Made by a program: the position numbers and the translations under genes
Sequence record: ON528736
Strand: one strand, 5' to 3'
DNA length: 64,000 nt
From: Shigella phage ESh26
Shown here: piece after piece, positions 1 through 64,000 of the stretch
How the letters are laid out: every line of letters begins with the position of its first letter
Position numbering within the stretch: the first letter of the stretch is position 1
The notes under the pieces: generated by a model
Told to the model about the DNA's origin: nothing
The model's input: only the letters and a program-made list of their open reading frames with translations
Database searches by the model: none

Positions 1-58
1 GTAAATGAGCTAATGCACGGTATGCAAACTCATTATCAATCCAAGGTATTGATGACAT
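1..58 (-). CDS. 61: DNA primase gp61, N-terminal fragment (gene continues past window start)
   Basis: minus ATG at 56-58 then MSSIPWIDNEFAYRALAHL; position downstream of 41/dmd/sp block as in T4. Confidence 0.5.
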   Translation of the reverse strand, partial: MSSIPWIDNEFAYRALAHL

Positions 59-60
59 TT

Positions 61-225
61 TTACTCTTCTTTTTCTTTAGATTCCTCTTTTTTCTTTTTA
101 GGAATCTGTTCAGGACCTTTATTTACTACAGCGCCTGACGTTGTTCCAGTGGAGATATTTTCAGGATTACCACCTGAATCTCCAGCTACCATATCTTCTT
201 TGATAAATTCTTTATATGTTTTCAT
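61..225 (-). CDS. small protein at T4 61.1 position, N-terminus MKTYKEFIKE resembles internal-protein leader
   Basis: 54-codon minus ORF (ATG 223-225, stop 61-63), below ORF-track cutoff; Lys/Glu-rich tail. Confidence 0.45.
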   Translation of the reverse strand: MKTYKEFIKEDMVAGDSGGNPENISTGTTSGAVVNKGPEQIPKKKKEESKEKEE

Positions 226-226
226 A

Positions 227-853
227 TTAACCTCTATTCATAAAAGCATTAAAAATTTGGTCATCAATAGAAACATTTACTTTAGACTGTTTTTCTGATA
301 GTAATTCATATCCACATATTACAATTTTGTGATCAATATCAAAATGCACAGAAGCAATATGATTAATGATGTTTTCAGTAAAGTCTAAATCAACATCAAT
401 ATCTTTTTGACCACAGCCCAAAGGATAAATAATGCGAGTAATTCGATTATCTTTAACAAAGATTCCACCGACATACTCTGTGCTGCGTTTAAAGTCTACA
501 CGCCGACGAAATGAAAAATATTCAGGCTCTTTATGAGCTCGGCTCATAGGACACAACGAGTAACTAGAATAAGAGATGTCAAATCCTACGCCTTCAATAT
601 GAGCCAAAGTATTACGATTAAACCAATTATAATCGTACGCCAAATCCATTAGATTATAATATGTAAAAGGCACCGGATTAACATCATTAGTCACAAGCAC
701 GTAATTAGCAATTGCTATAATTTCATTGTTTTTAACGAATACAAACCGTGATTGATGGGAATGACCTGGACCCGCGTTTTCACGATTAATGATATAACAC
801 TGGGCACCTTTATATTTGTATGTATCTTTGCACTTGTGCATTTGATAGAGCAT
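227..853 (-). CDS. 61.2-like protein (candidate AdfA-type anti-DarT factor)
   Basis: 208 aa ORF, size and position match T4 61.2; function from recall only. Confidence 0.5.
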   Translation of the reverse strand: MLYQMHKCKDTYKYKGAQCYIINRENAGPGHSHQSRFVFVKNNEIIAIANYVLVTNDVNPVPFTYYNLMDLAYDYNWFNRNTLAHIEGVGFDISYSSYSLCPMSRAHKEPEYFSFRRRVDFKRSTEYVGGIFVKDNRITRIIYPLGCGQKDIDVDLDFTENIINHIASVHFDIDHKIVICGYELLSEKQSKVNVSIDDQIFNAFMNRG

Positions 854-1146
854 TATTCACCTACCACTTCAGCGATGATATTTTTATTATTAAAGTTTTT
901 ATCGCAATACAGAACATAATTATACTGCATTACACCACCAGACTTAAGCTGTTTTTGCACTTCAGCTTTCATTTCAGGACGATCACGCTCAACAATATTC
1001 ATAATATCTGCTTCAATTTGAGTTTCAACTTCAGTCTGATCTGCAGTCATAGACCATTCACACAAATCTTTGTCATAACCCGCCATAGCAGGCTGAGCAG
1101 CACAAGAAGATAAAGCAAAAATTATAGCAAAGATAAATTTTTTCAT
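853..1146 (-). CDS. sp: spackle periplasmic superinfection-exclusion protein
   Basis: 97 aa, N-terminal signal peptide MKKFIFAIIFALSSCAAQPAMA, early promoter upstream, T4 synteny. Confidence 0.8.
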   Translation of the reverse strand: MKKFIFAIIFALSSCAAQPAMAGYDKDLCEWSMTADQTEVETQIEADIMNIVERDRPEMKAEVQKQLKSGGVMQYNYVLYCDKNFNNKNIIAEVVGE

Positions 1147-1169
1147 GATAATCTCCTCAGTAGTTTATG

Positions 1170-1204
1170 TTTATATAGTATCTCAATTTCCAATAAAAGT
1201 AAAC
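1170..1204 (-). promoter_or_regulatory. T4-type early promoter
   Basis: minus strand GTTTAC -35 (1199-1204) and TACTATA -10 region upstream of sp. Confidence 0.6.
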
Positions 1205-1206
1205 AG

Positions 1207-1464
1207 CTATTTTAAAACTTCTGCATAATCACATGTTACAAACTGTTTCTCTAACTTGACGATTTTACGAAAGTATCTTTTGCATTGGCGAATCTGTCGC
1301 TTCGTAGGGCGCACAGCAAACTTAATAAATTCCACTCGACCAAATGGAGGACTTTCTTCTGCTGGAATATCTAATACCAATTCCCACGTATCTGCGATAA
1401 GTGCTTTGAATTGAGTATTTTTCCTGACGTTATACGGTGTAGGTTTAAATAAAACAATATGCAT
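1207..1464 (-). CDS. 61.4-like small basic protein (candidate TifA-type toxin inhibitor)
   Basis: ORF 1207-1506; ATG at 1462-1464 gives 85 aa and abuts dmd stop; synteny with T4 61.4. Confidence 0.45.
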   Translation of the reverse strand: MHIVLFKPTPYNVRKNTQFKALIADTWELVLDIPAEESPPFGRVEFIKFAVRPTKRQIRQCKRYFRKIVKLEKQFVTCDYAEVLK

Positions 1465-1465
1465 A

Positions 1466-1648
1466 TTATCCTCGGCAATCCACTTCGCATACTTTCTTGT
1501 CATCAATGAAAGCTTTAACTAGCGCTTTATTAACTTCAGCATATTGAGTAGTAGCCCATTGAACGTCATCTTTCATCATTGTGATTTCTTTAGTAAACAT
1601 GCTTTCGTTCTTAAACCACCCCATAAAAACTACCTTTACCAATTCCAT
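1466..1648 (-). CDS. dmd: Dmd antitoxin (inhibitor of RnlA/LsoA RNases)
   Basis: 60 aa MELVKVVFMGWFKNESMFTKEITMMKDD..., matches recalled T4 Dmd; immediately downstream of gene 41. Confidence 0.85.
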   Translation of the reverse strand: MELVKVVFMGWFKNESMFTKEITMMKDDVQWATTQYAEVNKALVKAFIDDKKVCEVDCRG

Positions 1649-1706
1649 AAAAATCTCCTCATTTAACCAACAAGACTACTATACCATAGTCTTGTCGGCT
1701 TGTAAA

Positions 1707-3134
1707 CTAAAATTTTAATTCATTTGCCAAAGCATCTAACTGAGCTCGAGCGGATTCGTTTCTTTGATAGCGATTCTGTTCAGCCTGAATCTGCTGTGAA
1801 CCTGCTACTTCGTTCACTTCGGTTGGAGTAGAATCTTGCTCAATTTCTACCCATTTCTGATTTCCTTTTTGAACACCCATCAAAAACTTATTCCATTTAT
1901 TCTTATCACCGTATCGTGATTTGATTTGCTTAATGAGTTGTTGTTCAGCAGCTGCTAGCTCCTCGGTTTCAATGACCGCAAGCATAAAATCAGCTGTTGC
2001 TGGAAGACCGGCAGATTCTGCAATATCGCTCATGTTAACATCAGAAGAGTCCCAAGCTTGCTTACCAACCTGTGCTGCAGTCCAAAGAACAGTTTCGGTT
2101 TCAACAGCCAGAGCACGCAATTCCTCTGCGATAGCTTTAACAGTCGTGTAACTATTTTCTGAATAAACTCTGATGCGGCAAGATTTACAAATACCCAGAT
2201 AGTCAACAATAATGATTGTTGGAACAAAATTCTTCTTGAGCTTTAATTCATTTAAAAGCGACCGAAATGTATTAGCGTCTGCTCCACCAGTAGGATATTG
2301 CTTAACGATTAAACGACCGAGAGTAGATTTCTCACGCCATTTTTCCATTTTTCCTTTATACTCAGCGTAAGAAATATGCCCATCATCAATGTCATCAAGG
2401 GAAACATCAAGCATATTAGCATCAATACGTTTAGCACAAACTTCTTCTGCCATTTCCATGGAAATGTAAAGAACATTGTGTCCGAGCTGCAAATAATCTG
2501 CTGCCAATGAACACAATCCTAATGACTTGCCAACGTTAACACCGGCCATTAAAACGTTCAGTGTTCCAGTTTCAGCTCCGCCTTTAGTAATTTTATTTAG
2601 AATTTTGAGTTTAAATGGAACCTTACGAGCTTTATTCATATAAGATAGCCAACGTGCTTCGTAGTCATCCATCCAATCATGACCAACGTAACTATCAAAT
2701 GAAATTGATAATGCTTGGCGCATGATGTCAGGAATAGCACCAACATCCGGCATTTTCTTATTTCGTTTTTCTGGAGGAAGCTCAGCATTAGTTTGAATTT
2801 CAATTATTTTAGACGTAGCATTAAACATCGCCCTTTGCTGAACATATTTTTCTGTTTCTTTTACTAACCAGCTGTGGTCTTCTGGAGAATCGGCTAGTTT
2901 CGAAATAAGTGTTTTTACACCAGAATATTCTGTTTCAGTAAATGAACTATTTTCTAATGCAACATTTAACGCATTAATAGATGGAACGCTATGGTATTCA
3001 TTAACATGAGATTTAATTAATTTGAATGTATTTTTAGCTGGACCACTTTCAAAATATTCTGAATCCATATATGGCCAAACTTTTGAAAAATAAGCTTGAT
3101 CAAATATGAGATGAGAAAGAATAATTTCTACCAC
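1707..3134 (-). CDS. 41: replicative DNA helicase gp41 (DnaB family)
   Basis: 475 aa, Walker A GVNVGKS, T4 gp41 length and synteny. Confidence 0.95.
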   Translation of the reverse strand: MVEIILSHLIFDQAYFSKVWPYMDSEYFESGPAKNTFKLIKSHVNEYHSVPSINALNVALENSSFTETEYSGVKTLISKLADSPEDHSWLVKETEKYVQQRAMFNATSKIIEIQTNAELPPEKRNKKMPDVGAIPDIMRQALSISFDSYVGHDWMDDYEARWLSYMNKARKVPFKLKILNKITKGGAETGTLNVLMAGVNVGKSLGLCSLAADYLQLGHNVLYISMEMAEEVCAKRIDANMLDVSLDDIDDGHISYAEYKGKMEKWREKSTLGRLIVKQYPTGGADANTFRSLLNELKLKKNFVPTIIIVDYLGICKSCRIRVYSENSYTTVKAIAEELRALAVETETVLWTAAQVGKQAWDSSDVNMSDIAESAGLPATADFMLAVIETEELAAAEQQLIKQIKSRYGDKNKWNKFLMGVQKGNQKWVEIEQDSTPTEVNEVAGSQQIQAEQNRYQRNESARAQLDALANELKF

Positions 3135-3143
3135 ACTTACTCC

Positions 3144-3506
3144 TTAAAAGAATTTAAATTTTTTCTTTGACCTTTTATTAAATGCATCTTGTAGTTGCAT
3201 TGTAATACATTTTTCTACATGAGGAGCTAACTCAGCTTTTCTTTCTTGGTCAAGAACAGCAAAGTCCATTACGACTTTTCCATCAACCCAATCTAATTTT
3301 GTCACATACACAATGTGTGTAGAACCGTCTTCTAGTTTAATGACAATCTCCTGGATAACATTTTCCATGGCAGATTTAATTATCTTAAGAGATTCATTAA
3401 AAAGACGTTCTTTTCTTTCTTCTTCCCCCTCCGAAGAGGGGGATTCATCGATAATTTCTAGATCTAAATCTAAATCATCTTTATTCATTAAATTCTTCCA
3501 TATCAC
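3144..3506 (-). CDS. small acidic protein at gene 40 position
   Basis: 120 aa ORF between uvsX and 41. Confidence 0.45.
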   Translation of the reverse strand: MIWKNLMNKDDLDLDLEIIDESPSSEGEEERKERLFNESLKIIKSAMENVIQEIVIKLEDGSTHIVYVTKLDWVDGKVVMDFAVLDQERKAELAPHVEKCITMQLQDAFNKRSKKKFKFF

Positions 3507-4662
3507 TTAACTGATCTAGGTCAGTTTCTAAATCAGCTGCTGATTTACTTTTACTTTCTGGAGATTTAAATTTTTCAACCTTTGAGTTAATCAATTCATC
3601 AACTTCAGCTTCAACAATTTCATTACTATCAATAGCACCTAACTGATAAGCACGTTTAATAGCATCTCGGAATGGCTGATGCTTAAATAAAGGACCCCAG
3701 AATGTAGTGCAGTTGGTATCTTTTGCACGCCAAGATTTTTCTTCGCGAATCATCTCACCGGTTTCTTCGTCAAGAAATTCACGAGCATACCAGCCATTTT
3801 TAGGTTTTACCACAAATCCTAATTCTAGAGCCATATCTAACAATCCAGAATAAGGATCGATGCCACCGTCAAATTTAACATCAATAAAGAATTTACTTTT
3901 TTCTTTAACGGTACGAGATTTTTCTACATTTAGAACAAATTGATACCCCTGAAGATCAGAACCATCTTTAATCTGGCGCTTACCGATAATGAATACGGTA
4001 TCAGCCGAATACATTACGCCTGTACCACCTGTCATCACGGTTTTACTAAACATTTCAATTGTTTCAATTGTATGGTTAACCGCAACGCATGGAATGTTTT
4101 TAATACTAAAATAAGGAGTAACAATACGGAATAATGACTTCAGTGATTTAGCACGAGTCATATCTGCTACAGATTTTTCATTCAAGGCATCTTCCGTTTC
4201 TTTCTTAGAAGCCATATTACCGATTGAGTCGATGAATACAATAACTTTTTCACCGCGCTCAATAGCTTCAAGCTGATTCACCATATCAATTTTCAGCTGT
4301 TCAACTGACTGAATTGGTGTATGAATTACTCGTTCCGGGTCAACTCCCATGGATCGCAAATAAGCTGGAGTAATACCAAATTCGCTATCATAAAATAGAC
4401 AAACCGCGTCAGGATATTTGTTCAAATACGCCGCAACCATAGTCAAAGACATATTTGATTTAAAGTGTTTAGAAGGACCTGCAAAAATGGTTAAACCAGA
4501 CTGCATACCACCATCAATCGCACCAGAAATAGCGATATTAAGCATTGGGATTTTTGTACGGATTACATCCTTTTCATTAAAGAATTTAGATGCAGTCAGT
4601 TCAGCAGTCATTTTAGAAGTGGAAGCTTTAATCAAACGGGATTTTAAATCTGCAATAGACAT
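3481..4662 (-). CDS. uvsX: UvsX recombinase (RecA/Rad51 family)
   Basis: 393 aa, MSIADLKSRLIKASTSK..., near-identical to recalled T4 UvsX. Confidence 0.95.
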   Translation of the reverse strand: MSIADLKSRLIKASTSKMTAELTASKFFNEKDVIRTKIPMLNIAISGAIDGGMQSGLTIFAGPSKHFKSNMSLTMVAAYLNKYPDAVCLFYDSEFGITPAYLRSMGVDPERVIHTPIQSVEQLKIDMVNQLEAIERGEKVIVFIDSIGNMASKKETEDALNEKSVADMTRAKSLKSLFRIVTPYFSIKNIPCVAVNHTIETIEMFSKTVMTGGTGVMYSADTVFIIGKRQIKDGSDLQGYQFVLNVEKSRTVKEKSKFFIDVKFDGGIDPYSGLLDMALELGFVVKPKNGWYAREFLDEETGEMIREEKSWRAKDTNCTTFWGPLFKHQPFRDAIKRAYQLGAIDSNEIVEAEVDELINSKVEKFKSPESKSKSAADLETDLDQLSDMEEFNE

Positions 4663-4739
4663 TCATTTTTTCCATAGGCATCATTATATTTTCCTCACTG
4701 GTTAAAGATAGAGTAATTATAACACAATAAATTTAGGCA

Positions 4740-5582
4740 TTAATCGACTGCTATTGGATGAATAGCATTAAACTTATGAAACGCTTCTGATTTTTCTTTG
4801 CGTGAAACACACATGCGAAGAACCTTTAATGGCTCGTCTTCTTCACCCAACGATTTTCTCTTTTCGATATTCGATGTTTTCCAACGAGCTTGCTCTGGAA
4901 ACTCTCTATTGATTTGCTCAAGAGCTCTATTATGTTTTGAATTACTACGAATTGAACTACATCCGCCAGGAGCTTGTGCTTTTCCAGATACAACCAGATA
5001 TTTGAACAAGGCCAAATGCGGATAACCTTGATTAATTAAATTGAGAAATGCATACATATCTTCGCATAAATCAATTTTTCCATACCCAATTTGTTCTGTC
5101 GTGAGTTTTCCAAGGTCATACCATGTATTCGTGAATCCATATGAATTTTCACGATAATTACCCCAAGATGAAGTAATTTTAAAAATTGGTAGACGAGCAT
5201 GGCCATGATAATACCCACAATCCATGGCATCTTCAACGTATTGAATCAATTCATAGAACTGTTCACGAGTTAATTGATTAATTTTATCTACACAGCGACG
5301 ATCATCTTTCTTTCGCATTGAACTCATACGAATAGTAGTATCATCGTCAATCATCCAGATTCGTTGACCTGCATACATATCAGTAATTGCTTTACGAGTA
5401 CCAGCAATTCCATTAACATCATCAGGAATAGTTATAATTTTGGCTTTAGACCCGTAAGCGTCATAATAAGCTTTTTCTTCGTGTTCACGTACTACAATAT
5501 GAGGTTCATAATCAGTCGGAAACATATCAAGGGCAGAAACTGCCCCTACGCGTTGATAGCTTGGAATTACGAATTGAATCAT
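4740..5582 (-). CDS. DNA glycosyltransferase, not T4 beta-gt; possibly T2/T6-type beta-1,6-glucosyl-alpha-glucose transferase
   Basis: 280 aa from ATG 5580-5582 (track start 5588 is GTG); DxD-like motif WMIDDDTTI; occupies beta-gt locus between uvsX and 42. Confidence 0.5.
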   Translation of the reverse strand: MIQFVIPSYQRVGAVSALDMFPTDYEPHIVVREHEEKAYYDAYGSKAKIITIPDDVNGIAGTRKAITDMYAGQRIWMIDDDTTIRMSSMRKKDDRRCVDKINQLTREQFYELIQYVEDAMDCGYYHGHARLPIFKITSSWGNYRENSYGFTNTWYDLGKLTTEQIGYGKIDLCEDMYAFLNLINQGYPHLALFKYLVVSGKAQAPGGCSSIRSNSKHNRALEQINREFPEQARWKTSNIEKRKSLGEEDEPLKVLRMCVSRKEKSEAFHKFNAIHPIAVD

Positions 5583-6319
5583 TTCCACTCACCATTATAA
5601 TCTTTTTTCACAATATGAGTTTCGCCAGTATTCCACCAATGATCAACCAAGTAAAAATGACGAGAATATACATGAAGACTTCCAACATTCCATATAATAG
5701 AACCTGCTTTATACTGACGAGTTGAATCACCTGCATTCAAATCAGATACTAATTTATCTAGTACGTATTTTTGCCATGCATAATCATTACGGAATCCGAA
5801 GACAACGTCATTTGAACGCATGCTCACTACTGCATTGACTTTCTTATCACGAATCAGGTACTGTACTGTATTCGTACACATGAAATCTGACATACCATCT
5901 TTATTGTAGTCAAACTGCATGGATGGACGAGTATAAATCATGATACCGCGTCGAGAATCAGGATTTTGACCAAGTTCAGCTAAACACATATCATATTGGG
6001 CATAGTTATCTTCTGACCAGATGGCCCAACCATAATTCGAATTAATTTCGCCTTTAGAAGATGCTACCTGTTGCCAAATCTTCGGTGTTTCACCTGGAAT
6101 ATCTTTAACAAACAAACTTTTAGATTTATACCATTCAAGTTCACGCTGAATGTATTCATCATTAAGAGCGCCAAAAATAAATGGTTCATCTGCTACAAAT
6201 GATGCGCCAATAATTTCAATAGTTTTAACGCCAGTTTTATCAACTACGAAATCTTTTTCCTTTAATGCAAGCCCCAAATGAAGACGGATTTCTTCAACTG
6301 TCATAGAGTCACTAATCAT
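5579..6319 (-). CDS. 42: dCMP hydroxymethylase gp42
   Basis: 246 aa, thymidylate-synthase-like fold, T4 synteny. Confidence 0.9.
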   Translation of the reverse strand: MISDSMTVEEIRLHLGLALKEKDFVVDKTGVKTIEIIGASFVADEPFIFGALNDEYIQRELEWYKSKSLFVKDIPGETPKIWQQVASSKGEINSNYGWAIWSEDNYAQYDMCLAELGQNPDSRRGIMIYTRPSMQFDYNKDGMSDFMCTNTVQYLIRDKKVNAVVSMRSNDVVFGFRNDYAWQKYVLDKLVSDLNAGDSTRQYKAGSIIWNVGSLHVYSRHFYLVDHWWNTGETHIVKKDYNGEWK

Positions 6320-6472
6320 TTAAACCTCAATTGATACATTCATATTTAACTTGTAACAGTAATAAACCCCAACCTATAATAAGTGTCGGAATCATACAAG
6401 GAACCGTTACGCTATAGTATATACTTATTATAATCATCAAGATTAAAAGCAATACTGCTAAAATTTTGCTTT

Positions 6473-6724
6473 TCATTCCTTCTCTCTGATGATAATTACT
6501 TGATTCGGTTGTGCAGATTTTTTAGTTTCACCCGCAATTGACCAAATAAATGTAATAAACCAACCAATAATTGACCAATTAAACAGTAAAGATGTGAAAA
6601 AGATTCCTACTGTCGATTTTGACCCACGCATCAAGGCGATGAACCACGGAAGCATGTATATAATGATAGCCAACACGCCTGAAACTAAAACCATAAAAAT
6701 TGAACCTGCTACTAAAGTTTCCAT
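6473..6724 (-). CDS. imm: immunity to superinfection membrane protein Imm
   Basis: 83 aa, two hydrophobic helices, position between 43 and 42. Confidence 0.8.
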   Translation of the reverse strand: METLVAGSIFMVLVSGVLAIIIYMLPWFIALMRGSKSTVGIFFTSLLFNWSIIGWFITFIWSIAGETKKSAQPNQVIIIREKE

Positions 6725-6731
6725 GTTTTCC

Positions 6732-7112
6732 TCACTTAGTCAAATTTTTTACACATGAATTATAAGAATTCACTACATACTCCATCGGAGCATTTTTACC
6801 GGTACGCCATTGGTAATTATTAGCCCAATTAGCCCAAAGTTCGGCGCAGTAGTTTTCAATTTTTTCTTCGCGTGTAATTACATCTGAATTACGATATGCT
6901 TGAGCAGATTCATCTGGACGAATAGCTTCGTCAAAATTCGCCTGCATTTGTTCTACTGTCTGTTTTGGAGCTTCTTTATAACACTTGACGTTAGGATTAT
7001 AAAATTTGCTTGAACAGTTTACAATTTTTCCTACATCAGATTGATTTACTACCGGTCCTTGAGCTACACAGCCAGTAAGACCCAATGTAATAACCAAAAT
7101 AGCAATTTTCAT
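6732..7112 (-). CDS. predicted lipoprotein
   Basis: 126 aa, signal peptide with lipobox LTGC. Confidence 0.5.
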   Translation of the reverse strand: MKIAILVITLGLTGCVAQGPVVNQSDVGKIVNCSSKFYNPNVKCYKEAPKQTVEQMQANFDEAIRPDESAQAYRNSDVITREEKIENYCAELWANWANNYQWRTGKNAPMEYVVNSYNSCVKNLTK

Positions 7113-7122
7113 AATAATTTCC

Positions 7123-7380
7123 TCAAATACAAGCAGTAATTACTCCAGTAGTGCTTACACAGGTATTACCTAATTGAACACCAAGCGTTCCATTAGTATT
7201 CATATGAAGATTATCATCAATTTTTGTTGATACTTTACCATTCATGTGAATAACAGTATTAGATTCAATCACATTCTGAGTGTCATTTTCAATATCAATA
7301 AATGGAACAGCTGCTAATGCAACTAGAACAACTGCTAATGCAACTAAACACGCTGCTAAACAACCATAAACAATTTTCAT
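7123..7380 (-). CDS. small membrane protein
   Basis: 85 aa from ATG 7378-7380 (MKIVYGCLAAC...), early promoter and SD directly upstream; the longer track ORF would read through the promoter. Confidence 0.5.
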   Translation of the reverse strand: MKIVYGCLAACLVALAVVLVALAAVPFIDIENDTQNVIESNTVIHMNGKVSTKIDDNLHMNTNGTLGVQLGNTCVSTTGVITACI

Positions 7381-7411
7381 TTTATTCTCCAAATCCGTAT
7401 CAGTTGATAGT

Positions 7412-7444
7412 TGTATAGTACCATGGAAGAACAGAGATGTAAAC
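7412..7444 (-). promoter_or_regulatory. T4-type early promoter
   Basis: GTTTAC -35, GGTACTATAC -10, A/T-rich UP region; same cassette as at 33874-33905. Confidence 0.65.
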
Positions 7445-7532
7445 CGTTTTGTGAAAAAATTTTTAATGAATTTACAGGACCTAGAATCATCTATTTTTCC
7501 TAAGTATAGATTTATATTACTTGTATGAAAAA

Positions 7533-7548
7533 GGGACCCGGAGGTCCC
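7533..7548 (-). terminator. rho-independent terminator after gene 43
   Basis: minus GGGACC-UCCG-GGUCCC followed by UUUUU. Confidence 0.7.
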
Positions 7549-7561
7549 TAGATTTATTCTA

Positions 7562-10258
7562 TCAGCCAAACAGGAAGTCTAACGAAGCTTTTTCCTCATA
7601 GTCCATACCTGCCGATTCACACATACCCGCAAGCGGTTTAACAAACGATTTTTGGAACAAAGTTGAGTAGTCAATCCAAGACAGTACGTCAGAACGAATT
7701 TCTTTTGGAAGTTCTGTACCCGATGGCCAAGCAATGCACTTATCACCAAATGGATTTCCTTCACGCAATGGAAGAACCATTACCTTATTTCCATCCAAAA
7801 TTGGAGCTACACCTAAACCACTAACAGCTCGACGATAAGTTAGCACACCACGAATATGGAACGGACATTTAAATCCTGGCCACCCTTTATCATCATATTT
7901 CGCTATATCGTTCGCAGTTTTTACTTCAGCAATAACTTTATAGTCAAGTTGACGATATTCTTTCTCAAAGTTCTTGTAATATTCTTGGACAGACTCTTCA
8001 CCTTCCTGAAGAATACGACGAATACTTTCTTCGAGAGCTTCTTGTACTGCTTTTGGTGTTGAACTCTGTTGAGTTTCCATACCCATAATTTTTAGATGCG
8101 GTTCGGCAAATCGCTTATCTTCCATATCATAAACGTTCAGAGCATAACGTTTTTTCGCTTTCCAAAATCCACCAACACCCTTTGAACCAAGTGGAGGGCA
8201 AGAAATAGCTTCACGGTCCATATGCATCAGATGCTCGCGGTTATTCATATAATCACATAACTCACGATATGCAACATCAATCATAGGTTCCATCTTTTTC
8301 TTACCAAACTGATTCATGAATTCAACTAAATCATTTTGTTCTTTAAAGCGATCAAGACCTACTTTTTCAATAACTTTATCTACACAGACATATACCGAAT
8401 CAGTATCACCTGCTGCGATGAAATCTTCACCATTAGTTCCACATACTTTATTCAGATATTCATTAATTTTGCGAGCAATCCACTGAATACCGACTTGACC
8501 GAAAATTGTGATAGCAGTAGCATTTCGCAAATCATAGTAACGGAAATGAATATTACCAAGAGCACCATAAAGACTGTTAATAAGAATTTTACGGTTCAGC
8601 TGATTTGTGTTAGCAAGTGTAGCTGCTTTTTCACATTCTTCGATCAGACTATTAAGAACAGATTCGGTGTAATTCGATAATTCGTTTAAGAAATCATCAC
8701 TGAACTTAACATATCGTTCAACTTCTGGTTTAGTTGAGCAAGACCCTGCACCTTTCATAATAATCTTTTTAATAGCTTCGGCATTCATTTCTTCCGCGAA
8801 CATTTTCTTTTTCCAATCTTTACGCTGGAAAAATACTTTAGCGATTTCCTTTGGAATGATACCTTCTTGGTGCTTATCATACATCCATCCATTCGGAGAG
8901 CAAGAATATTCATCACTTGGCTTAGGAGCTGTTCCTGCGATATATTCATGAATTGGATGAACTTTAAACTGCCCGCGAATAGTCTCAGGACTAATGTTAA
9001 CCTGACGAATAATGCTAGGATACAGAGACGTCAAGTCAAAACTCATAATGTATCGACGAGCAATCGGTTTAGGTTCAAATACAAATGCACCTGGAAAACT
9101 CTGTTTAACGTGCGAACCTTGTTGAGGAATAACCTTATGTTCACCTTTCAGTGAGTTAAAAATAATAGCATCCCAAGTTTTAATAGGACTCATTACACCA
9201 GAAAAAGGCATTTTAGCGTAATAAGACATACTTAAAACTAGATCGATAAACCCACGAATTTTATCAATTGCTTGAACTGATTCTACGTCAATGATGTTAT
9301 AACTAATGTATCGTTGATGATTAGTCTCACGAAGTTTATTAATAGGACCATCGTACGGCAATTTACCTTTTTTGGTTTCATGTTGAGCAACTGATTCCAA
9401 AGAGAACGATGGCAAATTAGTAAATGCGAACTTCTTGTATAAATCTAAATAATCAAGAATAGATACGCCATCAATAGAATAAATTTCTTTGCTACCGTAC
9501 ATATTTTGAATTAGTTTAGATTTTACTCGACCGATTGGAGAGAAGCGTTTCATACTGCGTTCACCGAGAACCATTTTAACACGGTTCATGATATACGGAA
9601 CGTCAAATCCCTCAATATTCCAACCAGTAAAAATAGCAGGTCGTTTCTGTTCCCAGAGATTAATATATTCCATGAGCATATCACGCTCATTATCGAATGG
9701 CATATAAATTACTCGGTCAAGAATTTCTTGAGGAACTTCATCACCACCTTCACAGTCAAGCTTAGCAGCTAACTTTGCATCCCATTTTGATACTGAACCG
9801 TACATTGAATTCAACAAATCAAAGACGTAAAAACGATCGTCAATTGAATCATAATGAGTGATAGCATCAATTTCATATTCTGCTTTCATTGGGTCAGGAA
9901 ATTTATCACCAGTAACCTCAATGTCACAGTTAGCTACACGAACAAATTTTCGGTCATAAACAATTTCTGAACCATATGTATCACTGATATAAGCGAGTTT
10001 AAAATCGTTCATACCGAGAGCTTCGAGACCGATGTCTTCCATTCGCTTCATCCAGTCTCGTGCATCTTTCATTGATGGAAATTTTTGAGGAGCACAGTTT
10101 TTACCATAAATGTCTTTGTATTTTGACTCTTCCTTACAATGTCTAAACATAGTCGGAAGATATTCTACTTCACGAGTACGTTCCTTTCCGTTTTCATCAA
10201 TATAACGCTCAACAATATTATTTCCGACTGTTTCGATAGAGATATAAAATTCTTTCAT
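7562..10258 (-). CDS. 43: DNA polymerase gp43 (family B)
   Basis: 898 aa, exo and pol motifs, T4 length. Confidence 0.97.
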   Translation of the reverse strand: MKEFYISIETVGNNIVERYIDENGKERTREVEYLPTMFRHCKEESKYKDIYGKNCAPQKFPSMKDARDWMKRMEDIGLEALGMNDFKLAYISDTYGSEIVYDRKFVRVANCDIEVTGDKFPDPMKAEYEIDAITHYDSIDDRFYVFDLLNSMYGSVSKWDAKLAAKLDCEGGDEVPQEILDRVIYMPFDNERDMLMEYINLWEQKRPAIFTGWNIEGFDVPYIMNRVKMVLGERSMKRFSPIGRVKSKLIQNMYGSKEIYSIDGVSILDYLDLYKKFAFTNLPSFSLESVAQHETKKGKLPYDGPINKLRETNHQRYISYNIIDVESVQAIDKIRGFIDLVLSMSYYAKMPFSGVMSPIKTWDAIIFNSLKGEHKVIPQQGSHVKQSFPGAFVFEPKPIARRYIMSFDLTSLYPSIIRQVNISPETIRGQFKVHPIHEYIAGTAPKPSDEYSCSPNGWMYDKHQEGIIPKEIAKVFFQRKDWKKKMFAEEMNAEAIKKIIMKGAGSCSTKPEVERYVKFSDDFLNELSNYTESVLNSLIEECEKAATLANTNQLNRKILINSLYGALGNIHFRYYDLRNATAITIFGQVGIQWIARKINEYLNKVCGTNGEDFIAAGDTDSVYVCVDKVIEKVGLDRFKEQNDLVEFMNQFGKKKMEPMIDVAYRELCDYMNNREHLMHMDREAISCPPLGSKGVGGFWKAKKRYALNVYDMEDKRFAEPHLKIMGMETQQSSTPKAVQEALEESIRRILQEGEESVQEYYKNFEKEYRQLDYKVIAEVKTANDIAKYDDKGWPGFKCPFHIRGVLTYRRAVSGLGVAPILDGNKVMVLPLREGNPFGDKCIAWPSGTELPKEIRSDVLSWIDYSTLFQKSFVKPLAGMCESAGMDYEEKASLDFLFG

Positions 10259-10298
10259 AGATATTCCTTAGTTTATAGCCCGAGTTATTAGGCTCTTA
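10259..10298 (-). promoter_or_regulatory. gene 43 translational operator (autoregulatory hairpin plus SD)
   Basis: minus strand GAGCCUAAUAACUCGGGCUAUAAACUAAGGAAUAUCUAUG matches recalled T4 gp43 operator. Confidence 0.6.
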
Positions 10299-10316
10299 AT
10301 ATATTATACTCCAAAT

Positions 10317-10334
10317 AAGGGGCCGAAGCCCCTT
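10317..10334 (-). other. intergenic UUCG-tetraloop hairpin (RNA stability or attenuation element)
   Basis: GGGGC-UUCG-GCCCC on minus strand, weak U tail. Confidence 0.5.
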
Positions 10335-10338
10335 TGCT

Positions 10339-10575
10339 TTAAATTTCTATTGTACGACGCGATATAACGGACTTGCCATCTTTATTTGTGGTTTTGATAA
10401 TCGCATGAAATGCGAGCTGGTGCGGGTAAACTAATCGTTGGAATTCTTTTTGGAATTCTATTTGTTTATCTTCCGGGAGGTCAAAAACCAGTTGGGTAGA
10501 AGACAGACCATATGTTTGTTTTAGATTTTCGAATATTAGAAAAGCTTCGGTAAACTGAATCTCTGATTGTGTCAT
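10339..10575 (-). CDS. hypothetical protein between regA and gene 43
   Basis: 78 aa from ATG 10573-10575 with AAGG SD. Confidence 0.4.
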   Translation of the reverse strand: MTQSEIQFTEAFLIFENLKQTYGLSSTQLVFDLPEDKQIEFQKEFQRLVYPHQLAFHAIIKTTNKDGKSVISRRTIEI

Positions 10576-10585
10576 ATAATTTGCC

Positions 10586-10954
10586 TTAATTACCAATCGT
10601 ATATTTAGGAACGAGTTTCCATTCGTGTTTTTGTTTAAAAGAAATAACTCGGAAGTTATTAGTTAAATCTTTCATAAAAGTTCTTTGACCAGGAACGATT
10701 TCAATCAGTCCCCAATCTTCTAACAGCCACGCAATCGAATCACGACGAACTTCATCTTCTTCTGTCATTTCAACCTGACGGCCATCCATACGAAGCATTT
10801 CTTTAAAATGAACGATATAGTATAGTCCTTTTTTCTGAAGAATATGACAGGACTGATACAGAACTTTATCTTTATTATTAGCAATTCCCATACGAGTCAA
10901 GGTTTCTTTTACTTTCAGAAAATCTTCAGGTTTTTTAAGAGTAATTTCAATCAT
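10586..10954 (-). CDS. regA: RegA translational repressor
   Basis: 122 aa MIEITLKKPEDFLKVKETLTRMGIANNKDKV..., matches recalled T4 RegA. Confidence 0.9.
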   Translation of the reverse strand: MIEITLKKPEDFLKVKETLTRMGIANNKDKVLYQSCHILQKKGLYYIVHFKEMLRMDGRQVEMTEEDEVRRDSIAWLLEDWGLIEIVPGQRTFMKDLTNNFRVISFKQKHEWKLVPKYTIGN

Positions 10955-10955
10955 T

Positions 10956-11519
10956 TTACCATTCCAATGCTAGTTTTTTGAGTTGTTTCTGTTCTTTTAC
11001 ATTCTTAGTCACTTCTTTCAAAAAATCATCCGTGACTAAACCTTTTAGTTCTTTTAATACTAAAGGAAGTTTTCCATTTTTAGTAAGAATTGATTTATAG
11101 TTAATTGCATCATTTGTATTAACTTGATACCGCTTAGCAAGTAACTTAATAATCAATACTTCGGTAGAATCTTCGACCAGTTTTGCCCATTTACCATATC
11201 TTTTACCACGAGGAACAGCAGCCATCAGATAATTAAAATGGGCTTCATCACTTAAACCTGATCCAATTAAATTCATCGCATATACAGCTGGCATGCATTC
11301 AGGAAATTGTGATAATGCATTCTCAACCATGTATTTTGAATAATCTTTTTGAGCAATAGAGCATTTAGTTTTATTATTAATAGCTCCAATTATTTCAAAA
11401 AATTCATTTTCAGCTTTTTCCTTAAAAGAATCAGCAGCAGATTGGACAGCTGTCCAATCTTTTGAATACCAAGCAACTTGATGCTCGTTTAATTGAATAT
11501 CATCTTCAAATAAGCTCAT
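10956..11519 (-). CDS. 62: clamp loader small subunit gp62
   Basis: 187 aa, between 44 and regA. Confidence 0.85.
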
Positions 11520-11520
11520 A

Positions 11521-12495
11521 TCACTTCCACTGCATTTCGCATGCTAATTGAATGAAAAGATATGCTAAATGTAATTCCGTATTAGCCGCAATTCCATGAT
11601 ATTGGTTATTTTCACCAACAATTTCATACATACGAATAATACTTTGCGGAGTTACGCGTGTATAAATTTCTTCGGCAAGTTTACCTACGAACCACGAATA
11701 ATCAGCTGCATATTTTGGCGCTAAAGCTCTGAGCTGTTTAACATCTTTATTTTTGAGAGATTCAAGAACATCATCAATAGCACCACGATCGTTAGTAACC
11801 AGTGATAAAATACCAGCATCCAAAACACCTTTAGATGAATAACTATCGAGCTCACCAATAGTTTTACGAAAATCAGGAAAATTCTTTTTAACCAAAGCTG
11901 CTACAACTTTCATATCAGCTATAGCAATTCCTTCATGCTTGCAGATTTCAGTCAATCGACGAATCATCTGCTTCATCATTTCAATTTTATCTTCATCGGT
12001 CGGCTGACCGAACGTAATAACTCGGCAGCGTGACTGAAGCGGTTTAATAATACCATCAATATTGTTAGCAGTAATAATAATACTACAGTTTGAACTATAA
12101 GCTTCCATAAAGGAACGAAGATGTCGCTGAGACTCTGCTAACCCTGAACGGTCAAATTCATCAATAATGATTACTTTTTGACGACCATCAAATGAAGCTG
12201 CACTAGCAAAATTAGTCAAAGGACCACGAACGAAATCAATTTTACAATCTGACCCATTCACAAACATCATATCAGCATTTACATCATGACACAATGCTTT
12301 TGCTACAGTTGTTTTACCTGTTCCTGGAGAAGGAGAATGAAGAATAATATGTGGAATCTTACCTTTACTTGTAATAGATTTAAAGGTTTCTTTATCAAAG
12401 GCGGGAAGAATACATTCATCGATAGTAGATGGACGATATTTCTGTTCAAGAATGTGTTCTTTTTCATTTACAGTAATCATAATTTCCTCATTCAA
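11521..12495 (-). CDS. 44: clamp loader ATPase gp44
   Basis: 324 aa, Walker [14 protein letters not shown]+. Confidence 0.9.
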
Positions 12496-12512
12496 GTTTT
12501 AGTGTAAATTAT

Positions 12513-12530
12513 AAAGGGCCGAAGCCCTTT
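12513..12530 (-). other. intergenic UUCG-tetraloop hairpin between 45 and 44
   Basis: AAAGGGC-UUCG-GCCCUUU. Confidence 0.5.
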
Positions 12531-12531
12531 A

Positions 12532-13218
12532 TTAAAAATCGTGGGTAGAATCAGCTTCAAGAGCTACTACATAATTCGCGTGTTCACCTTCAAATTTAGC
12601 AGCACCTTGTTTACCTTTTGCCCAGAGCAGAAGTTTATAATTTCCTGGTTGCATTTTCATATTTGCCATATTGATAATGAAATTAAATGTATTTTCACCA
12701 TCATAATCACCAAGAGTCAAAGAATATTTAACGCGAGTCAAAGCAGAATCTTCTACTTTGTTAAAACCGTTAATTACAATTTTACCTTCTTTTACTGTGA
12801 TAGCAATTGTATCAATCTGCAGACCACGAGATACACGCAACAGCTGTTGAAGGTCTTCAGCTTTAATTTCGGTAACAACAGATGCTACCGGGAATGGAAT
12901 TGGTTTATTAGGAGCAACTACTGTACTCGGATCGGCTGCTGGCCAAAAAATTGTTGAACGAGCATCAGCAATTTTAATATTTCCATCTTCTGACTGGGAA
13001 ATTTCTGCATCGTCATTAACTAAAGACAGAATACCGAGAAAACCGTTCAAATCGTAAATTGCTACATCAAAATCAATAGTGTCAGAAATATTTGCTTCCG
13101 CATAAGTTGTACCATTAACTGCGCGAGTCATAATAAATTGACCAGATTTAAGCATAATACCAGAGTTAATAGTAGCGAAATTTTTGAGCAGAGCAGTAGT
13201 ATCTTTAGACAGTTTCAT
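12532..13218 (-). CDS. 45: sliding clamp gp45
   Basis: 228 aa, T4 length and synteny. Confidence 0.9.
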   Translation of the reverse strand: MKLSKDTTALLKNFATINSGIMLKSGQFIMTRAVNGTTYAEANISDTIDFDVAIYDLNGFLGILSLVNDDAEISQSEDGNIKIADARSTIFWPAADPSTVVAPNKPIPFPVASVVTEIKAEDLQQLLRVSRGLQIDTIAITVKEGKIVINGFNKVEDSALTRVKYSLTLGDYDGENTFNFIINMANMKMQPGNYKLLLWAKGKQGAAKFEGEHANYVVALEADSTHDF

Positions 13219-13273
13219 GTAATTTCCTTCAATTCAAATGAGATTTAATTTTATAACTAATTTAATCAAGCAA

Positions 13274-13663
13274 TTAACGATTAAAATCGGCAGCAATTGT
13301 TTCTGCAACAATTTGAGCAGCAACAATTAGACGTTCATCTGCATTACCACAATAATCATCTTCAAGACGTTCACCACATGAAGTCATAATAAATTTAGCA
13401 CCAGCATTTAAAGATTCTGTCGTATGTTTGCGCATTAGTTCAATCCATTTATTACTTACTTCACGATCGATAGCTTCATAATACGCATGACGAGCAGGTG
13501 CAGATTTAATTTTGCTCTGAATAACTTCCATCGCGTTATCAGAAAGAGACAAAACCCATGCTCGACGAATTTTATTTTGGTTTTGTGGATTTGAATCAGA
13601 ACGCACGTGTTTTGGCTGAATATCTTTTACATCAACAGTATAATTCACAGTAATTTTAGTCAT
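13274..13663 (-). CDS. rpbA: RNA polymerase binding protein RpbA
   Basis: 129 aa, position between 45 and 46. Confidence 0.75.
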
Positions 13664-13672
13664 AATACACCT

Positions 13673-13861
13673 TTAGTCATAATAATCAGTAACAGTCCAA
13701 GCTTCATTCCTGTTGGACATTATTTTCGTATATTCTGATTTAAATGCATTCTTAAGCATAGATTCAGTAACTATATGCTCTTCATTAGAAAAATTATTTC
13801 TCAGAATATATCGTTTTATTTCAGGAATAGTTAATAGATGCTGTCCAGTTGAATATTCCAT
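13673..13861 (-). CDS. hypothetical protein (45.2 position)
   Basis: 62 aa ORF. Confidence 0.45.
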   Translation of the reverse strand: MEYSTGQHLLTIPEIKRYILRNNFSNEEHIVTESMLKNAFKSEYTKIMSNRNEAWTVTDYYD

Positions 13862-13916
13862 GTTTTTCCTCCATAGAGATTATACTCTAATAAATTAAAG
13901 CATAATCTCTTATAAA

Positions 13917-15599
13917 TTAAACCATTACAGTAAATCGACCAACTTTCTTCATTTGAAGATGCTGACCATATGCTTGCGGGTCATGGTCTCTATGTGAAAT
14001 AACAAAAACATTAGTATTTTTTAAACTATCTAAAATAGTTGAAATAGCTTTTACACCTTCAACATCGGTTGCTGAATCAAAAACTTCATCAAGAATTAAT
14101 GTGTTTATTTTAACACCTGAAACTTTTTCAGCAATATCACGCCAAGTAAATAAAAGAGCAATATCAATTCGTGCTTTTTCACCTTGACTAAATGAAGCAT
14201 AACTAAAATCTTCACGACCGCGGGATTTAATTGTCTCATTAAATTCTTCATCTAATGTAAACACATAATCCGCTTCCATTATTTTAAGATAATGGTTAAT
14301 CTGCTTATTAAATAATGGAATGTACTTTTTAATAATAGCACCTTTAATACCAGAATCTTTTAGCATATCAGTCAAAATTCCTCGGTGGTATTTTTCCATT
14401 ACTAAATTAGTTTTTGTCTTAACAATTTTATCAAGTTCTTCTTGAAGCAGTGCTATTTCATCAGCATGGTCAATAAACTCGGATGATGCTTTTTCTATAG
14501 CTGCTTTAACTTTTTTAGCTTTATCTACCGTCGTGATTAGAGATTGCTTTTTATTGCGAATATCATTCGCCAACGTCTGCTGGGTTTTAATATTATCTCG
14601 GTATTCATCAACGAGAACTTTTAAATTATCACGATGTGTTGAAAGCTGTTCAAACGAATGTGTGCATTCAGAAACTTTATCTTTAATTTTAGAAACAACT
14701 TTATCACCGGAACTTAATTGTGACAAACAAGTTGGACATAATCCACCTTCGTGATACATATTAATGACTTTATTATACGAGTCAATTTTTGATTTAATTA
14801 AAAATGCTTCTTGACCGATTTTATTAAATGCATCAGTTGGATCTTCATCCAAAACAATATTAACTAATCTTTCATTAGCTTCTTCTATTTCCGATTTTAA
14901 CGTTCTAGCTTCTTTTGCCAAATCATCATACATATTCTGTAGACGAGTAAGGTTATCACCAGTTAATTTTTTCTGGCGTTCAACGTTATCATTATATATT
15001 TTAATTTGTTGGATAATACTATCTTTTTTAACATCAAGCACTTGGTTTTGTGAATTTAATTCACGTATTAGTGCTTTATTGAGCTTATCCATTTCAGCTA
15101 ATGTTCCTACCTCGAGTAGGTCTTCGACGAGTTTTCTTCTTGCAGGAGTGGATAGGCCCATAAAAGGGGTATATCCAGCCGTGCCGAGTACGACGATCTG
15201 TTTGAAACTGGCGTATGACATTCCGATAAGCTGTTCAAATTCTGCTTGGAAATCTTTACTGCTGGCAGATTCATTAAGACGTGTACCGTTAACGGTGATT
15301 TCGAAAACGTTTGGTTTTTGTCCTCTTTTGATATAGTACTTTTTCTCATCATATTCCATCCACAGTTCAACTAAAAGTTCTTTCTTATTCGTGCTGTTTA
15401 TTAATTGACCTTTCTTTACATCACGAAATGGCTTGCCAAAAAGCCCAAATGTAATGGCTTCTAACATAGTAGACTTACCACCGCCATTTCGCCCAGTAAT
15501 AAGAGTTTTTTGAACCTTATCTAGTTGAATGTCAATAGGATTTCCACCTACTGACATTATATTTTGATACCTAACTCGGTTTAGTTTAAAATTCTTCAC
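13917..15599 (-). CDS. 46: recombination nuclease subunit gp46 (Rad50/SbcC-like)
   Basis: 560 aa, Walker A GRNGGGKST, coiled-coil middle, signature/Walker B at C-terminus. Confidence 0.9.
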   Translation of the reverse strand: MKNFKLNRVRYQNIMSVGGNPIDIQLDKVQKTLITGRNGGGKSTMLEAITFGLFGKPFRDVKKGQLINSTNKKELLVELWMEYDEKKYYIKRGQKPNVFEITVNGTRLNESASSKDFQAEFEQLIGMSYASFKQIVVLGTAGYTPFMGLSTPARRKLVEDLLEVGTLAEMDKLNKALIRELNSQNQVLDVKKDSIIQQIKIYNDNVERQKKLTGDNLTRLQNMYDDLAKEARTLKSEIEEANERLVNIVLDEDPTDAFNKIGQEAFLIKSKIDSYNKVINMYHEGGLCPTCLSQLSSGDKVVSKIKDKVSECTHSFEQLSTHRDNLKVLVDEYRDNIKTQQTLANDIRNKKQSLITTVDKAKKVKAAIEKASSEFIDHADEIALLQEELDKIVKTKTNLVMEKYHRGILTDMLKDSGIKGAIIKKYIPLFNKQINHYLKIMEADYVFTLDEEFNETIKSRGREDFSYASFSQGEKARIDIALLFTWRDIAEKVSGVKINTLILDEVFDSATDVEGVKAISTILDSLKNTNVFVISHRDHDPQAYGQHLQMKKVGRFTVMV

Positions 15600-15859
15600 A
15601 AAAGATTCCTTTTAATGTATCTTTTAGACCATTCTATCATATCATCATAATCTAAAAAGTATTCATCAAATTCAGCCATGCAAACAACACCTTGTGCTGC
15701 TTTTGATGTGATATAAATTATTCCAACATATCTAGAATCTTCTTCGGTGTAATCAATATTTGCTACGAATTCATCGTTAATGTCAAATGTCGAAAACTTC
15801 ACAGTATGCATCCTTAATACAAGATACAGCCATATCTTGTAATGATTTAGGTGTGTCAT
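15596..15859 (-). CDS. hypothetical protein (46.1 position)
   Basis: 87 aa ORF. Confidence 0.45.
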   Translation of the reverse strand: MTHLNHYKIWLYLVLRMHTVKFSTFDINDEFVANIDYTEEDSRYVGIIYITSKAAQGVVCMAEFDEYFLDYDDMIEWSKRYIKRNLL

Positions 15860-16046
15860 TATCTAAAATGTTGAAGTTAAAAGATACAGCCCAGTCAGTG
15901 CAGACCGTAACCTTTTTAATACAATTATCTTCAACCTCTAGCGGTTCAAACCAATATTCAATAATTTCTTTATGCCCAATATCATCTTTTACTTCGCATT
16001 CAAAATGCTGACTCATCATAACATTTTTAAATTCATCAAAAGTCAT
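15783..16046 (-). CDS. hypothetical protein (46.2 position)
   Basis: 87 aa ORF. Confidence 0.45.
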   Translation of the reverse strand: MTFDEFKNVMMSQHFECEVKDDIGHKEIIEYWFEPLEVEDNCIKKVTVCTDWAVSFNFNILDNDTPKSLQDMAVSCIKDAYCEVFDI

Positions 16047-17062
16047 TGTGTTGCCTCTACATATAACTGATTTGCATATTGAATAAGTGCTTCGCGGTCA
16101 GAATCAGTGATGTCTGGAATTGCATTAATGTATTCTTCCATCAACGTCTGAAGAGATTGAACTTCAACTTCTTCACTATCATCTGACTCGACTGAGTTAT
16201 CAATCTTTGACACAACTCGTAATGAATGCACAACTTTTTCTAGTTCAGATTCGAACTTCGTTAAATTTTTGTCTACTTCAGTTACTATAACACGCACTGA
16301 TAGATTTGTAAAATCTTTATAGTCAATTTTTCCCTTAAATGGATATTGAATTCGACGATGCCAGGTGGTGTTGTTTGGAATAAATTCCATTCGTTCTGTT
16401 TCTGTATCAAACATCCAGAACCCACGAGGGTCATTCTCGTCACCTGCAGTTAGTGTCCATGGTGTCCCAATATATCTGACGTTAGCAGCCTCAGAGATAG
16501 TATGGAAGTGACCAGACCACACCTCTTTATAAGTCTTAAGGAAATCAGGTTCAAGACCGTGAGATTTCATTCCTTTATAAAAATAAAATCCATTCAGTTC
16601 CCAGTGACCAACACAAAAAGAAGCAGATGAAGTTTTGATGTGTTCAAGAATTTCACCAGTATTTTCTTCGCACATCCAAGGAATTAAATCAATCAAACAC
16701 CCGTCAAAATCTACTGTAGTAGGCTTATCATATACTTTAACATTAGGATATTTAGCCAAAAGCTCAGTAGAAGCATTTGGAGTTAAAGTATTTTTAAAGT
16801 GCATATCATGGTTTCCTACGACAGTATGTAGGGTAATACCAGCATCATCAAGCATTTGAACTATTTCACGAGCGAACTCCATAGTTTTATGTGTGATTGC
16901 TTTTCGCACATCAAAAATATCGCCGTATTGAATCCATGTAGTAATTCCGTTTTTCTTAGAATATTCTATTGCTTGTTTAATTCCATCCAACTGAATGGAT
17001 TGAACCCACTCATCATCGGCTTTAACACCTAAATGCCAATCACCTAAATTTAAAATTTTCAT
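16043..17062 (-). CDS. 47: recombination nuclease subunit gp47 (Mre11/SbcD-like)
   Basis: 339 aa, phosphoesterase motifs GDWHLG, GNHD. Confidence 0.9.
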   Translation of the reverse strand: MKILNLGDWHLGVKADDEWVQSIQLDGIKQAIEYSKKNGITTWIQYGDIFDVRKAITHKTMEFAREIVQMLDDAGITLHTVVGNHDMHFKNTLTPNASTELLAKYPNVKVYDKPTTVDFDGCLIDLIPWMCEENTGEILEHIKTSSASFCVGHWELNGFYFYKGMKSHGLEPDFLKTYKEVWSGHFHTISEAANVRYIGTPWTLTAGDENDPRGFWMFDTETERMEFIPNNTTWHRRIQYPFKGKIDYKDFTNLSVRVIVTEVDKNLTKFESELEKVVHSLRVVSKIDNSVESDDSEEVEVQSLQTLMEEYINAIPDITDSDREALIQYANQLYVEATQ

Positions 17063-17222
17063 ATATCAAGAACCGTCATTGAAATGCAAAATAAAATTAT
17101 TGAAATAAATCCATCTGGAGTGCTAAAGAACCCAATCCAACATGCTCTAGTGAATAGATAAAACGCGAGAAAAAGTATCACATATCCAAGAAATATCATT
17201 ATATCAAACTCCGTATAAAGCT

Positions 17223-17240
17223 AAAGGGCCGAAGCCCTTT
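17223..17240 (-). other. UUCG-tetraloop hairpin downstream of a-gt
   Basis: AAAGGGC-UUCG-GCCCUUU overlapping a-gt stop. Confidence 0.5.
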
Positions 17241-18441
17241 ATTTTGTAATAATGTCAAACTGTTCTTTAAAGCAGAAGCTTGAATCTTGATGCTGATACA
17301 AAAATTCATAAGCTTTTTCGCGTTCACGGTCATAAAGAGCTCGGTCAGATGACAGTTCTTTAATACGCTCAAATGTTGATTCCATGTCATTTTCATCAAA
17401 CCAAACGATACCGCTATCATGAGAAATTAACGGAGTATTATCAACACGGAATTTTAAATTTTCGCCAGTAGATTTCCAAAATACCGGAATTGTTCCGCAC
17501 GCACCAAGCTCGAGATGAGTATATTCTAAAGAACGTTGTAGATATTTTTTGTCCAACTTACTCAACTGATAACCAAATCCGGATTTACTCATGCGTTCAA
17601 GCATTTCGCTATTTACATAACGGTCGAGAATTTGCGTTGGCAAATTAGGAGCAATTTTAATTTGGTCTACTTGATGAAGACGATAATACTCGTATGGAAT
17701 TCCTTTTTCTTTAATAGGAATGAACGCTGGAGAACGTTCCAGACCTTCCATAATAGTACTTAGTCCAGCAGGTTTAAGATGTTTTTCGTGAAAATCAAAC
17801 ATCTGATAAAAGCCTTTCCATGTAGTCGTACGACCAATCCAACGGTTGACATTCATGTTAATTTCAGAAACATCTTTCCAGTATGTTGATCGAACTTTCG
17901 CAATATCCATAGGAGGCTGAAAGTTGTATACGGTCGGTGCTTCTTCAATATCATCAAACAGAGAAACTGTTTCTGGATACCATTCTTTCATCAGAACTTT
18001 ATTAAAATCACCATTATCAGAATGACTAAAAATAACATCAGCTCGGCGAACAGTTTCTTCTAATCCCAAATTTCGACGCAAAGAAAGAGAAGAATGGTCA
18101 TGTTGATAAACTACAACACGAACCGAAGGTTTAATGTTATCAATAATTTTTTTATAGTTATTAATAGTGTCTTCTTCGACTGAAGTAGCAGGAACTGAAT
18201 TGATAATTAGAATATCACAATCATTTACCAGCTTAAGTGTTTTATCGTATTCTTTTGCCAATAAAACCGGAATTGAAAATGATTTATAATCATGCGCGCA
18301 ATTACGTGTAAATGATTTATCTTTAGCATAAACCAAAGTTACTTCATGACCATTTTTAATAAACCAATCACGCTGCTCAAGAGAAAATTTAGTTACGCCG
18401 CAACCTTCAAGACCTCGAGCCATAAAAATGCATACTTTCAT
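17239..18441 (-). CDS. agt: DNA alpha-glucosyltransferase
   Basis: 400 aa MKVCIFMARGLEGCGVTKF..., near-identical to recalled T4 alpha-gt. Confidence 0.85.
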   Translation of the reverse strand: MKVCIFMARGLEGCGVTKFSLEQRDWFIKNGHEVTLVYAKDKSFTRNCAHDYKSFSIPVLLAKEYDKTLKLVNDCDILIINSVPATSVEEDTINNYKKIIDNIKPSVRVVVYQHDHSSLSLRRNLGLEETVRRADVIFSHSDNGDFNKVLMKEWYPETVSLFDDIEEAPTVYNFQPPMDIAKVRSTYWKDVSEINMNVNRWIGRTTTWKGFYQMFDFHEKHLKPAGLSTIMEGLERSPAFIPIKEKGIPYEYYRLHQVDQIKIAPNLPTQILDRYVNSEMLERMSKSGFGYQLSKLDKKYLQRSLEYTHLELGACGTIPVFWKSTGENLKFRVDNTPLISHDSGIVWFDENDMESTFERIKELSSDRALYDREREKAYEFLYQHQDSSFCFKEQFDIITK

Positions 18442-18492
18442 TTAATATCCTCATTGTTTTGGTTTATTTTACCAAAAATTTATAAAGCAATA

Positions 18493-18510
18493 TAGGAGCC
18501 GAAGCTCCTA
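18493..18510 (-). other. UUCG-tetraloop hairpin
   Basis: UAGGAGC-UUCG-GCUCCUA. Confidence 0.45.
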
Positions 18511-18684
18511 TCCGCATAATACACCGTACAGAGGCTCATTAGAGCTTCTAAATTTTATACGCTTATATGTTATAGTTCCTTCTGCTTTAGCTTTATCATG
18601 AGACTCTTTAAAGCGTCTCATCATTTCTACTTTAGAGGAACGAATTTTATTATAATCTATTTCAGAAGTCTGGGTGTTCATCTT

Positions 18685-18891
18685 TCACAGTTGCCACCAT
18701 TTTTTGACTTGATAGGAATCAACCCACACTTTCATATTAGGGTCTGCTCTTACAATAGGAGGATTAACTTCTTTAATTGAACTATCATGGTATTCTTTTT
18801 CAGAAATTTTCACACAAAGATGACCATTCAAAGATTCAGTAAATCCGGCATTAATTTTAAGACGCTTGAATTTTACGTGTGTAAGCATCAA
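18685..18891 (-). CDS. hypothetical protein
   Basis: 68 aa ORF, overlaps next ORF by 35 nt. Confidence 0.3.
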   Translation of the reverse strand: MMLTHVKFKRLKINAGFTESLNGHLCVKISEKEYHDSSIKEVNPPIVRADPNMKVWVDSYQVKKWWQL

Positions 18892-19174
18892 TCATATCCT
18901 CAATCTGCGATCTAGTAGTCTTCCAAAGAATACTAATGAGTTCATCGTTATATGGCTGTTTTAGAATATCCCGACTTTTCTTGATAGCATATTCGTATTG
19001 AGCAAAATTATTGTTTTCAGCTGCAAGCTGAGCGTGCTTATAAAGACGGTTCAATTCGCGTTTGTTTTTAGACAATAACTTATTTGCTTTTCTTTCTGCT
19101 TCAAGACGGTTCTTTTCTTCAATAGAAGAAATAAGCTTTTCCACTTCATCATTAATTTCGGGTTTATCAGTCAT
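18857..19174 (-). CDS. hypothetical protein
   Basis: 105 aa ORF. Confidence 0.45.
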   Translation of the reverse strand: MTDKPEINDEVEKLISSIEEKNRLEAERKANKLLSKNKRELNRLYKHAQLAAENNNFAQYEYAIKKSRDILKQPYNDELISILWKTTRSQIEDMIDAYTRKIQAS

Positions 19175-19175
19175 A

Positions 19176-19394
19176 TTATTTCTCTAATATAAAATAAAAA
19201 TCATCATCTGTTAAATGATACCGATAGTTTAATTCTACACCATTAGATTTAAAAGCGGTATCATACGGATTTTCTGGATCAATATCAATGTCAAGAGCTA
19301 AAACTTCCCTGAGATACATTTTAAGTAAATAGGGAATAGCTTCAACTTCAGGTATTTCTTCCAAGAATCCGGAGAGGTTAATCGTTAGCCTCAT
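19176..19394 (-). CDS. hypothetical protein
   Basis: 72 aa ORF. Confidence 0.4.
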
Positions 19395-19941
19395 ATAAAA
19401 AATCCAAACTAGGAGAATCGTCTACAACACTTTTCTTTTCAGCCCCCGGTGTTCTATAGGTTGATTCTTCGTAATGCGTCATTTTATCGTAGATGTCTTG
19501 AATAAAAGTTTCATCTACTAACGCAACCATATCGTCGTCACGACTGTCATAGACATTGTGAACGAAGTAACTGTATTTCTTTGCAACTTCCTTACGTTCT
19601 TTTTTAATACGTTGGACGAATGCATTAAAACAAGCTTGAGTTATATATGCATGTGGGTTTTTATATTTCGTTTCATCAAAATTATGAAGCCCCTTAATAG
19701 AAGCTTCTATACCATCTGCAATCATTTCTTGTTTCCAGGATTGGGTGTATCCTGAAAAGTTGAAACGTTTAGATAAGCCTTCTGCGATAAGCATAATGGC
19801 TAATCCGATAGTATCATTCTGACGAACTACTTTATTTGGGTCTTTATTATTTGCTAATTCTGTTTTCCAATCAATAATAGCTTGTAAAAGCTCTTTATTG
19901 TTTACGTAATTATATTTAGGCTTAGTTTCTGACATTTTCAC
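19378..19941 (-). CDS. 55: late-transcription sigma factor gp55
   Basis: 187 aa, T4 synteny. Confidence 0.9.
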
Positions 19942-20013
19942 CTCTTAGCTCAATTCATAGATCTATTATATCATAATATTTGAAGATCTATCTTAAAGCA
20001 TAGAGGATATCAG

Positions 20014-20283
20014 TTATCTAAGTAAGCAGTATGCTTGGAATACTTTCTCCATCATCTTTTTAAATTCATGAATATCTATATAATGACTAGTTAAATCAGC
20101 ATGATATAAAAAGTCTAAAAACTTTTCATGTGTGCTAGCATATTCACTTTCATTTAATTCAGAAACATGGCTTTCCCAATATCCAACACCAGTCTTATTT
20201 GGGAAAAATGAAATTTTCATGTATTGGTCAACATAGAAAATTCCATAATTTTCAATAGTAATAGAAATATTAATAAATTTCAT
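20014..20283 (-). CDS. hypothetical protein
   Basis: 89 aa ORF. Confidence 0.4.
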   Translation of the reverse strand: MKFINISITIENYGIFYVDQYMKISFFPNKTGVGYWESHVSELNESEYASTHEKFLDFLYHADLTSHYIDIHEFKKMMEKVFQAYCLLR

Positions 20284-20501
20284 ACATTCATCAACTTAGC
20301 CGCTTCAAGAGCTGCATCTAACGAATCAAACTGGTCAACGTATTCAATCAATTCGCCATAATTAGCGTATAACCACCATTGGCTAAATTCATACTCAAGG
20401 ATGAATCCATTTCCTTCAATTTGAGTTAAACCAATGCCATTTGTATTTACTTCATATCCGGCAAGACGCAAATCGTTAATAAGAGCTTCGTTCATATTCA
20501 T
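20280..20501 (-). CDS. hypothetical protein
   Basis: 73 aa ORF. Confidence 0.4.
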   Translation of the reverse strand: MNMNEALINDLRLAGYEVNTNGIGLTQIEGNGFILEYEFSQWWLYANYGELIEYVDQFDSLDAALEAAKLMNV

Positions 20502-20824
20502 ACCTTAGCAATTTTCAGGTCAGCAAATTTTTTCTTGCGTTGATTTTTCATACGACGAATAGTTTTATCGGAAATTTCATGCTTTTGATAAGCTTTAGAT
20601 TCTACGCCAAAAGCTTTAACATCAAATTCTGACAAGATATATTGAACCAACAATTCACGGACAGTATTGCGCCCAATCTTCTGATCATTCTGTTTCATCG
20701 TCTGATGAAGCTCTTTTTCCCATTTATCCAAAATTTGAGGAGTTACAATATCACCTTTTTCTAGCAAAGAAACTACTTTATCATATGCATAAGAATTGAT
20801 GGCGTTTTTAATTTGAATAGTCAT
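20498..20824 (-). CDS. hypothetical protein
   Basis: 108 aa ORF. Confidence 0.45.
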   Translation of the reverse strand: MTIQIKNAINSYAYDKVVSLLEKGDIVTPQILDKWEKELHQTMKQNDQKIGRNTVRELLVQYILSEFDVKAFGVESKAYQKHEISDKTIRRMKNQRKKKFADLKIAKV

Positions 20825-20861
20825 ACATTATCCTCAATTACATTAAAATTTTATTATCCAA

Positions 20862-20877
20862 AAGGGCCGAAGCCCTT
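20862..20877 (-). other. UUCG-tetraloop hairpin
   Basis: AAGGGC-UUCG-GCCCUU then U-rich. Confidence 0.5.
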
Positions 20878-21076
20878 AGCTAAATTTTTTGGCACCCTTC
20901 CAGCCTTCGTACATCATTGCAGCTGATATTAATATTGCTCCTGCGCATTTTGAATATTTGTGATTCCAAAACCAGTTTAGAAAAACTTCGTCATCAATAC
21001 CTTGGGCTATCATATTTTCAAAGAACTGACGACGAGCTTCAGCAATTCGTTGCGATAATTTAGATTCAGGATTCAT
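20876..21076 (-). CDS. hypothetical protein
   Basis: 66 aa ORF. Confidence 0.4.
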   Translation of the reverse strand: MNPESKLSQRIAEARRQFFENMIAQGIDDEVFLNWFWNHKYSKCAGAILISAAMMYEGWKGAKKFS

Positions 21077-21215
21077 TTAAATTTTCCAGTTACCATTTTC
21101 ATCAATAAATTTAATCCAGTCATTTACTGACCACTTGGTCGTATCGCCTTTTGGAGCAACATTTAAAGTGTATAATCCTTGTTTAAAAAGCATGCGTTTG
21201 ATATTCATATTTTCC

Positions 21216-21509
21216 TCAGCTATAACGATAACACTCGTTTGATTTACGCTTAGCAACTCGTTGAGAAGTATTGTAATCAAAATCATCGTCAATGTAAACT
21301 GATTTTTTCAACTTTCTTACTTCACCACGTAATTGACGATTTAGCTCATCTTTAACTTCTGAATCAATGCCTTTCATTCTACGCCATTTATCTGAGCGAA
21401 AAATGTTTTCAACCATATCTTTATGACTTACACCATCAGGAGCTTTACGCTTTCCGAAATAGTCATAATCACGAACTTTCAAGTCTTTACGACGATACGT
21501 TTTACCCAT
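21216..21509 (-). CDS. small basic protein
   Basis: 97 aa from ATG 21507-21509 (MGKTYRRKDL...). Confidence 0.4.
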   Translation of the reverse strand: MGKTYRRKDLKVRDYDYFGKRKAPDGVSHKDMVENIFRSDKWRRMKGIDSEVKDELNRQLRGEVRKLKKSVYIDDDFDYNTSQRVAKRKSNECYRYS

Positions 21510-21684
21510 GGAGTTTAATTTCCTTAGCAACTGAACTAAATACAGCACGATCACAAATCATCTGTTTATGTAACTTGAGTATAAGATAATAAACTTCAAA
21601 ACCGTTTACATAAGTAACACGAACAACATTACCATTAATAAAATAATATTGTCCCTTTTTAATTTCTTTATCAACCACAACCAT
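21502..21684 (-). CDS. hypothetical protein
   Basis: 60 aa ORF with early promoter upstream. Confidence 0.45.
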   Translation of the reverse strand: MVVVDKEIKKGQYYFINGNVVRVTYVNGFEVYYLILKLHKQMICDRAVFSSVAKEIKLHG

Positions 21685-21711
21685 ATCAAATCCTCAAAGG
21701 CAATTCATATG

Positions 21712-21744
21712 TTAATAATACCATAGTTTGAACTTCTTGTAAAC
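21712..21744 (-). promoter_or_regulatory. T4-type early promoter
   Basis: GTTTAC -35 at 21739-21744, TATTAT-like -10. Confidence 0.55.
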
Positions 21745-21764
21745 AACTTTGTGAAATTATTTTA

Positions 21765-21788
21765 GGGAACGATAAGAAGGGAACGATA
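21765..21788 (-). repeat. direct repeat GGGAACGATA x2 upstream of early promoter
   Basis: two exact 10-mers separated by AGAA. Confidence 0.5.
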
Positions 21789-21824
21789 GATTAGAATGGT
21801 AATATACAGAATGCGAGAAAGAAA

Positions 21825-21837
21825 GGCCCAGAGGGCC
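21825..21837 (-). terminator. terminator hairpin after nrdH
   Basis: GGGCC-loop-GGCCC then U-rich run. Confidence 0.5.
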
Positions 21838-21841
21838 CGTC

Positions 21842-22150
21842 TTAGTCTTCTATGATATCTCTATCATATCCAAGTGAAATGAGAGTTTCTTTGAAGTGTT
21901 TAATGTTCTTTTGTCTAGAATCATTGATGAAAATGACTGGATAACGAATGTTAAGAGATGTGAATCCAGCGCGTTTAGCAAGAGATACAATCAGTGGACG
22001 ATCATACTCAATCTTACCATTATTTGTAAGAACTTTATAGAAAGTAAAAGGAGCATTGAGCTCCTTTAGAAGTTTTGTAACTGATTGACATCCAGGACAA
22101 CGACCTACTTCATCTGGAATTCCATAGACTTCAATCTTATTTTGTTTCAC
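21842..22150 (-). CDS. nrdH: glutaredoxin-like NrdH
   Basis: 102 aa, CPGC redox motif, upstream of nrdG/nrdD. Confidence 0.8.
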   Translation of the reverse strand: MKQNKIEVYGIPDEVGRCPGCQSVTKLLKELNAPFTFYKVLTNNGKIEYDRPLIVSLAKRAGFTSLNIRYPVIFINDSRQKNIKHFKETLISLGYDRDIIED

Positions 22151-22152
22151 AA

Positions 22153-22365
22153 CTATTCCTTACTAAGAGCAGCATTCAGCTTATTAGTAATTTTATCCAG
22201 ACGCTCATTGAACTCGCTAGAAGACAGTCCTTTTTCTGGAGAAATCAAACTAATCACGAAAAATATAACAATAAAAGGAATAAGGAAAATAGCTCCAACT
22301 GCCATAAACAAAAAGAATGTTACGGTTGTAAGAAAATCAGCTAAACCTTTACGAAATTTATACAT
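22153..22365 (-). CDS. small membrane protein
   Basis: 70 aa, one hydrophobic helix. Confidence 0.45.
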   Translation of the reverse strand: MYKFRKGLADFLTTVTFFLFMAVGAIFLIPFIVIFFVISLISPEKGLSSSEFNERLDKITNKLNAALSKE

Positions 22366-22480
22366 ATTTTACCCTTAATTGATTAACCAAGCATTGATAA
22401 GCACTAAACTATATTGCGAATAAAATTCTGGACCAAAATGAAAAATCATATCATTTATAGTGTCCATAATATAATTCAAT

Positions 22481-22951
22481 TTAATCATGTTTCCACACCC
22501 CATCGGTATTTGACCAAAGTCGCTGATTATCTGATCCTCGCCACAGCTTTTTGGTCGGAAGATTTTTCTCATACTTCCCATCAATAATAACATCAACATA
22601 TTTAAGCATTTCTAGTTGTTTAATATCTTCAAACTTATATCCTGTCCACAACCAAATGCTTTTATTTGGATAAAGATTTTTTACTGTTTGAACCACAGAG
22701 TGAATAACATCTCGGTTATCGGGATAGAGAGGGTCTCCTCCAGTTATAGTTAATCCTTCTATATAATCATTATTCAAACATTCAATTAATTGTTCTAGTG
22801 TTTCACCAGTGAATGGAACGCCATTTCTAGCGTTCCATGTTGATTTATTATAACACCCTTCGCATTTATGCAAACAACCTGTAACGAAAAGAACGACCCT
22901 GCATCCAGGGCCATTCACAAAATCGCAAGGATAAAATCTATCATAATTCAT
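22481..22951 (-). CDS. nrdG: anaerobic ribonucleotide reductase activase NrdG (radical SAM)
   Basis: 156 aa, CLHKCEGC (CX3CX2C) cluster motif. Confidence 0.9.
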   Translation of the reverse strand: MNYDRFYPCDFVNGPGCRVVLFVTGCLHKCEGCYNKSTWNARNGVPFTGETLEQLIECLNNDYIEGLTITGGDPLYPDNRDVIHSVVQTVKNLYPNKSIWLWTGYKFEDIKQLEMLKYVDVIIDGKYEKNLPTKKLWRGSDNQRLWSNTDGVWKHD

Positions 22952-24765
22952 TGGTGTTTAACCCTATGCATGATTTCTTTATTTTTGCCGAGATTAAATC
23001 CGCGTTCGTTCGGATTTCCCAAATAACCACAAGTTCTTCTTATTGTGTTCATCTTTTTAGGATCAGTTTCTCCACAAATAGAACAAACAAATCCGTTTTC
23101 AGTAGGAGTCATTTCATGGGTACTTCCACATGTAAAACATTTATCTACTGGCATATTAACGCCAAAATAATCTAAATGTTGTGCAGCATAATCCCATACA
23201 GCCTCAAGACCTTTTAGGTTATTTTTCATATCAGGAAGTTCAACATAAGAAATGTGACCGCCTGTCGCAATGAAATGATATGGTGCTTCGCGAGAAATCT
23301 TTTCAAACGGAGTGATATTTTCTTCTACTGAAACATGGAAACTGTTAGTGTACCATCCTTTATCAGTAACGTCTTTTACACTTCCATATTTTTCAGTATC
23401 AAGTTTACAGAAGCGATAACAAAGGTTTTCAGCAGGTGTAGAATACAAACTAAAAGCAAAACCGGTTCTTTCAGTCCACTGTTTAAGACGAGCATTCATT
23501 TTAGTCAAAATTTCCTGTCCAATATCACGACCGACAAGAATATTCAATTCGTGAATACCAATGTATCCTAGGGACACTGAACTTCTACCGTTTTTAAATA
23601 ACTCAATTATGTCGTCATCAGGTTTAAGACGAACCCCGAATGCACCTTCTTGGTAAAGAATAGGAGCAACAGTCGCTTTAACTCCTTTTAAGGAACTAAT
23701 TCTACACATCAAAGCTTCAAAACACAAATCCATTCGTTCATTGAACAATTCGGTAAATTTCTGTTCATTGAACTGTGTTCCAATATAAGAATCTAATGCG
23801 ATACGAGGAAGATTCAGTGTTACAACACCGAGATTATTACGTCCATCAAGAATTTCATTACCAGTCGAATCTTTCCATACACTCAAGAAACTACGGCAAC
23901 CCATTGGAGAAACAGGAATAGATGAACCGGTGATAGCTTTATTATTCTTAACTGAAATAATATCAGGATACATTCTTTTGCTTGCACACTCTAGAGCAAG
24001 CTGCTTAATATCATAGTTCGGATCGTCTTTATAAAGATTAACGCCTTCTTCAACGAACATAACAAGTTTAGGGAAAATAGGAGTTATCCCATCGCGACCA
24101 AGGCCTTTAATACGATTTTTCAGAATTGCTTTCTGAATCATTCGTTCAGTCCAGTCAGTTCCCGTACCAAACGTAATTGTCACAAAAGGCGTTTGCCCAT
24201 TTGAACTAAAGAGAGTATTTACTTCATATTCATAAGCTTGGAATGCATCGTATACGTCTTTTTCTGTTTTAGATTGAGCGTAATTCAACGCATCAGCGAT
24301 TTGCCATTTTTCTGCATCCTCAATATGTTTTGCATAGGTGCGTTTAACATAAGGAGAAAGTACTTTATCTACATTAGCAAAAGTCGTTCCGCCATATTGA
24401 TGAGAAGCAACCTGCGCAGTAATTTGTGCCATAATTGCAGTAGCAACGCCGATTGATTTAGGAGTTTCAATCTGTGCATTACCGAGCTTAAATCCGTTTT
24501 CAAGCATTCCTTTTAAATCTACTAAACAGCAATTAGTAAATGGAAGAGCAGGGGAATAATCAATATCATGGAAATGGATAATTCCGCTTTCATGTGCTTT
24601 CATAATAAAAGACGGGACCATATTTTTGGCAATGTGTTTAGACACAATACCAGCCATAAGGTCCCGTTGAGTTGGAAAAACACGAGAATCTTTATTAGCA
24701 TTCTCGTTCAAAAGGTCTTTATTAGTTTTATGAATCAATCCTTCAATTTCTTTTTCAATTGTCAT
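22948..24765 (-). CDS. nrdD: anaerobic ribonucleoside-triphosphate reductase NrdD, uninterrupted
   Basis: 605 aa continuous ORF, C-terminal Zn ribbon and glycyl-radical region. Confidence 0.95.
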   Translation of the reverse strand: MTIEKEIEGLIHKTNKDLLNENANKDSRVFPTQRDLMAGIVSKHIAKNMVPSFIMKAHESGIIHFHDIDYSPALPFTNCCLVDLKGMLENGFKLGNAQIETPKSIGVATAIMAQITAQVASHQYGGTTFANVDKVLSPYVKRTYAKHIEDAEKWQIADALNYAQSKTEKDVYDAFQAYEYEVNTLFSSNGQTPFVTITFGTGTDWTERMIQKAILKNRIKGLGRDGITPIFPKLVMFVEEGVNLYKDDPNYDIKQLALECASKRMYPDIISVKNNKAITGSSIPVSPMGCRSFLSVWKDSTGNEILDGRNNLGVVTLNLPRIALDSYIGTQFNEQKFTELFNERMDLCFEALMCRISSLKGVKATVAPILYQEGAFGVRLKPDDDIIELFKNGRSSVSLGYIGIHELNILVGRDIGQEILTKMNARLKQWTERTGFAFSLYSTPAENLCYRFCKLDTEKYGSVKDVTDKGWYTNSFHVSVEENITPFEKISREAPYHFIATGGHISYVELPDMKNNLKGLEAVWDYAAQHLDYFGVNMPVDKCFTCGSTHEMTPTENGFVCSICGETDPKKMNTIRRTCGYLGNPNERGFNLGKNKEIMHRVKHQ

Positions 24766-25235
24766 TTTAAACTCTTTCTAAGCTGCTTCTTAAATGAAGC
24801 TATTAATTGTGTTTTAGTGTCAGATTCATTATATTCAAATCCTCTTTGAAGCATCTCAGCCATCATTTCCTCTTTTCCTAAACGAGAAAATTCCTTTGAT
24901 TTATCTCCAACGAAGTTAGGGTGAATATTATTTTGGGTGTAATCGGATTTTAAATAAGTAAGTAAATTTTCTAACCATTCAAGATAATCAACGCCTTGTC
25001 CCTTTAAGCCAGAACGATTAAATTTGTGTTTCATTTGACCTTCCGCTGCATTGCAAAGATTACAGAGCAATCCACGCACCTTTCCTGCTTTTGGTCCATT
25101 TAATTCATGGTCATGGTCAAGGTGATTAGCTTGAACATCAGGATTTAATTCTCGTTGGCAAATTAAGCATTTACCGTTTTGTGCATCATAAAATTTCTGT
25201 TTTTCTTCTTTATATAATTTGCCAGTCAATAACAT
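24762..25235 (-). CDS. 49: endonuclease VII (Holliday junction resolvase)
   Basis: 157 aa, CLICQRELNPDVQANHLDHDHELNG, matches recalled T4 gp49. Confidence 0.9.
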   Translation of the reverse strand: MLLTGKLYKEEKQKFYDAQNGKCLICQRELNPDVQANHLDHDHELNGPKAGKVRGLLCNLCNAAEGQMKHKFNRSGLKGQGVDYLEWLENLLTYLKSDYTQNNIHPNFVGDKSKEFSRLGKEEMMAEMLQRGFEYNESDTKTQLIASFKKQLRKSLK

Positions 25236-25284
25236 AATAAAACCCTTACCTTGAATAGATAAGGGTATTTATTATTTTCAAGTA

Positions 25285-25749
25285 TTAAAACGCTCGGTCA
25301 GAAAAAGAAATTTGAGTTTCAAGCCATTCAATGTATTCTGCCGCAGCTTGCATCAAATTTCCTTCATAACCATCGTTATTTTCTTGTGCAGCTAATTTAG
25401 CTAATGCATATGAAATGCGTTCACCTTGAAAAGCGGCTTTAGGTTTATGAATAACTTGATCAACTCGTTCTACGACCTCTTCAATTTCGCCATTTTCTGC
25501 GGATTCAGTATTCCACAAGCACCAATACGTAATTGGCTTATCGTAGATGTTAATAATCTTTCCATCAGAAAGTTCAATTTCAATAATTCCAGTATCAGGT
25601 TCTATATCATCTTCGCATTCTTTTGCAAGTTCACGAACTTTAAAGACAGTACCTGCACTAAGTTCCGGCCAGTAATTACACAGCCCTTTATCAGCACGAT
25701 TAATTCTAAACCACTTATCTACTGCAATCATATCCCATCTCCATATCAA
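25285..25749 (-). CDS. hypothetical protein (pin locus position)
   Basis: 154 aa ORF downstream of 49. Confidence 0.4.
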   Translation of the reverse strand: MIWRWDMIAVDKWFRINRADKGLCNYWPELSAGTVFKVRELAKECEDDIEPDTGIIEIELSDGKIINIYDKPITYWCLWNTESAENGEIEEVVERVDQVIHKPKAAFQGERISYALAKLAAQENNDGYEGNLMQAAAEYIEWLETQISFSDRAF

Positions 25750-25854
25750 TTAAGTCATTTATCGTCGGTTCATTATATACTGTTTCTTCATCAGTGTAAA
25801 CCGGTTCTTCCGGCTCTGGCTCTACAGTTTCCCATCTAGCCGCCCACCAAGGTT

Positions 25855-26175
25855 TTATAGCGTAATCCATTCTCGTACTGTCTGAGTTACTACACGTTCA
25901 CGGGGCTCGACTAGTTCAACAGTCGGAACTGCATAATACCAGTCAGAATGATAAGAACCTGAGCGAGATTCATTTACGGAAACATGTACATTGTGTTTTG
26001 GACTAAAATAAACACACTGACGATATTGGCATTTACCATCTTGCACCCAGTCTTCTATTTCAATAGGTTTAAGATAATCCGAAAAATCGAAATCATAATT
26101 TTCTGAAAATGCATCATGGTCTTCGATGATTTCGCTCAGAACTGCATCAACATCTAATTTATTTTCAATATTCAT
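25855..26175 (-). CDS. hypothetical acidic protein
   Basis: 106 aa ORF. Confidence 0.45.
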   Translation of the reverse strand: MNIENKLDVDAVLSEIIEDHDAFSENYDFDFSDYLKPIEIEDWVQDGKCQYRQCVYFSPKHNVHVSVNESRSGSYHSDWYYAVPTVELVEPRERVVTQTVREWITL

Positions 26176-26185
26176 TTTTCACCAA

Positions 26186-26395
26186 TTAATTTCGCAATTT
26201 ATTAAGTTCTTCATAATCAATCCAGGATTCTAGTCCTGATGGCAAATCAGATTCAATTTCCCAAAGAAGTTCTTCAATTTTCTGAAGACGATCTAATTCT
26301 TCAGCAGGAATAGTAACCATTGACGGAGTTCTTGATACGCTAATATCGTAAATCATATTTACCCCAGTTTGACCATACAATCGCCATATTTCCAT
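26186..26395 (-). CDS. hypothetical protein
   Basis: 69 aa ORF. Confidence 0.4.
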   Translation of the reverse strand: MEIWRLYGQTGVNMIYDISVSRTPSMVTIPAEELDRLQKIEELLWEIESDLPSGLESWIDYEELNKLRN

Positions 26396-26574
26396 TTAGA
26401 AATAGACTTTTCACCATTAGAATAATAAACTTCAAGTTTAGCACGGTTATTTTTAATTTGAATAACCTTGGCTGTCATCAAAGTTCCATACCCATAGTAA
26501 ACTGCAACTTCATCACCTACATATACCGCGCTTCCGCGGTAGTCATGGATATAATCAGTCCCTTCGAGCATCAT
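26359..26574 (-). CDS. hypothetical protein
   Basis: 71 aa ORF. Confidence 0.4.
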   Translation of the reverse strand: MMLEGTDYIHDYRGSAVYVGDEVAVYYGYGTLMTAKVIQIKNNRAKLEVYYSNGEKSISKWKYGDCMVKLG

Positions 26575-26834
26575 TTAAAGTATTCCCGCAATTGGTCAAA
26601 TCCACCAATATGACTTCCATCAGGAGCAAATACCTGAGGCATCGTCAAACCAATTTGAGTATCACGACCTAGTTTCGTCAGAAGCTCAGCGATTTTCTCA
26701 TCATCAAAAACACCTTTTTCCGGCATAATGTTGATAAATTCAAATGGCTGTTTCTTTACAGTCAAAAGACGTTTTGCATTATCGCAATACACGCATTTAT
26801 GGATGTTGCTATCATAACCATATACTTTAAACAT
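26571..26834 (-). CDS. nrdC: thioredoxin/glutaredoxin NrdC
   Basis: 87 aa MFKVYGYDSNIHKCVYCDNAK, CVYC motif. Confidence 0.85.
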   Translation of the reverse strand: MFKVYGYDSNIHKCVYCDNAKRLLTVKKQPFEFINIMPEKGVFDDEKIAELLTKLGRDTQIGLTMPQVFAPDGSHIGGFDQLREYFK

Positions 26835-26835
26835 A

Positions 26836-27078
26836 TTATTCCTTAATTCCTAGTACTTGTTTAAAAGTCTCATCGTAATCAAGACTTTGGCCCGTTTGTT
26901 CTTTATGTTTGTATATAATATCACTTACTTCTGATAGCATATTTTTATATGAACGGGTTATAGCAGATTTAAGCACGCTGTATCTATCAGGAAATTTACC
27001 ATGTTCATTATAATACGCTATTGCTAATTCACGGACTGCTTTTTCAGCAGTCTCCATATATTCTTTACGCTTGGTCAT
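26836..27078 (-). CDS. hypothetical protein
   Basis: 80 aa from ATG 27076-27078. Confidence 0.4.
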
Positions 27079-27079
27079 T

Positions 27080-27448
27080 TTAATCCAAAATATTATTAGG
27101 CATTGGTTGAACACTCGCAAGTTCTTTAAAGAACTCAGTAGAGTCAGGTAATTTAACCATTTCCGGAGCATGCTTGCTAAATTTGTGTTTACAATGACGG
27201 CATTTATATTCAAGTTCCGGTTTACGCCAGTTAATCAATTGAACCTGTTCAGTACCGCATTCAGGACAATTAGGAACGTTTTTAGAAGCCCTTTCGCGAC
27301 GATCAACCATAGCCATAATAGCATCCCAGGCTGGAGGTTTAAAATCTAAATCGTCAGTAACTAACAGTCCTTTATCAAACCCAGCGCATGGAGTCCATTC
27401 AGGAAAATCTGAAGCTTCGGCAATATCTTCTAATAGACGCTTTTTCAT
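27080..27448 (-). CDS. zinc-ribbon protein
   Basis: 122 aa, CPECG...CRHCKH. Confidence 0.45.
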
Positions 27449-28374
27449 TTCAATACCTCAATAGCATTACGTAAACCATTTGCTTTTGCATTAAGAGCTT
27501 TTAACAATTTGGTGTGTTCGGCAATCTGGGCTTCAACTTCAATCAAACGAGCATTGAGATATTCACGTTCTTCGCTCAAGTTATCAATCTTTTCTACTTT
27601 AGGCTCTTTTACAACTGTCTTATATGTATTAGGGTTCTTCAGTTTAATTAGAATACGTGAACTGTATAACATTGAACCATTATCTTCGATTTCGTCATAC
27701 ATTTCTACTACGTCCATGATTTTTAACATCATGCGGAGTTTATAAGACAACGAACGAATAGTTTTGTTGTGCTTATTAATTTCTTTAGAGTTCATGGTGC
27801 CAAGATTACGTGAGTAATAATAAGGAACCTGGATATTAATTAACACTGATGAACCACCTGGCTTGTGTGTTACTTCATCAGCAATAACCCAATCCTTAAC
27901 ATGAACTGTATTTGTACGGTCATCACCAGCAGTAAATAGTTTGCGAGCATGCTTAAAAAGCATATTCACTTGGTCATTGAATTGACAAGCAAATTTATCA
28001 GCAAATTTAGTTTCAGGAATGGTAGATAACCAATCAGCCAAGTGGGTCTTTTTAACATCGTTAACAATAGTAAATTCAACCAAATCGGTTATAGATGTTG
28101 CAGATTTAATGAAGCTCGGCTTCATAAAGTTTTTAATGTTATCGCGAGCTACAGTAGAAGATAACATACGAGAACGTTTAAACCATTCAAGCAAATTGCC
28201 TAACGAATGAGAATAAGCGTTTTGAGTATCTTTACAGATATGATTTTCCTGACCAACATATTGAAGGAAATCACGAAGAATATTATTGATTACTGCTCTG
28301 TGTCCGATTTGATAATTACGGTGTTTAGTAATAAGACTGTCAAAATAATCAATATAATGTTTACGAGTTTTCAT
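27445..28374 (-). CDS. paralog family protein A with C-terminal coiled coil
   Basis: 309 aa, N-term MKTRKHY, C-term heptad-rich [42 protein letters not shown]. Confidence 0.5.
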   Translation of the reverse strand: MKTRKHYIDYFDSLITKHRNYQIGHRAVINNILRDFLQYVGQENHICKDTQNAYSHSLGNLLEWFKRSRMLSSTVARDNIKNFMKPSFIKSATSITDLVEFTIVNDVKKTHLADWLSTIPETKFADKFACQFNDQVNMLFKHARKLFTAGDDRTNTVHVKDWVIADEVTHKPGGSSVLINIQVPYYYSRNLGTMNSKEINKHNKTIRSLSYKLRMMLKIMDVVEMYDEIEDNGSMLYSSRILIKLKNPNTYKTVVKEPKVEKIDNLSEEREYLNARLIEVEAQIAEHTKLLKALNAKANGLRNAIEVLK

Positions 28375-28426
28375 GTTCTTCTCACTTGGTTAATGATTTA
28401 TACTCCGAGCCATCCTTGGCTTTAAA

Positions 28427-29428
28427 TTACTTAATTAACTGTAAAGCTTGTTCAAGACGATCCAGGCGATTAACAGATTCTTCCCAAATCCTTTTAGCCT
28501 GCTCATATTCTTTCTGCGCTTTATTAGAAATTTCTAGAGCTTCTTTATAAGCTTTTTCTAGTGCAATAACTTCTGGACGAATTTCTAGCGGTTCAGGCGA
28601 ATCGTCAAGATTATCCATTAGTTCCTCAAGGGTAGTTTCTTCTTTAGGAGTATTCACAATTTCATCACATTTTTGTTGGTAAATTTCTTTATTAGTCGGT
28701 GAGTACGCACACTTTACTTCACGGAGACTAACTATAATTTTATATCCTTCCCAACCACACATATTTTTGAAAGGATATGTATGAATACTTTTTACAGTTT
28801 CCATACAATCCAAAGCCGTTTCTAATTGATGAGTTATAGTGCTAGCAATTGAGAAAAATTTATTAATATTCTTTTGGTTAGCTTCTGGTGTAAAAAATTC
28901 ATAATTCACAAAAATAGCTACTTTATTTTTATCAAGCTCATATTCTTTTACGATAATCATATCAGAAGCCAAAGGATGAATTTGACGATAATCACCATAA
29001 CATAATTTAGAAGCTGATTTTAAAAGTTGCTTCTTGAAAAGTCTGAAATTACTAATCCAACGACGAGTAAAAATATTCTTAGGGTCTTCTTTAATATTAA
29101 GATGATAAGAATTAACATCACCGAACCAATTGTATCCTATTACACCTTTAGTTCGTTTAATTTCTTTCCCAAAATTACCAAGAATATCCCGATTAACCAA
29201 ATATGAAAGAAGACGAGACCCTTTAAAGGTTATCTTAATATCATCTTTATCTACGCGGCTAGAAATTTCACGAACTTCATGAATAAATTTACTGGAAGAA
29301 ACAATACTTGCATCAATACTGCTGAGCCATTGATTGATAATAGAAAGAACAGCATTCTGACTAGACATGGGTTTAACTTTATCATCAATAACGCTATTGA
29401 ATGATTTGATATATTCGTTACGAGTCAT
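28427..29428 (-). CDS. paralog family protein B with C-terminal coiled coil
   Basis: 333 aa from ATG 29426-29428 (MTRNEY), GAGGAG SD and early promoter upstream. Confidence 0.5.
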   Translation of the reverse strand: MTRNEYIKSFNSVIDDKVKPMSSQNAVLSIINQWLSSIDASIVSSSKFIHEVREISSRVDKDDIKITFKGSRLLSYLVNRDILGNFGKEIKRTKGVIGYNWFGDVNSYHLNIKEDPKNIFTRRWISNFRLFKKQLLKSASKLCYGDYRQIHPLASDMIIVKEYELDKNKVAIFVNYEFFTPEANQKNINKFFSIASTITHQLETALDCMETVKSIHTYPFKNMCGWEGYKIIVSLREVKCAYSPTNKEIYQQKCDEIVNTPKEETTLEELMDNLDDSPEPLEIRPEVIALEKAYKEALEISNKAQKEYEQAKRIWEESVNRLDRLEQALQLIK

Positions 29429-29454
29429 AATAATCTCCTCAGTAGAAAGTAAGA

Positions 29455-29486
29455 ACATTATACCACATCCTTGTGGCAAAGTAAAC
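29455..29486 (-). promoter_or_regulatory. T4-type early promoter
   Basis: GTTTAC -35, extended -10 TGTGGTATAAT, GAGGAG SD before ATG 29428. Confidence 0.65.
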
Positions 29487-30511
29487 TAGTTCAGTGCATT
29501 TAGTGCATTGTTCAGTTTAGAACGTTGCTTTGTCAGATTTTGAACTCTTGACTGTGCTTGTTCTAACACCTTTTCAGCTTCTAACATTTCATTAGTTGCT
29601 TTAACAAGTTCATCATCTACTGCTTTAAGAGACTTCTCAATCGCATCGGCGTGCCATTTTTCTACAGGTTTAAAATTTGAATTTTCAGTAGGAAGAAAAC
29701 TCACTTTATTAAGTTTCCATGCATCTGTACTACTTGAACTGTACATCCAACATTTAGGATCGTTTGATGAGTAATTGGATAAATTTAAATTTAAGTTATC
29801 TTGCACTTCTTGCTTTTTCTCTTGTGTAACTTCGTCCTTTCTCAAAAATTCATATTTAAATGAAACGATCATATCAAGTTCATATGTTGTTGTGTCTAAT
29901 TTAAATCGTTCGAAATGTTGTGAAATCTTAGACTGAACAGCGGCAACAACATCCATATACTTAAATGCTTCTGTCAACTGCGATTTAAGGCATTCGCAAA
30001 TTGAAAGAGAATTTTTTGTATTAGGTTTAAAGCTAATTCGTGCAGTTCTGTTATTTTCTTTTAATGGTCTTACTTCCATCTGAAGAGTATAACCATCAAA
30101 TTTCAGGTTCTTTAAGTTAATGTCAGAACCTTTTAATCGACTAGCCGTCGACAAAATTTGCTTTAATTGTTTACGGAATAGAGCAATAAATCTCCATTCA
30201 ATACGATAATGATTTGGATTGAAAAATCCAGATGATAAATCGACCTTACTCTGACCAACGCCTTGAACAAATAGAGGATTTTTATAATCAATAGTTTTAC
30301 AGAAATCAATGAGCTGCTCACGAGCCGTCATTTGTGTAATATACCCCGCTTTACTAAAATGACGTAACCATTCACTGCTATTCATATATTTAAAGTGAAT
30401 ATCACGATTAACTTTATCAGGGTCTAAATTATTTTGGCACAAAAATGTCATAACATCACGAGTATAACTGGCATTACGAACCATATCTTCAATTTGAGAA
30501 CGAGTTTTCAT
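29486..30511 (-). CDS. paralog family protein C with C-terminal coiled coil
   Basis: 341 aa, N-term MKTRSQ, central W..F..LFRKQLK motif shared with B. Confidence 0.5.
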   Translation of the reverse strand: MKTRSQIEDMVRNASYTRDVMTFLCQNNLDPDKVNRDIHFKYMNSSEWLRHFSKAGYITQMTAREQLIDFCKTIDYKNPLFVQGVGQSKVDLSSGFFNPNHYRIEWRFIALFRKQLKQILSTASRLKGSDINLKNLKFDGYTLQMEVRPLKENNRTARISFKPNTKNSLSICECLKSQLTEAFKYMDVVAAVQSKISQHFERFKLDTTTYELDMIVSFKYEFLRKDEVTQEKKQEVQDNLNLNLSNYSSNDPKCWMYSSSSTDAWKLNKVSFLPTENSNFKPVEKWHADAIEKSLKAVDDELVKATNEMLEAEKVLEQAQSRVQNLTKQRSKLNNALNALN

Positions 30512-30519
30512 GGTGTTCC

Positions 30520-31431
30520 TTAAGATTTAAGTAAATCGACAATTTTAATTAACTTTTCACGCTCAGATTTAGCTTTACTACTCAGTCCAGATAGTCTGAA
30601 AATTTCATCATCATATTGTTGAATAGAAATATTCAGCTCTTCAATCTGTTTATTAAAATAATCAATTTGTTCAGAATGTTTTTCGTTACTACGAACTGGT
30701 ACAGGTTTCGTAGGCAATGTAGTTGAACTGGATTCATTCGGGCGATAAATTAAAATACAACTTGAACCAATAGGGCATTTTGCACCAGATGAATATTCTA
30801 ATGTTCCAGCTTCTTTTAAAACTTCAAAAGCTAAACAGAGATGATGCCCCATATTAACATAATCTGTAGAGTGAGCTCTGATGTAATAATCATCGCCACG
30901 AATACTAAATTTAAAGCATTTAAGGTCTTCTGTATTATTGGTCTTAAAAATCATTTGTTTATCTAGACCTTTAGCTAATCGAGCGCCCAATGCTAATAAT
31001 CGTCGTTGATTTTCCCACAAATCCGCAATCATTTGATCGAATGATAATTTCGGCATTAGTCGACCGTAAAGGTCATATCCTTTATTATAATTACGAAGGA
31101 TTTCACTCGCGTTAATACGAGACAACGCTCCAATTTTATTAAGGGCTTTCATAATGCGATTAGATAAACTCATTCCAGACCCATTTGTTCGCTGCAAATG
31201 TTTTTCTAATCCAAATCCAATATCAACTTTAAATTTATCTAAAATTTCGGCATGAACATCTTTATCAATAACATTCAAATCCAAAGTTGGGTTAAATCTA
31301 TGAAAAAATTTATCTGGCTCTGCACGGCGAAATACAGTCCATTCATTCATCATTTTTTTATTAACTAAAGATTTAATTACTGCATTGACATTATTAATTA
31401 CTACTGACATATTTTCCTCACTCAATTTCAA
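30520..31431 (-). CDS. paralog family protein D with C-terminal coiled coil
   Basis: 303 aa, same architecture. Confidence 0.45.
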   Translation of the reverse strand: MKLSEENMSVVINNVNAVIKSLVNKKMMNEWTVFRRAEPDKFFHRFNPTLDLNVIDKDVHAEILDKFKVDIGFGLEKHLQRTNGSGMSLSNRIMKALNKIGALSRINASEILRNYNKGYDLYGRLMPKLSFDQMIADLWENQRRLLALGARLAKGLDKQMIFKTNNTEDLKCFKFSIRGDDYYIRAHSTDYVNMGHHLCLAFEVLKEAGTLEYSSGAKCPIGSSCILIYRPNESSSTTLPTKPVPVRSNEKHSEQIDYFNKQIEELNISIQQYDDEIFRLSGLSSKAKSEREKLIKIVDLLKS

Positions 31432-31825
31432 TTTTACTAAATATACAGAATAAGATGGAACAGACTATATAAGCACCACACACAGATTGAACTAATGCCA
31501 TTCCAAAGAACCAAACAATATTATCAAACAATGTCTGTTTTACGTCGAAAGGACGTAAACTTACAGTAATATTATCACCTTTTTCTATTGAAGAATACAT
31601 CTCTGGGGAAATATATTCACTAAATCTATAACCGTCTTTGAGTTCATATACGGCAATAAACGATAAACTAGACCCTTTTCCTTGTGTTCCCGTAATGGTA
31701 TTAACTACAGTAACATCATAATCTTTATAGTGCATATAATCATTAATTGCGTAATAACCATATGCAACTACTACACATAAACAACATATCAATAAATTCA
31801 ATCTTTTAATTATCAACTGTTTCAT
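31418..31825 (-). CDS. membrane protein
   Basis: 135 aa, N- and C-terminal hydrophobic helices. Confidence 0.45.
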   Translation of the reverse strand: MKQLIIKRLNLLICCLCVVVAYGYYAINDYMHYKDYDVTVVNTITGTQGKGSSLSFIAVYELKDGYRFSEYISPEMYSSIEKGDNITVSLRPFDVKQTLFDNIVWFFGMALVQSVCGAYIVCSILFCIFSKIEIE

Positions 31826-31880
31826 AATAATCTCAATTAAAAGGGCTTAGAACCATTATACCATCCTTGGTATAAAGCGG

Positions 31881-32408
31881 TTATGCGAGTACCGTCTTTA
31901 ACCGTTCTTCAAACTTCCGAAGAGTATTTTGGCGTTCAGCTCTTTGCTTTTTGTAAGTTTCAATACGCTCTGAAATGAGAGTGTATCGTTCATTTACCGA
32001 TTCTTTCATAAAATCAGGAATTTCACGAGAAGCTTTAATCTCGTCAAATTTATCAATAACAGCTTGCTCTTCAGCAATTAAATTATCATACATTAAAATA
32101 TCTTTCTTGATGAACTCAATATCTTCTTGAGTTACACGAGATAATTTAGATGCTTTATCCTTTTTGTACTGTTCGTTAGTATCACGAGACCAGTGTAATG
32201 CACGATTTTTATTCGTATTTTTGTAAATTTCTACAATACCGATCTCATCAATAATAACGATCCAATTCCAACGGGATTTGTAAATTTGTCCTCCATCAAC
32301 AGTGATTTCACCTCCGATTGAGATGTCATTAAAGAACTTGCTTTGTGCTTCAGATTTAAATTTACCATCGTTATAATTTACCAAGTTGAAAATATCTTTA
32401 GCGTTCAT
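31881..32408 (-). CDS. hypothetical protein
   Basis: 175 aa, early promoter upstream. Confidence 0.45.
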   Translation of the reverse strand: MNAKDIFNLVNYNDGKFKSEAQSKFFNDISIGGEITVDGGQIYKSRWNWIVIIDEIGIVEIYKNTNKNRALHWSRDTNEQYKKDKASKLSRVTQEDIEFIKKDILMYDNLIAEEQAVIDKFDEIKASREIPDFMKESVNERYTLISERIETYKKQRAERQNTLRKFEERLKTVLA

Positions 32409-32433
32409 TTTGTGTTCCTCCGTAGTTGATAGT

Positions 32434-32466
32434 TGTATAGTACCACAGAGGAACAGTCTTGTAAAC
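32434..32466 (-). promoter_or_regulatory. T4-type early promoter
   Basis: GTTTAC -35, GGTACTATAC -10. Confidence 0.6.
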
Positions 32467-32468
32467 CA

Positions 32469-32771
32469 CTAAAAGAAACTTCTTTCACAATTTTTTCCAC
32501 TGAACCAGGCGCTCACTGCTTTCTTAGTCTCAGGAGCAGTGTTATCCATAAACCATTCAAAGGCAGCCTTTTTATGATTCTGGAGGGCTTCTCGGGCTTT
32601 AATCTGCTCACGGTCTATTAACACTAACATATGAGCCTTTCTTGACACCATGGGCTTCTTATGATTTTTTGAATACTCCCAGTCATTTGTCCATCGCATT
32701 GTCGTTGCGAACTGAAATACTGCTTCTTTAATTTTAGTTTCGTAAATTTCACGAGCCTTTGAGTATAACAT
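32469..32771 (-). CDS. hypothetical protein
   Basis: 100 aa from ATG 32769-32771 preceded by GGAGG. Confidence 0.4.
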   Translation of the reverse strand: MLYSKAREIYETKIKEAVFQFATTMRWTNDWEYSKNHKKPMVSRKAHMLVLIDREQIKAREALQNHKKAAFEWFMDNTAPETKKAVSAWFSGKNCERSFF

Positions 32772-32872
32772 CATTACCTCCATTCACCAGTTTAATTCTA
32801 GTCATCTTTTTAATGGCAGTCCATATAATCTATTTCTGAACTGCCTTTTTGTCATAGAAGTCCTCTTATGAA

Positions 32873-33841
32873 TTATTTCAGAAGAGTAACCTCAGCGATT
32901 TCTTCCCAACCGTTTTTGTCGGTCATAATAAAGTCAGCAAGATAAAGAGCAGTACGCAGTGAAACATTGCGTAAACGGTTAACATTAACTTTCATCCATG
33001 ATAATGCTTTATAAGTTTCTTCATCAGAAAGACCGCGCTTTTGCATCATGTCAGTTGAAAGAATAACATCTTCAACCCTGACCATAATTTCTTCATTAGT
33101 GTGAACACCCAAATCTAAATAAACCGAGCGGGACACTAATGCTTGTAAATGTGGAGCAAGTTTAGTACCACGGTCTAATTCGCGGTCAATGTCAACGTTT
33201 GTGATAAAAACAATCGTTCCTTTAAATTCAAACTCACGCTCAATGCCTTTTTCTTCTAAGTAAGAAGACGCAGTGCTCCAGCAGACTTTACGGGTCTCTC
33301 CAGTGTCCAGAGCGGCTTTTAGAAGATTAAGAATGTCCATATCAGAGAAAACATCCACATCGTCAATCAAAAGGACAGAATTCTCTTCACGATTATTCCA
33401 AAGCTGCTCATAAAGACCAATACCAGAGATTTTACCATTAATGCTTTTATATTCAATGTATCCAATATCATTTGCTTTATTTAAAGCTTTATCTAAAGAA
33501 TACGTTTTACCAATACCTGCTGCTCCTGAGATAATTAATGAACGAATATTTCCGTTAATAATACCATTCGTCATCATTCCCATAACATTAAATCTTTTAT
33601 TAATGCGGGTTTTCATATCTTCATACGATTCTTTAACTTCTTCAACTTTTACACCATCATATGAAATATCTGATTTGTAAACCCAAACACCGCGACGTTT
33701 ACCGTCAATTTCAACAAAAACTTTACCATCTCCTTGCGCATCTACCGGAGCATTATCTGGGAACCATTCGCCTAAGAGCTCAAAAGTTCCAGAGATTTCT
33801 TTACCGAAGTAGATACCCTTATTGATAGTTACAGTTTTCAT
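32873..33841 (-). CDS. P-loop NTPase (Walker A/B)
   Basis: 322 aa from ATG 33839-33841; GAAGIGKTYS Walker A, VLLIDDVD Walker B; early promoter upstream. Confidence 0.55.
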   Translation of the reverse strand: MKTVTINKGIYFGKEISGTFELLGEWFPDNAPVDAQGDGKVFVEIDGKRRGVWVYKSDISYDGVKVEEVKESYEDMKTRINKRFNVMGMMTNGIINGNIRSLIISGAAGIGKTYSLDKALNKANDIGYIEYKSINGKISGIGLYEQLWNNREENSVLLIDDVDVFSDMDILNLLKAALDTGETRKVCWSTASSYLEEKGIEREFEFKGTIVFITNVDIDRELDRGTKLAPHLQALVSRSVYLDLGVHTNEEIMVRVEDVILSTDMMQKRGLSDEETYKALSWMKVNVNRLRNVSLRTALYLADFIMTDKNGWEEIAEVTLLK

Positions 33842-33873
33842 TTTATTCTCCAAATCCGTATCAGTTGATAGTT

Positions 33874-33905
33874 GTATAGTACCATAAAGCTTTATGCTTG
33901 TAAAC
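33874..33905 (-). promoter_or_regulatory. T4-type early promoter
   Basis: GTTTAC -35, GGTACTATAC -10, identical leader GGATTTGGAGAATAAAATG. Confidence 0.65.
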
Positions 33906-33935
33906 TGTTCTGTGAAAAAATTTTGAAATAAAAAA

Positions 33936-33953
33936 GGGAGCCCGAAGGCTCCC
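33936..33953 (-). terminator. rho-independent terminator after NTase gene
   Basis: minus GGGAGCC-UUCG-GGCUCCC then UUUUUU. Confidence 0.7.
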
Positions 33954-33955
33954 TA

Positions 33956-34969
33956 TCATTTATAATAACTTCGGTGGTTTTCAAGATAAACCCTCTCAAG
34001 GAAGTCATCCCAGAAACCCATATCTACTTTTTGCTGCATACCGTTCTTAGAAGCTTCAATGGATGCTGCTTCTACTTGATCGACCACATCTTCCAAAAAC
34101 TCTTGAACAGTTTTAAATGGATGTTTACCCAACTTCACGTCGAGAATAAATGGAGCGTCTTGAAGTGGATAGACTAAGTCACCAGTTTTGTAAATTTCCA
34201 ATAGTTGGAGTCCACCACGACAAGCATGACTCAGAGCTTTCCAGTCAATGCCCTCATTCGCTTCAGCCTTACGAGCACGTTCGCCGTATTCAGCATCAAG
34301 TTTATTCAAAGATTGCTTAAGCTCGATAAGAGAAAGCGTTGTCTGATATTTACGACCCAACACAGTGTAGAACGTTTGTGGACCTGTTTTCTCATGATTA
34401 TGGAATACCCATTCACAGAATTCGTTTTCTGGAAGACGATGCTTAATATCTTCTACCTTAGTTCGACGTTGCTTAATAGAACCATCTTCTTGATAATCAA
34501 CCCATTGCTCAGGGATTTGATTAACTACTTTCAATACATCACGTAATGCGGCCAAACGAGAACCCTTAACACCGTATTTAGAAGCTTGCTTGCGAACATA
34601 TCCTAAATAGGATTTCATGTTAGTTGTATAAAAACGAGAACGATTGTCTTGAATAAACTTCCATACATCAGGCAAATCAGATTTAACTACCAGTTCAGGT
34701 GGAGTATGGAGCATATCCAATGCTACAGTTTCACCATCTGCTGCTAATTTAAAGAAATATTTAAGACTGTATAGTTCATGGTCAATATCATCTTTAGTGT
34801 TTTTAGATGATGTGTTGTTAGTGTTTTTACTCATATGCTCTTTAACATTTCCGATAAGAATATCACGAGCAGGAGGAACAAAGATTTCTTTAAAATCTAC
34901 ATCAGATTCTGGAGTAGAAGTTCCATAAAGATGACTACCAAAATAGCTTTTCATTACTGTTTTCATCAT
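33956..34969 (-). CDS. MNT/Pol-beta superfamily nucleotidyltransferase-like protein
   Basis: 337 aa; N-terminal FGSHLYGTSTPESDVDF fits GSx3Gx5SDxD signature; terminator follows stop. Confidence 0.5.
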   Translation of the reverse strand: MMKTVMKSYFGSHLYGTSTPESDVDFKEIFVPPARDILIGNVKEHMSKNTNNTSSKNTKDDIDHELYSLKYFFKLAADGETVALDMLHTPPELVVKSDLPDVWKFIQDNRSRFYTTNMKSYLGYVRKQASKYGVKGSRLAALRDVLKVVNQIPEQWVDYQEDGSIKQRRTKVEDIKHRLPENEFCEWVFHNHEKTGPQTFYTVLGRKYQTTLSLIELKQSLNKLDAEYGERARKAEANEGIDWKALSHACRGGLQLLEIYKTGDLVYPLQDAPFILDVKLGKHPFKTVQEFLEDVVDQVEAASIEASKNGMQQKVDMGFWDDFLERVYLENHRSYYK

Positions 34970-35439
34970 TCAGCCTTATATTCAATAACAGGACATACTT
35001 TAGCTTTACGTGCTTTTAAAAATTCGACGATAATAGATTTCTTGGGTTGAATAGGAGGTAAACCTTTATACGCTCTATCAATATTTTCTACATGTAAAGC
35101 ATAATCCTTTTTCCATTTATAATCTTTATATTTTTCATGCAGTTGTGCAGGAATAACAAATGAACCAATAATAAGTAAAACAAGCAAAATGGCAAGTATA
35201 AATGCTGATGGAATAAGAGTCCATAAACTACCAAAAATAAGCCATTTCTGTATGATTTCTGCGCAGATAATAGTTAGACCTGCGAGCATAGTACATCCGA
35301 ATAAAGAAACGAAAAATGTAGGGATAACAATAGACCAAAAATACGCGCACAGTGTCTTAGGTCGTTTCCATTCGTCGTTAAACATTTTGAATAATTTATA
35401 ATGCCAAGAGTTTTCATTAATAACCATAATTATAATCAT
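34966..35439 (-). CDS. multi-pass membrane protein
   Basis: 157 aa, 3 hydrophobic helices. Confidence 0.45.
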   Translation of the reverse strand: MIIIMVINENSWHYKLFKMFNDEWKRPKTLCAYFWSIVIPTFFVSLFGCTMLAGLTIICAEIIQKWLIFGSLWTLIPSAFILAILLVLLIIGSFVIPAQLHEKYKDYKWKKDYALHVENIDRAYKGLPPIQPKKSIIVEFLKARKAKVCPVIEYKAE

Positions 35440-35957
35440 CCTTTCATTGAAGGTGTAACAGTTGTTAAATACTTAATCATAGCTTCAGCTTCTGATTTTG
35501 ATAATGAAATTTCTCCATTGTTTTGACGAATAGAAATAAAATCCGGATGACGGTCACCACCAGCTTTTAAAATACACATATAAGTATCAGTTTCATCTTC
35601 AATATCTGAAATAATTGAAGCAGTTCCACATGAATGTGGTTTTTGATAAATCAATGCAGCTTTTCTTCCACCGTTTGACTGTTCATAAACTTTTAACACA
35701 TCAAACAAATCGCTTCTTTTATCAATAGCTAAGATGTTGTTTTCATCTTCAATGTTAAATCCTTCGGATACTTCATAAAGTGTCACCCATAAATCACCAA
35801 TATCAATAACAGCGTTCACCTTTCCATGATTTTCAAGCGTATGACAAATTTTCTTAATTTCATCATAACTCATTTTAATAATATCATCTCCTTGAATAAG
35901 AAAGATGTCATTTTTAAATTCAACACGAATTAAACCACTTCCACTTGAAATAAACAT
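35436..35957 (-). CDS. hypothetical protein, paralog of next gene
   Basis: 173 aa, C-term SKSEAEAMIKYLTTVTPSMKG. Confidence 0.45.
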   Translation of the reverse strand: MFISSGSGLIRVEFKNDIFLIQGDDIIKMSYDEIKKICHTLENHGKVNAVIDIGDLWVTLYEVSEGFNIEDENNILAIDKRSDLFDVLKVYEQSNGGRKAALIYQKPHSCGTASIISDIEDETDTYMCILKAGGDRHPDFISIRQNNGEISLSKSEAEAMIKYLTTVTPSMKG

Positions 35958-35963
35958 ATTTCC

Positions 35964-36530
35964 TCACTTTGAAATCATAGTTGGAATGACAGAATCAAGA
36001 TAAGTCTTTAGCGCAATAGCTTCGTCTTTAGTAAATGTAACAATATGCGATCGAAAATCGTCAATTTGACGAATAGTTAAGACATCTCCATCTTCATAGC
36101 ATTTTGACACATTTAAAACAGTTTCATCATTTTGATCGCACTGATCGCAAGCGTTAGTAATAATAGCATTGCAATTTTTGAGCCATTTTAAACTATGTTT
36201 TCTTTCATTAGAATAATAAAAATATTTAATGTAAGTTATAAAATTATCCCAATTATTAATTGATAAACACATTGACTCACTTTTAATATTAAATCCTGGG
36301 CATGAAGAATAAAAATGAATTTTGTGCTCATCATTGATGCTTACTATTTTATCAGTATAAGGATATTCAATTTGGGTTAAATGAATGATTTCACTAGGCA
36401 TAAAATACAGCATATCGTCTTCTTGTGTCAAACGATACATGTTATTTACTTTTTCTATAGCCAATTCGCCAAAAAGCGGACTAACTTCTAATACTAATCG
36501 TTTCATATTGATTCTCTTCGACTCACTCAC
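35964..36530 (-). CDS. hypothetical protein, paralog of previous gene
   Basis: 188 aa, C-term TKDEAIALKTYLDSVIPTMISK. Confidence 0.45.
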   Translation of the reverse strand: MSESKRINMKRLVLEVSPLFGELAIEKVNNMYRLTQEDDMLYFMPSEIIHLTQIEYPYTDKIVSINDEHKIHFYSSCPGFNIKSESMCLSINNWDNFITYIKYFYYSNERKHSLKWLKNCNAIITNACDQCDQNDETVLNVSKCYEDGDVLTIRQIDDFRSHIVTFTKDEAIALKTYLDSVIPTMISK

Positions 36531-36663
36531 AATTACATACTCCTTTGAATAATATCAATAATGTTGTTCACCAAATTATACGTAAACATTGGGTAATTAT
36601 ATTGAATCATCACATACACAACAAACAAAACTTTCATTCTCTTCTCCTTGGCAGTTGACAAGA

Positions 36664-36695
36664 TTACTATACCATAACCTTGCCAACTTGTAAAC
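36664..36695 (-). promoter_or_regulatory. T4-type early promoter
   Basis: GTTTAC -35, GGTATAGTAAT -10; drives small ORF 36533-36637 and the operon below. Confidence 0.55.
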
Positions 36696-36860
36696 CATTA
36701 AATGACGTTTTCAATAAAATTCTGAAGCTTTGTGTGAGCATCAACCATGATTTTCATTTCTTCCTTTGCGAAAGCTGTACCTCTTTCCCGAGCAGAATAC
36801 TCATAGTCAGAAACTGCGTTAGCATATTCTTCAATTAGCTTCATTAAAAACATCTGCTTT

Positions 36861-37055
36861 TCAGTTTTCATTATTCCACCTAATCATTTCAAGATATTGA
36901 ACTAACTTAGCTTTGGATTTATCCAAATCCTTTTTAGCTGCTTCTATACCATCGTATGAGTATCCTTCACAATGCTCAACTGCCAATTGGTATGAATCTA
37001 TTTCAATATCACGTGCTAATTTAATGATTTTTTCAAACTGTTCACGTGTTAGCAT
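36861..37055 (-). CDS. small acidic protein
   Basis: 64 aa ORF. Confidence 0.4.
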   Translation of the reverse strand: MLTREQFEKIIKLARDIEIDSYQLAVEHCEGYSYDGIEAAKKDLDKSKAKLVQYLEMIRWNNEN

Positions 37056-37057
37056 AC

Positions 37058-37297
37058 TTAAACTCTCGTATTATGATCGATAATTTCATCAAGAAACATA
37101 TCTAAAGCTTCTACAGCATTATCAACTTTAGCTTCAAGTTCTTCAGCACCTTTATTTGCAATGCCTGCCGAAAACCAAGCAAAGTCACTAAGTTCCTCAT
37201 CTGCTTTGCGAATTAAAGCTACCAATTCTTTAATTTTATCTGCTTGTTCAATGCTAATCATTATTCCACCACATATGAAAGAGAGAATATTGCACAC
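37058..37297 (-). CDS. small acidic protein
   Basis: 79 aa ORF. Confidence 0.4.
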
Positions 37298-37449
37298 GCC
37301 ATATGAGTTGCAGCTTCATCACACATACTATAGCGTTTCTTAAGAAATTCTACAAGTTCTTCACTAGTAACTTCATCCATGTCGACGAAAAAATCACCAT
37401 TAATGATGACGTAGATATTTCCTTCTTGATTAAGTGCTTCAATTTTCAT
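37261..37449 (-). CDS. small protein
   Basis: 62 aa from ATG 37447-37449 with SD; track start is TTG. Confidence 0.4.
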
Positions 37450-37473
37450 GATGTTCTCCTCTTTATCCGATAG

Positions 37474-37507
37474 TTGTATAGTATCACAGCTCAAATGGAA
37501 AGTAAAC
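37474..37507 (-). promoter_or_regulatory. T4-type early promoter
   Basis: GTTTAC -35, GATACTATAC -10. Confidence 0.6.
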
Positions 37508-37522
37508 CGGTAAAATGAAAAA

Positions 37523-37540
37523 AGTCTCCCGAAGGAGACT
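37523..37540 (-). terminator. rho-independent terminator
   Basis: minus AGUCUCC-UUCG-GGAGACU then UUUUUU. Confidence 0.7.
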
Positions 37541-37544
37541 AATG

Positions 37545-37931
37545 TTATTCGAGGGAAAGAAGATATTTGCTCTGGTAAAACATCCCAGTAATATCATCTA
37601 TCGTGCTTTGAATGGCTGGAGGCATTTCTTTATAAATGCTGTTCGATTGGTCTAGTATGCGATCAATCATTTTAATTGTGTCGGTAGGAAGTTTACTGGC
37701 ATCTGGAATAGAAGGCGTGTATTTTCTACCAGAATACCCCAAATATTGCTCACCAAATTTATCAATCAAATCTGGCAACTCAGAGAAAATAAAATCGTAT
37801 GCTTTGTGTCTAGCATAACTTTTAGTTTCAAAATGTGCAGAATGAAAATAAGCTTGTGCAGCCATTAATAAACCTAAGTATTCATCTGCCTTTGAAGGTT
37901 TTCCACTTTGTGAAAAGTCGCTGAATTTCAT
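37545..37931 (-). CDS. hypothetical protein downstream of rI
   Basis: 128 aa, terminator after stop. Confidence 0.45.
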
Positions 37932-38221
37932 TCAGTCTCCAATTTAATGTTCATAATTCTAGCGTATGATTGTGCCATCTCCGCGCCTCGCTCTATACAT
38001 TCAAAATCGGAAGAGCACGGGTCATTTTTATAAGTCGTTCGCATAAAACTATAGAACTGTTCAGATGATTCTACGCTTTTATTTTCAAAAAGCATATAAA
38101 CGTGTCTAATACCAGATTCCATAAATTTATCAAAATGAGGATCGACATTCGCTTCAATCGGTGGAGACAAAGCAAATGCTAATCCTAGCATGGCAAATAG
38201 TGCCGTTGCTTTTAAGGCCAT
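37928..38221 (-). CDS. rI: lysis inhibition regulator RI
   Basis: 97 aa MALKATALFAMLGLAFALSPPIEANVDPHFDKFMESGIRHVYML..., matches recalled T4 RI. Confidence 0.85.
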   Translation of the reverse strand: MALKATALFAMLGLAFALSPPIEANVDPHFDKFMESGIRHVYMLFENKSVESSEQFYSFMRTTYKNDPCSSDFECIERGAEMAQSYARIMNIKLETE

Positions 38222-38233
38222 AAAGGCCTCCTA

Positions 38234-38446
38234 TCATTTTTGTCCTGTATTTACTTTATGCCGATGCACGGCCTTAACTTTATCAAGGTATTTTTCAAAA
38301 TTTCGCAATCTAGTATAGTCTGCCGGAGATTGGTTGAGTGATACTTCTCGACGCAAAGCTGAAATGATATTTCCAACTTCCCTACGAATTTCATCTAATT
38401 GAAGAACAGTAAGATTGCGAAGTTGCTTTTCAGTTAATTGTAGCAT
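38234..38446 (-). CDS. hypothetical protein
   Basis: 70 aa ORF between tk and rI. Confidence 0.45.
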
Positions 38447-38488
38447 ATATACCCCTTTAGTTAGATAAACCTATTTATAACTTTTGCA

Positions 38489-39070
38489 CTAACCGAGCTT
38501 TTTAGTTAATTCATTCCAATGTTTTCTACACAAAGAAACATAAATTTCATCACCAATACAGATTTGATTGCCTTCTTTAACTGGTGTTCCATCTTCCATT
38601 AATCGAGCTGTCATAATAGCTTTTTTACCACAATGACAAACTGCTTTTAGTTCAATAAGTTTATCTGCAATCGCCAAAAGTTCTTTAGAACCTTCAAATA
38701 ATTTTCCAGCGAAATCAGTCCTTAGCCCATAAGCCATAACAGGAACATTATATGTATCAACAATTCGGCTTAATTGATGCACCTGTTCAGTTTTTAAAAA
38801 CTGGGCTTCATCTACAAATACACAATGAATATCTTTTTGTGCTTCAGCCCATTTATAGAACTCAAAAATATCCATATCATCCGTAATAATATTCGCTTCC
38901 TGTTTAATTCCAATGCGAGAAACGACTTCACAGACAGAATCGCGAGTATCAATAGCAGGCTTAAGAACTAATACACCCATTCCGCGTTCTTTATAATTAT
39001 GCGCAGCAGTCAAAAGAGAAGCAGATTTTCCAGCATTCATTGCTGCATAAGTAAAAATTAAACTCGCCAT
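38489..39070 (-). CDS. tk: thymidine kinase
   Basis: 193 aa, P-loop AMNAGKS, C-terminal Zn ribbon. Confidence 0.9.
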   Translation of the reverse strand: MASLIFTYAAMNAGKSASLLTAAHNYKERGMGVLVLKPAIDTRDSVCEVVSRIGIKQEANIITDDMDIFEFYKWAEAQKDIHCVFVDEAQFLKTEQVHQLSRIVDTYNVPVMAYGLRTDFAGKLFEGSKELLAIADKLIELKAVCHCGKKAIMTARLMEDGTPVKEGNQICIGDEIYVSLCRKHWNELTKKLG

Positions 39071-39079
39071 ATCACCTTC

Positions 39080-39265
39080 TTAAAGCGTATTCACATAAGC
39101 TATTAATTCGTTTTCTTTCTTATCAAACCGATCAGCAAATTCTTCCTGTTGTTCGGGAGATAGCGGGCCGTATTCATCATAAAAGGTGTTTGCTTCTGTA
39201 TGCTCATCTAGAAGTTCATGGATAAGCTCAAACAATTTATCTTTTTGTTCTTTGCTTAGGCTCAC
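39080..39265 (-). CDS. small acidic protein
   Basis: 61 aa ORF. Confidence 0.4.
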   Translation of the reverse strand: MSLSKEQKDKLFELIHELLDEHTEANTFYDEYGPLSPEQQEEFADRFDKKENELIAYVNTL

Positions 39266-39434
39266 AGTATGTCAATCCCCAAAAGTTTTAAAATGACTCG
39301 TTTCTGATTCATAACCGCTACGATTGAATGACCGTTGGGGTCTTTTTGACCCGATCCAATTATAAATCCTTTTTGTGCAGAAAGTTCAATCAAAACATCG
39401 AGTTCACGTAATAGTTGATATTTTAAATCATCAT

Positions 39435-39662
39435 TCATTTTGGTTTACCTTCTTTAACGAAATCAGGATAAGGATAAAATCCTGAATAAAATCCTTCACC
39501 TTTATGATTGATGCATCCTTTATTAGAACAATAGCACCAATAATCGAAATCACAAGCCATTTCATCATTACATAAAGCAAAAACAACCGGCCATTCACAC
39601 TTTTCGCAGTGGGCATTTTTAAGAATACTAGTTTGGCTCATAACCATGTAACCTTTAAGCAA
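39435..39662 (-). CDS. Cys-rich small protein
   Basis: 75 aa, 9 Cys. Confidence 0.4.
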   Translation of the reverse strand: MLKGYMVMSQTSILKNAHCEKCEWPVVFALCNDEMACDFDYWCYCSNKGCINHKGEGFYSGFYPYPDFVKEGKPK

Positions 39663-39850
39663 TATTCTTCTACGTGCTGTTTACGACCTTTCTTATCAAT
39701 AAAGGTATATTCAACGAATGTTCCAATATAGTCTTTATCTACATCATGTGGACTATTAATTGGACATTTAGTACGGCAAATGCGTTCCCATTGACGAATA
39801 ATTTCCACTTTGTTTTTAGGATCAAACGGATGCGGGTAATGTACTTTCAT
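39638..39850 (-). CDS. hypothetical protein
   Basis: 70 aa ORF. Confidence 0.4.
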   Translation of the reverse strand: MKVHYPHPFDPKNKVEIIRQWERICRTKCPINSPHDVDKDYIGTFVEYTFIDKKGRKQHVEEYCLKVTWL

Positions 39851-40301
39851 AATCCACCACTATTAAATCAATATCAGGAGTAAACATGTCGATTAATTTA
39901 GAAACCTTATCCCAATCGCCGCCAGCAATACCGCAACCTATGCGTGGAATGTAAATTACTGGTTTAAACAAAAGGGTTTCTGCCTGTAGATTTAATTCTA
40001 TCATGCAGTTTACTAAAGCACCATAATCAAGATTAGGACCCGGTTCGTATTGCGTATACAAATTATAGCACATACTAAATCCTGTAGGATTATGTTTAAA
40101 AACAATAGACATATCGCCTAATTTATCACGAGAACCGTACTCGGTAGTGGTTTTATCTATTTCTAAAATTTTGGGATAGGCTCTTGCTAATTGACCTGCT
40201 ACGCCAGAGCCCATTGTGTGAAAGCAATTGCACCCGTGCGCAATAATATTACCTTGAAGAAATAGGGCGACAATATCGCCCTTGATATATTTTACAATCA
40301 T
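39822..40301 (-). CDS. macrodomain-like protein (ADP-ribose binding/processing fold)
   Basis: 159 aa; KGDIVA...IIAHGCNCFHTMGSGVAGQLARAYP and IYIPRIGCGIAGGDW align by eye to macrodomain motifs. Confidence 0.5.
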   Translation of the reverse strand: MIVKYIKGDIVALFLQGNIIAHGCNCFHTMGSGVAGQLARAYPKILEIDKTTTEYGSRDKLGDMSIVFKHNPTGFSMCYNLYTQYEPGPNLDYGALVNCMIELNLQAETLLFKPVIYIPRIGCGIAGGDWDKVSKLIDMFTPDIDLIVVDYESTLPASV

Positions 40302-40639
40302 CTAGTACTCAATCCTCGATTATAAGAATCTACTAAACGGTCAACCATTGAATGACAAGCGGCTTTATCTTTCTCCTCCGCAACTGAACATTCTAAGGTA
40401 TTCCACTTTTTAGCATATCGTTTTAACAATGTATCATTTTTGTATCTGCTTGATTTATCTCTTTCTCCGTCTTTATATGCATATATTAATTTCTGTGCAA
40501 ATTCAGCTTGGCATGCTTTATTTTTCCCACAATAATCCGCGGCGGTACGGTTTACATACTCTCTAATTTCAGTATATGATGTATCTGCTAACGCAGAAAA
40601 TGAAATTAATCCTATACATAAAACCAAAATTTTAGTCAT
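40298..40639 (-). CDS. secreted protein (signal peptide)
   Basis: 113 aa, MTKILVLCIGLISFSALA. Confidence 0.45.
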   Translation of the reverse strand: MTKILVLCIGLISFSALADTSYTEIREYVNRTAADYCGKNKACQAEFAQKLIYAYKDGERDKSSRYKNDTLLKRYAKKWNTLECSVAEEKDKAACHSMVDRLVDSYNRGLSTR

Positions 40640-41177
40640 TTACTATTTCCAAAAGTTTATTATTTTTAAGGTAATTAGCCTTTTCTAGGACTTCAGAAGC
40701 ATATTTAGAACCTGCTTTAACATTCCATCCCGAATTATAAGAGGATATTGCTTTTCTTATATCACCCTTATGTATATTTAACCAATAAGAAAGTTCAATG
40801 TACGCCCAGGAAGCTGAATTGGACCGTTTATTCAACATTCTTTTTATTTCAGCATCGGTCATATTATAACCAAGTTCCTTGACTCTCGCTCGCATAGTAG
40901 GCAAATAATTTTGGAACATTCCATAGGCATGATGCTTTGGTTTAGATTTTAAATTAACTCCGGCAGAGCTTTCTTGCCATAAAATAGCAGCCATTATATG
41001 ACCCAATCCGCTCTTGTGGATATTTTTGTGTGTTTTATATTTTCCATCCTTAGAAAATTGTTCCCCGAATTGATATGCGTAGCGCATGTTATCGAGTTGG
41101 ACATTACTGAAAGTATGCTCGGAGCTATGTGCCATCATTGAAATGGCCAATAGACCAGCGAGTAGTGCTTTTCTCAT
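40632..41177 (-). CDS. periplasmic lytic transglycosylase-like (SLT domain) protein
   Basis: 181 aa, signal peptide, WQESSAG...AYGMFQ resembles SLT catalytic motifs. Confidence 0.5.
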   Translation of the reverse strand: MRKALLAGLLAISMMAHSSEHTFSNVQLDNMRYAYQFGEQFSKDGKYKTHKNIHKSGLGHIMAAILWQESSAGVNLKSKPKHHAYGMFQNYLPTMRARVKELGYNMTDAEIKRMLNKRSNSASWAYIELSYWLNIHKGDIRKAISSYNSGWNVKAGSKYASEVLEKANYLKNNKLLEIVND

Positions 41178-41184
41178 GCTTACC

Positions 41185-41646
41185 TCATTGAGTTTTAATT
41201 ACTGCTTTAGAAGCCTTTCCTGGTAAACGACGACTGTTGATAATTGCCATCCTACATTGAAGCGACGGGTCTTTGAACTTCGCATTAGGTTTACAAACTG
41301 TAAATCCAAGCCAAAGATTTCCATCTGTGATTTCTAAACGTCCAGGGCGATATTCAACCCCATCAATAAAATCCTCGTCAATGTCAGGACGCGGAGGCAT
41401 ACTCAGGAATTCATTAACTTCTAAAACATGGTCTTTTATTTTGTGGAATAATTCAAAAACATATGTCTCATCAATCTCCCGTTGAATTGCACGATCAAGA
41501 AGATGCTGAGAATATTTTAGATGAAACGATGAGACCCCTGCTGCTTTTGATGCCTCACGAATCTCATTGTTAATTTGACGAAACTCCGACTCAAAGTGAC
41601 GACGAAGCTTATTTCGACGGATAAAAACTTCTGTGTTGATAGTCAT
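41185..41646 (-). CDS. regB: RegB endoribonuclease
   Basis: 153 aa MTINTEVFIRRNKLRRHFESEF..., matches recalled T4 RegB. Confidence 0.8.
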   Translation of the reverse strand: MTINTEVFIRRNKLRRHFESEFRQINNEIREASKAAGVSSFHLKYSQHLLDRAIQREIDETYVFELFHKIKDHVLEVNEFLSMPPRPDIDEDFIDGVEYRPGRLEITDGNLWLGFTVCKPNAKFKDPSLQCRMAIINSRRLPGKASKAVIKTQ

Positions 41647-41671
41647 GTTATTCTCCTCTTAACTGATAGAA

Positions 41672-41703
41672 AAATTATACCACAGTCAAGAGGAAAAGTA
41701 AAC
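41672..41703 (-). promoter_or_regulatory. T4-type early promoter (regB)
   Basis: GTTTAC -35, TGTGGTATAAT extended -10. Confidence 0.65.
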
Positions 41704-41705
41704 AG

Positions 41706-41984
41706 TTATTCTTTAAATCTAATCAATTTATTCATAGACTTTGAAACTTCTGCACGGACCTCATGTAGGTTTTTAAGCTGTTCAAGACGCTGCTCATAGT
41801 AAGCAATTTCATCTTCTTCGAGACAGTCCTGTGAATCTTCTTTAAGATAACGTGCATAATCCTGGAAAGCTTTACGGACTACTTCTTGGAAGTCATCAAG
41901 ACTTTGAATTTTCTTAGGAGCAACAGATACACGACGAGGGGCAGTATAATACTCATAACCAAACCCTGCGCTTAATTGAGCCAT
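41706..41984 (-). CDS. hypothetical protein
   Basis: 92 aa from internal ATG ([13 protein letters not shown]). Confidence 0.35.
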
Positions 41985-42250
41985 TAATATTTTTCCTCTG
42001 GTTGGAACACAGCACGACAAGCCCACATACTGGCTTCTTTGAGTTTCGTTTTAGCAATAGTTAACTGATCGAGGCTTTCAGCATAATTCTTCGCGAATTC
42101 ACAGTCTTCACAATTATCTAGTGCTTCCCAAAATTCATCGTATAAAGCGTCAAAGATAAGTCCTAAACGAACTTCAGCGTCTTTGATAGCATTCACTTTA
42201 CCGATTTTCTCTTCAGTGTGCGGCTTATAACCTTTAATGTCTTCAATCAT
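41984..42250 (-). CDS. vs.4-position protein, candidate Acb2-like cyclic-nucleotide sponge
   Basis: 88 aa from ATG 42248-42250 with GAGGAAG SD; assignment by synteny and size only. Confidence 0.35.
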
Positions 42251-42464
42251 ATTTGACTTCCTCACCAGTACATAAATCATATTCAACTAAACGAATAGGT
42301 TCATGAATGCCATATCCTTGAACAGAAATTTCTGTCGTAGGATAAATTCCATCAATATCACCCATGGTCCACGCTTCATTAAATTGCTGTTCGCCTGAAT
42401 TACTAAACCACTCGGCGAAAGCATTTAACACATCTTTAGAACCTTCAATAATTATCTTTGCCAT
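42243..42464 (-). CDS. hypothetical protein
   Basis: 73 aa ORF. Confidence 0.4.
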   Translation of the reverse strand: MAKIIIEGSKDVLNAFAEWFSNSGEQQFNEAWTMGDIDGIYPTTEISVQGYGIHEPIRLVEYDLCTGEEVKYD

Positions 42465-42826
42465 TACAAGCTCTCAGTAAAGGTACGAGCGATAACGTCG
42501 CGCTGCTGTTCCGGAGTCAGAGAGTTAAAGCGAACTGCATAACCGGATACACGGATGGTCAGCTGCGGATATTTTTCCGGATGCTTAACTGCATCTTCAA
42601 GAGTTTCACGACGCAGAACGTTAACGTTCAGGTGTTGACCACCTTCAATTTTAACTGTAGGCTGTGATTCAATTTCAATTTCACGGGTGTGCAAACCGTA
42701 GAAAATTTCTGGGTCTACAAAAGAGTCCTCTTTAAAGGTTTTAGAAACAATAATTCGTGCTTGAATACCATCTTCAAAATAAATAGTACCTTTATGTGTG
42801 CCTTCAAGAATTTGATATGCTTTCAT
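42464..42826 (-). CDS. autonomous glycyl radical cofactor (GrcA/YfiD-like)
   Basis: 120 aa; C-terminal [61 protein letters not shown] matches recalled E. coli GrcA and PFL glycyl-radical motif RVSGYAV. Confidence 0.85.
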
Positions 42827-42832
42827 ATAACC

Positions 42833-43213
42833 TCAATTAGAAAATAAATTTATCCAAGACTGTTCTTTAATTAAAAATGGCTCAGAATCATATGCCATTA
42901 AACTTTGGGTGATTAGTCCTTTAAAAGGTCCATCAATAAATTCCATGGTAAAATATGGAATTTTATTCATTAATCTTGCATTAGGAGCAGTACACAAAAC
43001 TCTGCATCCTTTGAATACACCTTTTTGTAATTTGTATTGCTTAGGATAAAATTCGCTCAAGACGTTGTTATTTGCCAAAATTTCAAAATGATTCACCAAT
43101 TTATTTTTAATAGTTTTTGGCGAAAAATAAAGATATTCGAAAAGCTGTGTGTCTGTCATCATTGCATTCCGATTACGAAAAACTGCGGACGAGTAATACC
43201 ACCAATGCAACAT
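42833..43213 (-). CDS. hypothetical protein
   Basis: 126 aa ORF. Confidence 0.4.
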   Translation of the reverse strand: MLHWWYYSSAVFRNRNAMMTDTQLFEYLYFSPKTIKNKLVNHFEILANNNVLSEFYPKQYKLQKGVFKGCRVLCTAPNARLMNKIPYFTMEFIDGPFKGLITQSLMAYDSEPFLIKEQSWINLFSN

Positions 43214-43746
43214 TTAATATTACAGCAGTAGTGTACAGTGTCAATATGGACACTATAAATCTTATCCATATCAGGAGATTTAACAGGCTCATCAATTATA
43301 TACAAAATTCGAGAAAGCGATAAACCTCTGAACTTGCTTCCTTTATTACCGATAAAACTACGGACAGAATCAGTAAATAAGCGGAATCGAATATCATCAC
43401 TAGAATAACGAGAAAATTCTTTTTTAATGTGGCCTGCAGAAATTTTAGCGTAAGCTGAAGTATTAGAAAGAACAATAACTGTTCCACCGTCATACAGCCA
43501 ATTAGCAGCAAAGTTAGTCACAGCAGTTGATTTACCAGATTGACGTCCACCATCTAGTCGAAGTGTGCAATACTGTTTGAGTAAGTCTTCAAATGGTGGG
43601 ATATAATCGTTTTTACAAATTTCTTCTACTCTAGCATCAGAATGGTGTGTAAAAGCATTCATCAGGGATAGATAAGGGCCAGTTAAAAATGTTCTCATTT
43701 TATTCTCTCTAAATTTGGGCCATTCCATGGCACATGAATTGTCCAT
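43159..43746 (-). CDS. P-loop protein
   Basis: 195 aa, GGRQSGKST Walker A-like. Confidence 0.45.
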   Translation of the reverse strand: MDNSCAMEWPKFRENKMRTFLTGPYLSLMNAFTHHSDARVEEICKNDYIPPFEDLLKQYCTLRLDGGRQSGKSTAVTNFAANWLYDGGTVIVLSNTSAYAKISAGHIKKEFSRYSSDDIRFRLFTDSVRSFIGNKGSKFRGLSLSRILYIIDEPVKSPDMDKIYSVHIDTVHYCCNIKCCIGGITRPQFFVIGMQ

Positions 43747-43851
43747 TTCTGTATTTACCCATTACCGCACTCAGGCTCGACCTTATTACAGGTTGGCGGG
43801 AATCCCTCATAGAATCATGAGGTCCAGCTTGTTCCCATATTTCTTATTTGC

Positions 43852-44329
43852 TTATTTGAATGATTTGACGTACTGAATAGAACCTTTACTATTCACGAAA
43901 GCGATTTTACCATTTTTGTTATACATGGTAGCAGTACGCTGATAGCCATAAGTTTGCTTACCAGATTGATAACCAACTAATGCAAAATTATCTTCACCCA
44001 TTTTATTCTGCTTCGCGCGGATACGTTCATGACCGTGCGCCATAAGAACCTTAGCATCGCCAGTTGAAATTGATCTACGAGTTTTTTCATCTTCAACTGT
44101 ACTAACAAAGTCGTCAAATGAATCAAATTTAGCATGAGATTTATTATACAGTTTTCCATCTACTGCATAATTATATCCCTGTACATCCATCTCAACTTCT
44201 GTACCATCATCCAATACAGCAGTGATTTTTTGACCTTTTTTAAATTTCAAAAGATCAGTAAAAGATTCAGCAATAATTTGAGAATTAATAGCTGGCTGCT
44301 TCAGTGATAAATTCTTGATATGTTTTCAT
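43852..44329 (-). pseudogene. internal-protein-like gene with capsid-targeting leader out of frame with its body
   Basis: ATG 44327-44329 encodes MKTYQEFITEAASY then TAA at 44285-44287; 132-codon body 43852-44250 is in +1 frame with no ATG; late promoter and SD upstream. Confidence 0.45.
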
Positions 44330-44338
44330 GTGTTTCCT

Positions 44339-44755
44339 TTAAATGTAAATATTTTTACCGTAGTATTTATACCAGTGTGGCTTCATTAAAATTTTTTCAT
44401 CGAGTCGTTGTTGACTCAATTTAATAGCAGATTTGCATGGATTATAATCATTTTTCCATTCTGCTGGAATATCGCTGATGTCAGGAACTTCAGTATCTTT
44501 TATACTAAACCCACGTTTTAAGCATTCCGTTATAATGTCTGATTGACGCTTTCGCAAAAATTCTAACTTATCGTAAAAGAACGTAACATGACCAGAACCT
44601 AAAATAAACTCAGAAGATATTTTAAAATCTTTAACCCGCTTACCATTTGCCACGTGTTTACGAACTATACCAAAAACACGTGGCAATTCACGGTATTCTG
44701 CGATTAAATGTTGATCAGCAAGTTCAGATACTAAAGTCAAATTAATACGAGTCAT
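44339..44755 (-). CDS. denV: endonuclease V (pyrimidine dimer glycosylase)
   Basis: 138 aa from ATG 44753-44755, [17 protein letters not shown]...; track ORF starts 12 codons upstream. Confidence 0.85.
44364..44371 (-). promoter_or_regulatory. late promoter TATAAATA (gp55-dependent)
   Basis: exact TATAAATA on minus strand about 35 nt upstream of ATG 44329. Confidence 0.6.
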
Positions 44756-44778
44756 TTTATCCCTCCAAGTAACTGTGA

Positions 44779-44811
44779 ATAATACTATCACAATTCTAGG
44801 AGAAAGTAAAC
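44779..44811 (-). promoter_or_regulatory. T4-type early promoter (denV)
   Basis: GTTTAC -35, GATAGTATTA -10. Confidence 0.6.
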
Positions 44812-44815
44812 AACT

Positions 44816-45346
<531 letters not shown>

Positions 45347-45802
45347 TTAAAAGAGGCTGTTCATTATTCGGTAAAGTGAAGGGCCCATCACATATTGCCA
45401 CTGAGTACGAGGAATAAGAGCAAAAGCATCCATCTCTGGAATCATAACGCCATCTTTATTTTCAAAATAAGACTCGCAATGGCAATTTCTGAACATCTCA
45501 TGCTCTACTGGAATCGTATAATAAAATAACTGTAAGTCTTTATTACTAGAATATTTAAATACACCTAGGTCTTCTAGAAGGTCTGGATTATAATTGTTAA
45601 AACCAGTCTCTTCTGAGCATTCTCTTCGTGCTGCATCTAATGCGCTTAAATCAGAATTTTCTACACGCCCCTTTGGAATATCCCAGCGATGTGCCATCAT
45701 TCCAGGCTTACGAGAACCAGTAACTCGTCCCATAAATAAATCTTTATCTTCTGTCATAAAGATAATACCAGCTGATAATGTTTTCATTTTAATTTCCTGC
45801 AT
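45347..45802 (-). CDS. nudE: Nudix hydrolase NudE
   Basis: 151 aa, Nudix box GRVENSDLSALDAARRECSEETG. Confidence 0.8.
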   Translation of the reverse strand: MQEIKMKTLSAGIIFMTEDKDLFMGRVTGSRKPGMMAHRWDIPKGRVENSDLSALDAARRECSEETGFNNYNPDLLEDLGVFKYSSNKDLQLFYYTIPVEHEMFRNCHCESYFENKDGVMIPEMDAFALIPRTQWQYVMGPSLYRIMNSLF

Positions 45803-46272
45803 TCAGTGATAAAGTTATTTAAATTTTGGGTATATTTCTTTTCATCAAAAATCTTTTGCTGCCTACGTAACCGCCATGGCATTTCAATGAACACGCACCA
45901 TATTCCTGATAGTACTGCTGCTGTAAAAATATTAACAAGTATAATTAAAAGAATCCAATCTTCCGTTCTGCCTACTGGACTTTCTCCAAAGAAGCAAAAT
46001 ACAAATGATGTCACAGGAAAACTAATAATATACCACAGAATAACCTTCTTATCTGTGAACCAATCAGCGTTCGTTAACTTAGCACGACCATTTTGAATAC
46101 ACACGAATTTATCATCTGTTACAGTAGATGGCTTAACTGCTTGATATCCCATTCTAAACTCCCTAATTAATCGTTTCTTTGTATCTTCAGAACAGCCGCT
46201 CCAGTCAACTCTATCAACTGAAATGCCATCGTCCCCATCATCTAAATCATACCAGCGAGTTTTTAAAATCAT
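45784..46272 (-). CDS. membrane protein, ECRK-tail family member 1
   Basis: 162 aa, hydrophobic helices, C-term ITECRKLK. Confidence 0.45.
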   Translation of the reverse strand: MILKTRWYDLDDGDDGISVDRVDWSGCSEDTKKRLIREFRMGYQAVKPSTVTDDKFVCIQNGRAKLTNADWFTDKKVILWYIISFPVTSFVFCFFGESPVGRTEDWILLIILVNIFTAAVLSGIWCVFIEMPWRLRRQQKIFDEKKYTQNLNNFITECRKLK

Positions 46273-46631
46273 TTAATTTTCCTACAATCACTCACAAACT
46301 CTTCCATTGATTCTTTTTCAATATAAGACATGTAGTTATTATATTCCTTTAATTGTATTTTGTAATCCTTTTTTCTTTGCCAATTTATTTTAAAATTATC
46401 ATAATGAAAATATATCATGGTACCAAAGAATGAAAATAATGAAATCGCTATAGTATAATGAAGTTCACTCCAAACTTCTATTATATTTACTGTGCCGTCG
46501 ATATTTAAAATAAGACAGTCAATTAACAATCCAATAAGACTACCCGCAAGAGCTGCAGCCAACGCCACAGCAAAAATTAAAAATGACTCAGGAAGCGAAT
46601 ATTTGACTTTATTTAGTTTTGGCTTTTGCAT
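46269..46631 (-). CDS. membrane protein, ECRK-tail family member 2
   Basis: 120 aa, C-term VSDCRKIK. Confidence 0.45.
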   Translation of the reverse strand: MQKPKLNKVKYSLPESFLIFAVALAAALAGSLIGLLIDCLILNIDGTVNIIEVWSELHYTIAISLFSFFGTMIYFHYDNFKINWQRKKDYKIQLKEYNNYMSYIEKESMEEFVSDCRKIK

Positions 46632-47026
46632 CGTGATTCCTTAACAAATTTCATAATTTCATCAAATTCATACGCAGCAAGTTTAAGCTGGTGTTCCTTT
46701 TTAATCTTTTTACACTGTGCTTTCCAATCACGTACGCGTTTACGATAATGTCTTCCTTGATACCAGTATCCTACCCAATTTACGGGTACTAATAAAAGTG
46801 GAACTATTAATGGAAGAATTAGCATTAACACAAGTATTTCGCCAGAATCAATATCAGTCATAACATCTAAAACACCTCCAATAATCAGTAGAATTACAAA
46901 TGATATAAGTATTACAGGACCTATTAATACATCAGTAGAAATTATCTGGCGCTTTAATTCATACTTTAAAGGTTTACTTGGAAGATACATTGATGGCTTT
47001 GACATATTCTCTACATTCCTTAACAA
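46613..47026 (-). CDS. membrane protein, ECRK-tail family member 3
   Basis: 137 aa, C-term VKESRCKSQN. Confidence 0.45.
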   Translation of the reverse strand: MLRNVENMSKPSMYLPSKPLKYELKRQIISTDVLIGPVILISFVILLIIGGVLDVMTDIDSGEILVLMLILPLIVPLLLVPVNWVGYWYQGRHYRKRVRDWKAQCKKIKKEHQLKLAAYEFDEIMKFVKESRCKSQN

Positions 47027-47588
47027 ATTTTTCTAATAATAAATCGCTTTCAAAATTAGGATTTTCCACGAATTTATCAAAAAGATCATCAACAATAGTT
47101 AAGATATTCTTTTTACTAAGAATACGTTTATTTTCATATTTTGTTTCAGAATCAACTATAAGAGTAAAGAAATATTTCTTTCCCTGAAATTTTACCGTAG
47201 TATCAATATAGAACAAATTTGACTTTTGTAAATTACGTTTAAACCATGCGTCACTTAAACTATAAACGCCAAGATAATCATAATCGTCATTTAAATAACA
47301 AACTGTCCATTCAGGAGAAATGAAATCAGTAAATTCAACATCAAAATCACATGTCAATGAATGAATTGATTCAATACTTTTAATGAGTATTCCAGGACGT
47401 ATTAAAGACTTTTTACCTCTAGAAAATCTTCCAGAAAGACTTTCATCAGTTTCATATGAAGACCCCCAATAGTAATTACGTCCTTCTGCCATGCGTTTAA
47501 GAGCATTTAGTAATTGGTCTGGAACATCAACCTGTCTTTGGAACTCTTCAAACATTGAATTGAAATCACTTTGCATTTTCATTTTCAT
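46974..47588 (-). CDS. soluble protein with related C-terminal KFVKECREY motif
   Basis: 204 aa ORF. Confidence 0.45.
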   Translation of the reverse strand: MKMKMQSDFNSMFEEFQRQVDVPDQLLNALKRMAEGRNYYWGSSYETDESLSGRFSRGKKSLIRPGILIKSIESIHSLTCDFDVEFTDFISPEWTVCYLNDDYDYLGVYSLSDAWFKRNLQKSNLFYIDTTVKFQGKKYFFTLIVDSETKYENKRILSKKNILTIVDDLFDKFVENPNFESDLLLEKFVKECREYVKAINVSSK

Positions 47589-47608
47589 TCCTATTTACTC
47601 CAAGTAAT

Positions 47609-47626
47609 AGGGGCCGAAGCCCCTTA
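47609..47626 (-). other. UUCG-tetraloop hairpin
   Basis: AGGGGC-UUCG-GCCCCU. Confidence 0.45.
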
Positions 47627-47629
47627 TCA

Positions 47630-48223
47630 TTATTTCAGGGAATTAATGTATTCCTGAACATCGGCAGAGGTAGTTTCAACCCCAGAAATATTACCGTTAA
47701 AGGTTTCAACTCGAGCAAGGGTATCTTCAATATCAACCTTAGTCAGTGCTGCAATTTCAACTACATCATCGGCAGTACTAATTCCAAGGGCATTTGCTGC
47801 ACGAGTTTCACGGATATATTCCAATTTAACTGCAAGTTCTTGGCGAGCATCATCTAATTCAACTACTTTCTTGGCGATTTCAATTCGCATTTCAGCATAA
47901 CCGTCAGCCTTAGTAGTCAACTGCTCAGCTGTTCGACGATATAGTAAACCGAGTTTAGCATGCATTGTTACATCTTGACCTTCGGAAAGAAGTTTACGAA
48001 TTTCACGCTCTTTTGATTCAGCCTGTCGATTCTTTTCGACAATAAGTTCACGAATACGTTTTTCTTCATTAATAGATTTAACAGAAGCAGTTTTTAGATC
48101 TTTAATTTTATCAAGTAGTTTTGCTGCTGCAGCAGTATACTGTTCTTCAACAGATAGATTTTTAGCCATAGCAGAACCAAGTTTAGTGCGAATAAACTCA
48201 ACAATTTTCTTCAGTGTGTTCAT
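47630..48223 (-). CDS. coiled-coil protein, weak PspA/IM30-like resemblance
   Basis: 197 aa, largely alpha-helical heptad pattern. Confidence 0.4.
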
Positions 48224-48297
48224 AGTATTTCCTTAGGTTGATTAAGATTTAAAATCCGTGTAGAATTATATCCTGTTATTTGAGAAATGTAAACATG

Positions 48298-48696
48298 TTA
48301 TTTCATTTTTGCGAGACAGATTTCATTGGCTTCCCATTGAGCTTGCTTAATAATAGCTTTGGATACAGGAACCTTTTGACCATAAGTTTTTGACGTTGAG
48401 AGAACAATATATTTGTTTGCCTCATTATGCCAACCCCATGATTCTTCGCCATGAGTACCTTTAACTACAGCTGACACCTCAACAGAGCAGCCATCAGAAC
48501 TAATCTTGGTGTCTACAATCCATTCATTTCTCTCGACAGCTTCATTTTCAGACCTCATTTTTTCTTCATACACGGCGGCCCAATCAGTTTTTGTCAAGCT
48601 TAAACTAAGAGCTTTCTCTAATTCTTTGGCAGCTTTTTGTTGTTCGGGTGTTAATGAATTATATAACTCTCGCATTTCTTTATCTTCAATATTCAT
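48298..48696 (-). CDS. hypothetical protein
   Basis: 132 aa ORF. Confidence 0.4.
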   Translation of the reverse strand: MNIEDKEMRELYNSLTPEQQKAAKELEKALSLSLTKTDWAAVYEEKMRSENEAVERNEWIVDTKISSDGCSVEVSAVVKGTHGEESWGWHNEANKYIVLSTSKTYGQKVPVSKAIIKQAQWEANEICLAKMK

Positions 48697-48751
48697 TATG
48701 TTCTCCTCAAGTTACAGGCTCATAATATCTAAATCATGAGCCTATGTAAAC

Positions 48752-49069
48752 TTATTTCATATTATTGAAATATTCTTCTGCGATTTCGTCGTTATCATGG
48801 TAAACTTTAGAAGACAGTTTAACATAACCTTCAGCTGTGAACATATTAATCACAACTTTTACAGTATACCACTGACCATCTTCATTACCCATTACTGCGT
48901 AAGTTTCAAACATCGGATGGTCAGGACCGATAACTTTAATATCATTCACTGTACGACCGAAATCTTCTGAAACGCATTTCATAAAGAAGTTGAACAGTTC
49001 GCCGTAATTATCCATTTCATTCTCCAAGTTGTTTTTCTGTATCAGTAGTTGATAGTTGTATAGTACCAT
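48752..49069 (-). CDS. hypothetical protein
   Basis: 105 aa, early promoter upstream. Confidence 0.45.
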   Translation of the reverse strand: MVLYNYQLLIQKNNLENEMDNYGELFNFFMKCVSEDFGRTVNDIKVIGPDHPMFETYAVMGNEDGQWYTVKVVINMFTAEGYVKLSSKVYHDNDEIAEEYFNNMK

Positions 49070-49089
49070 GGAAGAACAGGGATGTAAAT
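49058..49089 (-). promoter_or_regulatory. T4-type early promoter
   Basis: ATTTAC -35, GGTACTATAC -10. Confidence 0.55.
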
Positions 49090-49110
49090 AGTTTTGTGAA
49101 AAAATTTTTA

Positions 49111-49133
49111 GGGAATTATGGGGCAGGGAGGGG
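49111..49133 (+). other. G-quadruplex-forming motif
   Basis: GGGaattatGGGGcaGGGaGGGG: four G-runs of 3 or more with loops 6, 2, 1. Confidence 0.45.
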
Positions 49134-49178
49134 CAATTAAAAGGTAGGATAATATATTATAAAGGGTATAAACTAAAT

Positions 49179-49208
49179 GATGCCTAGAGATGCCCAGAAA
49201 GGCCTAGA
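49179..49208. repeat. three tandem 10 bp units
   Basis: gatgcctaga / gatgcccaga / aaggcctaga, phased at 10 bp. Confidence 0.5.
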
Positions 49209-49218
49209 TACCAAAAAG

Positions 49219-49237
49219 CCCTATCATTTAGATAGGG
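49219..49237 (-). terminator. rho-independent terminator after internal protein gene
   Basis: CCCUAUC-loop-GAUAGGG then CUUUUU. Confidence 0.65.
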
Positions 49238-49245
49238 ATTTAAAA

Positions 49246-49809
49246 TTATTTATCTAGTTTAGTTATTATAGCTTCTGCAGCAGCTTTTAGCTTAGATGCG
49301 GTGTTAATACGATTTTTAATTTCAGTATACGCATCGCCAAGAACATCAAGGCTATCAGAATAAACACTTACACTATTGCGTTCGCTATTTGAAATAGAAC
49401 CTTTAGTTTTGCGGTCAAAATCGGTGTACACGTCTTGAAGATCGCGGGCTGCCTTCTTTGCATCATCCAATGCATCAAGAGCTTTATTCAAAGCATTAAC
49501 GTATTTTTTAGTGTCGAACATATTCTTAGAAATTTTAACAGGTGCGCGTTCAGGAGTAGCTAACACAGATTTAGGAACCTGAGCGCCAGATGCCAATTTC
49601 TTAGAAATTTTGAAAAATGCTTTATTGAATTTATTTTCTTGACTCATTGTAAAAGAACTATTATCGATGTTGTACATTTCAATAGCTTTAGCTTTCCACT
49701 TAAGAAAATCGCCGCGGTCTTTTGGGTCCAATTGGAAGAATACTTTAGTAAGATCTGCTTCAGATGGTAATTTTGCTGCTTCGGTTAAAAATTCGGCATA
49801 GGTTTTCAT
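49246..49809 (-). CDS. internal protein (head-packaged, capsid-targeting leader)
   Basis: 187 aa, N-term MKTYAEFLTEAAKL; terminator after stop. Confidence 0.6.
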   Translation of the reverse strand: MKTYAEFLTEAAKLPSEADLTKVFFQLDPKDRGDFLKWKAKAIEMYNIDNSSFTMSQENKFNKAFFKISKKLASGAQVPKSVLATPERAPVKISKNMFDTKKYVNALNKALDALDDAKKAARDLQDVYTDFDRKTKGSISNSERNSVSVYSDSLDVLGDAYTEIKNRINTASKLKAAAEAIITKLDK

Positions 49810-49905
49810 TTAAAATCCTTGAAATAATTTATCGGTTGGTTATTAATTATTTATTACTTTGTTACTATCCGTAGCAGCATTCTCTATGTGATTCAAACCA
49901 AAAAG

Positions 49906-49925
49906 CCCCAACCTTTCGGCTGGGG
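49906..49925 (-). terminator. rho-independent terminator after internal protein gene
   Basis: 8 bp stem CCCCAGCC/GGUUGGGG with GAAA loop then CUUUUU. Confidence 0.75.
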
Positions 49926-49934
49926 TTAAGAATG

Positions 49935-50408
49935 TTATTTGATTTGTTTAGCAGACCAAATGCGGTCTTTAATAATTTTTTGGATGTCTTCAACATACTC
50001 AAGAGAGTGAACATGCGGATTATCTTTGAAACTATAAGCACGGGCTAACTTTTGGCCTTCGGTTTTGATTACTAAAAGCTCTTTAAGGATAGCTTCATAT
50101 TTAGCGATAATTCCTTTAACGATATTTTTTTCTTGTGCAGCTTTAGGATCTGCTTTAGGAGCAGGTTTACCCGAAGCCTTTGCAAAAGCAGCGCCAGTAG
50201 CAACTAAACTTTTCCAGGCCATACTAACTGCATTTCCCGTAAATCCTTCTGCTTTCATGTCGCGAGCAAATTGGAATCGTGATTCGTCAGAAGCATCTTT
50301 ATAGGAATATTTACCCGCTGCAATGGCTGCTTTTGCGACAGCTTGAATTTCGGTGCTAGATGCTTCATTTAACACCGCTTCATTTAAAAATTGAGCATAT
50401 GATTTCAT
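49935..50408 (-). CDS. internal protein (capsid-targeting leader)
   Basis: 157 aa, N-term MKSYAQFLNEAVL; late promoter TATAAATA upstream; terminator after stop. Confidence 0.6.
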   Translation of the reverse strand: MKSYAQFLNEAVLNEASSTEIQAVAKAAIAAGKYSYKDASDESRFQFARDMKAEGFTGNAVSMAWKSLVATGAAFAKASGKPAPKADPKAAQEKNIVKGIIAKYEAILKELLVIKTEGQKLARAYSFKDNPHVHSLEYVEDIQKIIKDRIWSAKQIK

Positions 50409-50448
50409 CTTATTTCCTGTTTTAATTCGTGGATTTAATATACTACTA

Positions 50449-50456
50449 TATTTATA
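50449..50456 (-). promoter_or_regulatory. late promoter TATAAATA
   Basis: minus-strand TATAAATA upstream of internal protein gene start 50408. Confidence 0.6.
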
Positions 50457-50463
50457 CTAAAAA

Positions 50464-50485
50464 GCCCCAACCTTTCGGTCGGGGC
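50464..50485 (-). terminator. rho-independent terminator ending the tRNA/stable-RNA transcription unit
   Basis: 9 bp stem, GAAA loop, then UUUUU. Confidence 0.75.
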
Positions 50486-50797
50486 TAAGCCTTGCGGCAA
50501 CCTTGTCGGGGTTCCACCTGCTAAGGCAAGTGTTTGTACGAAACGCCGGGATTCGAACCCGGTTATTAAGCAGTTGACGCTACTCAATATTTTTAAAAGG
50601 CCATATCTCGACCATATCCGAACGTTCCGTCAAAAACGCTACTCGGCTTACGGCAAAGATATTTCCTCGAATCGATAATTCTGTGCGCCGTTTCTGCTGT
50701 GATGTAAGGGGACATTAACAGATCGTAAAGATTTGTTAATGCCAGTCCTTACCCAGGGAACATCAGTCCGACGACTTACCGGTAGCGACCCGGTTTC
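50486..50797 (-). ncRNA. candidate stable RNA region with tRNA T-arm motif
   Basis: 312 nt without ORF, GC-richer than surroundings, CCGGGTTCGAATCCCGG on minus strand, ends at strong terminator 50464-50485. Confidence 0.3.
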
Positions 50798-51148
50798 TTA
50801 ATATTCTTTTAAAGCATCAATCTGTTCACGGCGTTTACGCCATAAATCAATTGCTTCATACGCAGATTCAGCATTTCGAATTAGTCGGCATTTGTGTAAA
50901 GACTTGTGATTTTGATATTGCGTAGATAACGAAATTTTATCTAAAAGGTCTTTACGTTCAAAGTATTCGTAACCATCTAAGCCAAATGAACGATTTTTGA
51001 GAAATTGCCAATGACCATATTCGTTTTCGACATAAACATAATCCGCATGTTGATAAAGCAAATTAATTACACGTTCAGAAATAACAGTGTCATTGTGATT
51101 AAAATAAAATGTTAAATCATGAACTACTAAATAAACATTACCTTTCAT
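50798..51148 (-). CDS. hypothetical protein immediately downstream of tRNA-Arg
   Basis: 116 aa, GAGGAA SD 8 nt before ATG. Confidence 0.45.
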   Translation of the reverse strand: MKGNVYLVVHDLTFYFNHNDTVISERVINLLYQHADYVYVENEYGHWQFLKNRSFGLDGYEYFERKDLLDKISLSTQYQNHKSLHKCRLIRNAESAYEAIDLWRKRREQIDALKEY

Positions 51149-51154
51149 ATTTTC

Positions 51155-51230
51155 CTCACTTAATTGGTCGAGGCAGTAGGGATCGAACCTACGACCTAGG
51201 ACTTAGAAGGTCCTTGCTCTTCCTTCTGAG
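51155..51230 (-). tRNA. tRNA-Arg (anticodon UCU)
   Basis: hand-folded cloverleaf, 76 nt, T-loop TTCGATC, CCA encoded. Confidence 0.85.
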
Positions 51231-51234
51231 CTAT

Positions 51235-51310
51235 GCCCCGTAATTGGGGTGACCGATGGGGGTCGAACCCATGACTACGAGAATCACAATCTCGAGTTCT
51301 ACCAACTGAA
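51235..51310 (-). tRNA. tRNA-His (anticodon GUG), no encoded G-1
   Basis: hand-folded, 7 bp acceptor GTGGCCG/CGGTCAC, C73, CCA encoded. Confidence 0.75.
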
Positions 51311-51423
51311 CTACGGCCACATTAATACCTACTCCAACAATCAAGATGTCTTCACACGAAATTAAGAGAAGAGTGATCAGTTCAACCCTATAATCGCGTC
51401 AAGTAGATATTAATGTGACAGTT
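51311..51423 (-). ncRNA. 113 nt spacer inside tRNA cluster, possible small stable RNA
   Basis: no ORF; palindrome TGTGACAGTTGTCACA; lies between tRNA-Asn and tRNA-His. Confidence 0.2.
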
Positions 51424-51498
51424 GTCACAAATTTGGCGGACGTGATAGGATTCGAACCTATAACCAATCGCTTAACAGGCGATCGCTCTGCCATTGAG
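51424..51498 (-). tRNA. tRNA-Asn (anticodon GUU)
   Basis: hand-folded, 75 nt, anticodon loop CTGTTAA, CCA encoded. Confidence 0.8.
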
Positions 51499-51502
51499 CT
51501 AC

Positions 51503-51589
51503 ACATCCAAATTGGTGGGGAGTGATGGAGTCGAACCACCCGAGTCGCAATGACAATGGATTTACAGTCCACACCGCTACCTCTACGGG
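51503..51589 (-). tRNA. tRNA-Tyr (anticodon GUA), long variable arm
   Basis: hand-folded, 87 nt, loop CTGTAAA, class II variable arm. Confidence 0.8.
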
Positions 51590-51602
51590 ATAACTCCCCT
51601 TA

Positions 51603-51677
51603 ATTCTTAATTTGGTGGCCCTGGGTGGAATTGAACCACCATCTGGCGATTATGAGTCGCTTGCTTGAACCTTCCAG
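51603..51677 (-). tRNA. tRNA with CAU anticodon (Ile-lysidine type by position, or Met)
   Basis: hand-folded, 75 nt; follows Thr as tRNA-Ile does in T4. Confidence 0.75.
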
Positions 51678-51678
51678 C

Positions 51679-51754
51679 TACAGGGCCTTGGTGCTGATTG
51701 ACGGAATCGAACCGCCGACCTTCTCATTACAAGTGAGTTGCTCTACCTACTGAG
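51679..51754 (-). tRNA. tRNA-Thr (anticodon UGU)
   Basis: hand-folded, 76 nt, loop CTTGTAA. Confidence 0.85.
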
Positions 51755-51759
51755 CTAAA

Positions 51760-51849
51760 TCAGCAAAACTGGCGGAGGCGATAGGATTTGAACCTATGAG
51801 TCGCCGGAGCGACTGCCGGTTTTCAAGACCGGTGCATTAAACCACTCTG
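51760..51849 (-). tRNA. tRNA-Ser (anticodon UGA), long variable arm
   Basis: hand-folded, 90 nt. Confidence 0.85.
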
Positions 51850-51851
51850 CC

Positions 51852-51925
51852 ACGCCTCCAGTCTCCATACAAGGATTTGAACCTTGGACCTCCTGATCCC
51901 AAATCAGGCGCTCTACCAAACTGAG
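51852..51925 (-). tRNA. tRNA-Pro (anticodon UGG), CCA not encoded
   Basis: hand-folded, 74 nt, loop TTTGGGA. Confidence 0.8.
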
Positions 51926-51935
51926 CTACACGGAG

Positions 51936-52101
<166 letters not shown>

Positions 52102-52102
52102 C

Positions 52103-52175
52103 CATTCTCGCGCTGGGAATAAAGGACTCGAACCTTTGCATCCTGGAATCAAAATCCAGTGCCTTACCAACTTGG
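52103..52175 (-). tRNA. tRNA-Gln (anticodon UUG), CCA not encoded
   Basis: hand-folded, 73 nt, 5' UGGGAAU. Confidence 0.85.
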
Positions 52176-52282
52176 CTAATTCCCAATTATTAACAAAGGC
52201 TCTTAAGCAAGAACCCTTGATGATAGAGGGTATTAATCAGTGCGATATGAGTTAATAATAACAAATAATTCTTAAAGCATAT

Positions 52283-52570
52283 TTACCATTTATGATAATA
52301 CATATTTACGATGCATTCAAGACCCAAAGGATTCTTGAAAATATCATATTCAAGAGGACCTTTTTCTGTTTCAATAAAGAAATCAAAATTTACTGTATTA
52401 AATTTACGGTCTTCCTTTACTAATTTAACTTGAGAAGATGAACGGTCAATGTAAACCTTTTCAACTTCAAAACATGTTAAAATGCCATAATCATCAATCA
52501 AGGCTTTAGCTGCTTCTTGATCATATTTATATCCATTTTCAATGGATGATACTTTCGCATAAAGAATCAT
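52283..52570 (-). CDS. hypothetical protein
   Basis: 95 aa ORF. Confidence 0.4.
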   Translation of the reverse strand: MILYAKVSSIENGYKYDQEAAKALIDDYGILTCFEVEKVYIDRSSSQVKLVKEDRKFNTVNFDFFIETEKGPLEYDIFKNPLGLECIVNMYYHKW

Positions 52571-52572
52571 TA

Positions 52573-52983
52573 TTAACCTTTATCAACAATAGTATGTGTA
52601 TTGGCATTTACGATTTGCCACCAATCGAAACTATCGCCAAATCGTTTTGATTTATTGTCTTCAATAATTTGGCGTAATTCATCTTCTGTTTCAGCATACG
52701 CAATCAAATCATCATATCCACCACAAGGATAGTAATTATCGCCTGCGAACAAAAGAAAATTTACTTTAGATGGGTCTACATAATAATGCTCTTTAGGATA
52801 TTTAGTTCCTCTCCAATCAGTTACTTCAACATAACGATAAGAAAATCCATTTTTACTTTCAATCCAACTCCACGCTTCAAAAGGAGTATTAAAAACTTTA
52901 TCAGGTATTAAATTACCTTCAAAATGAGAAGGATTTGCATAATCCCCAGCATAAACATAGTATTCGTTAATACTCACACTCAT
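52573..52983 (-). CDS. hypothetical protein
   Basis: 136 aa from ATG 52981-52983. Confidence 0.45.
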   Translation of the reverse strand: MSVSINEYYVYAGDYANPSHFEGNLIPDKVFNTPFEAWSWIESKNGFSYRYVEVTDWRGTKYPKEHYYVDPSKVNFLLFAGDNYYPCGGYDDLIAYAETEDELRQIIEDNKSKRFGDSFDWWQIVNANTHTIVDKG

Positions 52984-52984
52984 T

Positions 52985-53170
52985 CTATTCACCTTTAGAA
53001 ATTTTATCCATAACAATAGCTATTAAACCAATTAAAAATGCTACTACAAGTGAAAAAACATTTTCTGCTGTAGTCAATAATCCGCATATAAATCCAACAA
53101 ACATTGAAAAACTAAAAGCGGAAGCAGAAATTGCAATAGCAACATTTCGAATTAATTCACAACGTTTCAT
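52985..53170 (-). CDS. small membrane protein
   Basis: 61 aa from ATG 53168-53170, early promoter upstream. Confidence 0.45.
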   Translation of the reverse strand: MKRCELIRNVAIAISASAFSFSMFVGFICGLLTTAENVFSLVVAFLIGLIAIVMDKISKGE

Positions 53171-53185
53171 TTTATTCTCCTCAGT

Positions 53186-53228
53186 AGTTGATGAGATAAT
53201 AGTATCACTACCCCATCTAAAAGTAAAC
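53186..53228 (-). promoter_or_regulatory. T4-type early promoter
   Basis: GTTTAC -35, GATACTATTA -10. Confidence 0.6.
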
Positions 53229-53462
53229 TTATTTTTTACGAAAAATTGATTTATTTTCTGCTGCCCATTTTTCAATAACTGCAGCAGGACCAGTAACAAC
53301 AATTTTATCACCGTAATCTTCTGCGGCGAGTTGACCGAAATTATCTAATGCATCACGAAGAACTCCATAAGGCATTTCACCCATTTTATCTTTCTTGCCA
53401 GTGTAAATAAACTCAACTTTTACATCAGAAGATTCAGCGATAAACTCTTTGAAAGTTTTCAT
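53229..53462 (-). CDS. internal protein (capsid-targeting leader)
   Basis: 77 aa from ATG 53460-53462, MKTFKEFIAESS; early promoter upstream. Confidence 0.55.
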   Translation of the reverse strand: MKTFKEFIAESSDVKVEFIYTGKKDKMGEMPYGVLRDALDNFGQLAAEDYGDKIVVTGPAAVIEKWAAENKSIFRKK

Positions 53463-53494
53463 TTTGATTTCCATTTGATTTTGTTTTGATAGGG

Positions 53495-53526
53495 TAATAG
53501 TATCACTACTAAAACCCTGTGTAAAC
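53495..53526 (-). promoter_or_regulatory. T4-type early promoter
   Basis: GTTTAC -35, GATACTATTA -10. Confidence 0.6.
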
Positions 53527-53538
53527 AACTTTGTGAAA

Positions 53539-53796
53539 TTATTTTAAATCTTCTAATCGTTTCTTCATCTTAGAACCATTTTTAGCAATTTCTCCTGCAT
53601 CGGAGCATAACGCTAAAAGTGCTTTAACTTTAGTTTGGTCTCCTTTAAAAGATGAAGGATCGACTGCAGCAGCAAGTTCTTTAATACGAGAGAAAAGACG
53701 CTCAGCTTCAGCTAAAGCCATTCCAAGCTTTACTTCCATACCGTGAGAAGATTCAGTGATAGTAGTTTTTGTAGCAAACTCTTTGAAAGTTTTCAT
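53539..53796 (-). CDS. internal protein (capsid-targeting leader)
   Basis: 85 aa MKTFKEFATKTTITESS; early promoter upstream. Confidence 0.55.
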   Translation of the reverse strand: MKTFKEFATKTTITESSHGMEVKLGMALAEAERLFSRIKELAAAVDPSSFKGDQTKVKALLALCSDAGEIAKNGSKMKKRLEDLK

Positions 53797-53824
53797 TTTA
53801 TTTTCCTAATTAATTTTGATGAGA

Positions 53825-53856
53825 TAATAGTATCACTACCTCATCAGCATGTAAAC
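53825..53856 (-). promoter_or_regulatory. T4-type early promoter
   Basis: GTTTAC -35, GATACTATTA -10. Confidence 0.6.
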
Positions 53857-53868
53857 AACTTTGTGAAA

Positions 53869-54565
<697 letters not shown>

Positions 54566-54566
<1 letters not shown>

Positions 54567-55279
54567 TATAGTACCTTTAGTGTATTTTTAATTTTAGAAA
54601 AAAGTTCTTCAAGAGAACCATCGTTTGTAATTACTAAATCGCCATCACGAATTGGCAATCCAGCTTCTGTAATATGTGTATCATTGGATTTTTGACCAGG
54701 ACGAACTACATGAATTACTGTAGCACCCATCGCCCTAGCCGCATCCATTTCATGATCTTGACGAGTATCAGGAACGATATAATAATCATAACCTGAGTTA
54801 AATTTATCAAGATAATCTAAAGCAAATAATTTTACCCAATACATGCGGTCGAAGTTATTAACAATCAAATCCGTACCTAGGGCTTGCATCAGACGACGGA
54901 CTGACCATTGATCTTCAATATTATTTATAACGTCAGCAATCTTGTTAAATGCTACGAAATTAACTGCGTCATCAAAAACAAACACACCTTTAATTGGGCT
55001 TTTACTATTAAGATAGCAAAATGCTTGTTCCATAATCGTAATTACTTCTAATTTAGTCAGATTTAAATTAGTTTCACGATCATAGTCAATTCCTTCAAAC
55101 TCTTTACGAGTTAAGCAAGGATAATCAGTGTTTGCTGCAAATACGCCCCATGCATAAGCCAATGCATCCTTAATAGGACCAGCAAGTTGATATTTAACTG
55201 CAGAATAATTTTTCATGATAAAATCTGCAGTAGTATCTTTTCCACTACGCTTTACACCACTTAAAAAGATTAGTTTCAT
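54566..55279 (-). CDS. 1: deoxynucleoside monophosphate kinase gp1
   Basis: 237 aa, P-loop GVKRSGKDT. Confidence 0.9.
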
Positions 55280-55328
55280 ATGTTTCTCCTCAAATTTAGT
55301 TAAGATTATAACACATGAAACTGAAGCA

Positions 55329-55859
55329 TTAAACTTCTGCTATAATTTTGCCATCTTTTTCTACTTGAAAATACATATAAGGAATCGTTGCTGTGCATAC
55401 TAAGGCTGGGTCTGAATCTTCCGTGTAGCTAAATTCTACTTCAGAGAGGTCAGAAACCCAAGGCTTATAAAAATTTATTGACATCACGATTTCAGTTTTA
55501 CTATTATCTAAAATGTAAAGCGTAATGTATTCAGGACCTGTTTTTTGGGCAGTATTTTCGCCTGTAAGATAGTTACTAGTTCCTAGCATCCATTCATACA
55601 TTCCTATCCACGACTTAAGCTCTTCATCAACTATAAATCTCACGATGAGTGGATCATACTCAAATGTAACTCCTGGACGCTGTGCTCGGCCTAGTCCAAA
55701 CGGCCCAGTCACGGTATCAGTAACAGGTATCCTAATTCCTGGAATAGGAACTGACTGAGCATTTAAAGTAAAAGCAGATGTAGTATTACTATGCGGTATT
55801 GATACTACAAAGTTAGTTGTATTTGCTTGGTTAAAAATTTGTTGTAGTGCTTGCGACAT
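55329..55859 (-). CDS. 3: tail completion/sheath stabilizer gp3
   Basis: 176 aa from ATG 55857-55859 (MSQALQQIFNQ). Confidence 0.75.
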   Translation of the reverse strand: MSQALQQIFNQANTTNFVVSIPHSNTTSAFTLNAQSVPIPGIRIPVTDTVTGPFGLGRAQRPGVTFEYDPLIVRFIVDEELKSWIGMYEWMLGTSNYLTGENTAQKTGPEYITLYILDNSKTEIVMSINFYKPWVSDLSEVEFSYTEDSDPALVCTATIPYMYFQVEKDGKIIAEV

Positions 55860-55965
55860 ATATTCCTCATAATGCTTCATAAATGTTGGTGGTATAATGG
55901 GTCTAAGTCCCTTCCATTCAATTCCAATTAGAACAAACAATAGAAAAGAATGGAAGATAATAGAA

Positions 55966-56640
55966 TTAATTTATTAGACTTCTTAAACGAGCAGAAGTCA
56001 TAAATGGAAATTTTTCTAAAGTTGGCTTTCGCCAATATCTTGGATGACAAGTTGATTTAAAATCAAGAACAATTTTCTTTGCTTCATCAATAGTGTTAAC
56101 TCCAAAGTTATCTAACATTATTTTCTTTTCTTTTTCCCACCGTTTATTAGCTAAAGCAGATTGAAGCTTTTTGTTTTTAAATGTGTCATTTTTTCTAGAA
56201 TGAGTTGTGCCTTGTGTCGGACTCCATCCTCTTCCTAAAATAAATCCCTCAGGAATTATATCTCCATCATGTAATTTTATACATCTTTTACCATTATTAT
56301 AATATTTTCGTCCAGTTTGTGTATTTGAAATATTATTTGCATGTTTTCTTTTTAACCAACCATAAACTTTATTATTTCTCCTAACATATTTAGTTGAAAC
56401 CGTCATTTTTATGGCTGCATAAGATAATTTTAAAGAATTTGGGTGTATTTTTACTAATAGCTGATGTGCAACATAATGCTCTTCTGGAGTTAAATCAACC
56501 AAGTTAGAAGCATCATTACTACCGCCTAAACATTTCGGAATAATATGATGTCTTTCTTTATATCCAGTAAGGGCTCTATTGCGAGCCCTATCAATTAGTG
56601 AATTATAAATTTTTTCATAATTCATCGTACATTGCTCCAA
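55966..56640 (-). CDS. free-standing HNH endonuclease (homing-endonuclease-like)
   Basis: 224 aa; [37 protein letters not shown] motif; basic C-terminal half; between genes 3 and 2. Confidence 0.6.
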
Positions 56641-57449
56641 ACTTTGTTTGCAGAGAAACGTTTTCCTTTGGAGTAGAAGCTTTGGAGTGGCATTAACACA
56701 ACGTTCGCCCAGTCTTTCGGGGCGATTTCAACAAGGCTACCCATGATATTACCGGGTATATATGCCTTAATCATTTGATCTGCACCCCTAAATCCTTTCA
56801 CTTGACTCCAATCAATTTTTAATTTCGTTTTATTAGTAATAGTAGGTGTATTTGAATATTGCTTTAAAAGCTCTTCTAGAAATTGCTGACGAGCTTTAGG
56901 TGGAATATAGTGCAAGTTCAATCCGTACATTAAATTATGTTTACCTAAACCAAGATAAATTATCAAAGGAAATTTATCCCAGTAAGGAAGAGTTTCCTTG
57001 TGTTTAGCATCATAAGCAAAAGCATATATTCGTCCCGGCTGCGGGCGAACAACTTTATGTCCTTTTACTTGCTTAATAGTTTCAGCAAACCACTTTCTGG
57101 TTTTATTATTAATTGCTGCGCCTTCATTACGAATTTTATCACGCAATGTTTGCCTGAATGAATTTATCATAAGCAGTTGTCTTTCTTGCTTATTGAGTTT
57201 ATTCATTGGTTTTGATTCAAGCTTTTGAATCTTTTCAGCTGTTTTAATTCCTGAAGCATATTTTGACATTGCTGAAGTAAACGTAGAGTATTTGATTCCT
57301 CTTTCTTCGGCAAATTGCTTTCCTGTCATTCCTTTTGCTTTGGCCTTTTTGTATTCAAGACCTATCTGAATCCATTTCTTTTCGTTTAATGATTGCTTAA
57401 CCTTTGGAACTTGGGGAGTGCTTTCATTAATTATTTGAAAAATAGCCAT
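56622..57449 (-). CDS. 2: DNA end protector gp2
   Basis: 275 aa, T4 length and synteny. Confidence 0.85.
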
Positions 57450-57901
57450 TATGCCCCCTTAAAGCCAAGAGCTCGTAATCCATCTTCTGTTAGAATTCTA
57501 AATTTTATTCCGCGCTTTTCAGCTAAAGCTTGCGCTGCTTTCCATTTATCAGTATTAACGGAATATGTATAAATTTCATTCATAAATCTTTTCTTCGCTG
57601 CAGTTGTTAGATGTGCTGGTTTAACTGGTGGTTGTGTTTCTTTTTTAGGTTTTATTTCAATAAAAAATTCTTGACCAGAAGAATCTTTCATCCAAATATC
57701 CATGAAGTATCTACGTTTTTTCCCTTCTGCATTACAAAAATAAGGAATTACTGCTGTTTCACTACCCCATGCAATAATTTCTGGATTTTTATCTAACCAT
57801 TCAAAAAAGAATTTTTCCCAATTTGATCTATACGTAATTTTTTTAGGGTCACCTCTATATTTTGATATATTTTTAGGAACCCATTTTCCAGAATATGCCA
57901 T
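57449..57901 (-). CDS. 4: head completion protein gp4
   Basis: 150 aa, T4 length and synteny. Confidence 0.85.
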
Positions 57902-57912
57902 TGGATTCTCCT

Positions 57913-57920
57913 TATAAATA
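57913..57920 (+). promoter_or_regulatory. late promoter TATAAATA for gene 53
   Basis: plus-strand TATAAATA 29 nt upstream of ATG 57949. Confidence 0.7.
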
Positions 57921-57948
57921 GATAATATATTTATAAACAGGAGGGCCC

Positions 57949-58539
57949 ATGCTCTTTACATTTTTTGATCCGATTGAATATGCGGCCAAAACGGTGAATA
58001 AAAACGCGCCGACTATTCCTATGACAGATATTTTTAGAAACTATAAAGACTATTTCAAACGTGCTCTTGCGGGGTACCGCTTACGTACTTATTATATTAA
58101 AGGTTCACCACGCCCGGAAGAATTAGCAAATGCTATATATGGAAATCCGCAGTTGTATTGGGTTTTATTGATGTGTAATGATAATTATGATCCGTATTAT
58201 GGATGGATTACTTCGCAAGAAGCTGCTTATCAAGCATCTATACAAAAATACAAAAACGTAGGTGGAGACCAAATAGTATATCATGTGAACGAGAACGGTG
58301 AAAAATTTTATAATTTAGTATCATATGATGATAATCCATATGTTTGGTATGACAAAGGCGATAAAGCTAGAAAATATCCTCAATATGAAGGAGCACTTGC
58401 TGCGGTCGATACGTATGAAGCTGCTGTTCTTGAAAATGAAAAACTTCGTCAAATAAAAATAATAGCAAAATCAGACATCAATTCATTTATGAACGACCTT
58501 ATACGTATAATGGAGAAATCTTATGGAAATGATAAGTAA
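57949..58539 (+). CDS. 53: baseplate wedge protein gp53
   Basis: 196 aa, late promoter TATAAATA 57913-57920. Confidence 0.85.
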   Translation: MLFTFFDPIEYAAKTVNKNAPTIPMTDIFRNYKDYFKRALAGYRLRTYYIKGSPRPEELANAIYGNPQLYWVLLMCNDNYDPYYGWITSQEAAYQASIQKYKNVGGDQIVYHVNENGEKFYNLVSYDDNPYVWYDKGDKARKYPQYEGALAAVDTYEAAVLENEKLRQIKIIAKSDINSFMNDLIRIMEKSYGNDK

Positions 58540-60250
58540 TAACCTTAATTGGTTTGTTGGTGTTGTTGAAGATAGAATGGACCCATTAAAATTAGGTCGT
58601 GTTCGTGTTCGTGTAGTTGGTCTGCATCCACCTCAAAGAGCACAAGGCGACGTAATGGGTATTCCAACCGATAAATTACCATGGATGTCAGTTATTCAAC
58701 CTATAACTTCTGCAGCAATGTCTGGAATTGGAGGATCAGTTACTGGTCCGGTAGAAGGAACTAGAGTTTATGGTCATTTTTTAGACAAATGGAAAACTAA
58801 CGGAATTGTCCTTGGCACGTATGGTGGAATAGTTCGCGAAAAGCCTAATAGACTTGAAGGATTTTCTGACCCGACTGGACAGTATCCTAGACGTCTAGGA
58901 AATGATACTAACGTATTAAACCAAGGCGGAGAAGTAGGATATGATTCGTCTTCTAATATTATCCAAGACAGTAATCTAGACACTGCGATAAATCCCGATG
59001 ATAGACCGCTATCAGAGATTCCAACTGATGATAATCCAAATATGTCAATGGCTGAAATGCTTCGCCGTGATGAAGGATTAAGACTAAAAGTTTATTGGGA
59101 TACTGAAGGATATCCGACAATTGGTATTGGTCATCTTATCATGAAGCAGCCAGTTCGTGATATGACTCAAATTAATAAAGTTTTATCAAAACAAGTTGGT
59201 CGTGAAATTACCGGAAATCCAGGTTCTATTACAATGGAAGAAGCGGTAACTTTATTTGAACGTGATTTGGCTGATATGCAACGTGACATTAAATCACATT
59301 CTAAAGTTGGCCCAGTTTGGCAAGCAGTTAATCGTTCTCGTCAAATGGCATTAGAAAATATGGCATTTCAGATGGGTGTTGGTGGTGTAGCTAAATTTAA
59401 CACAATGTTAACTGCTATGTTAGCCGGAGATTGGGAAAAAGCATATAAAGCTGGTCGTGATTCATTGTGGTATCAACAAACAAAAGGCCGTGCATCCCGT
59501 GTTACCATGATTATTCTCACAGGGAATTTGGAATCATACGGTATTGAAGTGAAAACACCGGCTAGGTCTTTGTCAGCAATGGCTGCTACTGTAGCAAAGT
59601 CTTCTGATCCAGCTGACCCTCCTATTCCGAATGATTCGAGAATTTTATTTAAAGAACCTGTTTCTTCATATAAAGGCGAATATCCGTATGTTCATACAAT
59701 GGAAACTGAAAGCGGTCATATTCAGGAGTTTGATGATACCCCTGGGCAAGAACGATACAGATTAGTTCATCCGACTGGAACATATGAGGAAGTATCACCG
59801 TCAGGAAGAAGAACAAGAAAAACTGTTGATAATTTGTATGATATAACAAATGCTGATGGTAATTTTTTGGTAGCTGGCGATAAAAAGACTAACGTCGGTG
59901 GGTCAGAAATTTATTACAACATGGATAATCGTCTCCACCAAATAGATGGAAGCAATACAATATTTGTGCGTGGCGATGAAACTAAGACGGTTGAAGGTAA
60001 TGGAACTATCCTAGTCAAAGGTAATGTTACTATTGTAGTTGAAGGTAATGCTGACATTACAGTTAAAGGAGATGCTACCACTTTAGTTGAAGGAAATCAG
60101 ACTAATACAGTAAATGGAAATCTTTCTTGGAAAGTTGCTGGGACAGTTGATTGGGACGTTGGTGGTGATTGGACAGAAAAAATGGCATCTATGAGTTCTA
60201 TTTCATCTGGTCAATACACAATTGATGGATCGAGGATTGACATTGGCTAA
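58523..60250 (+). CDS. 5: baseplate hub/tail lysozyme gp5
   Basis: 575 aa; lysozyme domain MAEMLRRDEGLRLKVYWDTEGYPTIGIGHL; C-terminal VxG beta-helix repeats. Confidence 0.95.
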   Translation: MEMISNNLNWFVGVVEDRMDPLKLGRVRVRVVGLHPPQRAQGDVMGIPTDKLPWMSVIQPITSAAMSGIGGSVTGPVEGTRVYGHFLDKWKTNGIVLGTYGGIVREKPNRLEGFSDPTGQYPRRLGNDTNVLNQGGEVGYDSSSNIIQDSNLDTAINPDDRPLSEIPTDDNPNMSMAEMLRRDEGLRLKVYWDTEGYPTIGIGHLIMKQPVRDMTQINKVLSKQVGREITGNPGSITMEEAVTLFERDLADMQRDIKSHSKVGPVWQAVNRSRQMALENMAFQMGVGGVAKFNTMLTAMLAGDWEKAYKAGRDSLWYQQTKGRASRVTMIILTGNLESYGIEVKTPARSLSAMAATVAKSSDPADPPIPNDSRILFKEPVSSYKGEYPYVHTMETESGHIQEFDDTPGQERYRLVHPTGTYEEVSPSGRRTRKTVDNLYDITNADGNFLVAGDKKTNVGGSEIYYNMDNRLHQIDGSNTIFVRGDETKTVEGNGTILVKGNVTIVVEGNADITVKGDATTLVEGNQTNTVNGNLSWKVAGTVDWDVGGDWTEKMASMSSISSGQYTIDGSRIDIG

Positions 60251-60779
60251 TATACTTCCAATGAGCGCTGATTTAGGAGAATCCATGGAAGGTTCTTCTA
60301 TCGACGTCACCTTTACCGCTCAATTAGAAACAGGTGAAACGTTAGTATCTATAAATATAACTAGTTACGAAGAAACTCCTGGGGTTTTAGTAGAAGAAAA
60401 TCGTTTATATGGAACGTATGAATCTGTATTTGGATTTGGAAATGATGCATTGAAATATCGTTTAGATAATGAATTTAAAACTGCTGCTTCATGGGAAGAC
60501 CTTCCAACTGATTCTAATACTCAGTTATATTTATGGAAAGCTCCTCAAAACCTCCAGAAGACATTCACTTACGAAGTAACATTAATATATGACTACCAAG
60601 AACAAGGTGAATCTGGAGGTTCTGGCAGTAATTCTAGGTCATCTTCTGATACTACTGAACCAACTGATCCTCCAGCTCCAATAAGAAAAACTCTTGTTAA
60701 AAATTATACAAAAACTATAGTTGGAAATTGGAGCCGTTGGGCTAATAAATTGAGAAGCTACGTGTATGAGAGGCCATAA
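60222..60779 (+). CDS. gp5.1-like protein
   Basis: ORF after gene 5; start uncertain (60222 or 60261). Confidence 0.5.
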
Positions 60780-61073
60780 ATGTCAGGATTAAGTTATGAT
60801 AAGTGTGTTACTGCCGGCCATGAAGCATGGCCTCCAACAGTTGTGAATGCTACGCAAAGTAAAGTATTCACTGGAGGAATTGCTGTTCTCGTAGCAGGTG
60901 ATCCAATTACAGAACATACAGAAATTAAAAAGCCATATGAAACACATGGCGGAGTGACACAACCTAGAACTTCTAAGGTATATGTCACTGGAAAGAAAGC
61001 TGTTCAAATGGCTGATCCAATATCATGCGGTGATACAGTGGCTCAGGCATCATCTAAAGTATTCATTAAATAG
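60780..61073 (+). CDS. 5.4: gp5.4 PAAR-like spike tip protein
   Basis: 97 aa, Gly/Val-rich with Cys/His. Confidence 0.75.
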
Positions 61074-61081
61074 GATTTAAA

Positions 61082-63064
61082 ATGGCAAATACCCCTGTAA
61101 ATTATCAATTAACAAGAACAGCAAATGCTATTCCCGAGATATTCGTCGGGGGTACATTTGCTGAAATAAAACAAAACCTCATTGAATGGCTTAATGGCCA
61201 AAATGAATTTTTGGATTATGATTTTGAAGGCTCAAGATTAAACGTTCTGTGCGACCTTTTGGCTTATAATACATTATACATTCAGCAGTTTGGTAATGCT
61301 GCCTTGTACGAAAGCTTTATGCGTACTGCTAATTTGCGTAGTTCAGTAGTTCAAGCTGCACAAGATAATGGATATTTACCTACTTCAAAATCAGCTGCTC
61401 AAACTGAAATTATGCTAACTTGTACAGACGCATTGAATAGAAATTACATTACTATTCCTCGTGGTACTCGCTTTTTAGCATATGCAAAAGATACTTCAGT
61501 TAATCCTTACAACTTTGTATCTACCGAAGATGTTATTGCTATTCGCGATAAAAATAACCAATATTTTCCACGTTTAAAATTAGCCCAGGGGCGTATAGTA
61601 AGAACTGAAATCATTTATGATAAATTAACACCTATTATCATTTATGACAAAAATATAGATAGAAACCAAGTTAAACTATACGTTGATGGAGCAGAATGGA
61701 TTAACTGGACAAGAAAGTCAATGGTTCATGCTGGTTCTACATCGACAATTTACTACATGCGTGAAACTATTGATGGAAATACTGAGTTTTATTTTGGTGA
61801 AGGCGAGATTTCTGTTAATGCGGCAGAAGGAGCATTGACTGCTAATTATATTGGAGGTCTTAAACCTACCCAGAACTCTACGATTGTTATTGAGTACATC
61901 AGTACTAACGGTGCAGATGCGAATGGCGCAGTCGGATTTTCATATGCAGATACATTAACAAATATAACTGTCATCAACATTAATGAAAATCCAAACGATG
62001 ACCCAGATTTTGTTGGGGCAGATGGCGGCGGCGATCCAGAAGATATTGAACGTATTCGCGAATTGGGTACTATTAAACGCGAAACCCAGCAACGCTGCGT
62101 AACTGCAACTGACTATGATACATTCGTTTCAGAGAGATTTGGTTCTATTATTCAAGCAGTTCAGACGTTCACTGATTCTACTAAACCTGGTTATGCATTT
62201 ATTGCTGCTAAACCTAAATCAGGTCTGTATTTAACTACCGTACAGCGCGAAGATATTAAAAATTATCTCAAAGACTATAATTTAGCTCCTATTACGCCAT
62301 CAATTATTTCTCCTAATTATCTTTTTATTAAGACTAATTTAAAAGTCACATATGCTTTAAATAAGCTGCAAGAATCCGAACAGTGGCTCGAAGGTCAAAT
62401 AATTGATAAAATTGATCGTTATTATACCGAAGATGTAGAAATTTTTAACTCATCTTTCGCTAAATCTAAGATGTTGACATATGTAGATGATGCAGATCAT
62501 TCTATCATTGGTTCATCAGCGACAATTCAAATTGTTCGTGAAGTACAAAACTTCTATAAAACGCCTGAAGCAGGTATTAAATACAATAATCAAATAAAAG
62601 ATCGTTCTATGGAATCTAATACGTTTTCATTTAATTCTGGACGAAAGGTTGTAAATCCTGATACTGGTTTAGAAGAAGATGTATTATATGACGTTCGCAT
62701 AGTATCAACAGACCGAGATTCTAAAGGAATTGGTAAAGTTATTATTGGTCCATTTGCTTCTGGCGATGTTACAGAAAATGAAAACATTCAGCCATATACA
62801 GGCAACGATTTTAACAAATTAGCAAATTCTGATGGACGCGACAAATACTATGTTATCGGTGAAATAAATTATCCAGCTGATGTGATTTATTGGAATATCG
62901 CTAAAATTAATTTAACATCTGAAAAATTTGAAGTTCAGACCATCGAATTATATTCTGACCCAACCGATGATGTTATCTTTACTCGCGACGGTTCACTGAT
63001 TGTATTTGAAAATGACTTACGTCCACAATACTTAACTATCGATTTGGAGCCTATATCACAATGA
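61082..63064 (+). CDS. 6: baseplate wedge protein gp6
   Basis: 660 aa, T4 length and synteny. Confidence 0.9.
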   Translation: MANTPVNYQLTRTANAIPEIFVGGTFAEIKQNLIEWLNGQNEFLDYDFEGSRLNVLCDLLAYNTLYIQQFGNAALYESFMRTANLRSSVVQAAQDNGYLPTSKSAAQTEIMLTCTDALNRNYITIPRGTRFLAYAKDTSVNPYNFVSTEDVIAIRDKNNQYFPRLKLAQGRIVRTEIIYDKLTPIIIYDKNIDRNQVKLYVDGAEWINWTRKSMVHAGSTSTIYYMRETIDGNTEFYFGEGEISVNAAEGALTANYIGGLKPTQNSTIVIEYISTNGADANGAVGFSYADTLTNITVININENPNDDPDFVGADGGGDPEDIERIRELGTIKRETQQRCVTATDYDTFVSERFGSIIQAVQTFTDSTKPGYAFIAAKPKSGLYLTTVQREDIKNYLKDYNLAPITPSIISPNYLFIKTNLKVTYALNKLQESEQWLEGQIIDKIDRYYTEDVEIFNSSFAKSKMLTYVDDADHSIIGSSATIQIVREVQNFYKTPEAGIKYNNQIKDRSMESNTFSFNSGRKVVNPDTGLEEDVLYDVRIVSTDRDSKGIGKVIIGPFASGDVTENENIQPYTGNDFNKLANSDGRDKYYVIGEINYPADVIYWNIAKINLTSEKFEVQTIELYSDPTDDVIFTRDGSLIVFENDLRPQYLTIDLEPISQ

Positions 63065-64000
63065 CAGTAAAAGCACCTTCAGTCACTAGTCTCAGAATTT
63101 CCAAGTTATCCGCAAATCAGGTGCAAGTACGCTGGGATGACGTTGGTGCTAATTTCTACTATTTTGTAGAAATCGCTGAGACAAAAACAAACTCGGGGGA
63201 AAATCTCCCGAGTAATCAATACAGATGGATTAACTTAGGATATACTGCAAATAACAGCTTCTTTTTTGATGATGCTGACCCATTGACATCATACGTTATT
63301 AGAGTAGCTACAGCTGCACAAGATTTTGAGCAGTCTGATTGGATTTATACCGAAGAGTTTGAAACTTTTGCTACAAATGCTTATACATTTCAAAACATGA
63401 TTGAAATGCAATTAGCTAATAAATTCATTCAGGAAAAATTTACTCTTAATAATTCTGATTATGTTAATTTTAACAATGACACTATAATGGCTGCATTGAT
63501 GAATGAATCATTTCAATTCAGCCCATCATATGTTGATGTTTCATCAATAAGTAATTTTATTATTGGTGAAAATGAGTATCATGAAATACAAGGTTCTATT
63601 CAGCAAGTATGTAAGGATATTAACCGAGTTTATTTGATGGAATCAGAAGGGATTCTATACCTTTTTGAGCGCTATCAACCTGTAGTTAAAGTATCCAATG
63701 ATAAAGGACAAACTTGGAAAGCTGTAAAGCTCTTCAATGACCGCGTAGGATATCCTTTATCTAAGACAGTATATTACCAATCTGCGAACACAACATACGT
63801 TCTAGGATACGACAAGATTTTCTATGGCCGCAAATCTACTGATGTTAGATGGTCAGCTGATGATGTCAGATTTAGTTCTCAGGATATAACATTTGCTAAA
63901 CTTGGCGACCAATTACATTTAGGATTTGATGTAGAAATTTTTGCCACTTACGCGACTTTACCAGCGAATGTATATCGCATTGCAGAAGCTATTACTTGCA
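63061..64000 (+). CDS. 7: baseplate wedge protein gp7, N-terminal part (runs off window end)
   Basis: ATG 63061 overlapping gp6 stop (ATGA), open to window end. Confidence 0.8.
   Translation, partial: MTVKAPSVTSLRISKLSANQVQVRWDDVGANFYYFVEIAETKTNSGENLPSNQYRWINLGYTANNSFFFDDADPLTSYVIRVATAAQDFEQSDWIYTEEFETFATNAYTFQNMIEMQLANKFIQEKFTLNNSDYVNFNNDTIMAALMNESFQFSPSYVDVSSISNFIIGENEYHEIQGSIQQVCKDINRVYLMESEGILYLFERYQPVVKVSNDKGQTWKAVKLFNDRVGYPLSKTVYYQSANTTYVLGYDKIFYGRKSTDVRWSADDVRFSSQDITFAKLGDQLHLGFDVEIFATYATLPANVYRIAEAITC

Follow-up and report, generated by a model that had tools for sequence, protein, structure and literature searches.

A 4-nt tandem duplication splits the internal-protein gene ip4 in the sequence of Shigella phage ESh26

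The DNA considered here, referred to as the window, is the whole analyzed stretch of 64,000 nucleotides from the sequence record of Shigella phage ESh26 (ON528736). Sequence comparison places it in a T4-like phage, within Tequatrovirus. In the phage collection it comes closest to Escherichia phage ECP2301 (97.9% identity across 20 kb), with no identical record. On the minus strand, the region of interest carries, in order, nudE, e, denV, a disrupted ip4, and vs.8 (Table 1). The annotations of ime09, Kha5h, ECP2301, and T-01 likewise have ip4 between denV and vs.8. In T4, the annotated order is e, ipIII, ipII, denV, vs.8, with ipIII and ipII lying between e and denV. An earlier note, made from the sequence alone, had remarked that the internal-protein locus is placed unlike that of T4. 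This is correct, but the placement is not peculiar to the ESh26 genome, as the relatives that carry ip4 share it. The gene also falls within the variable territory of internal-protein genes, which comprises the e-denV region and the surroundings of gene 57B.

Relative to T4, ip4 is an extra cassette that follows the denV stop codon (TAA, 44341-44339). In T4, this stop codon is joined straight to GGGAACAAC..., a sequence that the window picks up again only at position 43836. The two flanks of the cassette are alike, with AGGAAACAC at its start (44330-44338) and GGGAACAAG just past its end (43828-43836); T4 has the single junction TAA GGGAACAAC. The short sequences that bracket the cassette may be the homology used in gain or loss of ip4. 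The adjoining DenV is 97.8% identical to that of ime09 and aligns in one in-frame tblastn HSP.

Several features of the neighborhood vary among these phages. The gap between e and denV (44756-44815) is a 60-nt spacer with no internal-protein gene, an arrangement shared with ECP2301; in ime09, Kha5h, and T-01, a 93-aa internal head protein overlaps the end of e. The nudix hydrolase gene nudE encodes 151 aa in the window versus 49 aa as annotated in ECP2301 (L001 456-605), and thus the ECP2301 record appears to have a disruption or error of its own. On the other side of ip4, vs.8 is split compared with T4. There, 8 additional nt (a CTTATAGAG CTTATAGAG repeat) join vs.8 to a 33-codon ORF lying upstream, for a product of 219 aa (T4 locus L006 2720-2918). 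In the window and in ime09, both of which lack the 8 nt, vs.8 is a gene of its own with 179 aa, and its ATG in the window is at 43698 (region 43698-43810, minus strand). The vs.8 split is a clade-wide polymorphism and is not specific to the window.

Two further internal-protein genes, both intact and both with leaders of the capsid-targeting type, follow closely after 57B as transcription runs, at an ipI-type locus. The one encoding 77 aa has no match among the annotated ime09 proteins. MKTYKEFIKE, the start of gene 61.1, likewise resembles a capsid-targeting sequence and has I-K-E as its gp21 motif, though the gene is located in the early 61-41 region.

Table 1. Features of the ip4 locus and other elements of the window discussed in the text
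Feature	Position	Strand	Basis or remark
Gene 61.1, 54 aa, PHROG 1823	61-225	-	100% identical to ime09 61.1
In-frame tandem duplication CAACCA	21672		relative to ime09
In-frame tandem duplication TTGATCGCA	36132		relative to ime09; imperfect copy of adjoining CTGATCGC
33-codon ORF upstream of vs.8, MRDSRQPVIRSS...	43810-43709	-	
ip4 cassette relative to T4	43837..44338	-	alignments to T4 and T4 annotation
Ip4 body, AINSQIIAESFTDLL...YVKSFK, 146 codons + stop	43852..44292	-	+1 frame relative to leader
Predicted peptides of the Ip4 body (examples), SFTDLLK and ITAVLDDGTEVEMDVQGYNYAVDGK			
Leader mini-ORF MKTYQEFITEAASY + TAA, 14 codons	44285..44329	-	translation; alignment to intact homologues
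Perfect 4-nt tandem duplication, CAGC CAGC	44291..44298	-	alignment to relatives; gene positions 32-39
Capsid-targeting sequence MKTYQEFITE	44329-44300	-	codons 1-10; I-T-E gp21 motif
Shine-Dalgarno core AGGA	44335..44338	-	5 nt ahead of ATG; the same in every relative aligned
denV (endonuclease V, 138 aa)	44339..44755	-	adjoins ip4 upstream; ORF list; denV in annotated relatives
TATAAATA, match to T4 late-promoter -10 consensus	44364..44371	-	candidate only; in denV 3' end
e (lysozyme)	45310-44816	-	ORF list
In-frame tandem duplication TTCATT	47584		relative to ime09
Internal-protein gene, MKTFKEFIAE..., 77 aa, PHROG 8111	53229-53462	-	intact; capsid-targeting-type leader
Internal-protein gene, MKTFKEFATK..., 85 aa, PHROG 3499	53539-53796	-	intact; 100% identical to ime09 Ip5

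The ip4 gene opens with a Shine-Dalgarno sequence, an ATG (44329-44327), and a leader that ends after 14 codons at a TAA (44287-44285); the coordinates that the earlier note gives are correct. The first 10 residues form an N-terminal targeting sequence of the MKTYQEFIxE type with L/I-X-E at its end, as expected of an internal protein. In an internal protein, the targeting sequence should also be in frame with the body, and here it is not. Codons 13 and 14 of the leader, together with the stop, are out-of-frame products of a duplication. The remainder of the protein, residues 12 to 157 of intact Ip4, is contiguous as encoded only in a second frame, which is open from 44325 to its stop at 43854-43852 and lies at +1 (a 4-nt shift) to the frame of the leader. 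The ORF listed in this frame has 132 codons and begins at TTG 44250; an exact-sequence lookup of its 132-aa product returned no record. The earlier note was right that the only long ORF downstream is in another frame, but it is not devoid of ATG codons: there is none close to the start of the body ORF, but the 21st codon of the ORF as listed is an in-frame ATG, at 44190.

The lesion that separates the two frames is a perfect tandem duplication of CAGC. The window reads GAAG CAGC CAGC TATT, where alignment shows GAAG CAGC TATT in ECP2301, Kha5h, and T-01, each of which has one CAGC and an intact 474-nt ORF of 157 codons annotated as ipIV, Ip4, or "internal virion protein." The duplication starts in codon 11, right past the predicted gp21 cleavage site. 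At 44298-44291, it falls within 44285-44300, where the joint of the frames had been proposed from the sequence. The 1-nt indel envisaged in the same proposal was not borne out, as alignment to relatives gives an insertion of 4 nt. When one CAGC is removed, the protein is 100% identical to ECP2301 Ip4, and the genes differ at three nucleotides, all synonymous. Given this identity and the absence of further decay in the gene, the event must be either very recent or an artifact.

The duplicated allele was found in none of four public collections. A megablast search of 50,697 phage records with 81 nt spanning the junction gave no 81/81 match to the duplicated form and 306 full-length matches, the best of them 77/81, i.e., without the extra 4 nt. 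Each of the 306 has a single CAGC and an unbroken gene for 157 aa. Exact-pattern scans for the duplicated allele returned 0 matches in each of the viral, metagenome, and genome contig collections.

Repair of the frame leaves little doubt about the identity of the gene. The 157-aa product obtained by removal of 4 nt matches Pfam DUF7412 over positions 1-157 of 158 (E = 1e-95; 318.6 bits against a cutoff of 27) and PHROG 3155, "internal virion protein," over 1-157 of 157 (E = 1.8e-101). These end-to-end matches place the interpretation as a split gene far beyond chance. The likeness of the body to an internal-protein family, which the earlier note had offered as a check on its reading, is therefore clear (Ip4 / DUF7412 / PHROG 3155), and the coordinates, the family matches, and the intact ORF of the relatives agree that this is an internal-protein gene whose leader and body are split by a frameshift.

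By tblastn, Ip4 has matches in 470 phage records, whose sources include Escherichia, Shigella, Klebsiella, and Salmonella. It is intact in 468 of these, with at least 80% of the protein covered, including T2, RB14, RB3, and AR1. Of 60 records sampled across the set, 58 have the gene whole and in a single piece. The family is small and resolves into 14 clusters at 90% identity, 12 of which comprise proteins of 156-160 aa; the other two are a 112-aa C-terminal fragment (the split allele from Logan discussed below) and a 184-aa variant. Ip4 (ipIV) of T2, RB14, RB32, AR1, ime09, Kha5h shares with ESh26 the denV-vs.8 locus, the Shine-Dalgarno sequence, the ATG, and the leader MKTYQEFITE. The DNA of such relatives is 98.5-96.5% identical to that of ESh26 over 751 nt (among the 40 best records listed), and the proteins are 96-100% identical once the duplication is repaired. 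Unlike ESh26, these phages are without the extra CAGC and have an unsplit 157-codon ORF. The AlphaFold2 model of the Ip4 body has a pLDDT of 73.6, and a search of PDB folds with this model gave no significant match (best E = 0.19, TM < 0.3). A match to the designed Kelch-like protein 7on6 (E = 1.4e-5, 39 residues) was set aside as compositional or repeat driven.

Ip4 resembles T4 IPI, IPII, and IPIII in its 10-residue N-terminal targeting sequence ending in L/I-X-E, its small size, its non-essential nature, and its location in the variable neighborhood of e and denV. It differs from them in having no sequence similarity past the leader, and in its position, as T4 ipII and ipIII lie between e and denV and ip4 lies after denV. 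Matches of Ip4 to other internal-protein PHROGs are either confined to the N terminus (residues 1-13 or 1-21) or weak (E = 0.007, residues 1-66). Repoila et al. (1994) are said to have given the original description of ip4 and of later ip genes.

In T4, the first 10 residues of an internal protein are enough to direct it into the capsid, and L/I-X-E is the motif after which the prohead protease gp21 cleaves (PMC9026906). The canonical targeting sequence of Ip4 ends at residue 10, and the primary gp21 site is therefore expected between ITE and AA. The cut that the earlier note proposed, between IIAE and S in the rejoined protein, would thus not be the primary one. It is plausible as a second cut, however, as residues 18-20 of the family alignment form another L/I/M-x-E site (IAE followed by S in ESh26), with a near-invariant E and with I, L, or M two positions before it.

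The late promoter assigned to ip4 in the earlier note is a candidate. The motif TATAAATA is indeed present at the end of denV, at 44371-44364, with 35 nt between it and the ATG of ip4. It occurs 10 times in the window versus 10.7 times expected by chance, and it is not conserved among ip4 carriers: ECP2301 and T-01 have it at this site, and Kha5h and ime09 have TACAAGTA there. The equivalent T4 site reads TACAAATA, and that part of T4 denV has no TATAAATA. Given the chance-level count and the absence from Kha5h and ime09, we regard the element as a motif match, which may work as a late promoter in ESh26. Two tandem copies of TATAAATA upstream of e (45344-45324), common to T4, could feed late transcription through the ip4 region. 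A scan for sigma-70 promoters and terminators returned nothing beyond shuffled expectation.

We consider it probable that ip4 of ESh26 has been knocked out by a recent and genuine 4-bp tandem duplication, CAGC to CAGCCAGC. The same conclusion follows from weighing the options listed in the earlier note, among which a real inactivating frameshift is best supported. Two observations favor a real mutation: no other frame is lost in shared genes, and a 4-nt duplication outside a homopolymer is atypical of sequencing error. When 117 ime09 proteins were compared with the window by tblastn, all genes shared over their full length (~110) gave one in-frame HSP except Ip4. Two apparent exceptions were rejected. 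The two-frame match of e.8 reflects an N-terminally overextended annotation in ime09 (the window has GGAGA and an ATG at 49015), and the short match of nrdC.2 corresponds to a divergent yet intact 122-aa ORF. Among 46 indels relative to ime09, the one in ip4 alone is both not a multiple of 3 in length and within a conserved gene. In-frame small tandem duplications relative to ime09 occur at three places within otherwise conserved genes (Table 1), and from the sequences compared, small tandem duplication is a common natural mutational mode among these genomes. Two stretches, 10335-10561 (gene 43.1) and 27217-27417 (nrdC.2), are far more divergent than their surroundings, with 47% and 80% protein identity to ime09, respectively, and many small indels; they look like replaced variants rather than errors.

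The main competitor to a genuine mutation is an artifact of sequencing, consensus calling, or assembly, in which case the true phage has one CAGC and an intact ip4. We rate this as distinctly less likely than a genuine duplication, though it deserves serious consideration. Across all collections searched, the duplicated allele occurs in no second record that could independently confirm its existence in nature, and a repaired gene that is perfect and undecayed, encoding a protein equal to ECP2301 Ip4, is just what a consensus or assembly error would be expected to look like. T-even DNA contains glucosyl-hydroxymethylcytosine, which disturbs some sequencing chemistries and could have done so here. 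In addition, the split ip4 allele seen in Logan raw reads is a +1 in an A/G run, which is typical of such errors. The ESh26 lesion, in contrast, cleanly duplicates 4 nt in tandem outside any homopolymer, unlike usual errors, and none of the other ~110 genes shared with ime09 is frameshifted in 64 kb, which argues that the assembly is not generally noisy. Moreover, perfect tandem duplications break ip4 independently in two other deposited genomes.

These other broken alleles are instructive. In Salmonella phage CF-SP2, a perfect 11-nt tandem duplication breaks the ip4 frame (L008 278-299), and in Klebsiella phage vB_Kte_K65PH164, a perfect 121-nt tandem duplication does so (L009 391-632). The Logan contig SRR23924977_48202 has the +1 in an A/G run (L007 1440-1460) and may be a read error. 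Each of the three is annotated as two separate small ORFs. They resemble the ESh26 allele in that the insertion is not a multiple of 3 and leaves an N-terminal fragment bearing the targeting sequence and a C-terminal ORF, and they differ from it in site, size, and phage genus, which indicates that the disruptions are independent.

We find it very improbable that the split is functional, whether by +1 ribosomal frameshifting or by translation of the body, through reinitiation, as an unpackaged cytoplasmic protein. Some features would allow it. The body frame is open from 44325, such that a +1 slip anywhere in the 14 leader codons would restore the full protein, and the TAA stop could serve as a pause site. 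IPIII provided in the cytoplasm of the host is active even when stripped of its targeting sequence (PMC9391042), which implies that internal-protein bodies can work without the leader. However, the arrangement is present in no relative, as all 306 full-length DNA matches and 468 of the 470 tblastn matches run through this site in one frame, and it thus has no evolutionary conservation. There is also no slippery motif: in the sequence ...GCC AGC UAU UAA, tRNA-Tyr on UAU in the P-site would face AUU after a +1 slip, with no option for re-pairing in the new frame. RNA folding at the site is no better than that of shuffled sequence (z = +0.38), and no Rfam family matches above its gathering score, with SNORD116 and ES003 appearing as subthreshold chance matches. 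On the fold score, the null Rfam result, and the absence from relatives, a programmed frameshift or RNA element was rejected. The locus does share with the programmed +1 frameshifting of prfB two consecutive ORFs at +1, the first ended by a stop, but it is without the conservation, shift-prone P-site codon, positioned Shine-Dalgarno-like stimulator, and stable structure of that system. Reinitiation has similar difficulties, as no Shine-Dalgarno sequence precedes TTG 44250 or ATG 44190. Furthermore, injection serves to protect incoming DNA, and a protein made late cannot do this. Expression without head targeting, an option raised in the earlier note, is therefore unlikely, given a body that has neither a Shine-Dalgarno sequence nor a good start and the uselessness of a late, uninjected internal protein.

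Least probable of all, and barely worth entertaining, is that the knockout is adaptive, with Ip4 being costly or sensed by a defense of the propagation host such that null mutants were selected; four independent disruptions in three genera (ESh26, CF-SP2, K65PH164, and Logan SRR23924977), three of the four by tandem duplication, speak for it, but the 58 of 60 sampled records with an intact gene and the 468 of 470 matches with at least 80% coverage fit neutral loss plus sequencing errors, and we know of no host system that senses Ip4. It is similarly far-fetched, if marginally less so, that the recurrent ip4 duplications in Tequatrovirus, Gelderlandvirus, and Jiaodavirus represent escape from a host system able to sense injected Ip4 or set off by it. 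If this were true, selected loss would make ip4 a double-edged anti-defense gene.

Returning to a genuine duplication as the favored reading, its consequences can be predicted from the sequence. The 4-nt duplication shifts ip4 by +1, such that initiation at the normal Shine-Dalgarno sequence and ATG yields only a 14-residue peptide consisting of the 10-residue targeting sequence plus AASY, and the 146-codon body is left in a different frame from the leader. The nearest start-like codon of the body, TTG 44250, is 35 nt past the leader stop. We infer that little or no Ip4 body is made, as there is no ribosome-binding site and TTG 44250 is the sole start-like codon nearby. Any body that was made would be without the targeting sequence, and thus would not be loaded into the prohead core, trimmed by gp21, or injected. 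With Ip4 neither packaged nor injected, ESh26 would be functionally Ip4 null.

What such a loss would cost the phage can be gauged from better-studied internal proteins. T4 Ip1, Ip2, and Ip3 are injected inhibitors of GmrSD type IV restriction enzymes, with a single enzyme variant blocked by each, and when ten further ip genes were assayed against GmrSD variants, no new inhibitory interactions emerged (PMC12373910). In experimentally evolved T4, ipIII was deleted in three of five lines, and the ability to infect ECOR17 was lost as a cost (PMC9391042). By analogy, loss of Ip4 would narrow the host range only on strains with the defense that Ip4 counters. Internal-protein genes are in general easily lost and are dispensable on laboratory hosts, and the loss should accordingly be neutral on the propagation host.

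We conclude that the ESh26 locus is probably a frameshifted ip4, i.e., an isolate-specific loss of a known accessory gene, or possibly a sequencing error. The finding is an ordinary one, a frameshift in a known, dispensable accessory gene. For annotation, the locus is better labeled a disrupted ip4 (pseudogene) than a hypothetical protein of 132 aa with a TTG start. Provided that the mutation is genuine, ESh26 is a natural Ip4-null phage, and as the Ip4 of ECP2301 is identical but intact, the two phages form a pair that could be used to seek the host defense that Ip4 counters. The locus would also add one case in which a T4-like phage loses an accessory gene through a small tandem duplication.

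Follow-up and report, generated by a model that had tools for sequence, protein, structure and literature searches.

The A/B locus

The window, by which we mean the whole stretch of 64,000 nucleotides of Shigella phage ESh26 (record ON528736) that was analysed, carries two adjacent open reading frames on the minus strand, here called gene A and gene B. They are listed in Table 1 together with their expression signals. The original prediction had given both reading frames their correct ends and N-terminal residues. It had placed them after e/nudE, but the two genes actually lie 3.4 kb from e/nudE, between e.8 and rnaC, which is upstream of e along the direction of transcription.

Compared with T4, the e.8-to-rnaC gap contains an additional 1.23 kb, an insertion made up of genes A and B. 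In a blastn comparison, window positions 48692-49221 match T4 up to its terminator, and positions 50454-50798 match from this terminator on. The rnaC/rnaD region was likewise identified by blastn against T4; a search of this region against Rfam, which holds no rnaC/rnaD family, gave no match. A paper dealing with SegB amplification (PMC13096335) covers the neighbouring tRNA region, and the A and B genes are absent from it.

Table 1. Positions of the features of the A/B locus, counted from the first nucleotide of the window. A slash within a leader marks a candidate cleavage point.
Feature	Position	Strand	Basis or remark
Insertion relative to T4	49222..50453	.	Two tandem promoter-SD-leader-ORF-terminator cassettes, e.8-to-rnaC intergenic gap
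Terminator T3	50463..50486	-	dG -20.3 kcal/mol, GAAA tetraloop, U5; upstream of B
T4-type late promoter TATAAATA, gene B	50449..50456	-	41 nt before ATG, 2 nt past the T3 T-tract
Shine-Dalgarno AGGA, gene B	50415..50418	-	Read from the sequence; conserved
Gene B, 157 aa	49935..50408	-	ORF; phrog_2280
Candidate propeptide/capsid-targeting leader, gene B, MKSYAQFLNE/AVLNE/ASS	50364..50408	-	Family alignment; CTS criteria of PMC9026906
Terminator T2, after gene B	49906..49925	-	Near-repeat of T3; dG -16.2 kcal/mol, U5
Late-promoter-like motif AATAAATA (one mismatch), gene A	49848..49855	-	38 nt upstream of ATG
Shine-Dalgarno AGGA, gene A	49816..49819	-	Read from the sequence
Gene A, 187 aa	49246..49809	-	ORF; phrog_2280
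Candidate propeptide/capsid-targeting leader, gene A, MKTYAEFLTE/AAKL	49780..49809	-	CTS criteria of PMC9026906
Terminator T1, after gene A	49219..49237	-	dG -10.5 kcal/mol, U5

In T4, ipII and ipIII separate denV from e. The window has denV (44345-44755) directly next to e (44816-45310), as had been pointed out, and just past denV sits an ip4 gene with a frameshift immediately after its leader. The window additionally encodes an Ip5 that is 100% identical to RB32 Ip5 and an IpVI-like gene. It also encodes gene 42 and alpha-gt, so that its DNA is expected to contain glucosyl-hmC.

Gene families and predicted architecture

Family A comprises 164 phage records and family B 511, as compared with 261 for IPIII and 198 for IPII. 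The number for B is roughly twice that for IPII or IPIII and amounts to about 86% of that for the flanking e.8 gene (511 vs 596). All records inspected in the two families carry the label hypothetical, including the curated RB32 record, where gene B is RB32ORF133c. An exhaustive HMMER search with A against 1.8 billion representatives returned only one true distant homologue, P0027. Both genes are under strong purifying selection, with a dN/dS of 0.09 for gene A (vs L007) and of 0.03-0.12 for gene B, which supports their being real genes.

The AF2 model of gene A is of low confidence (pLDDT 61), and that of gene B has a pLDDT of 72. The architecture predicted for A consists of the leader, a small helical N-domain, a disordered linker and a long C-terminal helical hairpin. 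For B, the model gives the leader, a helical N-domain of about 60 amino acids, a Lys/Pro/Ala linker and again a C-terminal helical hairpin.

A and B were also compared with each other as potential paralogues. BLASTP and hhalign, the latter on shallow alignments, gave nothing past the leader, and a profile-profile comparison of the leaderless proteins reached a probability of 47% at most, located in the C-terminal hairpin, which leaves paralogy unproven. The 205-aa protein of L013 and P0022 bridge the two families, and PHROG 2280 probably merges A and B via such mosaic proteins.

Terminators and promoters

A terminator had been expected after each gene. This was borne out, and the minus strand holds three intrinsic terminators in total rather than two, all of which fold more stably than shuffled sequences (z-scores of -2.9 to -3.3). 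T3 is the end of the tRNA/rnaD/rnaC transcription unit; it is orthologous to the single terminator of T4 and forms the 5' boundary of cassette B. T2 corresponds to the '34 bp imperfect direct repeat' of the RB32 record, and the 3' arm and T-tract of T1 rejoin the T4-type flank GGTATCTAGGCC...

The late promoter reported upstream of the second gene was found, and its position is conserved. The octamer TATAAATA alone is no more frequent than chance would have it in so AT-rich a window, with 10 copies found and 10.7 expected. It abuts the terminator in 10 of the 12 loci compared, the other two (L007 and L011) carrying AATAAATA, and it occupies the same place in the Klebsiella Jiaodavirus KpV477. 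Furthermore, the annotators of fPS-90 had independently marked the same terminator and late-promoter features. Gene A has no exact TATAAATA upstream; the motif AATAAATA is kept in all five A-bearing loci, including the diverged L007, and is probably the late promoter of this gene. No sigma70-like site was found at the upstream positions of A and B. The expression signals are conserved over the 12 loci and between genera. Late expression is predicted for B from the canonical and positionally conserved TATAAATA, and for A from the variant AATAAATA only.

In the proposed scheme, gp55-RNA polymerase would start late in infection at TATAAATA for gene B and probably at AATAAATA for gene A, and the flanking terminators would insulate both genes from the early and middle tRNA and e.x transcripts.

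Leader sequences and composition of the predicted mature proteins

The determinants of the capsid-targeting sequence (CTS) have been mapped by experiment, residues 4 and 7 being needed for targeting and residues 8 and 10 for processing (PMC9026906). The leaders of A (MKTYAEFLTE) and B (MKSYAQFLNE) fit all four determinants (Y4, F7, L/I8 and E10), and the earlier description of both as capsid-targeting-type leaders holds at the level of the sequence. Position 6 of the B leader is Q and not E; this position lies outside the experimentally tested determinants. Both 10-residue leaders are near-identical to the gp21-cut leader MKTYQEFIAE of T4 IPII and IPIII, for which the T4 record X04567 documents a -10 propeptide. 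The pattern MK[TS][YF]x[EQ]F[ILVA]x[ETK] was found six times in the window and in none of 200 randomised windows. Within the B family alignment M1, F7, L8 and the E preceding (A/Q)S are invariant, and the leader is kept in homologues with only 31-55% identity (P0021, P0022, P0027 and the L013 protein).

Each leader ends in (L/I)-x-E, a candidate cleavage site for the prohead protease gp21. In A, LTE10 is the sole [LI]xE site of the whole protein. B has two tandem L-x-E candidates, after E10 (LNE10) and E15 (LNE15), and one further [LI]xE site, LKE108-110, within a predicted helix. A duplicated L-x-E site is seen in several lineages.

The mature proteins would be small, basic and Lys-rich, as internal (Ip) proteins are. 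The calculated values are 19.7 kDa, pI 9.46 and 14.7% K for A, and 15.5 kDa, pI 9.59 and 14.1% K for B. With a pI of 9.5-9.6, a net charge of +8 and 14-15% Lys they have the same composition as IPII (pI 9.56) and IPIII (pI 9.65).

These features suggest the following course of processing. The leader of about 10 residues, through Y4 and F7, would direct each protein to the scaffolding core while the prohead is being assembled, and gp21 would cleave after L-x-E, in A at LTE10 and in B at LNE10 and/or LNE15. The mature forms of about 19.7 kDa (A) and 15.5 kDa (B) would be retained in the head among the DNA. Cleavage of A after E10 would give the neo-N-terminal peptide AAKLPSEADLTK, and cleavage of B would give AVLNEASSTEIQAVAK after E10 or ASSTEIQAVAK after E15; uncut full-length N-termini would instead yield peptides with TYAEFLTEAAK or SYAQFLNEAVLNEASSTEIQAVAK.

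Virion association

In LC-MS/MS of purified fD1 virions the orthologue of B, g140 (97.5% identical), counts as a PPAP under the strict threshold (PMC8309999 Table S3; data set PXD026812). The fD1 PPAP list is unspecific, comprising about 49% of all gene products, among them denV, lysozyme e, NudE, e.5 and e.6. As it includes cytoplasmic enzymes, the list proves translation and co-purification of g140 and not its encapsidation. A search for virion data on gene A found none, the fPS-90 paper being without proteomics and the UFV13 paper identifying only four gel bands.

The leader might, instead, be a non-functional relic of ip-cassette recombination, with A and B as ordinary late cytoplasmic accessory proteins that stay outside the capsid. 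Leader and body can indeed be separated, as the frameshifted ip4 of the window illustrates, B departs from the MKTYQEF consensus at S3 and Q6, and the fD1 list is contaminated by cytoplasmic enzymes. We nevertheless regard a relic as improbable, because the determinant residues stay invariant, also between genera, while the remainder of the proteins diverges to 30-55% identity, because the candidate cleavage site is duplicated in several lineages, and because the predicted late-only, terminator-insulated expression fits the timing of prohead assembly.

The helical, coiled-coil-like architecture and the CTS-type N-terminus would also agree with prohead core or scaffold parts similar to gp67/gp68, which gp21 would cut to small peptides that are expelled before DNA packaging and hence are never injected. 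This is very unlikely. The single site in A and the one extra site in B would let large mature fragments survive, peptides of the B orthologue were detected in mature virions, and the genes are dispensable, as the corresponding slot is empty in T4.

Relation to IPII, IPIII and the numbered internal proteins

In BLASTP, alignments of A and B to IPII/IPIII end after about 11-12 residues, i.e. with the leader, and B against IPII gave no alignment whatsoever. The homology of the mature protein that would make A or B an orthologue of IPII or IPIII was not found. We also considered a replacement model, in which A/B and ipII/ipIII exclude each other. It was rejected on the basis of several relatives, since L007 has A and B together with IPIII, L004, L010 and L012 have B with IPIII, and L011 has B with IPII. 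Because of this coexistence, A and B have neither relocated nor replaced ipII/ipIII.

That A and B are ipII and ipIII themselves, moved from beside denV and e into the e.8-rnaC gap, is a reading already refuted by these comparisons at the level of the sequence, and we give it practically no weight. In its favour, the window lacks ipII and ipIII at the denV-e junction, the genes found are two in number, and A with its 187 aa is close in length to IPIII with 193 aa. Against it stand the restriction of the similarity to the leader, the coexistence in L004, L007 and L010-L012, and the window's own frameshifted ip4 past denV. As far as the sequence can tell, the assignment to the internal-protein class keeps the support of the leaders, the composition, the late promoter of B and the virion association of the B orthologue; the connection to ipII/ipIII falls away.

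A and B share with IPII and IPIII the small basic Lys-rich mature protein, a predicted late expression, a non-essential character and polymorphism among close relatives. They differ in having no detectable similarity in the mature sequence and in their site, e.8-rnaC instead of denV-e, with a GC-rich terminator and a late promoter as the regulatory module. Packaging, cleavage and target are candidate properties in A and B.

The numbered Ips of RB32 and PST (Ip4/IpIV, Ip5/IpV, IpVI, Ip7 and Ip9) belong with A and B to one leader-defined class. All those inspected map to one of two classical loci, either 57B-tRNA.4 or the region of e/denV/vs.8, whereas A and B are located elsewhere. The numbering Ip4-Ip10 reportedly goes back to Repoila et al. 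1994, who founded the nomenclature of the Ips, and an Ip number may once have been given there to a gene at the e.8-rnaC site. Neither A nor B is among the ip1-10 genes of Silas et al. 2025.

Cassette junctions and polymorphism of the slot

T4 and PST have nothing in the slot between e.8 and rnaC. RB32, fD1, L002 and L004 carry B alone there, and the window, L003, L005, L007 and fPS-90 carry B with A; A is missing from most phages with B. This is the presence/absence polymorphism among close relatives that is typical of Ip genes. The cassette junctions fall within the terminator repeats, where the flanks switch between B-only and B+A loci, and an alignment of the four terminator regions gave the crossover core GGGCTTTTT. 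Recombination in the near-identical terminator repeats, with or without the late promoter, would gain, lose and swap cassettes.

Other leader-tagged cargo was found in the slot as well, namely a 205-aa A-like protein (L013/L015) and a 127-aa beta-rich protein (L014). In the distant relative L023 the slot holds a leader-tagged ART-PolyVal ADP-ribosyltransferase-like protein beside an A homologue. This protein would be a packaged host-modifying enzyme resembling T4 Alt, a head-packaged and injected ADP-ribosyltransferase; unlike Alt, A and B are without an enzyme domain. The propeptide of Alt is a different one, and both ends of Alt undergo processing (PMC9026906).

The arrangement is comparable to the PeSL and PmSL cassettes (Arbiol et al. 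2010; Comeau et al. 2014). Shared features are a composite of stem-loop terminator and promoter, the repetition of this composite on either side of variable ORFs, and indel junctions of close relatives that lie in the repeats. At the slot, three related hairpins, the core GGGCTTTTT and the switching of flanks show such a repeated composite. The promoter differs, being early and sigma70-like in PeSL, of the MotA type (middle) in PmSL, and late, TATAAATA or its variant, in the slot cassettes. Upstream of ip5/ip6/ipI, by contrast, TTTACA-N17-TACTAT is found with a stem-loop. Arbiol et al. 2010 and Comeau et al. 2014 make no mention of a late-promoter version of PeSL/PmSL.

Possible function

Internal proteins exert their effect ahead of all phage gene expression. 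Work from 2022 to 2025 identified all three T4 Ips as subtype-specific inhibitors of GmrSD enzymes that determine the host range among wild E. coli. More precisely, Ip1, Ip2 and Ip3 of T4 each inhibit one subtype of the GmrSD enzymes, which are Type IV restriction enzymes, and ip4-10 did not reproducibly inhibit five additional GmrSD systems (PMC12373910). From the latter result, the equation of an Ip with a GmrSD inhibitor may not generalise.

In our preferred interpretation, which we hold with good confidence, A and B belong to the Ip class of the T-even phages as two members that have had no name so far; they are borne on insulated late cassettes at a third Ip site and likely serve in counter-defence. 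Both proteins would leave the head together with the DNA when the next cell is infected and act ahead of any phage gene expression. An anti-restriction role may be supposed by analogy to Ip1, Ip2 and Ip3, which act on distinct GmrSD enzymes, and the likeliest activity of either protein would be that of a specific inhibitor of a host defence. In line with this analogy are the need for IPIII on ECOR17 and the glucosyl-hmC expected in the DNA of the window. A and B are plausible new anti-defence factors that are unnamed and widespread.

A biochemical activity of A and B was searched for in Pfam, NCBIfam, PHROGs, by sequence in the PDB and by Foldseek against BFVD and the PDB, and none was obtained. 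These searches returned only phrog_2280 (of unknown function), self-hits and noise below the threshold, and neither protein has sequence or fold similarity to solved structures. The strong purifying selection on both genes runs counter to the fast evolution that an arms race predicts.

A and B could also be packaged via the leader and have a structural or physical role, as helpers of head assembly or in neutralising the charge of DNA, as was once proposed for IPIII. In IPIII mutants head assembly is slowed and polyheads are more frequent, and lysines of the Ips make contact with DNA phosphates (PMC9026906, PMC3012670). Both points agree with such a role, as do the all-helical, basic and Lys-rich proteins with their Lys/Pro/Ala linker, the purifying selection and the lack of fold likeness to any known inhibitor. 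On the other hand, neither gene is needed for head assembly, as seen from the empty slot in T4 and PST and from the many B phages that lack A. IPIII also works if it is expressed from a plasmid and lacks the CTS. Three of the three characterised Ips are specific anti-restriction proteins, and the slot of L023 holds an enzyme-like ART effector. We consider a structural role unlikely, though less so than a relic leader.

Returning to the interpretation of A and B as counter-defence cassettes, the two genes and their slot are concrete candidates against unmatched defence systems, with B outside the panel of ip1-10 against orphan GmrSD. Further injected effectors of therapeutic T4-like phages may be found by a simple rule, which is to look downstream of the tRNA cluster for the leader combined with a terminator/late-promoter cassette. 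The finding widens a known class and does not introduce a new principle.

More tentatively, and with more doubt than confidence on our part, the gap between the tRNA/rnaC region and e.8 may be a third and so far unlabelled Ip locus of Tevenvirinae, organised as a small array of cassettes. Composites of terminator and late promoter, a late-promoter counterpart of PeSL, would be the recombination joints at which leader-tagged, injected cargo is exchanged, and A and/or B would neutralise defences beyond the reach of Ip1-10. The cargo of such an array comprises the A type, the B type, the 205-aa mosaic, the 127-aa beta-rich protein and the ADP-ribosyltransferase-like enzyme. Examples of targets would be the T-even-active GmrSD clades for which there is no Ip inhibitor (Silas et al. 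2025), or a first-response system other than GmrSD.

Two genes in the gap between e.8 and rnaC

The window derives from a T4-like phage genome (Tequatrovirus) and is collinear with T4 between gene 61.1 and a point past gene 5; its minus strand holds all genes of interest. Compared with T4, the candidate internal-protein (Ip) genes A and B form a 1.23-kb insertion where T4 has an otherwise empty gap flanked by e.8 and rnaC, a small RNA gene (this site is here called the slot). An ORF listing returned both reading frames exactly as originally predicted; they had been placed next to e/nudE, which is not so, as e.2-e.8 intervene. B is under purifying selection (dN/dS 0.03-0.12, dS up to about 2), and so is A, from a single informative pair (dN/dS 0.09). 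A and B are real genes. Further upstream, segB is absent, and the tRNA cluster includes His, Asn, Tyr and Met genes (8 genes in T4).

Features of the window and of the compared loci (L numbers)
Feature	Coordinates	Strand	Remarks
Gene A	49246-49809	minus	187 aa, start MKTYAEFLTEAAKL
Gene B	49935-50408	minus	157 aa, start MKSYAQFLNEAVL
A+B insertion	49222-50453		
Terminator T1	49237-49219	minus	-10.5 kcal/mol
Terminator T2	49925-49906	minus	-16.2 kcal/mol
Terminator T3	50486-50463	minus	T4-orthologous end of tRNA/rnaD/rnaC unit; -20.3 kcal/mol
Late promoter TATAAATA	50456-50449	minus	begins 2 nt past T3 T-tract, ends 41 nt before B ATG
denV	44345-44755		
e	44816-45310		
ORF (phrog_3355)	50798-51148	minus	116 aa, between rnaD and tRNA-Arg
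tRNA cluster	51165-52185	minus	11 genes
gp61.1 orthologue	61-225	minus	54 aa
Ip5	53539-53796	minus	100% identical to RB32 Ip5
IpVI-like gene	53229-53462	minus	leader Met at 53462; ORF extends to 53528
ip4 homologue	43852-44329	minus	just past denV
ip4 leader ORF	44285-44329		MKTYQEFITEAASY, then stop
ip4 body	43852-44250		132 aa
205-aa slot protein	L013 6464-7081; L015 6465-7082	plus	
127-aa slot protein	L014 4593-4976	plus	beta-rich
L023 second gene	2092-2526	plus	144 aa, leader MITFKQFLNE, ART-PolyVal domain
B-family gene, L021 (Klebsiella phage KpV477)	3495-3731	plus	in-frame TAA
93-aa gene	L003 10915-11196; L004 11390-11671; L007 14537-14818; L008 15493-15774; L014 14889-15170	plus	

Leaders and mature proteins

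For incorporation into the head, residues 1-10 of IPIII (MKTYQEFIAE) are enough, with residues 4 and 7 mainly governing targeting and residues 8 and 10 governing processing (PMC9026906); T4 record X04567 annotates a -10 propeptide for IpII and IpIII. At the sequence level, the capsid-targeting-type leaders predicted for A (MKTYAEFLTE) and B (MKSYAQFLNE) match all four mapped positions, having Y4, F7, L8 and E10. A second candidate site (AVLNE15) follows in tandem in B, and the E before (A/Q)S is invariant across the B-family alignment. A strict leader pattern matched six times in the window (A, B, Ip5, an IpVI-like gene, an ip4 fossil leader and the orthologue of T4 gp61.1) versus none in 200 randomised windows. 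The gp61.1 orthologue (96% identity; labelled 'hypothetical' in T4) starts with MKTYKEFIKE, a capsid-targeting-like leader with an I-x-E site at its end; the remaining 44 aa are an acidic tail rich in Gly and Lys.

Mature A (19.7 kDa, pI 9.46, 14.7% Lys) and mature B (15.5 kDa, pI 9.59, 14.1% Lys) share the basic, lysine-rich character of IPII and IPIII. Beyond the leader A has no [LI]xE site and B has one, within a predicted helix, so both should survive the prohead protease gp21 as large fragments, unlike the scaffold proteins, which it degrades. AlphaFold models (pLDDT 72 for B, only 61 for A) predict a common architecture of leader, helical N-domain of ~60 aa, disordered Lys/Pro/Ala linker and C-terminal hairpin of two long helices. 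Pfam, NCBIfam, PDB sequence and Foldseek searches gave no function-giving match for either protein, and phrog_2280, which takes in both, has no function attached.

Terminators and promoters

A terminator follows each gene as predicted (T2 3' of B, T1 3' of A), a third, T3, precedes B, and each ends in a U5 tail (folding energies in the table). The late-promoter sequence predicted upstream of B is likewise present. By count the TATAAATA octamer is not significant, with 10 occurrences in this AT-rich window for 10.7 expected; its position upstream of B is kept in 10 of 12 loci, the remaining two having AATAAATA at the orthologous place. The B-family gene of a Klebsiella Jiaodavirus is preceded by the same order of terminator, TATAAATA, SD and ATG. 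No exact TATAAATA was found before A. Each of the five loci that carry A, the diverged L007 included, has AATAAATA 38 nt before the A start codon. Judged by these motifs, B has its own late promoter and A probably has one too. In the annotation of phage fPS-90, made independently, these three terminators and the late promoter are also marked. T1 is followed by an early promoter for e.8, as in T4; with these signals around them, A and B are terminator-insulated units with an early/middle RNA operon on one side and an early operon on the other.

Relation to known internal proteins

As originally claimed, denV adjoins e in the window, where T4 has ipII and ipIII. A and B could accordingly be relocated ipII/ipIII or strict replacements for them. 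BLASTP found no similarity of either protein to T4 IPI, IPII or IPIII beyond the leader, and neither resembles RB32 Ip4, Ip5, Ip7 or Ip9 past it. Moreover, L007 holds A and B together with IPIII, and B occurs alongside IPIII or IPII in L004 and L010-L012 and alongside Ip4 in RB32 and Yersinia phage fD1. Leader-only similarity together with coexistence rules out relocation, and coexistence in relatives rules out strict replacement. Of the internal-protein assignment, the Ip class holds at sequence level and the ipII/ipIII identity does not; by sequence, A and B count as new and so far unnamed additions to the known class, a useful and directly testable finding that extends an established paradigm. 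All inspected A and B entries are labelled 'hypothetical protein' or 'Phage protein'. The curated RB32 record names Ip4, Ip5, Ip7 and Ip9 and leaves RB32ORF133c (= B) unnamed, its sole remark being 'flanked by 34 bp imperfect direct repeat'.

Distribution and contents of the slot

Among 50,697 phage records, 596 have e.8, 511 the B family (467 near full length), 261 IPIII, 198 IPII and 164 A. The slot is empty in T4 and PST (Krisch group annotation); elsewhere it contains B, B+A, a 205-aa A-like gene or a gene for an unrelated 127-aa protein with a long leader of the IPI style (MLTYAEFLNRNTITE/SVLTE/). The latter two genes have TATAAATA upstream and are sited just downstream of the tRNA cluster. 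In L023, a short metagenomic contig (Logan SRR28624380), another leader-tagged gene comes directly after a distant A homologue; it is preceded by a hairpin and CATAAATA and has an ADP-ribosyltransferase domain (Pfam, 45.4 bits, cut-off 31.2; E = 1.9e-11). It is a candidate head-packaged, injected ADP-ribosyltransferase, for which T4 Alt is the proposed analogue.

Each slot occupant has TATAAATA or nATAAATA at most 70 nt upstream, a motif rare for leader-bearing genes at both classical Ip loci; ipI-locus genes have early sigma70-like promoters and stem-loops (classic PeSLs) instead. At the sequence level the slot is a third Ip locus, apparently unlabelled so far, whose late-promoter/terminator cassettes follow a grammar of their own.

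A and B may be distant paralogues. The 205-aa protein matches the A homologue P0027 at 36%, A at 28% (full length), B at 27% and the C-domain of P0022, a B-type protein from Klebsiella, at 25%, and through such weak pairwise similarity it would link the A and B families. With leaders removed, a profile-profile comparison of A and B reached only 47% probability, across the C-terminal hairpin. Such a pattern points to N- and C-domains combined as mosaics. In the B family, several genes stop after the conserved N-domain, among them that of KpV477; in Tequatroviruses, P0019 and P0020 are versions of 93 and 108 aa. The N-domain alone may be a functional unit, or decay may be recurrent.

Proposed cassette exchange

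Aligned with the single T4 terminator, T3 retains the T4 upstream flank and T1 the downstream flank, and all four terminators share the core GGGCTTTTT. The T4-type flank GGTATCTAGGCC is joined to the B terminator in B-only phages and to the A terminator in B+A phages. The same junction signature has been reported for PeSL/PmSL-mediated shuffling (PMC2839356, PMC4122927); the A/B cassettes differ in their late promoter, of which those papers mention no version. From the junctions we infer that the cassettes exchange by PeSL/PmSL-like recombination.

Virion data and likely function

The B orthologue g140 of fD1/phiD1 (97.5% identical) is on the LC-MS/MS list of purified virions. About 49% of all gene products of fD1 are on that list, with denV, lysozyme e, NudE, e.5 and e.6 among them, so the entry shows translation and co-purification, not encapsidation or N-terminal processing. 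For A we found no virion data.

IPI blocks GmrSD of CT596 (PMC3012670). T4 growth on ECOR17 needs IPIII, which is active without its targeting sequence when supplied in the host (Srikant et al. 2022). Ip1, Ip2 and Ip3 each inhibit a different GmrSD subtype with no cross-protection, and five more T-even-active GmrSD systems have no inhibitor among ip1-10 (Silas et al. 2025, PMC12373910); neither the A nor the B leader string was found in the supplementary files of that study. Genes for dCMP hydroxymethylase (gene 42) and alpha-glucosyltransferase are present in the window, which makes modification-dependent restriction a relevant threat. By analogy, the most likely role of A and B is in counter-defence, as injected first-response proteins. 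In window positions 1-20000, tblastn matched gene 42 (97%) and alpha-gt (91%) and gave no match to T4 beta-gt, so the glucosylation pattern of the hmC DNA may differ from that of T4, which bears on the Type IV enzymes able to attack it.

Other internal-protein genes

Ip5 and the IpVI-like gene are two classical ipI-locus genes with TTTACA-N17-TACTAT early promoters inside stem-loops; these upstream repeats are of the classic PeSL type, unlike the A/B cassettes. The ip4 homologue has its own upstream TATAAATA. Compared with RB32 Ip4 it has 4 bp more, a GCAG/CAGC duplication, and this insertion splits the leader from the body, which uncouples targeting sequence and cargo; possible explanations are decay to a pseudogene, a restart at TTG that yields a leaderless protein, and an error in sequencing. 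Another Ip-type cassette, which the window lacks, is a 93-aa leader-bearing gene (MKTY[SN]EFL[ST]...ILNEATD...) directly downstream of e in several relatives.

Follow-up and report, generated by a model that had tools for sequence, protein, structure and literature searches.

The RNAs of bacteriophage T4 called species 1 and species 2 have been known as small stable RNAs since the 1970s, and work of that decade is said to have found species 1 RNA dependent on RNase P. Their genes lie downstream of the T4 tRNA cluster in the order rnaD (species 2), an AAUUA spacer, rnaC (species 1), a trailer and a terminator. Both RNAs belong to a tRNA precursor transcript of ~1.75 kb, and transcription of the T4 tRNA cluster stops after the gene for species I RNA (PMC2330249). 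They are late RNAs that have been detected by Northern blot (PMC9697503). As of 2025, the function of the species 1 and 2 RNAs was still called unknown (PMC12685909). The only functional hint found in the literature for either RNA comes from experimental evolution of the T4-like phage BW-1, in which the same SNP in rnaD appeared in every line that adapted to ECOR34, a semi-permissive host (PMC12685909).

The DNA analyzed here is a 64,000-nt stretch of Shigella phage ESh26 (ON528736), hereafter the window. Its 312-nt interval at 50486-50797 holds the phage's own rnaD and rnaC, T4-type stable RNAs and thus a feature that is already known. A preliminary description of the sequence had suggested that stable RNAs like T4 species 1 and 2 might be encoded here, and this is borne out, as the interval contains orthologs of both genes as annotated in phages RB3 and T4. 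On the minus strand it can be aligned to these ncRNA genes base for base, and alignment to the T4 rnaC/rnaD region, which that description had proposed as a check, gave full-length orthology with a conserved, covarying structure. At the same place, RB3 (NC_025419) is annotated with a 121-nt rnaD (‘species II RNA’) and a 139-nt rnaC, and T4 (MT984581) with rnaD as ‘small, stable RNA; species 2’ and rnaC as ‘species 1’, again 139 nt. A 391-nt query spanning the interval found matches in 806 phage records, nearly all from T4-like phages of Escherichia, Shigella and Yersinia, including a 100% match to Enterobacteria phage IME339. Because the query matches IME339 at 100% and its matches are almost all in T4-like phages, the source genome can be assigned to Tequatrovirus.

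Coordinates for both genes were transferred from RB3 by alignment, so that their ends are homology-inferred. On the minus strand, rnaD (~121 nt) occupies 50681-50801, the AAUUA spacer 50676-50680, which is the gap between the annotated RNAs in RB3 and T4, and rnaC (139 nt) 50537-50675. rnaC is 100% identical to that of RB3 and 98.7% identical to that of T4 over 151 nt (98.7-100% across T4, RB3 and RB27). rnaD is more variable, with 88% identity to the T4 gene (NC_000866), and its conserved 5′ and 3′ cores are identical to those of T4; matches covering at least 80% of the rnaD query were found in 721 records. The present rnaD also differs at its 3′ tail, which reads ACAG here and ACCA in T4 and RB3.

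The genomic setting is likewise that of T4. Eleven tRNA genes were detected by ARAGORN on the minus strand at 51165-52185, and the interval lies just downstream of this cluster, with rnaC after rnaD and before the operon terminator at the end of the tRNA operon. The preliminary description had called the region GC-richer and bounded by a strong terminator, and both statements hold. GC content is 0.47 at 50500-50799 against 0.33-0.40 on either side and resembles that of the tRNA cluster (0.46-0.50). Downstream of rnaC comes a conserved 3′ trailer (50487-50536, minus strand; fold z = -3.7) with small hairpins (CACUUGCC..GCAGGUG at 50515-50532), followed by the intrinsic terminator of the tRNA/stable-RNA operon, a 10-bp stem with a U run at 50459-50486 on the same strand (50463-50486 in the terminator scan). 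A late-promoter-like sequence, TATAAATA, is found at 50449-50456 (minus strand), directly past this terminator. Further along are two tandem paralogous minus-strand ORFs of 187 and 157 aa (49246-49809 and 49935-50408), both members of PHROG 2280 and both beginning MK(T/S)YA(E/Q)FL. Each is followed by a near-identical terminator (..CCGAAAGGTTGGGGCTTTTT), and a terminator of the same type ends the tRNA/stable-RNA operon. Within the tRNA cluster, a 113-nt gap between tRNA-Asn and tRNA-His (51321-51433, minus strand) contains the inverted repeat TGTGACAACTGTCACA and a TTGACG box; in RB3, tRNA-Asn is followed almost at once by tRNA-Arg and there is no tRNA-His.

The locus departs from T4 and RB3 on the 5′ side of rnaD. 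In those phages rnaD starts 1-2 nt after tRNA-Arg, whereas here a 116-aa ORF (50798-51148, minus strand; PHROG 3355), a gene that the preliminary description had already placed there, sits between tRNA-Arg and rnaD behind a good Shine-Dalgarno sequence. The ORFs neighboring the interval, this one included, gave no significant Pfam match. A gene at this position is present in phage G29 and many other Tequatroviruses, which are arranged likewise; the departure concerns the surroundings of rnaD and not rnaD itself. Because the ORF separates tRNA-Arg from rnaD, the 5′ end of rnaD cannot arise here as it does in T4. The 5′ end transferred from RB3 (50801) overlaps the stop codon of the ORF and the base preceding it.

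The interval had also been described as free of ORFs. It does contain three short ones (50 aa with a TTG start, 40 aa and 34 aa), but none reaches 60 aa. A protein-coding function for such ORFs of 34-50 aa is extremely unlikely. The ORFs at 50593-50715 (40 aa, ATG start) and 50435-50587 (50 aa, TTG start) exist, and many phage records list hypothetical proteins under the match; yet these two minus-strand ORFs straddle the RNA boundaries, namely rnaD/rnaC and rnaC/terminator, substitutions are compensatory in helices and not codon-patterned, rnaC is found in other genera without these flanks, and the curated T4 and RB3 records annotate RNAs at the site. Rfam 15 contains no family for either RNA at gathering thresholds, in the window or at the homologous loci.

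Comparison of 28 distinct sequences points to rnaD as an independent structured module, composed of the predicted helices P1, P2 and P2b, an invariant CCCUG and a swappable hairpin, P3. P1 is the hairpin ACCGG-GUCGCUA-CCGGU (50778-50794, minus strand), whose closing pair is A-U or G-C among T4-like phages; a wholly different hairpin occupies its site in Vequintavirinae and in Karamvirus and Jiaodavirus relatives. The 5′ strand of P2, GUCGUCG (50769-50775, minus strand), belongs to an invariant core and has CGGCGC at 50685-50690 as its partner, with one G-C to A-U double change in Jiaodavirus-type sequences. The junction that follows (50754-50767, minus strand) consists of ACUGAUGUU and the invariant CCCUG. 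Its bases 6-9 (UGUU) pair with AGCA at 50695-50698, within 50692-50703, to form P2b, for which covariation is clear at three of the four pairs (UA19/AU6/UU3, GC20/AU8, UG19/AU6/UA1/UU2 and UA28). P3 (50704-50753, minus strand) is variable, occurring as three unrelated types in T4-like phages and in a short form in phage W70 and Karamvirus. A hammerhead-like organization of rnaD (CUGAUG...GAAAC) was considered and rejected, as the helix register does not fit, Rfam gives no ribozyme match, and Karamvirus-type sequences have Watson-Crick pairs in place of the tandem G.A pairs.

An rnaD homolog also occurs outside the T4-like phages. In Escherichia phage W70, a member of the Vequintavirinae, it lies directly 3′ of a tRNA (locus L035, 1493-1592), and its 25-nt and 21-nt cores are identical to those of T4, although it has a different P1 and a short P3. 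This homolog implies that the putative module has spread horizontally. More divergent relatives follow tRNA-Asn in Karamvirus, Jiaodavirus, Moonvirus and an Erwinia phage. In 185,579 bacterial and archaeal genomes, the rnaD core pattern found no cellular homolog: its 35 matches are all attributable to chance, none having the AA(G/A) prefix or four of four P2b pairs, and 33 of them lie at a GC content of 0.56-0.76. In Karamvirus, Jiaodavirus and Erwinia phage COW86c (L007, 571-702; L036-L039), a conserved non-coding stretch of ~130 nt runs from the rnaD-like element to tRNA-Asp. It begins with the hairpin CCGAAAGUUUACUUUCGG, has no Rfam match and may be a further ncRNA of the tRNA cluster.

The second RNA, rnaC, is predicted to combine a tRNA-like acceptor stem and T arm with two arms that are not those of a tRNA. 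The comparison drew on 18 distinct sequences from at least seven Tevenvirinae genera, taken from Tequatrovirus, Kanagawavirus, Winklervirus, Moonvirus, Karamvirus, Tegunavirus, Edwardsiella phage PEi20 and IMG/VR contigs. All elements lie on the minus strand. The 5′ strand of the acceptor-like stem, CGAUUCG (rnaC 2-8; 50668-50674), pairs and covaries with the 3′ strand CGUUUCG (rnaC 131-137; 50539-50545). Next to the 5′ strand, at the position of a D arm, is arm I (rnaC 9-78; 50598-50667), a 70-nt irregular hairpin with double changes at 14 of 25 pairs, whose apical loop UUGACG (rnaC 43-48) is found at 50628-50633. An A-rich 8-nt linker, UUUAAAAA (rnaC 79-86; 50590-50597), is unpaired in all folds and keeps its run of A. 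It leads to arm II (rnaC 87-112; 50564-50589), a 10-bp stem with double changes at nine of the ten pairs and the 6-nt loop CGUCAA (50574-50579). After a single nucleotide follows the T arm, CCGGG-UUCGAAU-CCCGG (rnaC 114-130; 50546-50562), which is 100% paired with double changes at two pairs, and variants at T-loop position 57 remain purines (G or A). Past the acceptor stem, the tail is U followed by ACAA (50534-50538), conforming to U + (A/U)CA + A in all 18 sequences.

Single-sequence folding of rnaC gave a minimum free energy (MFE) structure of -50.2 kcal/mol (z = -4.55), and RNAalifold independently recovered the same helices from the alignment. In the alignment of the 18 sequences, pairing extends to 93.2% of cells and double changes are seen at 28 pairs; none of 500 shuffles attained either value, and slid controls were paired at only 37-44%. 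In the acceptor stem, compensatory changes give pair types GC12/AU6 and GC16/AU1/GU1, the A4-U135 pair becomes G-C in 12 sequences, and in Tegunavirus U-A and C-G stand in place of the two U.U mismatches. Three lineages (Kosakonia phage 305, PEi20 and KaAlpha) have exchanged all of arm I for unrelated sequence but keep its length of 70-72 nt and its apical loop. In Entb_45 (L003, 1504-1648) and Kc304 (L021, 332-476), the T loop UUCGAAU is changed to UGCAUGC or UGCAUUC, and the unpaired GG at rnaC 74-75 to CG (G74 to C). The co-occurrence of these two changes could be read as a contact resembling the D-loop/T-loop elbow; as a coincidence in one lineage, it is not relied on.

The T-arm motif that first drew attention to the region is real: CCGGGTTCGAATCCCGG followed by CGTTTCG (50539-50562, minus strand) comprises the T arm of rnaC and the adjoining acceptor strand and has a single exact match in the window (0 expected from 100 shuffles). 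The preliminary description had coupled it to CGGAACG as a possible pairing partner, with a degenerate tRNA as one outcome. CGGAACG (50623-50629) is indeed present, 67 nt upstream of where the motif begins, and is complementary to CGUUUCG, but the pairing is not evolutionarily conserved; in the 18 distinct sequences the conserved partner is the 5′ end of rnaC, CGAUUCG, and CGGAACG itself pairs locally with CGUUUU as the apical stem of arm I. A pseudo tRNA of ~94 nt closed by CGGAACG/CGUUUCG, with CCUUUUAAA as a Lys(UUU) anticodon loop, is thus very improbable. The 7-8 bp of complementarity do exist in Tequatrovirus sequences, the record of phage G29 annotates a 94-nt tRNA-Lys(ttt) over the same part of rnaC, and the Rfam tRNA-Sec model aligns weakly in this register. 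Nevertheless, that score of 16.6 bits, the best of the Rfam tRNA clan, falls far under the gathering value of 47, and ARAGORN called no canonical tRNA or tmRNA in the interval. The helix (47-53 with 131-137) has no double changes, is unpaired at one pair in 11 of the 18 sequences, and is wholly lost in Tegunavirus and the three lineages with a replaced arm I. Where the 3′ strand changes from U to C, the accompanying A to G change is found in the 5′-terminal strand instead. Forcing the alternative fold costs 13.3 kcal/mol relative to the MFE, and the T4 records give rnaC as 139 nt, not ~94 nt. The G29 annotation reflects this same misfold. Permuted or intron-containing tRNAs, also raised at the outset, fare no better, since the two acceptor strands follow each other in the usual order at a distance of 129 nt and neither register yields a cloverleaf.

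The instinct behind these proposals was nonetheless sound, since rnaC is related to tRNA through its acceptor stem and canonical T arm. Like a canonical tRNA (RF00005), it has a 7-bp acceptor-type stem contiguous with a 5-bp T stem and the 7-nt loop UUCGAAU, and it occurs in tRNA arrays. Unlike a tRNA, it is 139 nt long, lacks both a 5-bp/7-nt anticodon arm and a normal D arm, carries two U.U mismatches in the acceptor stem and ends in U-ACA-A, not N-CCA; the RF00005 model does not match rnaC even below threshold. A search of the window with Rfam covariance models, another of the checks proposed, returned only the eleven tRNAs above gathering and none in the interval. The weakest of the eleven is tRNA-Tyr (51513-51599, minus strand), with 30.2 bits against a gathering score of 29, the other ten scoring 60-74 bits. 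At E <= 10, nothing within 50380-50900 exceeded 17.7 bits, and the hits to tRNA-Sec (16.6 bits), isrK, anti-hemB and adapt33 are at chance level.

Another comparison is with tmRNA, in which the ends of a longer RNA likewise come together as an acceptor stem and T arm around non-tRNA structure. However, rnaC has neither a tag reading frame nor a series of pseudoknots, and neither ARAGORN nor Rfam reports a tmRNA match. YrlA (a Y RNA-like RNA of bacteria and phages), the tRNA-like structures (TLS) of plant viruses and mascRNA are non-decoding, tRNA-shaped RNAs that are handled by tRNA enzymes. No Rfam match to these was obtained at E <= 10, and rnaC is built differently, its tRNA-like part closing the entire molecule.

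The two apical loops of rnaC, UUGACG (43-48) and CGUCAA (97-102), are exact reverse complements, and all six pairs are maintained in all 18 sequences. In Tegunavirus the loops read UUGAUG and CAUCAA, a compensatory C-G to U-A change that represents a single evolutionary event. Predicted loop-pair energies are -5.5 and -4.1 kcal/mol for the matched pairs and -1.0 kcal/mol for the mixed pair UUGACG/CAUCAA. The pair closing the loop of arm I varies (UA8/UG7/AU2/GC1), and the three lineages with a replaced arm I still end in a 4-bp stem capped by UUGACG. These observations suggest that the apical loops form a kissing loop, evidence that is good but not conclusive, consisting as it does of one event plus invariance. 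Against it, an alternative local pair, U43.G48, is also invariant. Stricter rnaC patterns in IMG/VR and metagenomes returned almost only near-identical T4-type copies and so gave no further test of the loop pair, and the six matches to a relaxed loop/T-arm pattern in IMG/VR were all false positives in high-GC coding sequence. In the rnaC of the Klebsiella phage KaAlpha (L007, 1426-1569), the complementarity between the apex of arm I and arm II is 15 nt, not 6 (AAAGUAGUUGACGCU / AGCGUCAACUACUUU), and because of this extension the MFE structure pairs both arms as one long helix.

Complementary, fully paired loops of 6-7 nt are familiar from the kissing complexes of HIV TAR/TAR* and ColE1 RNA I/II. 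rnaC likewise has two complementary 6-nt loops, but both are in one RNA, and the proposed contact comes from comparative data only. UUGACG and CGUCAA could pair equally well in trans, giving kissing-loop homodimers or larger assemblies of rnaC. Such an intermolecular arrangement is rather unlikely: the retention of 70-72 nt in arm I despite replacement of its sequence fits a ruler within one molecule, although a dimer held at two points would impose a similar constraint.

The distribution of rnaC bears on its mode of action. Covariance model R1 recovered a single copy in the window, at full length with 161 bits, and no member beyond Tevenvirinae-type loci. Identity to rnaC is at least 97% in ~690 of 765 matching records. 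In the non-Tequatrovirus genera, with the exception of Kosakonia phage 305, the gene is located in tRNA arrays; in Karamvirus, Moonvirus, Kanagawavirus and Tegunavirus it is 5-9 nt from the flanking tRNAs. In Dhakavirus JS10 and IME281, rnaD is joined straight to the trailer without rnaC, which makes the two RNAs separable modules. It has to be asked whether rnaC might act purely in cis, as a tRNA-shaped ‘cap’ that provides an entry site for RNase P and shields the operon at its 3′ end. In favor of this, rnaC is in Tequatrovirus the final tRNA-shaped element ahead of the trailer and terminator, and its acceptor stem and T arm are its best conserved tRNA features. Yet rnaC is found mid-array in Karamvirus, Moonvirus, Tegunavirus and Winklervirus Kc304, Dhakavirus keeps the order rnaD-trailer-terminator without it, and the invariant loops, the fixed length of arm I and the extreme conservation exceed the needs of a cleavage site. 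Furthermore, rnaC accumulates in T4 as a distinct stable RNA of ~140 nt (PMC9697503). Given the mid-array positions, the conservation and the accumulation, a purely cis-acting role is unlikely.

The preferred reading, which we consider highly probable, is that the distal end of the tRNA operon encodes two processed stable RNAs, rnaD and the tRNA mimic rnaC, followed by a structured trailer and the terminator. In rnaC, the 7-bp acceptor-like stem would stack on the canonical T arm. An acceptor stem with a T arm is the part of a tRNA that is read by RNase P, by the enzymes that trim 3′ ends and by those that modify the T loop. Because rnaC presents this combination, the tRNA-maturation machinery of the host would most likely cut it from the polycistronic precursor and stabilize it. 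With a tail of UACAA in place of CCA, it may or may not undergo the CCA-dependent steps. The 70-nt arm at the D-arm position and the 10-bp hairpin at the position of the anticodon arm would most likely pair through their loops and so close the molecule. With no anticodon arm, and with its two remaining loops probably paired to each other, rnaC cannot decode.

What such a molecule might do can only be proposed tentatively. The leading suggestion is that rnaC, as a non-decoding look-alike of tRNA, could possibly occupy or titrate a tRNA-binding factor; candidates are a tRNA-targeting nuclease of the host or a processing or modification enzyme. A more elaborate proposal is doubtful: rnaC would be a self-locked tRNA mimic, with the UUGACG loop of its 70-nt arm bound to the CGUCAA loop of the arm equivalent to the anticodon arm, that would draw off a tRNA-directed host factor, e.g., an anticodon nuclease, as a decoy or sponge in trans, or that would form dimers assembled through its loops, and rnaD, shared by T4-like and rV5-like phages, would be a further ncRNA module with a mobility of its own. 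If this were true, the convergent SNP in rnaD (PMC12685909) would mark a host-specific activity.

As a genome feature, the rnaC/rnaD pair is routine and expected in any T4-like genome. In practice, it is mainly their annotation that matters: these RNAs are present in ~800 phage records, yet most of the entries inspected among the matching records carry nothing or a ‘hypothetical protein’ at the site, with one spurious tRNA-Lys. The residual interest is biological: after ~50 years the species 1 and 2 RNAs still await a role, and the comparative fold gives targets that can be mutated: the acceptor stem and T arm, the two arms with their invariant complementary loops, and the module-like spread of these RNAs among phage genera.

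Follow-up and report, generated by a model that had tools for sequence, protein, structure and literature searches.

Mob-type homing endonucleases and the closest described gene

Proteins of the HNH superfamily share a signature that consists of a general-base histidine ending strand 1, a structural asparagine, and a metal-binding histidine or asparagine in the helix. Among them, I-HmuI of Bacillus phage SPO1 is an intron-encoded HNH nicking endonuclease with an N-terminal HNH domain and extended DNA-binding modules. The Mob proteins of T4-like phages have an HNH domain in common and differ in their C-terminal domains, and T4 MobE, the characterised member of the MobA-E family, is promoterless and nicks the recipient allele near its own insertion site (PMC2790892). 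Escherichia phage RB32 holds two mob-like HNH genes by the count of Petrov et al. 2010 (PMC2993671), and its GenBank annotation describes one RB32 gene, RB32ORF146c (ABI94970.1), as "similar to mobB; not conserved from T4 position". Our literature search found no dedicated study of ORF146c or of a gene 2-associated HNH endonuclease.

We analysed a 64,000-nucleotide stretch of Shigella phage ESh26 (ON528736), referred to below as the window, in which a protein 100% identical to RB32ORF146c is encoded, likewise between gene 2 and gene 3. The two loci differ in that their flanks are a different mosaic, and in nothing else of substance; the gene is already known, with annotation going back to the RB32 genome, and is ordinary for T4-like phages. 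Within the T4 Mob family its closest member in sequence is MobB, and it resembles the family in its N-terminal HNH module, its unique C-terminal domain, its free-standing position between conserved genes and its sporadic distribution; no promoter of its own was seen, MobE likewise being promoterless. The T4 mob genes differ from it in C-terminal domain and in site, with MobB encoded by RB55 in its a-gt region and MobE lying between nrdA and nrdB, and the hairpin that masks mobE's ribosome-binding site is without support at the window locus. The general plan of I-HmuI is also alike, with an N-terminal HNH module and then a C-terminal region; NUMOD-type modules (PF07460, PF22083) were not found in the window protein by Pfam search at E ≤ 1, and some partial homologs of the endonuclease have matches to PF22083 or PF07460.

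From these sequence comparisons, we consider it very probable (roughly 85%) that this gene is the same as RB32ORF146c and encodes a free-standing Mob-type HNH homing endonuclease that targets the empty gene 2/gene 3 junction. The importance of the result lies mainly in correct annotation. Beyond this, the enzyme is uncharacterised in the literature searched, and could be an addition to the HNH enzymes that nick or cut at a specific site and whose natural target is defined.

Gene model and neighbouring genes

The ORF list of the window contains an uninterrupted minus-strand frame at 55966..56640, which begins with TTG at 56640 and encodes 224 amino acids. The true start is likely to be the ATG at 56625..56623 rather than this TTG, which gives a homing endonuclease gene at 55966..56625 on the minus strand, with 219 amino acids and a TAA stop at 55968..55966, as indicated by the ORF list, tblastn, the RB32 annotation and PHROG 655. 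The 219-residue form opens MNYEKIY, and all GenBank annotations inspected share the MNY start, as do 28 of 29 aligned homologs, the remaining one having an N-terminal extension of 5 residues. An earlier, sequence-only reading of this DNA had described a 224-residue HNH ORF that overlaps gene 2 by 19 nt. The ORF is real and the motif is present in it, but the gene lies on the minus strand and its product probably has 219 residues; the 19-nt overlap arises artificially from use of the earliest in-frame start (TTG), and the ATG start shares 4 nt (ATGA) with the gene 2 stop TGA at 56624..56622. That this is no chance frame follows from the match of its product to PHROG 655, "homing endonuclease" (E 1e-58), from 2933 database homologs at E ≤ 1e-5, and from the 45% identity to MobB described below. 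The G+C content of the gene is 29.5%, against 35% for the window.

The upstream neighbour is gene 2 (56622..57449, minus strand), whose stop overlaps the endonuclease start, and the downstream neighbour is gene 3 (55329..55859, minus strand), separated from the endonuclease by a 106-nt spacer that is common to T4. Both had previously been called tail genes, which is correct for gene 3, a tail completion and sheath stabilizer gene, but not for gene 2, which encodes the DNA end protector. Similarly, the description of the C-terminal half of the endonuclease as basic is accurate (predicted pI 10.1) but does not set that half apart, as the N-terminal half (9.95) and the protein overall (10.1) are basic too. 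Further out, gene 4 (57449-57901) and gene 1 (54566-55279) are placed on the minus strand by the ORF list and the RB32 annotation. Gene 1, a dNMP kinase gene, shows a core-gene length polymorphism of its own, measuring 714 nt in the window, HY03, fPS-2, CE1 and CT01, and 726 nt in RB32, T2, vB_EcoM_112 and others.

The N-terminal HNH module

The motif to which the sequence-only reading drew attention corresponds to residues 24-57 of the 219-residue form. Invariant columns, the predicted fold and weak Pfam matches place the HNH catalytic core at residues 24-54 (56464..56556, minus strand). Residues E24, H26, H27, N41, E49, H50 and H54 are invariant in alignments of 29 and 39 homologs, and this set contains the residues by which the HNH superfamily is recognised (H26/H27, N41, H50 and H54). 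An AlphaFold model of the whole endonuclease (mean pLDDT 90.7) has strands at 24-27 and 42-45 and a helix at 47-60, all with pLDDT ≥ 95. The best PDB matches found by Foldseek are HNH domains (Cas8-HNH, Cap5, McrA and Gme), albeit non-significant at E ≥ 0.45. Neither relevant Pfam model reached its gathering cutoff (HNH_5, 17.8 bits against 27.5; HNH, 16.5 against 21.4); judged by these scores, the Pfam HNH models fit the Mob-type variant poorly, in contrast to PHROG 655 with its E of 1e-58.

The core lies within a larger N-terminal Mob-type module, residues 1-114 (56284..56625, minus strand), which is common to many other phage homing endonucleases. Over these 114 residues the protein is 45% identical to MobB of the T4-like phage RB55 (E 2e-30), as expected of a Mob-family protein, whose N-terminal HNH domain is homologous to those of MobA-E. 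The invariant HNH residues and the MobB identity together support the original assignment to the HNH endonucleases.

Anatomy of the insertion and the end of gene 2

Relative to T4, T2 and about 470 other records, the window has an insertion of 659 bp at 55970..56628, with boundaries ambiguous by a few bases. In the alignments with T4, T2 and other phages, the insertion point is exactly the gene 2 stop codon: T4 reads ...AAA GTC TGG TCA AAT ATC TAA and then TTCTATTATCTTCC, whereas the window reads ...AAA GTT TGG AGC AAT GTA CGA TGA, the endonuclease, TAA and then TTCTATTATCTTCC. The empty site in T2/T4 has the sequence ...AAAGTCTGGTCAAATATCTAATTCTATTATCTTCCATTC...; the sequence-only reading had proposed an alignment that looked for an insertion-free target, and a precise empty site is thus found in T4, T2 and others. 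Just downstream of the insertion point and upstream of gene 3 (55903-55951, minus strand) lies a perfect 10-bp inverted repeat, UCUUCCAUUC ... GAAUGGAAGG; its overall fold is ordinary (z -0.63), and as it is also present in T4 it is part of the native gene 2-gene 3 spacer.

The insert is accompanied by a recoding of the last four codons of gene 2 (56626..56640, minus strand; KVWSNVR-stop, against KVWSNI-stop in T4), as seen by direct reading and alignment. The change of the gene 2 serine codon from TCA to AGC creates a GGAG at 56638..56635, with a 9-nt spacer before the endonuclease ATG. This recoded tail goes together with the insert: the alignment begins at base 1 of a 120-bp query in all 37 insert-bearing records, and only at base 12 in every insert-free record among the 60 best-ranked matches listed.

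A second cluster of substitutions is found at 56670..56687 (minus strand; QSFYS, against QQFVS in T4). It is present, with single-base variants, in 9 of 9 insert-bearing loci aligned, and the 120-bp query that includes it is matched at ≥ 98.3% identity by all 37 insert-bearing records. From the alignment, the cluster could be a tract co-converted with the gene or a polymorphism that confers immunity. An immunity polymorphism exclusive to carriers was rejected, because the variant is shared at ≥ 95% by at least 15 insert-free records, vB_SsoM_113 and FL12 among them; for the same reason the cluster alone may not be taken as a determinant of immunity, and we retain it as a candidate co-converted tract only. 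More generally, the 3' end of gene 2 (56670-56687 and homologous positions) is unusually polymorphic across Tequatrovirus-like records, with 52 records at ≥ 95% identity to the window's 120 bp, 156 at 90-95% and 295 at 80-90%.

Distribution among phages

The ORF is matched by 37 phage records in a megablast search, 36 of them over its full length at 98.8-99.9% DNA identity (RB32, RB33, HY03, fPS-2 and vB_EcoM_112 included); the 37th match, Shigella phage CT01, covers 29% of the query. The gene 3-to-gene 2 interval is held by 511 phage records (megablast), and the insert is present in 36 of these and a remnant in 1, a frequency of about 7% of sequenced Tequatrovirus-like genomes. With the insert the gene 3-gene 2 region measures 2121 bp and without it 1462 bp, and in the insert-free records among the matches listed, T4 (M23012) and T2 included, the flanks are 659 bp closer together. 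A scan of IMG/VR for further loci returned only two, both insert-free. Carriers span several ICTV species (RB32, hy03, fps2 and e112).

Several expectations of the sequence-only reading can be compared with this distribution. It supposed that T4 has no endonuclease here, and in T4 (M23012) and T2 the gene 2 stop indeed runs straight into the gene 2-gene 3 spacer, with no gene in between. It also held that the same gene at the same position in T4 and all relatives would mark a conserved core gene; presence in 36 of 511 records identifies a sporadic insertion instead, and a free-standing insertion polymorphic among close relatives, with an empty site in T4 and T2, is what is seen for genes of the Mob family. 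Finally, seg- and mob-type insertions were said to be missing from the window, and a simple scan agrees, having found neither a further mob-like HNH ORF nor a GIY-YIG motif in it. Just downstream of its gene 5, vB_SsoM_113 (locus 7285-7462) has an annotated Seg-like GIY-YIG endonuclease gene, and a gene of the same place and length in FL12 (locus 7286-7462) is annotated as hypothetical; as the simple scan found no GIY-YIG ORF in the window, this looks like another nearby endonuclease polymorphism of presence and absence.

The location of the gene in a morphogenesis gene block, adjoining the gene of a DNA-end-binding protein, is what might be seen of a packaging-associated HNH nuclease comparable to the terminase helpers of cos-type phages. 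We consider this explanation extremely improbable, since the gene is missing from most relatives, so that natural insert-free phages effectively show normal packaging, and since its closest relatives in a characterised family are the Mob homing endonucleases and not terminase-associated HNH proteins. Moreover, T4-type phages are established to use headful packaging without an HNH terminase helper.

Signatures of mobility and decay

We compared the flanks of 8 carriers and 6 non-carriers over about 3 kb on each side (2.5 kb for RB32). Carriers diverge from one another by 0.5-0.9% within the gene and by 2-4% in the flanks, and the flank diversity between carriers equals that between carriers and non-carriers in this sample of 8 and 6. 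The flanks of the window are as close to those of the insert-free phages vB_SsoM_113 (22 and 15 differences) and PST as to those of any carrier. Outside the gene, the stretch that carriers always share is limited to about 25-40 bp in the direction of gene 3 and to about 30-100 bp of gene 2. In the carriers examined, these population data present a near-identical gene on unrelated flanks, co-inherited with the recoded tail and the adjacent cluster, a pattern consistent with unidirectional gene conversion that takes flanking sequence along; together with presence in 36 of 511 records, they bear out the earlier proposal of a mobile insertion. The locus marks a local recombination hotspot, which is relevant when therapeutic Tequatrovirus genomes are compared or engineered.

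Not all copies are intact. In CT01, a 486-bp in-frame internal deletion removes the HNH core and leaves a remnant (locus 2001-2174) with a 57-residue ORF, the recoded gene 2 tail being kept. Escherichia phage FL23 (locus 3601-4259) has a 1-nt deletion, equivalent to window position 56446, which shifts the frame, breaks the gene into two annotated ORFs and makes it a pseudogene. FL44 is alike as far as annotation and match go, with two homing endonuclease ORFs annotated and a 674-bp match that is also 1 nt short. In Salmonella phage Manna (locus 2959-4254) the endonuclease stop codon is lost through a 1-nt deletion and nearby substitutions, and a single 1296-nt ORF is therefore annotated that takes in the endonuclease and the spacer and continues into gene 3; it may reflect either a genuine fusion or an error of sequencing. 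The CE1 copy is missing one codon. Broken copies thus number at least three, and such stages of decay are expected of a selfish gene; the locus illustrates the life cycle of such genes in T4-like phages, from invasion through spread on many backgrounds to decay.

The broken copies in CT01 and FL23 (with FL44 annotated alike), and possibly in Manna, raise the question of whether the endonuclease was formerly mobile and is now inactive or merely persisting, being carried passively by ordinary recombination between co-infecting phages. The very short flank tracts that are co-inherited with the gene would also suit such passive carriage. Against it, the window copy is full length and retains every invariant catalytic residue, and the SNPs in the intact copies are 9 synonymous to 3 non-synonymous, a ratio that indicates purifying selection on these copies. 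The near-identity of copies on diverged backgrounds, in addition, argues for recent and efficient spread. We therefore judge that loss of activity is an unlikely account of the gene as a whole, and favour a homing endonuclease.

The C-terminal region and orthologues at the same junction

tblastn and the comparison with MobB define a family-specific C-terminal region at residues 98-219 (55969..56334, minus strand). The whole protein matches 1096 phage records at many loci (tblastn), and those matches sampled beyond the closest relatives involve the N-terminal part only. The C-terminal 122 residues, on the other hand, match only 77 phage records, at a single place in each (tblastn). This part of the endonuclease has no similarity to MobB, and by that comparison and by tblastn the protein has a C-terminal domain particular to one member, as Mob-family proteins do. 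AlphaFold predicts a beta-hairpin at 106-119, a low-confidence linker and four helices at 152-218 that form a four-helix bundle, for which a structure search returned no informative relative of the C-terminal region.

We inspected seven distant examples: Citrobacter phage Ursula, Dhakavirus ABTNLS3, Roskildevirus Cronus, Gaprivervirus VR7, Winklervirus X20, Gualtarvirus PSTRCR_121 and Hadassahvirus Maestro, the last of which belongs to a different subfamily, Twarogvirinae. In 7 of 7 the gene occupies the gene 2/gene 3 position and abuts or overlaps the gene 2 stop. The VR7 record itself remarks on similarity to MobB and RB32 ORF146c. These Straboviridae orthologues (VR7ORF161c, Cronus gp274, X20 gp263, Maestro gp168, Ursula CDS0195 and those of ABTNLS3 and PSTRCR_121) likewise have the two-module architecture, and their insertion point likewise abuts the gene 2 stop. 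Three were compared with the window protein over the whole protein and have a full-length identity of 51-64%; identity in the C-terminal region is 46-61%. They differ in that the recoded gene 2 tails and the ribosome-binding sites vary between lineages. The restriction of the C-terminal region to 77 records, with 7 of 7 examples at the gene 2/3 junction, suggests that it acts as a target-specifying module, and we presume it to be a DNA-binding domain; binding to DNA is assumed, as the domain is without an informative structural relative.

A constant position by gene 2 in all eight inspected genomes from divergent genera, with a start/stop overlap or direct abutment, would also be explained by a domesticated nuclease that benefits the phage, whether by excluding competitors beyond its own locus or by processing DNA ends in cooperation with gp2. 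Yet a site-specific homing element gives a constant position equally well, about 93% of Tequatrovirus-like genomes, T4 and T2 among them, are fully viable without the gene, and pseudogenised copies occur in viable phages. Domestication is consequently a very improbable explanation, and we retain that of a Mob-type homing endonuclease.

Taking the orthologues into account, one may tentatively picture an old, site-faithful homing endonuclease lineage that has followed the conserved gene 2 end (...SANKVW) through at least two Straboviridae subfamilies, with the hypervariability at 56670-56687, just upstream of the insertion point, reflecting an arms race over the target site; insert-free phages with the carrier-type variant at 56670-56687 would then be naturally resistant escape alleles. 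We offer this combined picture as a possibility that is rather more likely to be wrong than right. In either case, orthologues fixed at one junction across divergent genera are a ready-made system for the study of endonuclease-target co-evolution.

Proposed homing pathway and expression

For the homing endonuclease that we favour, the events would be as follows. When a carrier and an insert-free relative infect together, the C-terminal domain would bind the intact junction of the gene 2 end and the spacer, and the HNH module would then nick or cut nearby on the insert-free genome, by analogy with MobE. Recombinational repair would transfer a copy of the gene, with a few tens of flanking bases, to the recipient, and the carrier genome would be protected because its own site is interrupted by the insertion and the gene 2 codons next to it are recoded.

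A pattern search found no TATAAATA late-promoter consensus between gene 2 and the endonuclease, and sigma-70-like and terminator-like sites in this interval are no more frequent than in shuffles; a promoter or terminator belonging to the endonuclease itself was rejected for these reasons. The same search located TATAAATA at 57928..57935 (minus strand), upstream of gene 4, which is the only match upstream of the block formed by gene 4, gene 2 and the endonuclease. Late transcription therefore probably, as far as these patterns indicate, starts from the late promoter of gene 4 and reaches the endonuclease by read-through, within the gene 4-gene 2 unit. Translation would then probably start from the endonuclease's own GGAG, possibly with coupling to the termination of gene 2 through the ATGA stop/start overlap.

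A predicted RNA fold pairs CUCCAAA in the second substitution cluster with UUUGGAG at the Shine-Dalgarno sequence (SD), and is ordinary in stability (z -1.25). A mobE-like hairpin that sequesters the ribosome-binding site was rejected, as SD pairing never exceeds that of shuffled controls at 8 orthologous loci, where the fraction of shuffles that reach the observed pairing probability is 0.12-0.73. Separately, the TATAAATA upstream of gene 4 is one of a back-to-back pair, at 57913-57920 (plus strand) and 57928-57935 (minus strand), within the 47-nt gap between the divergent genes 4 and 53.
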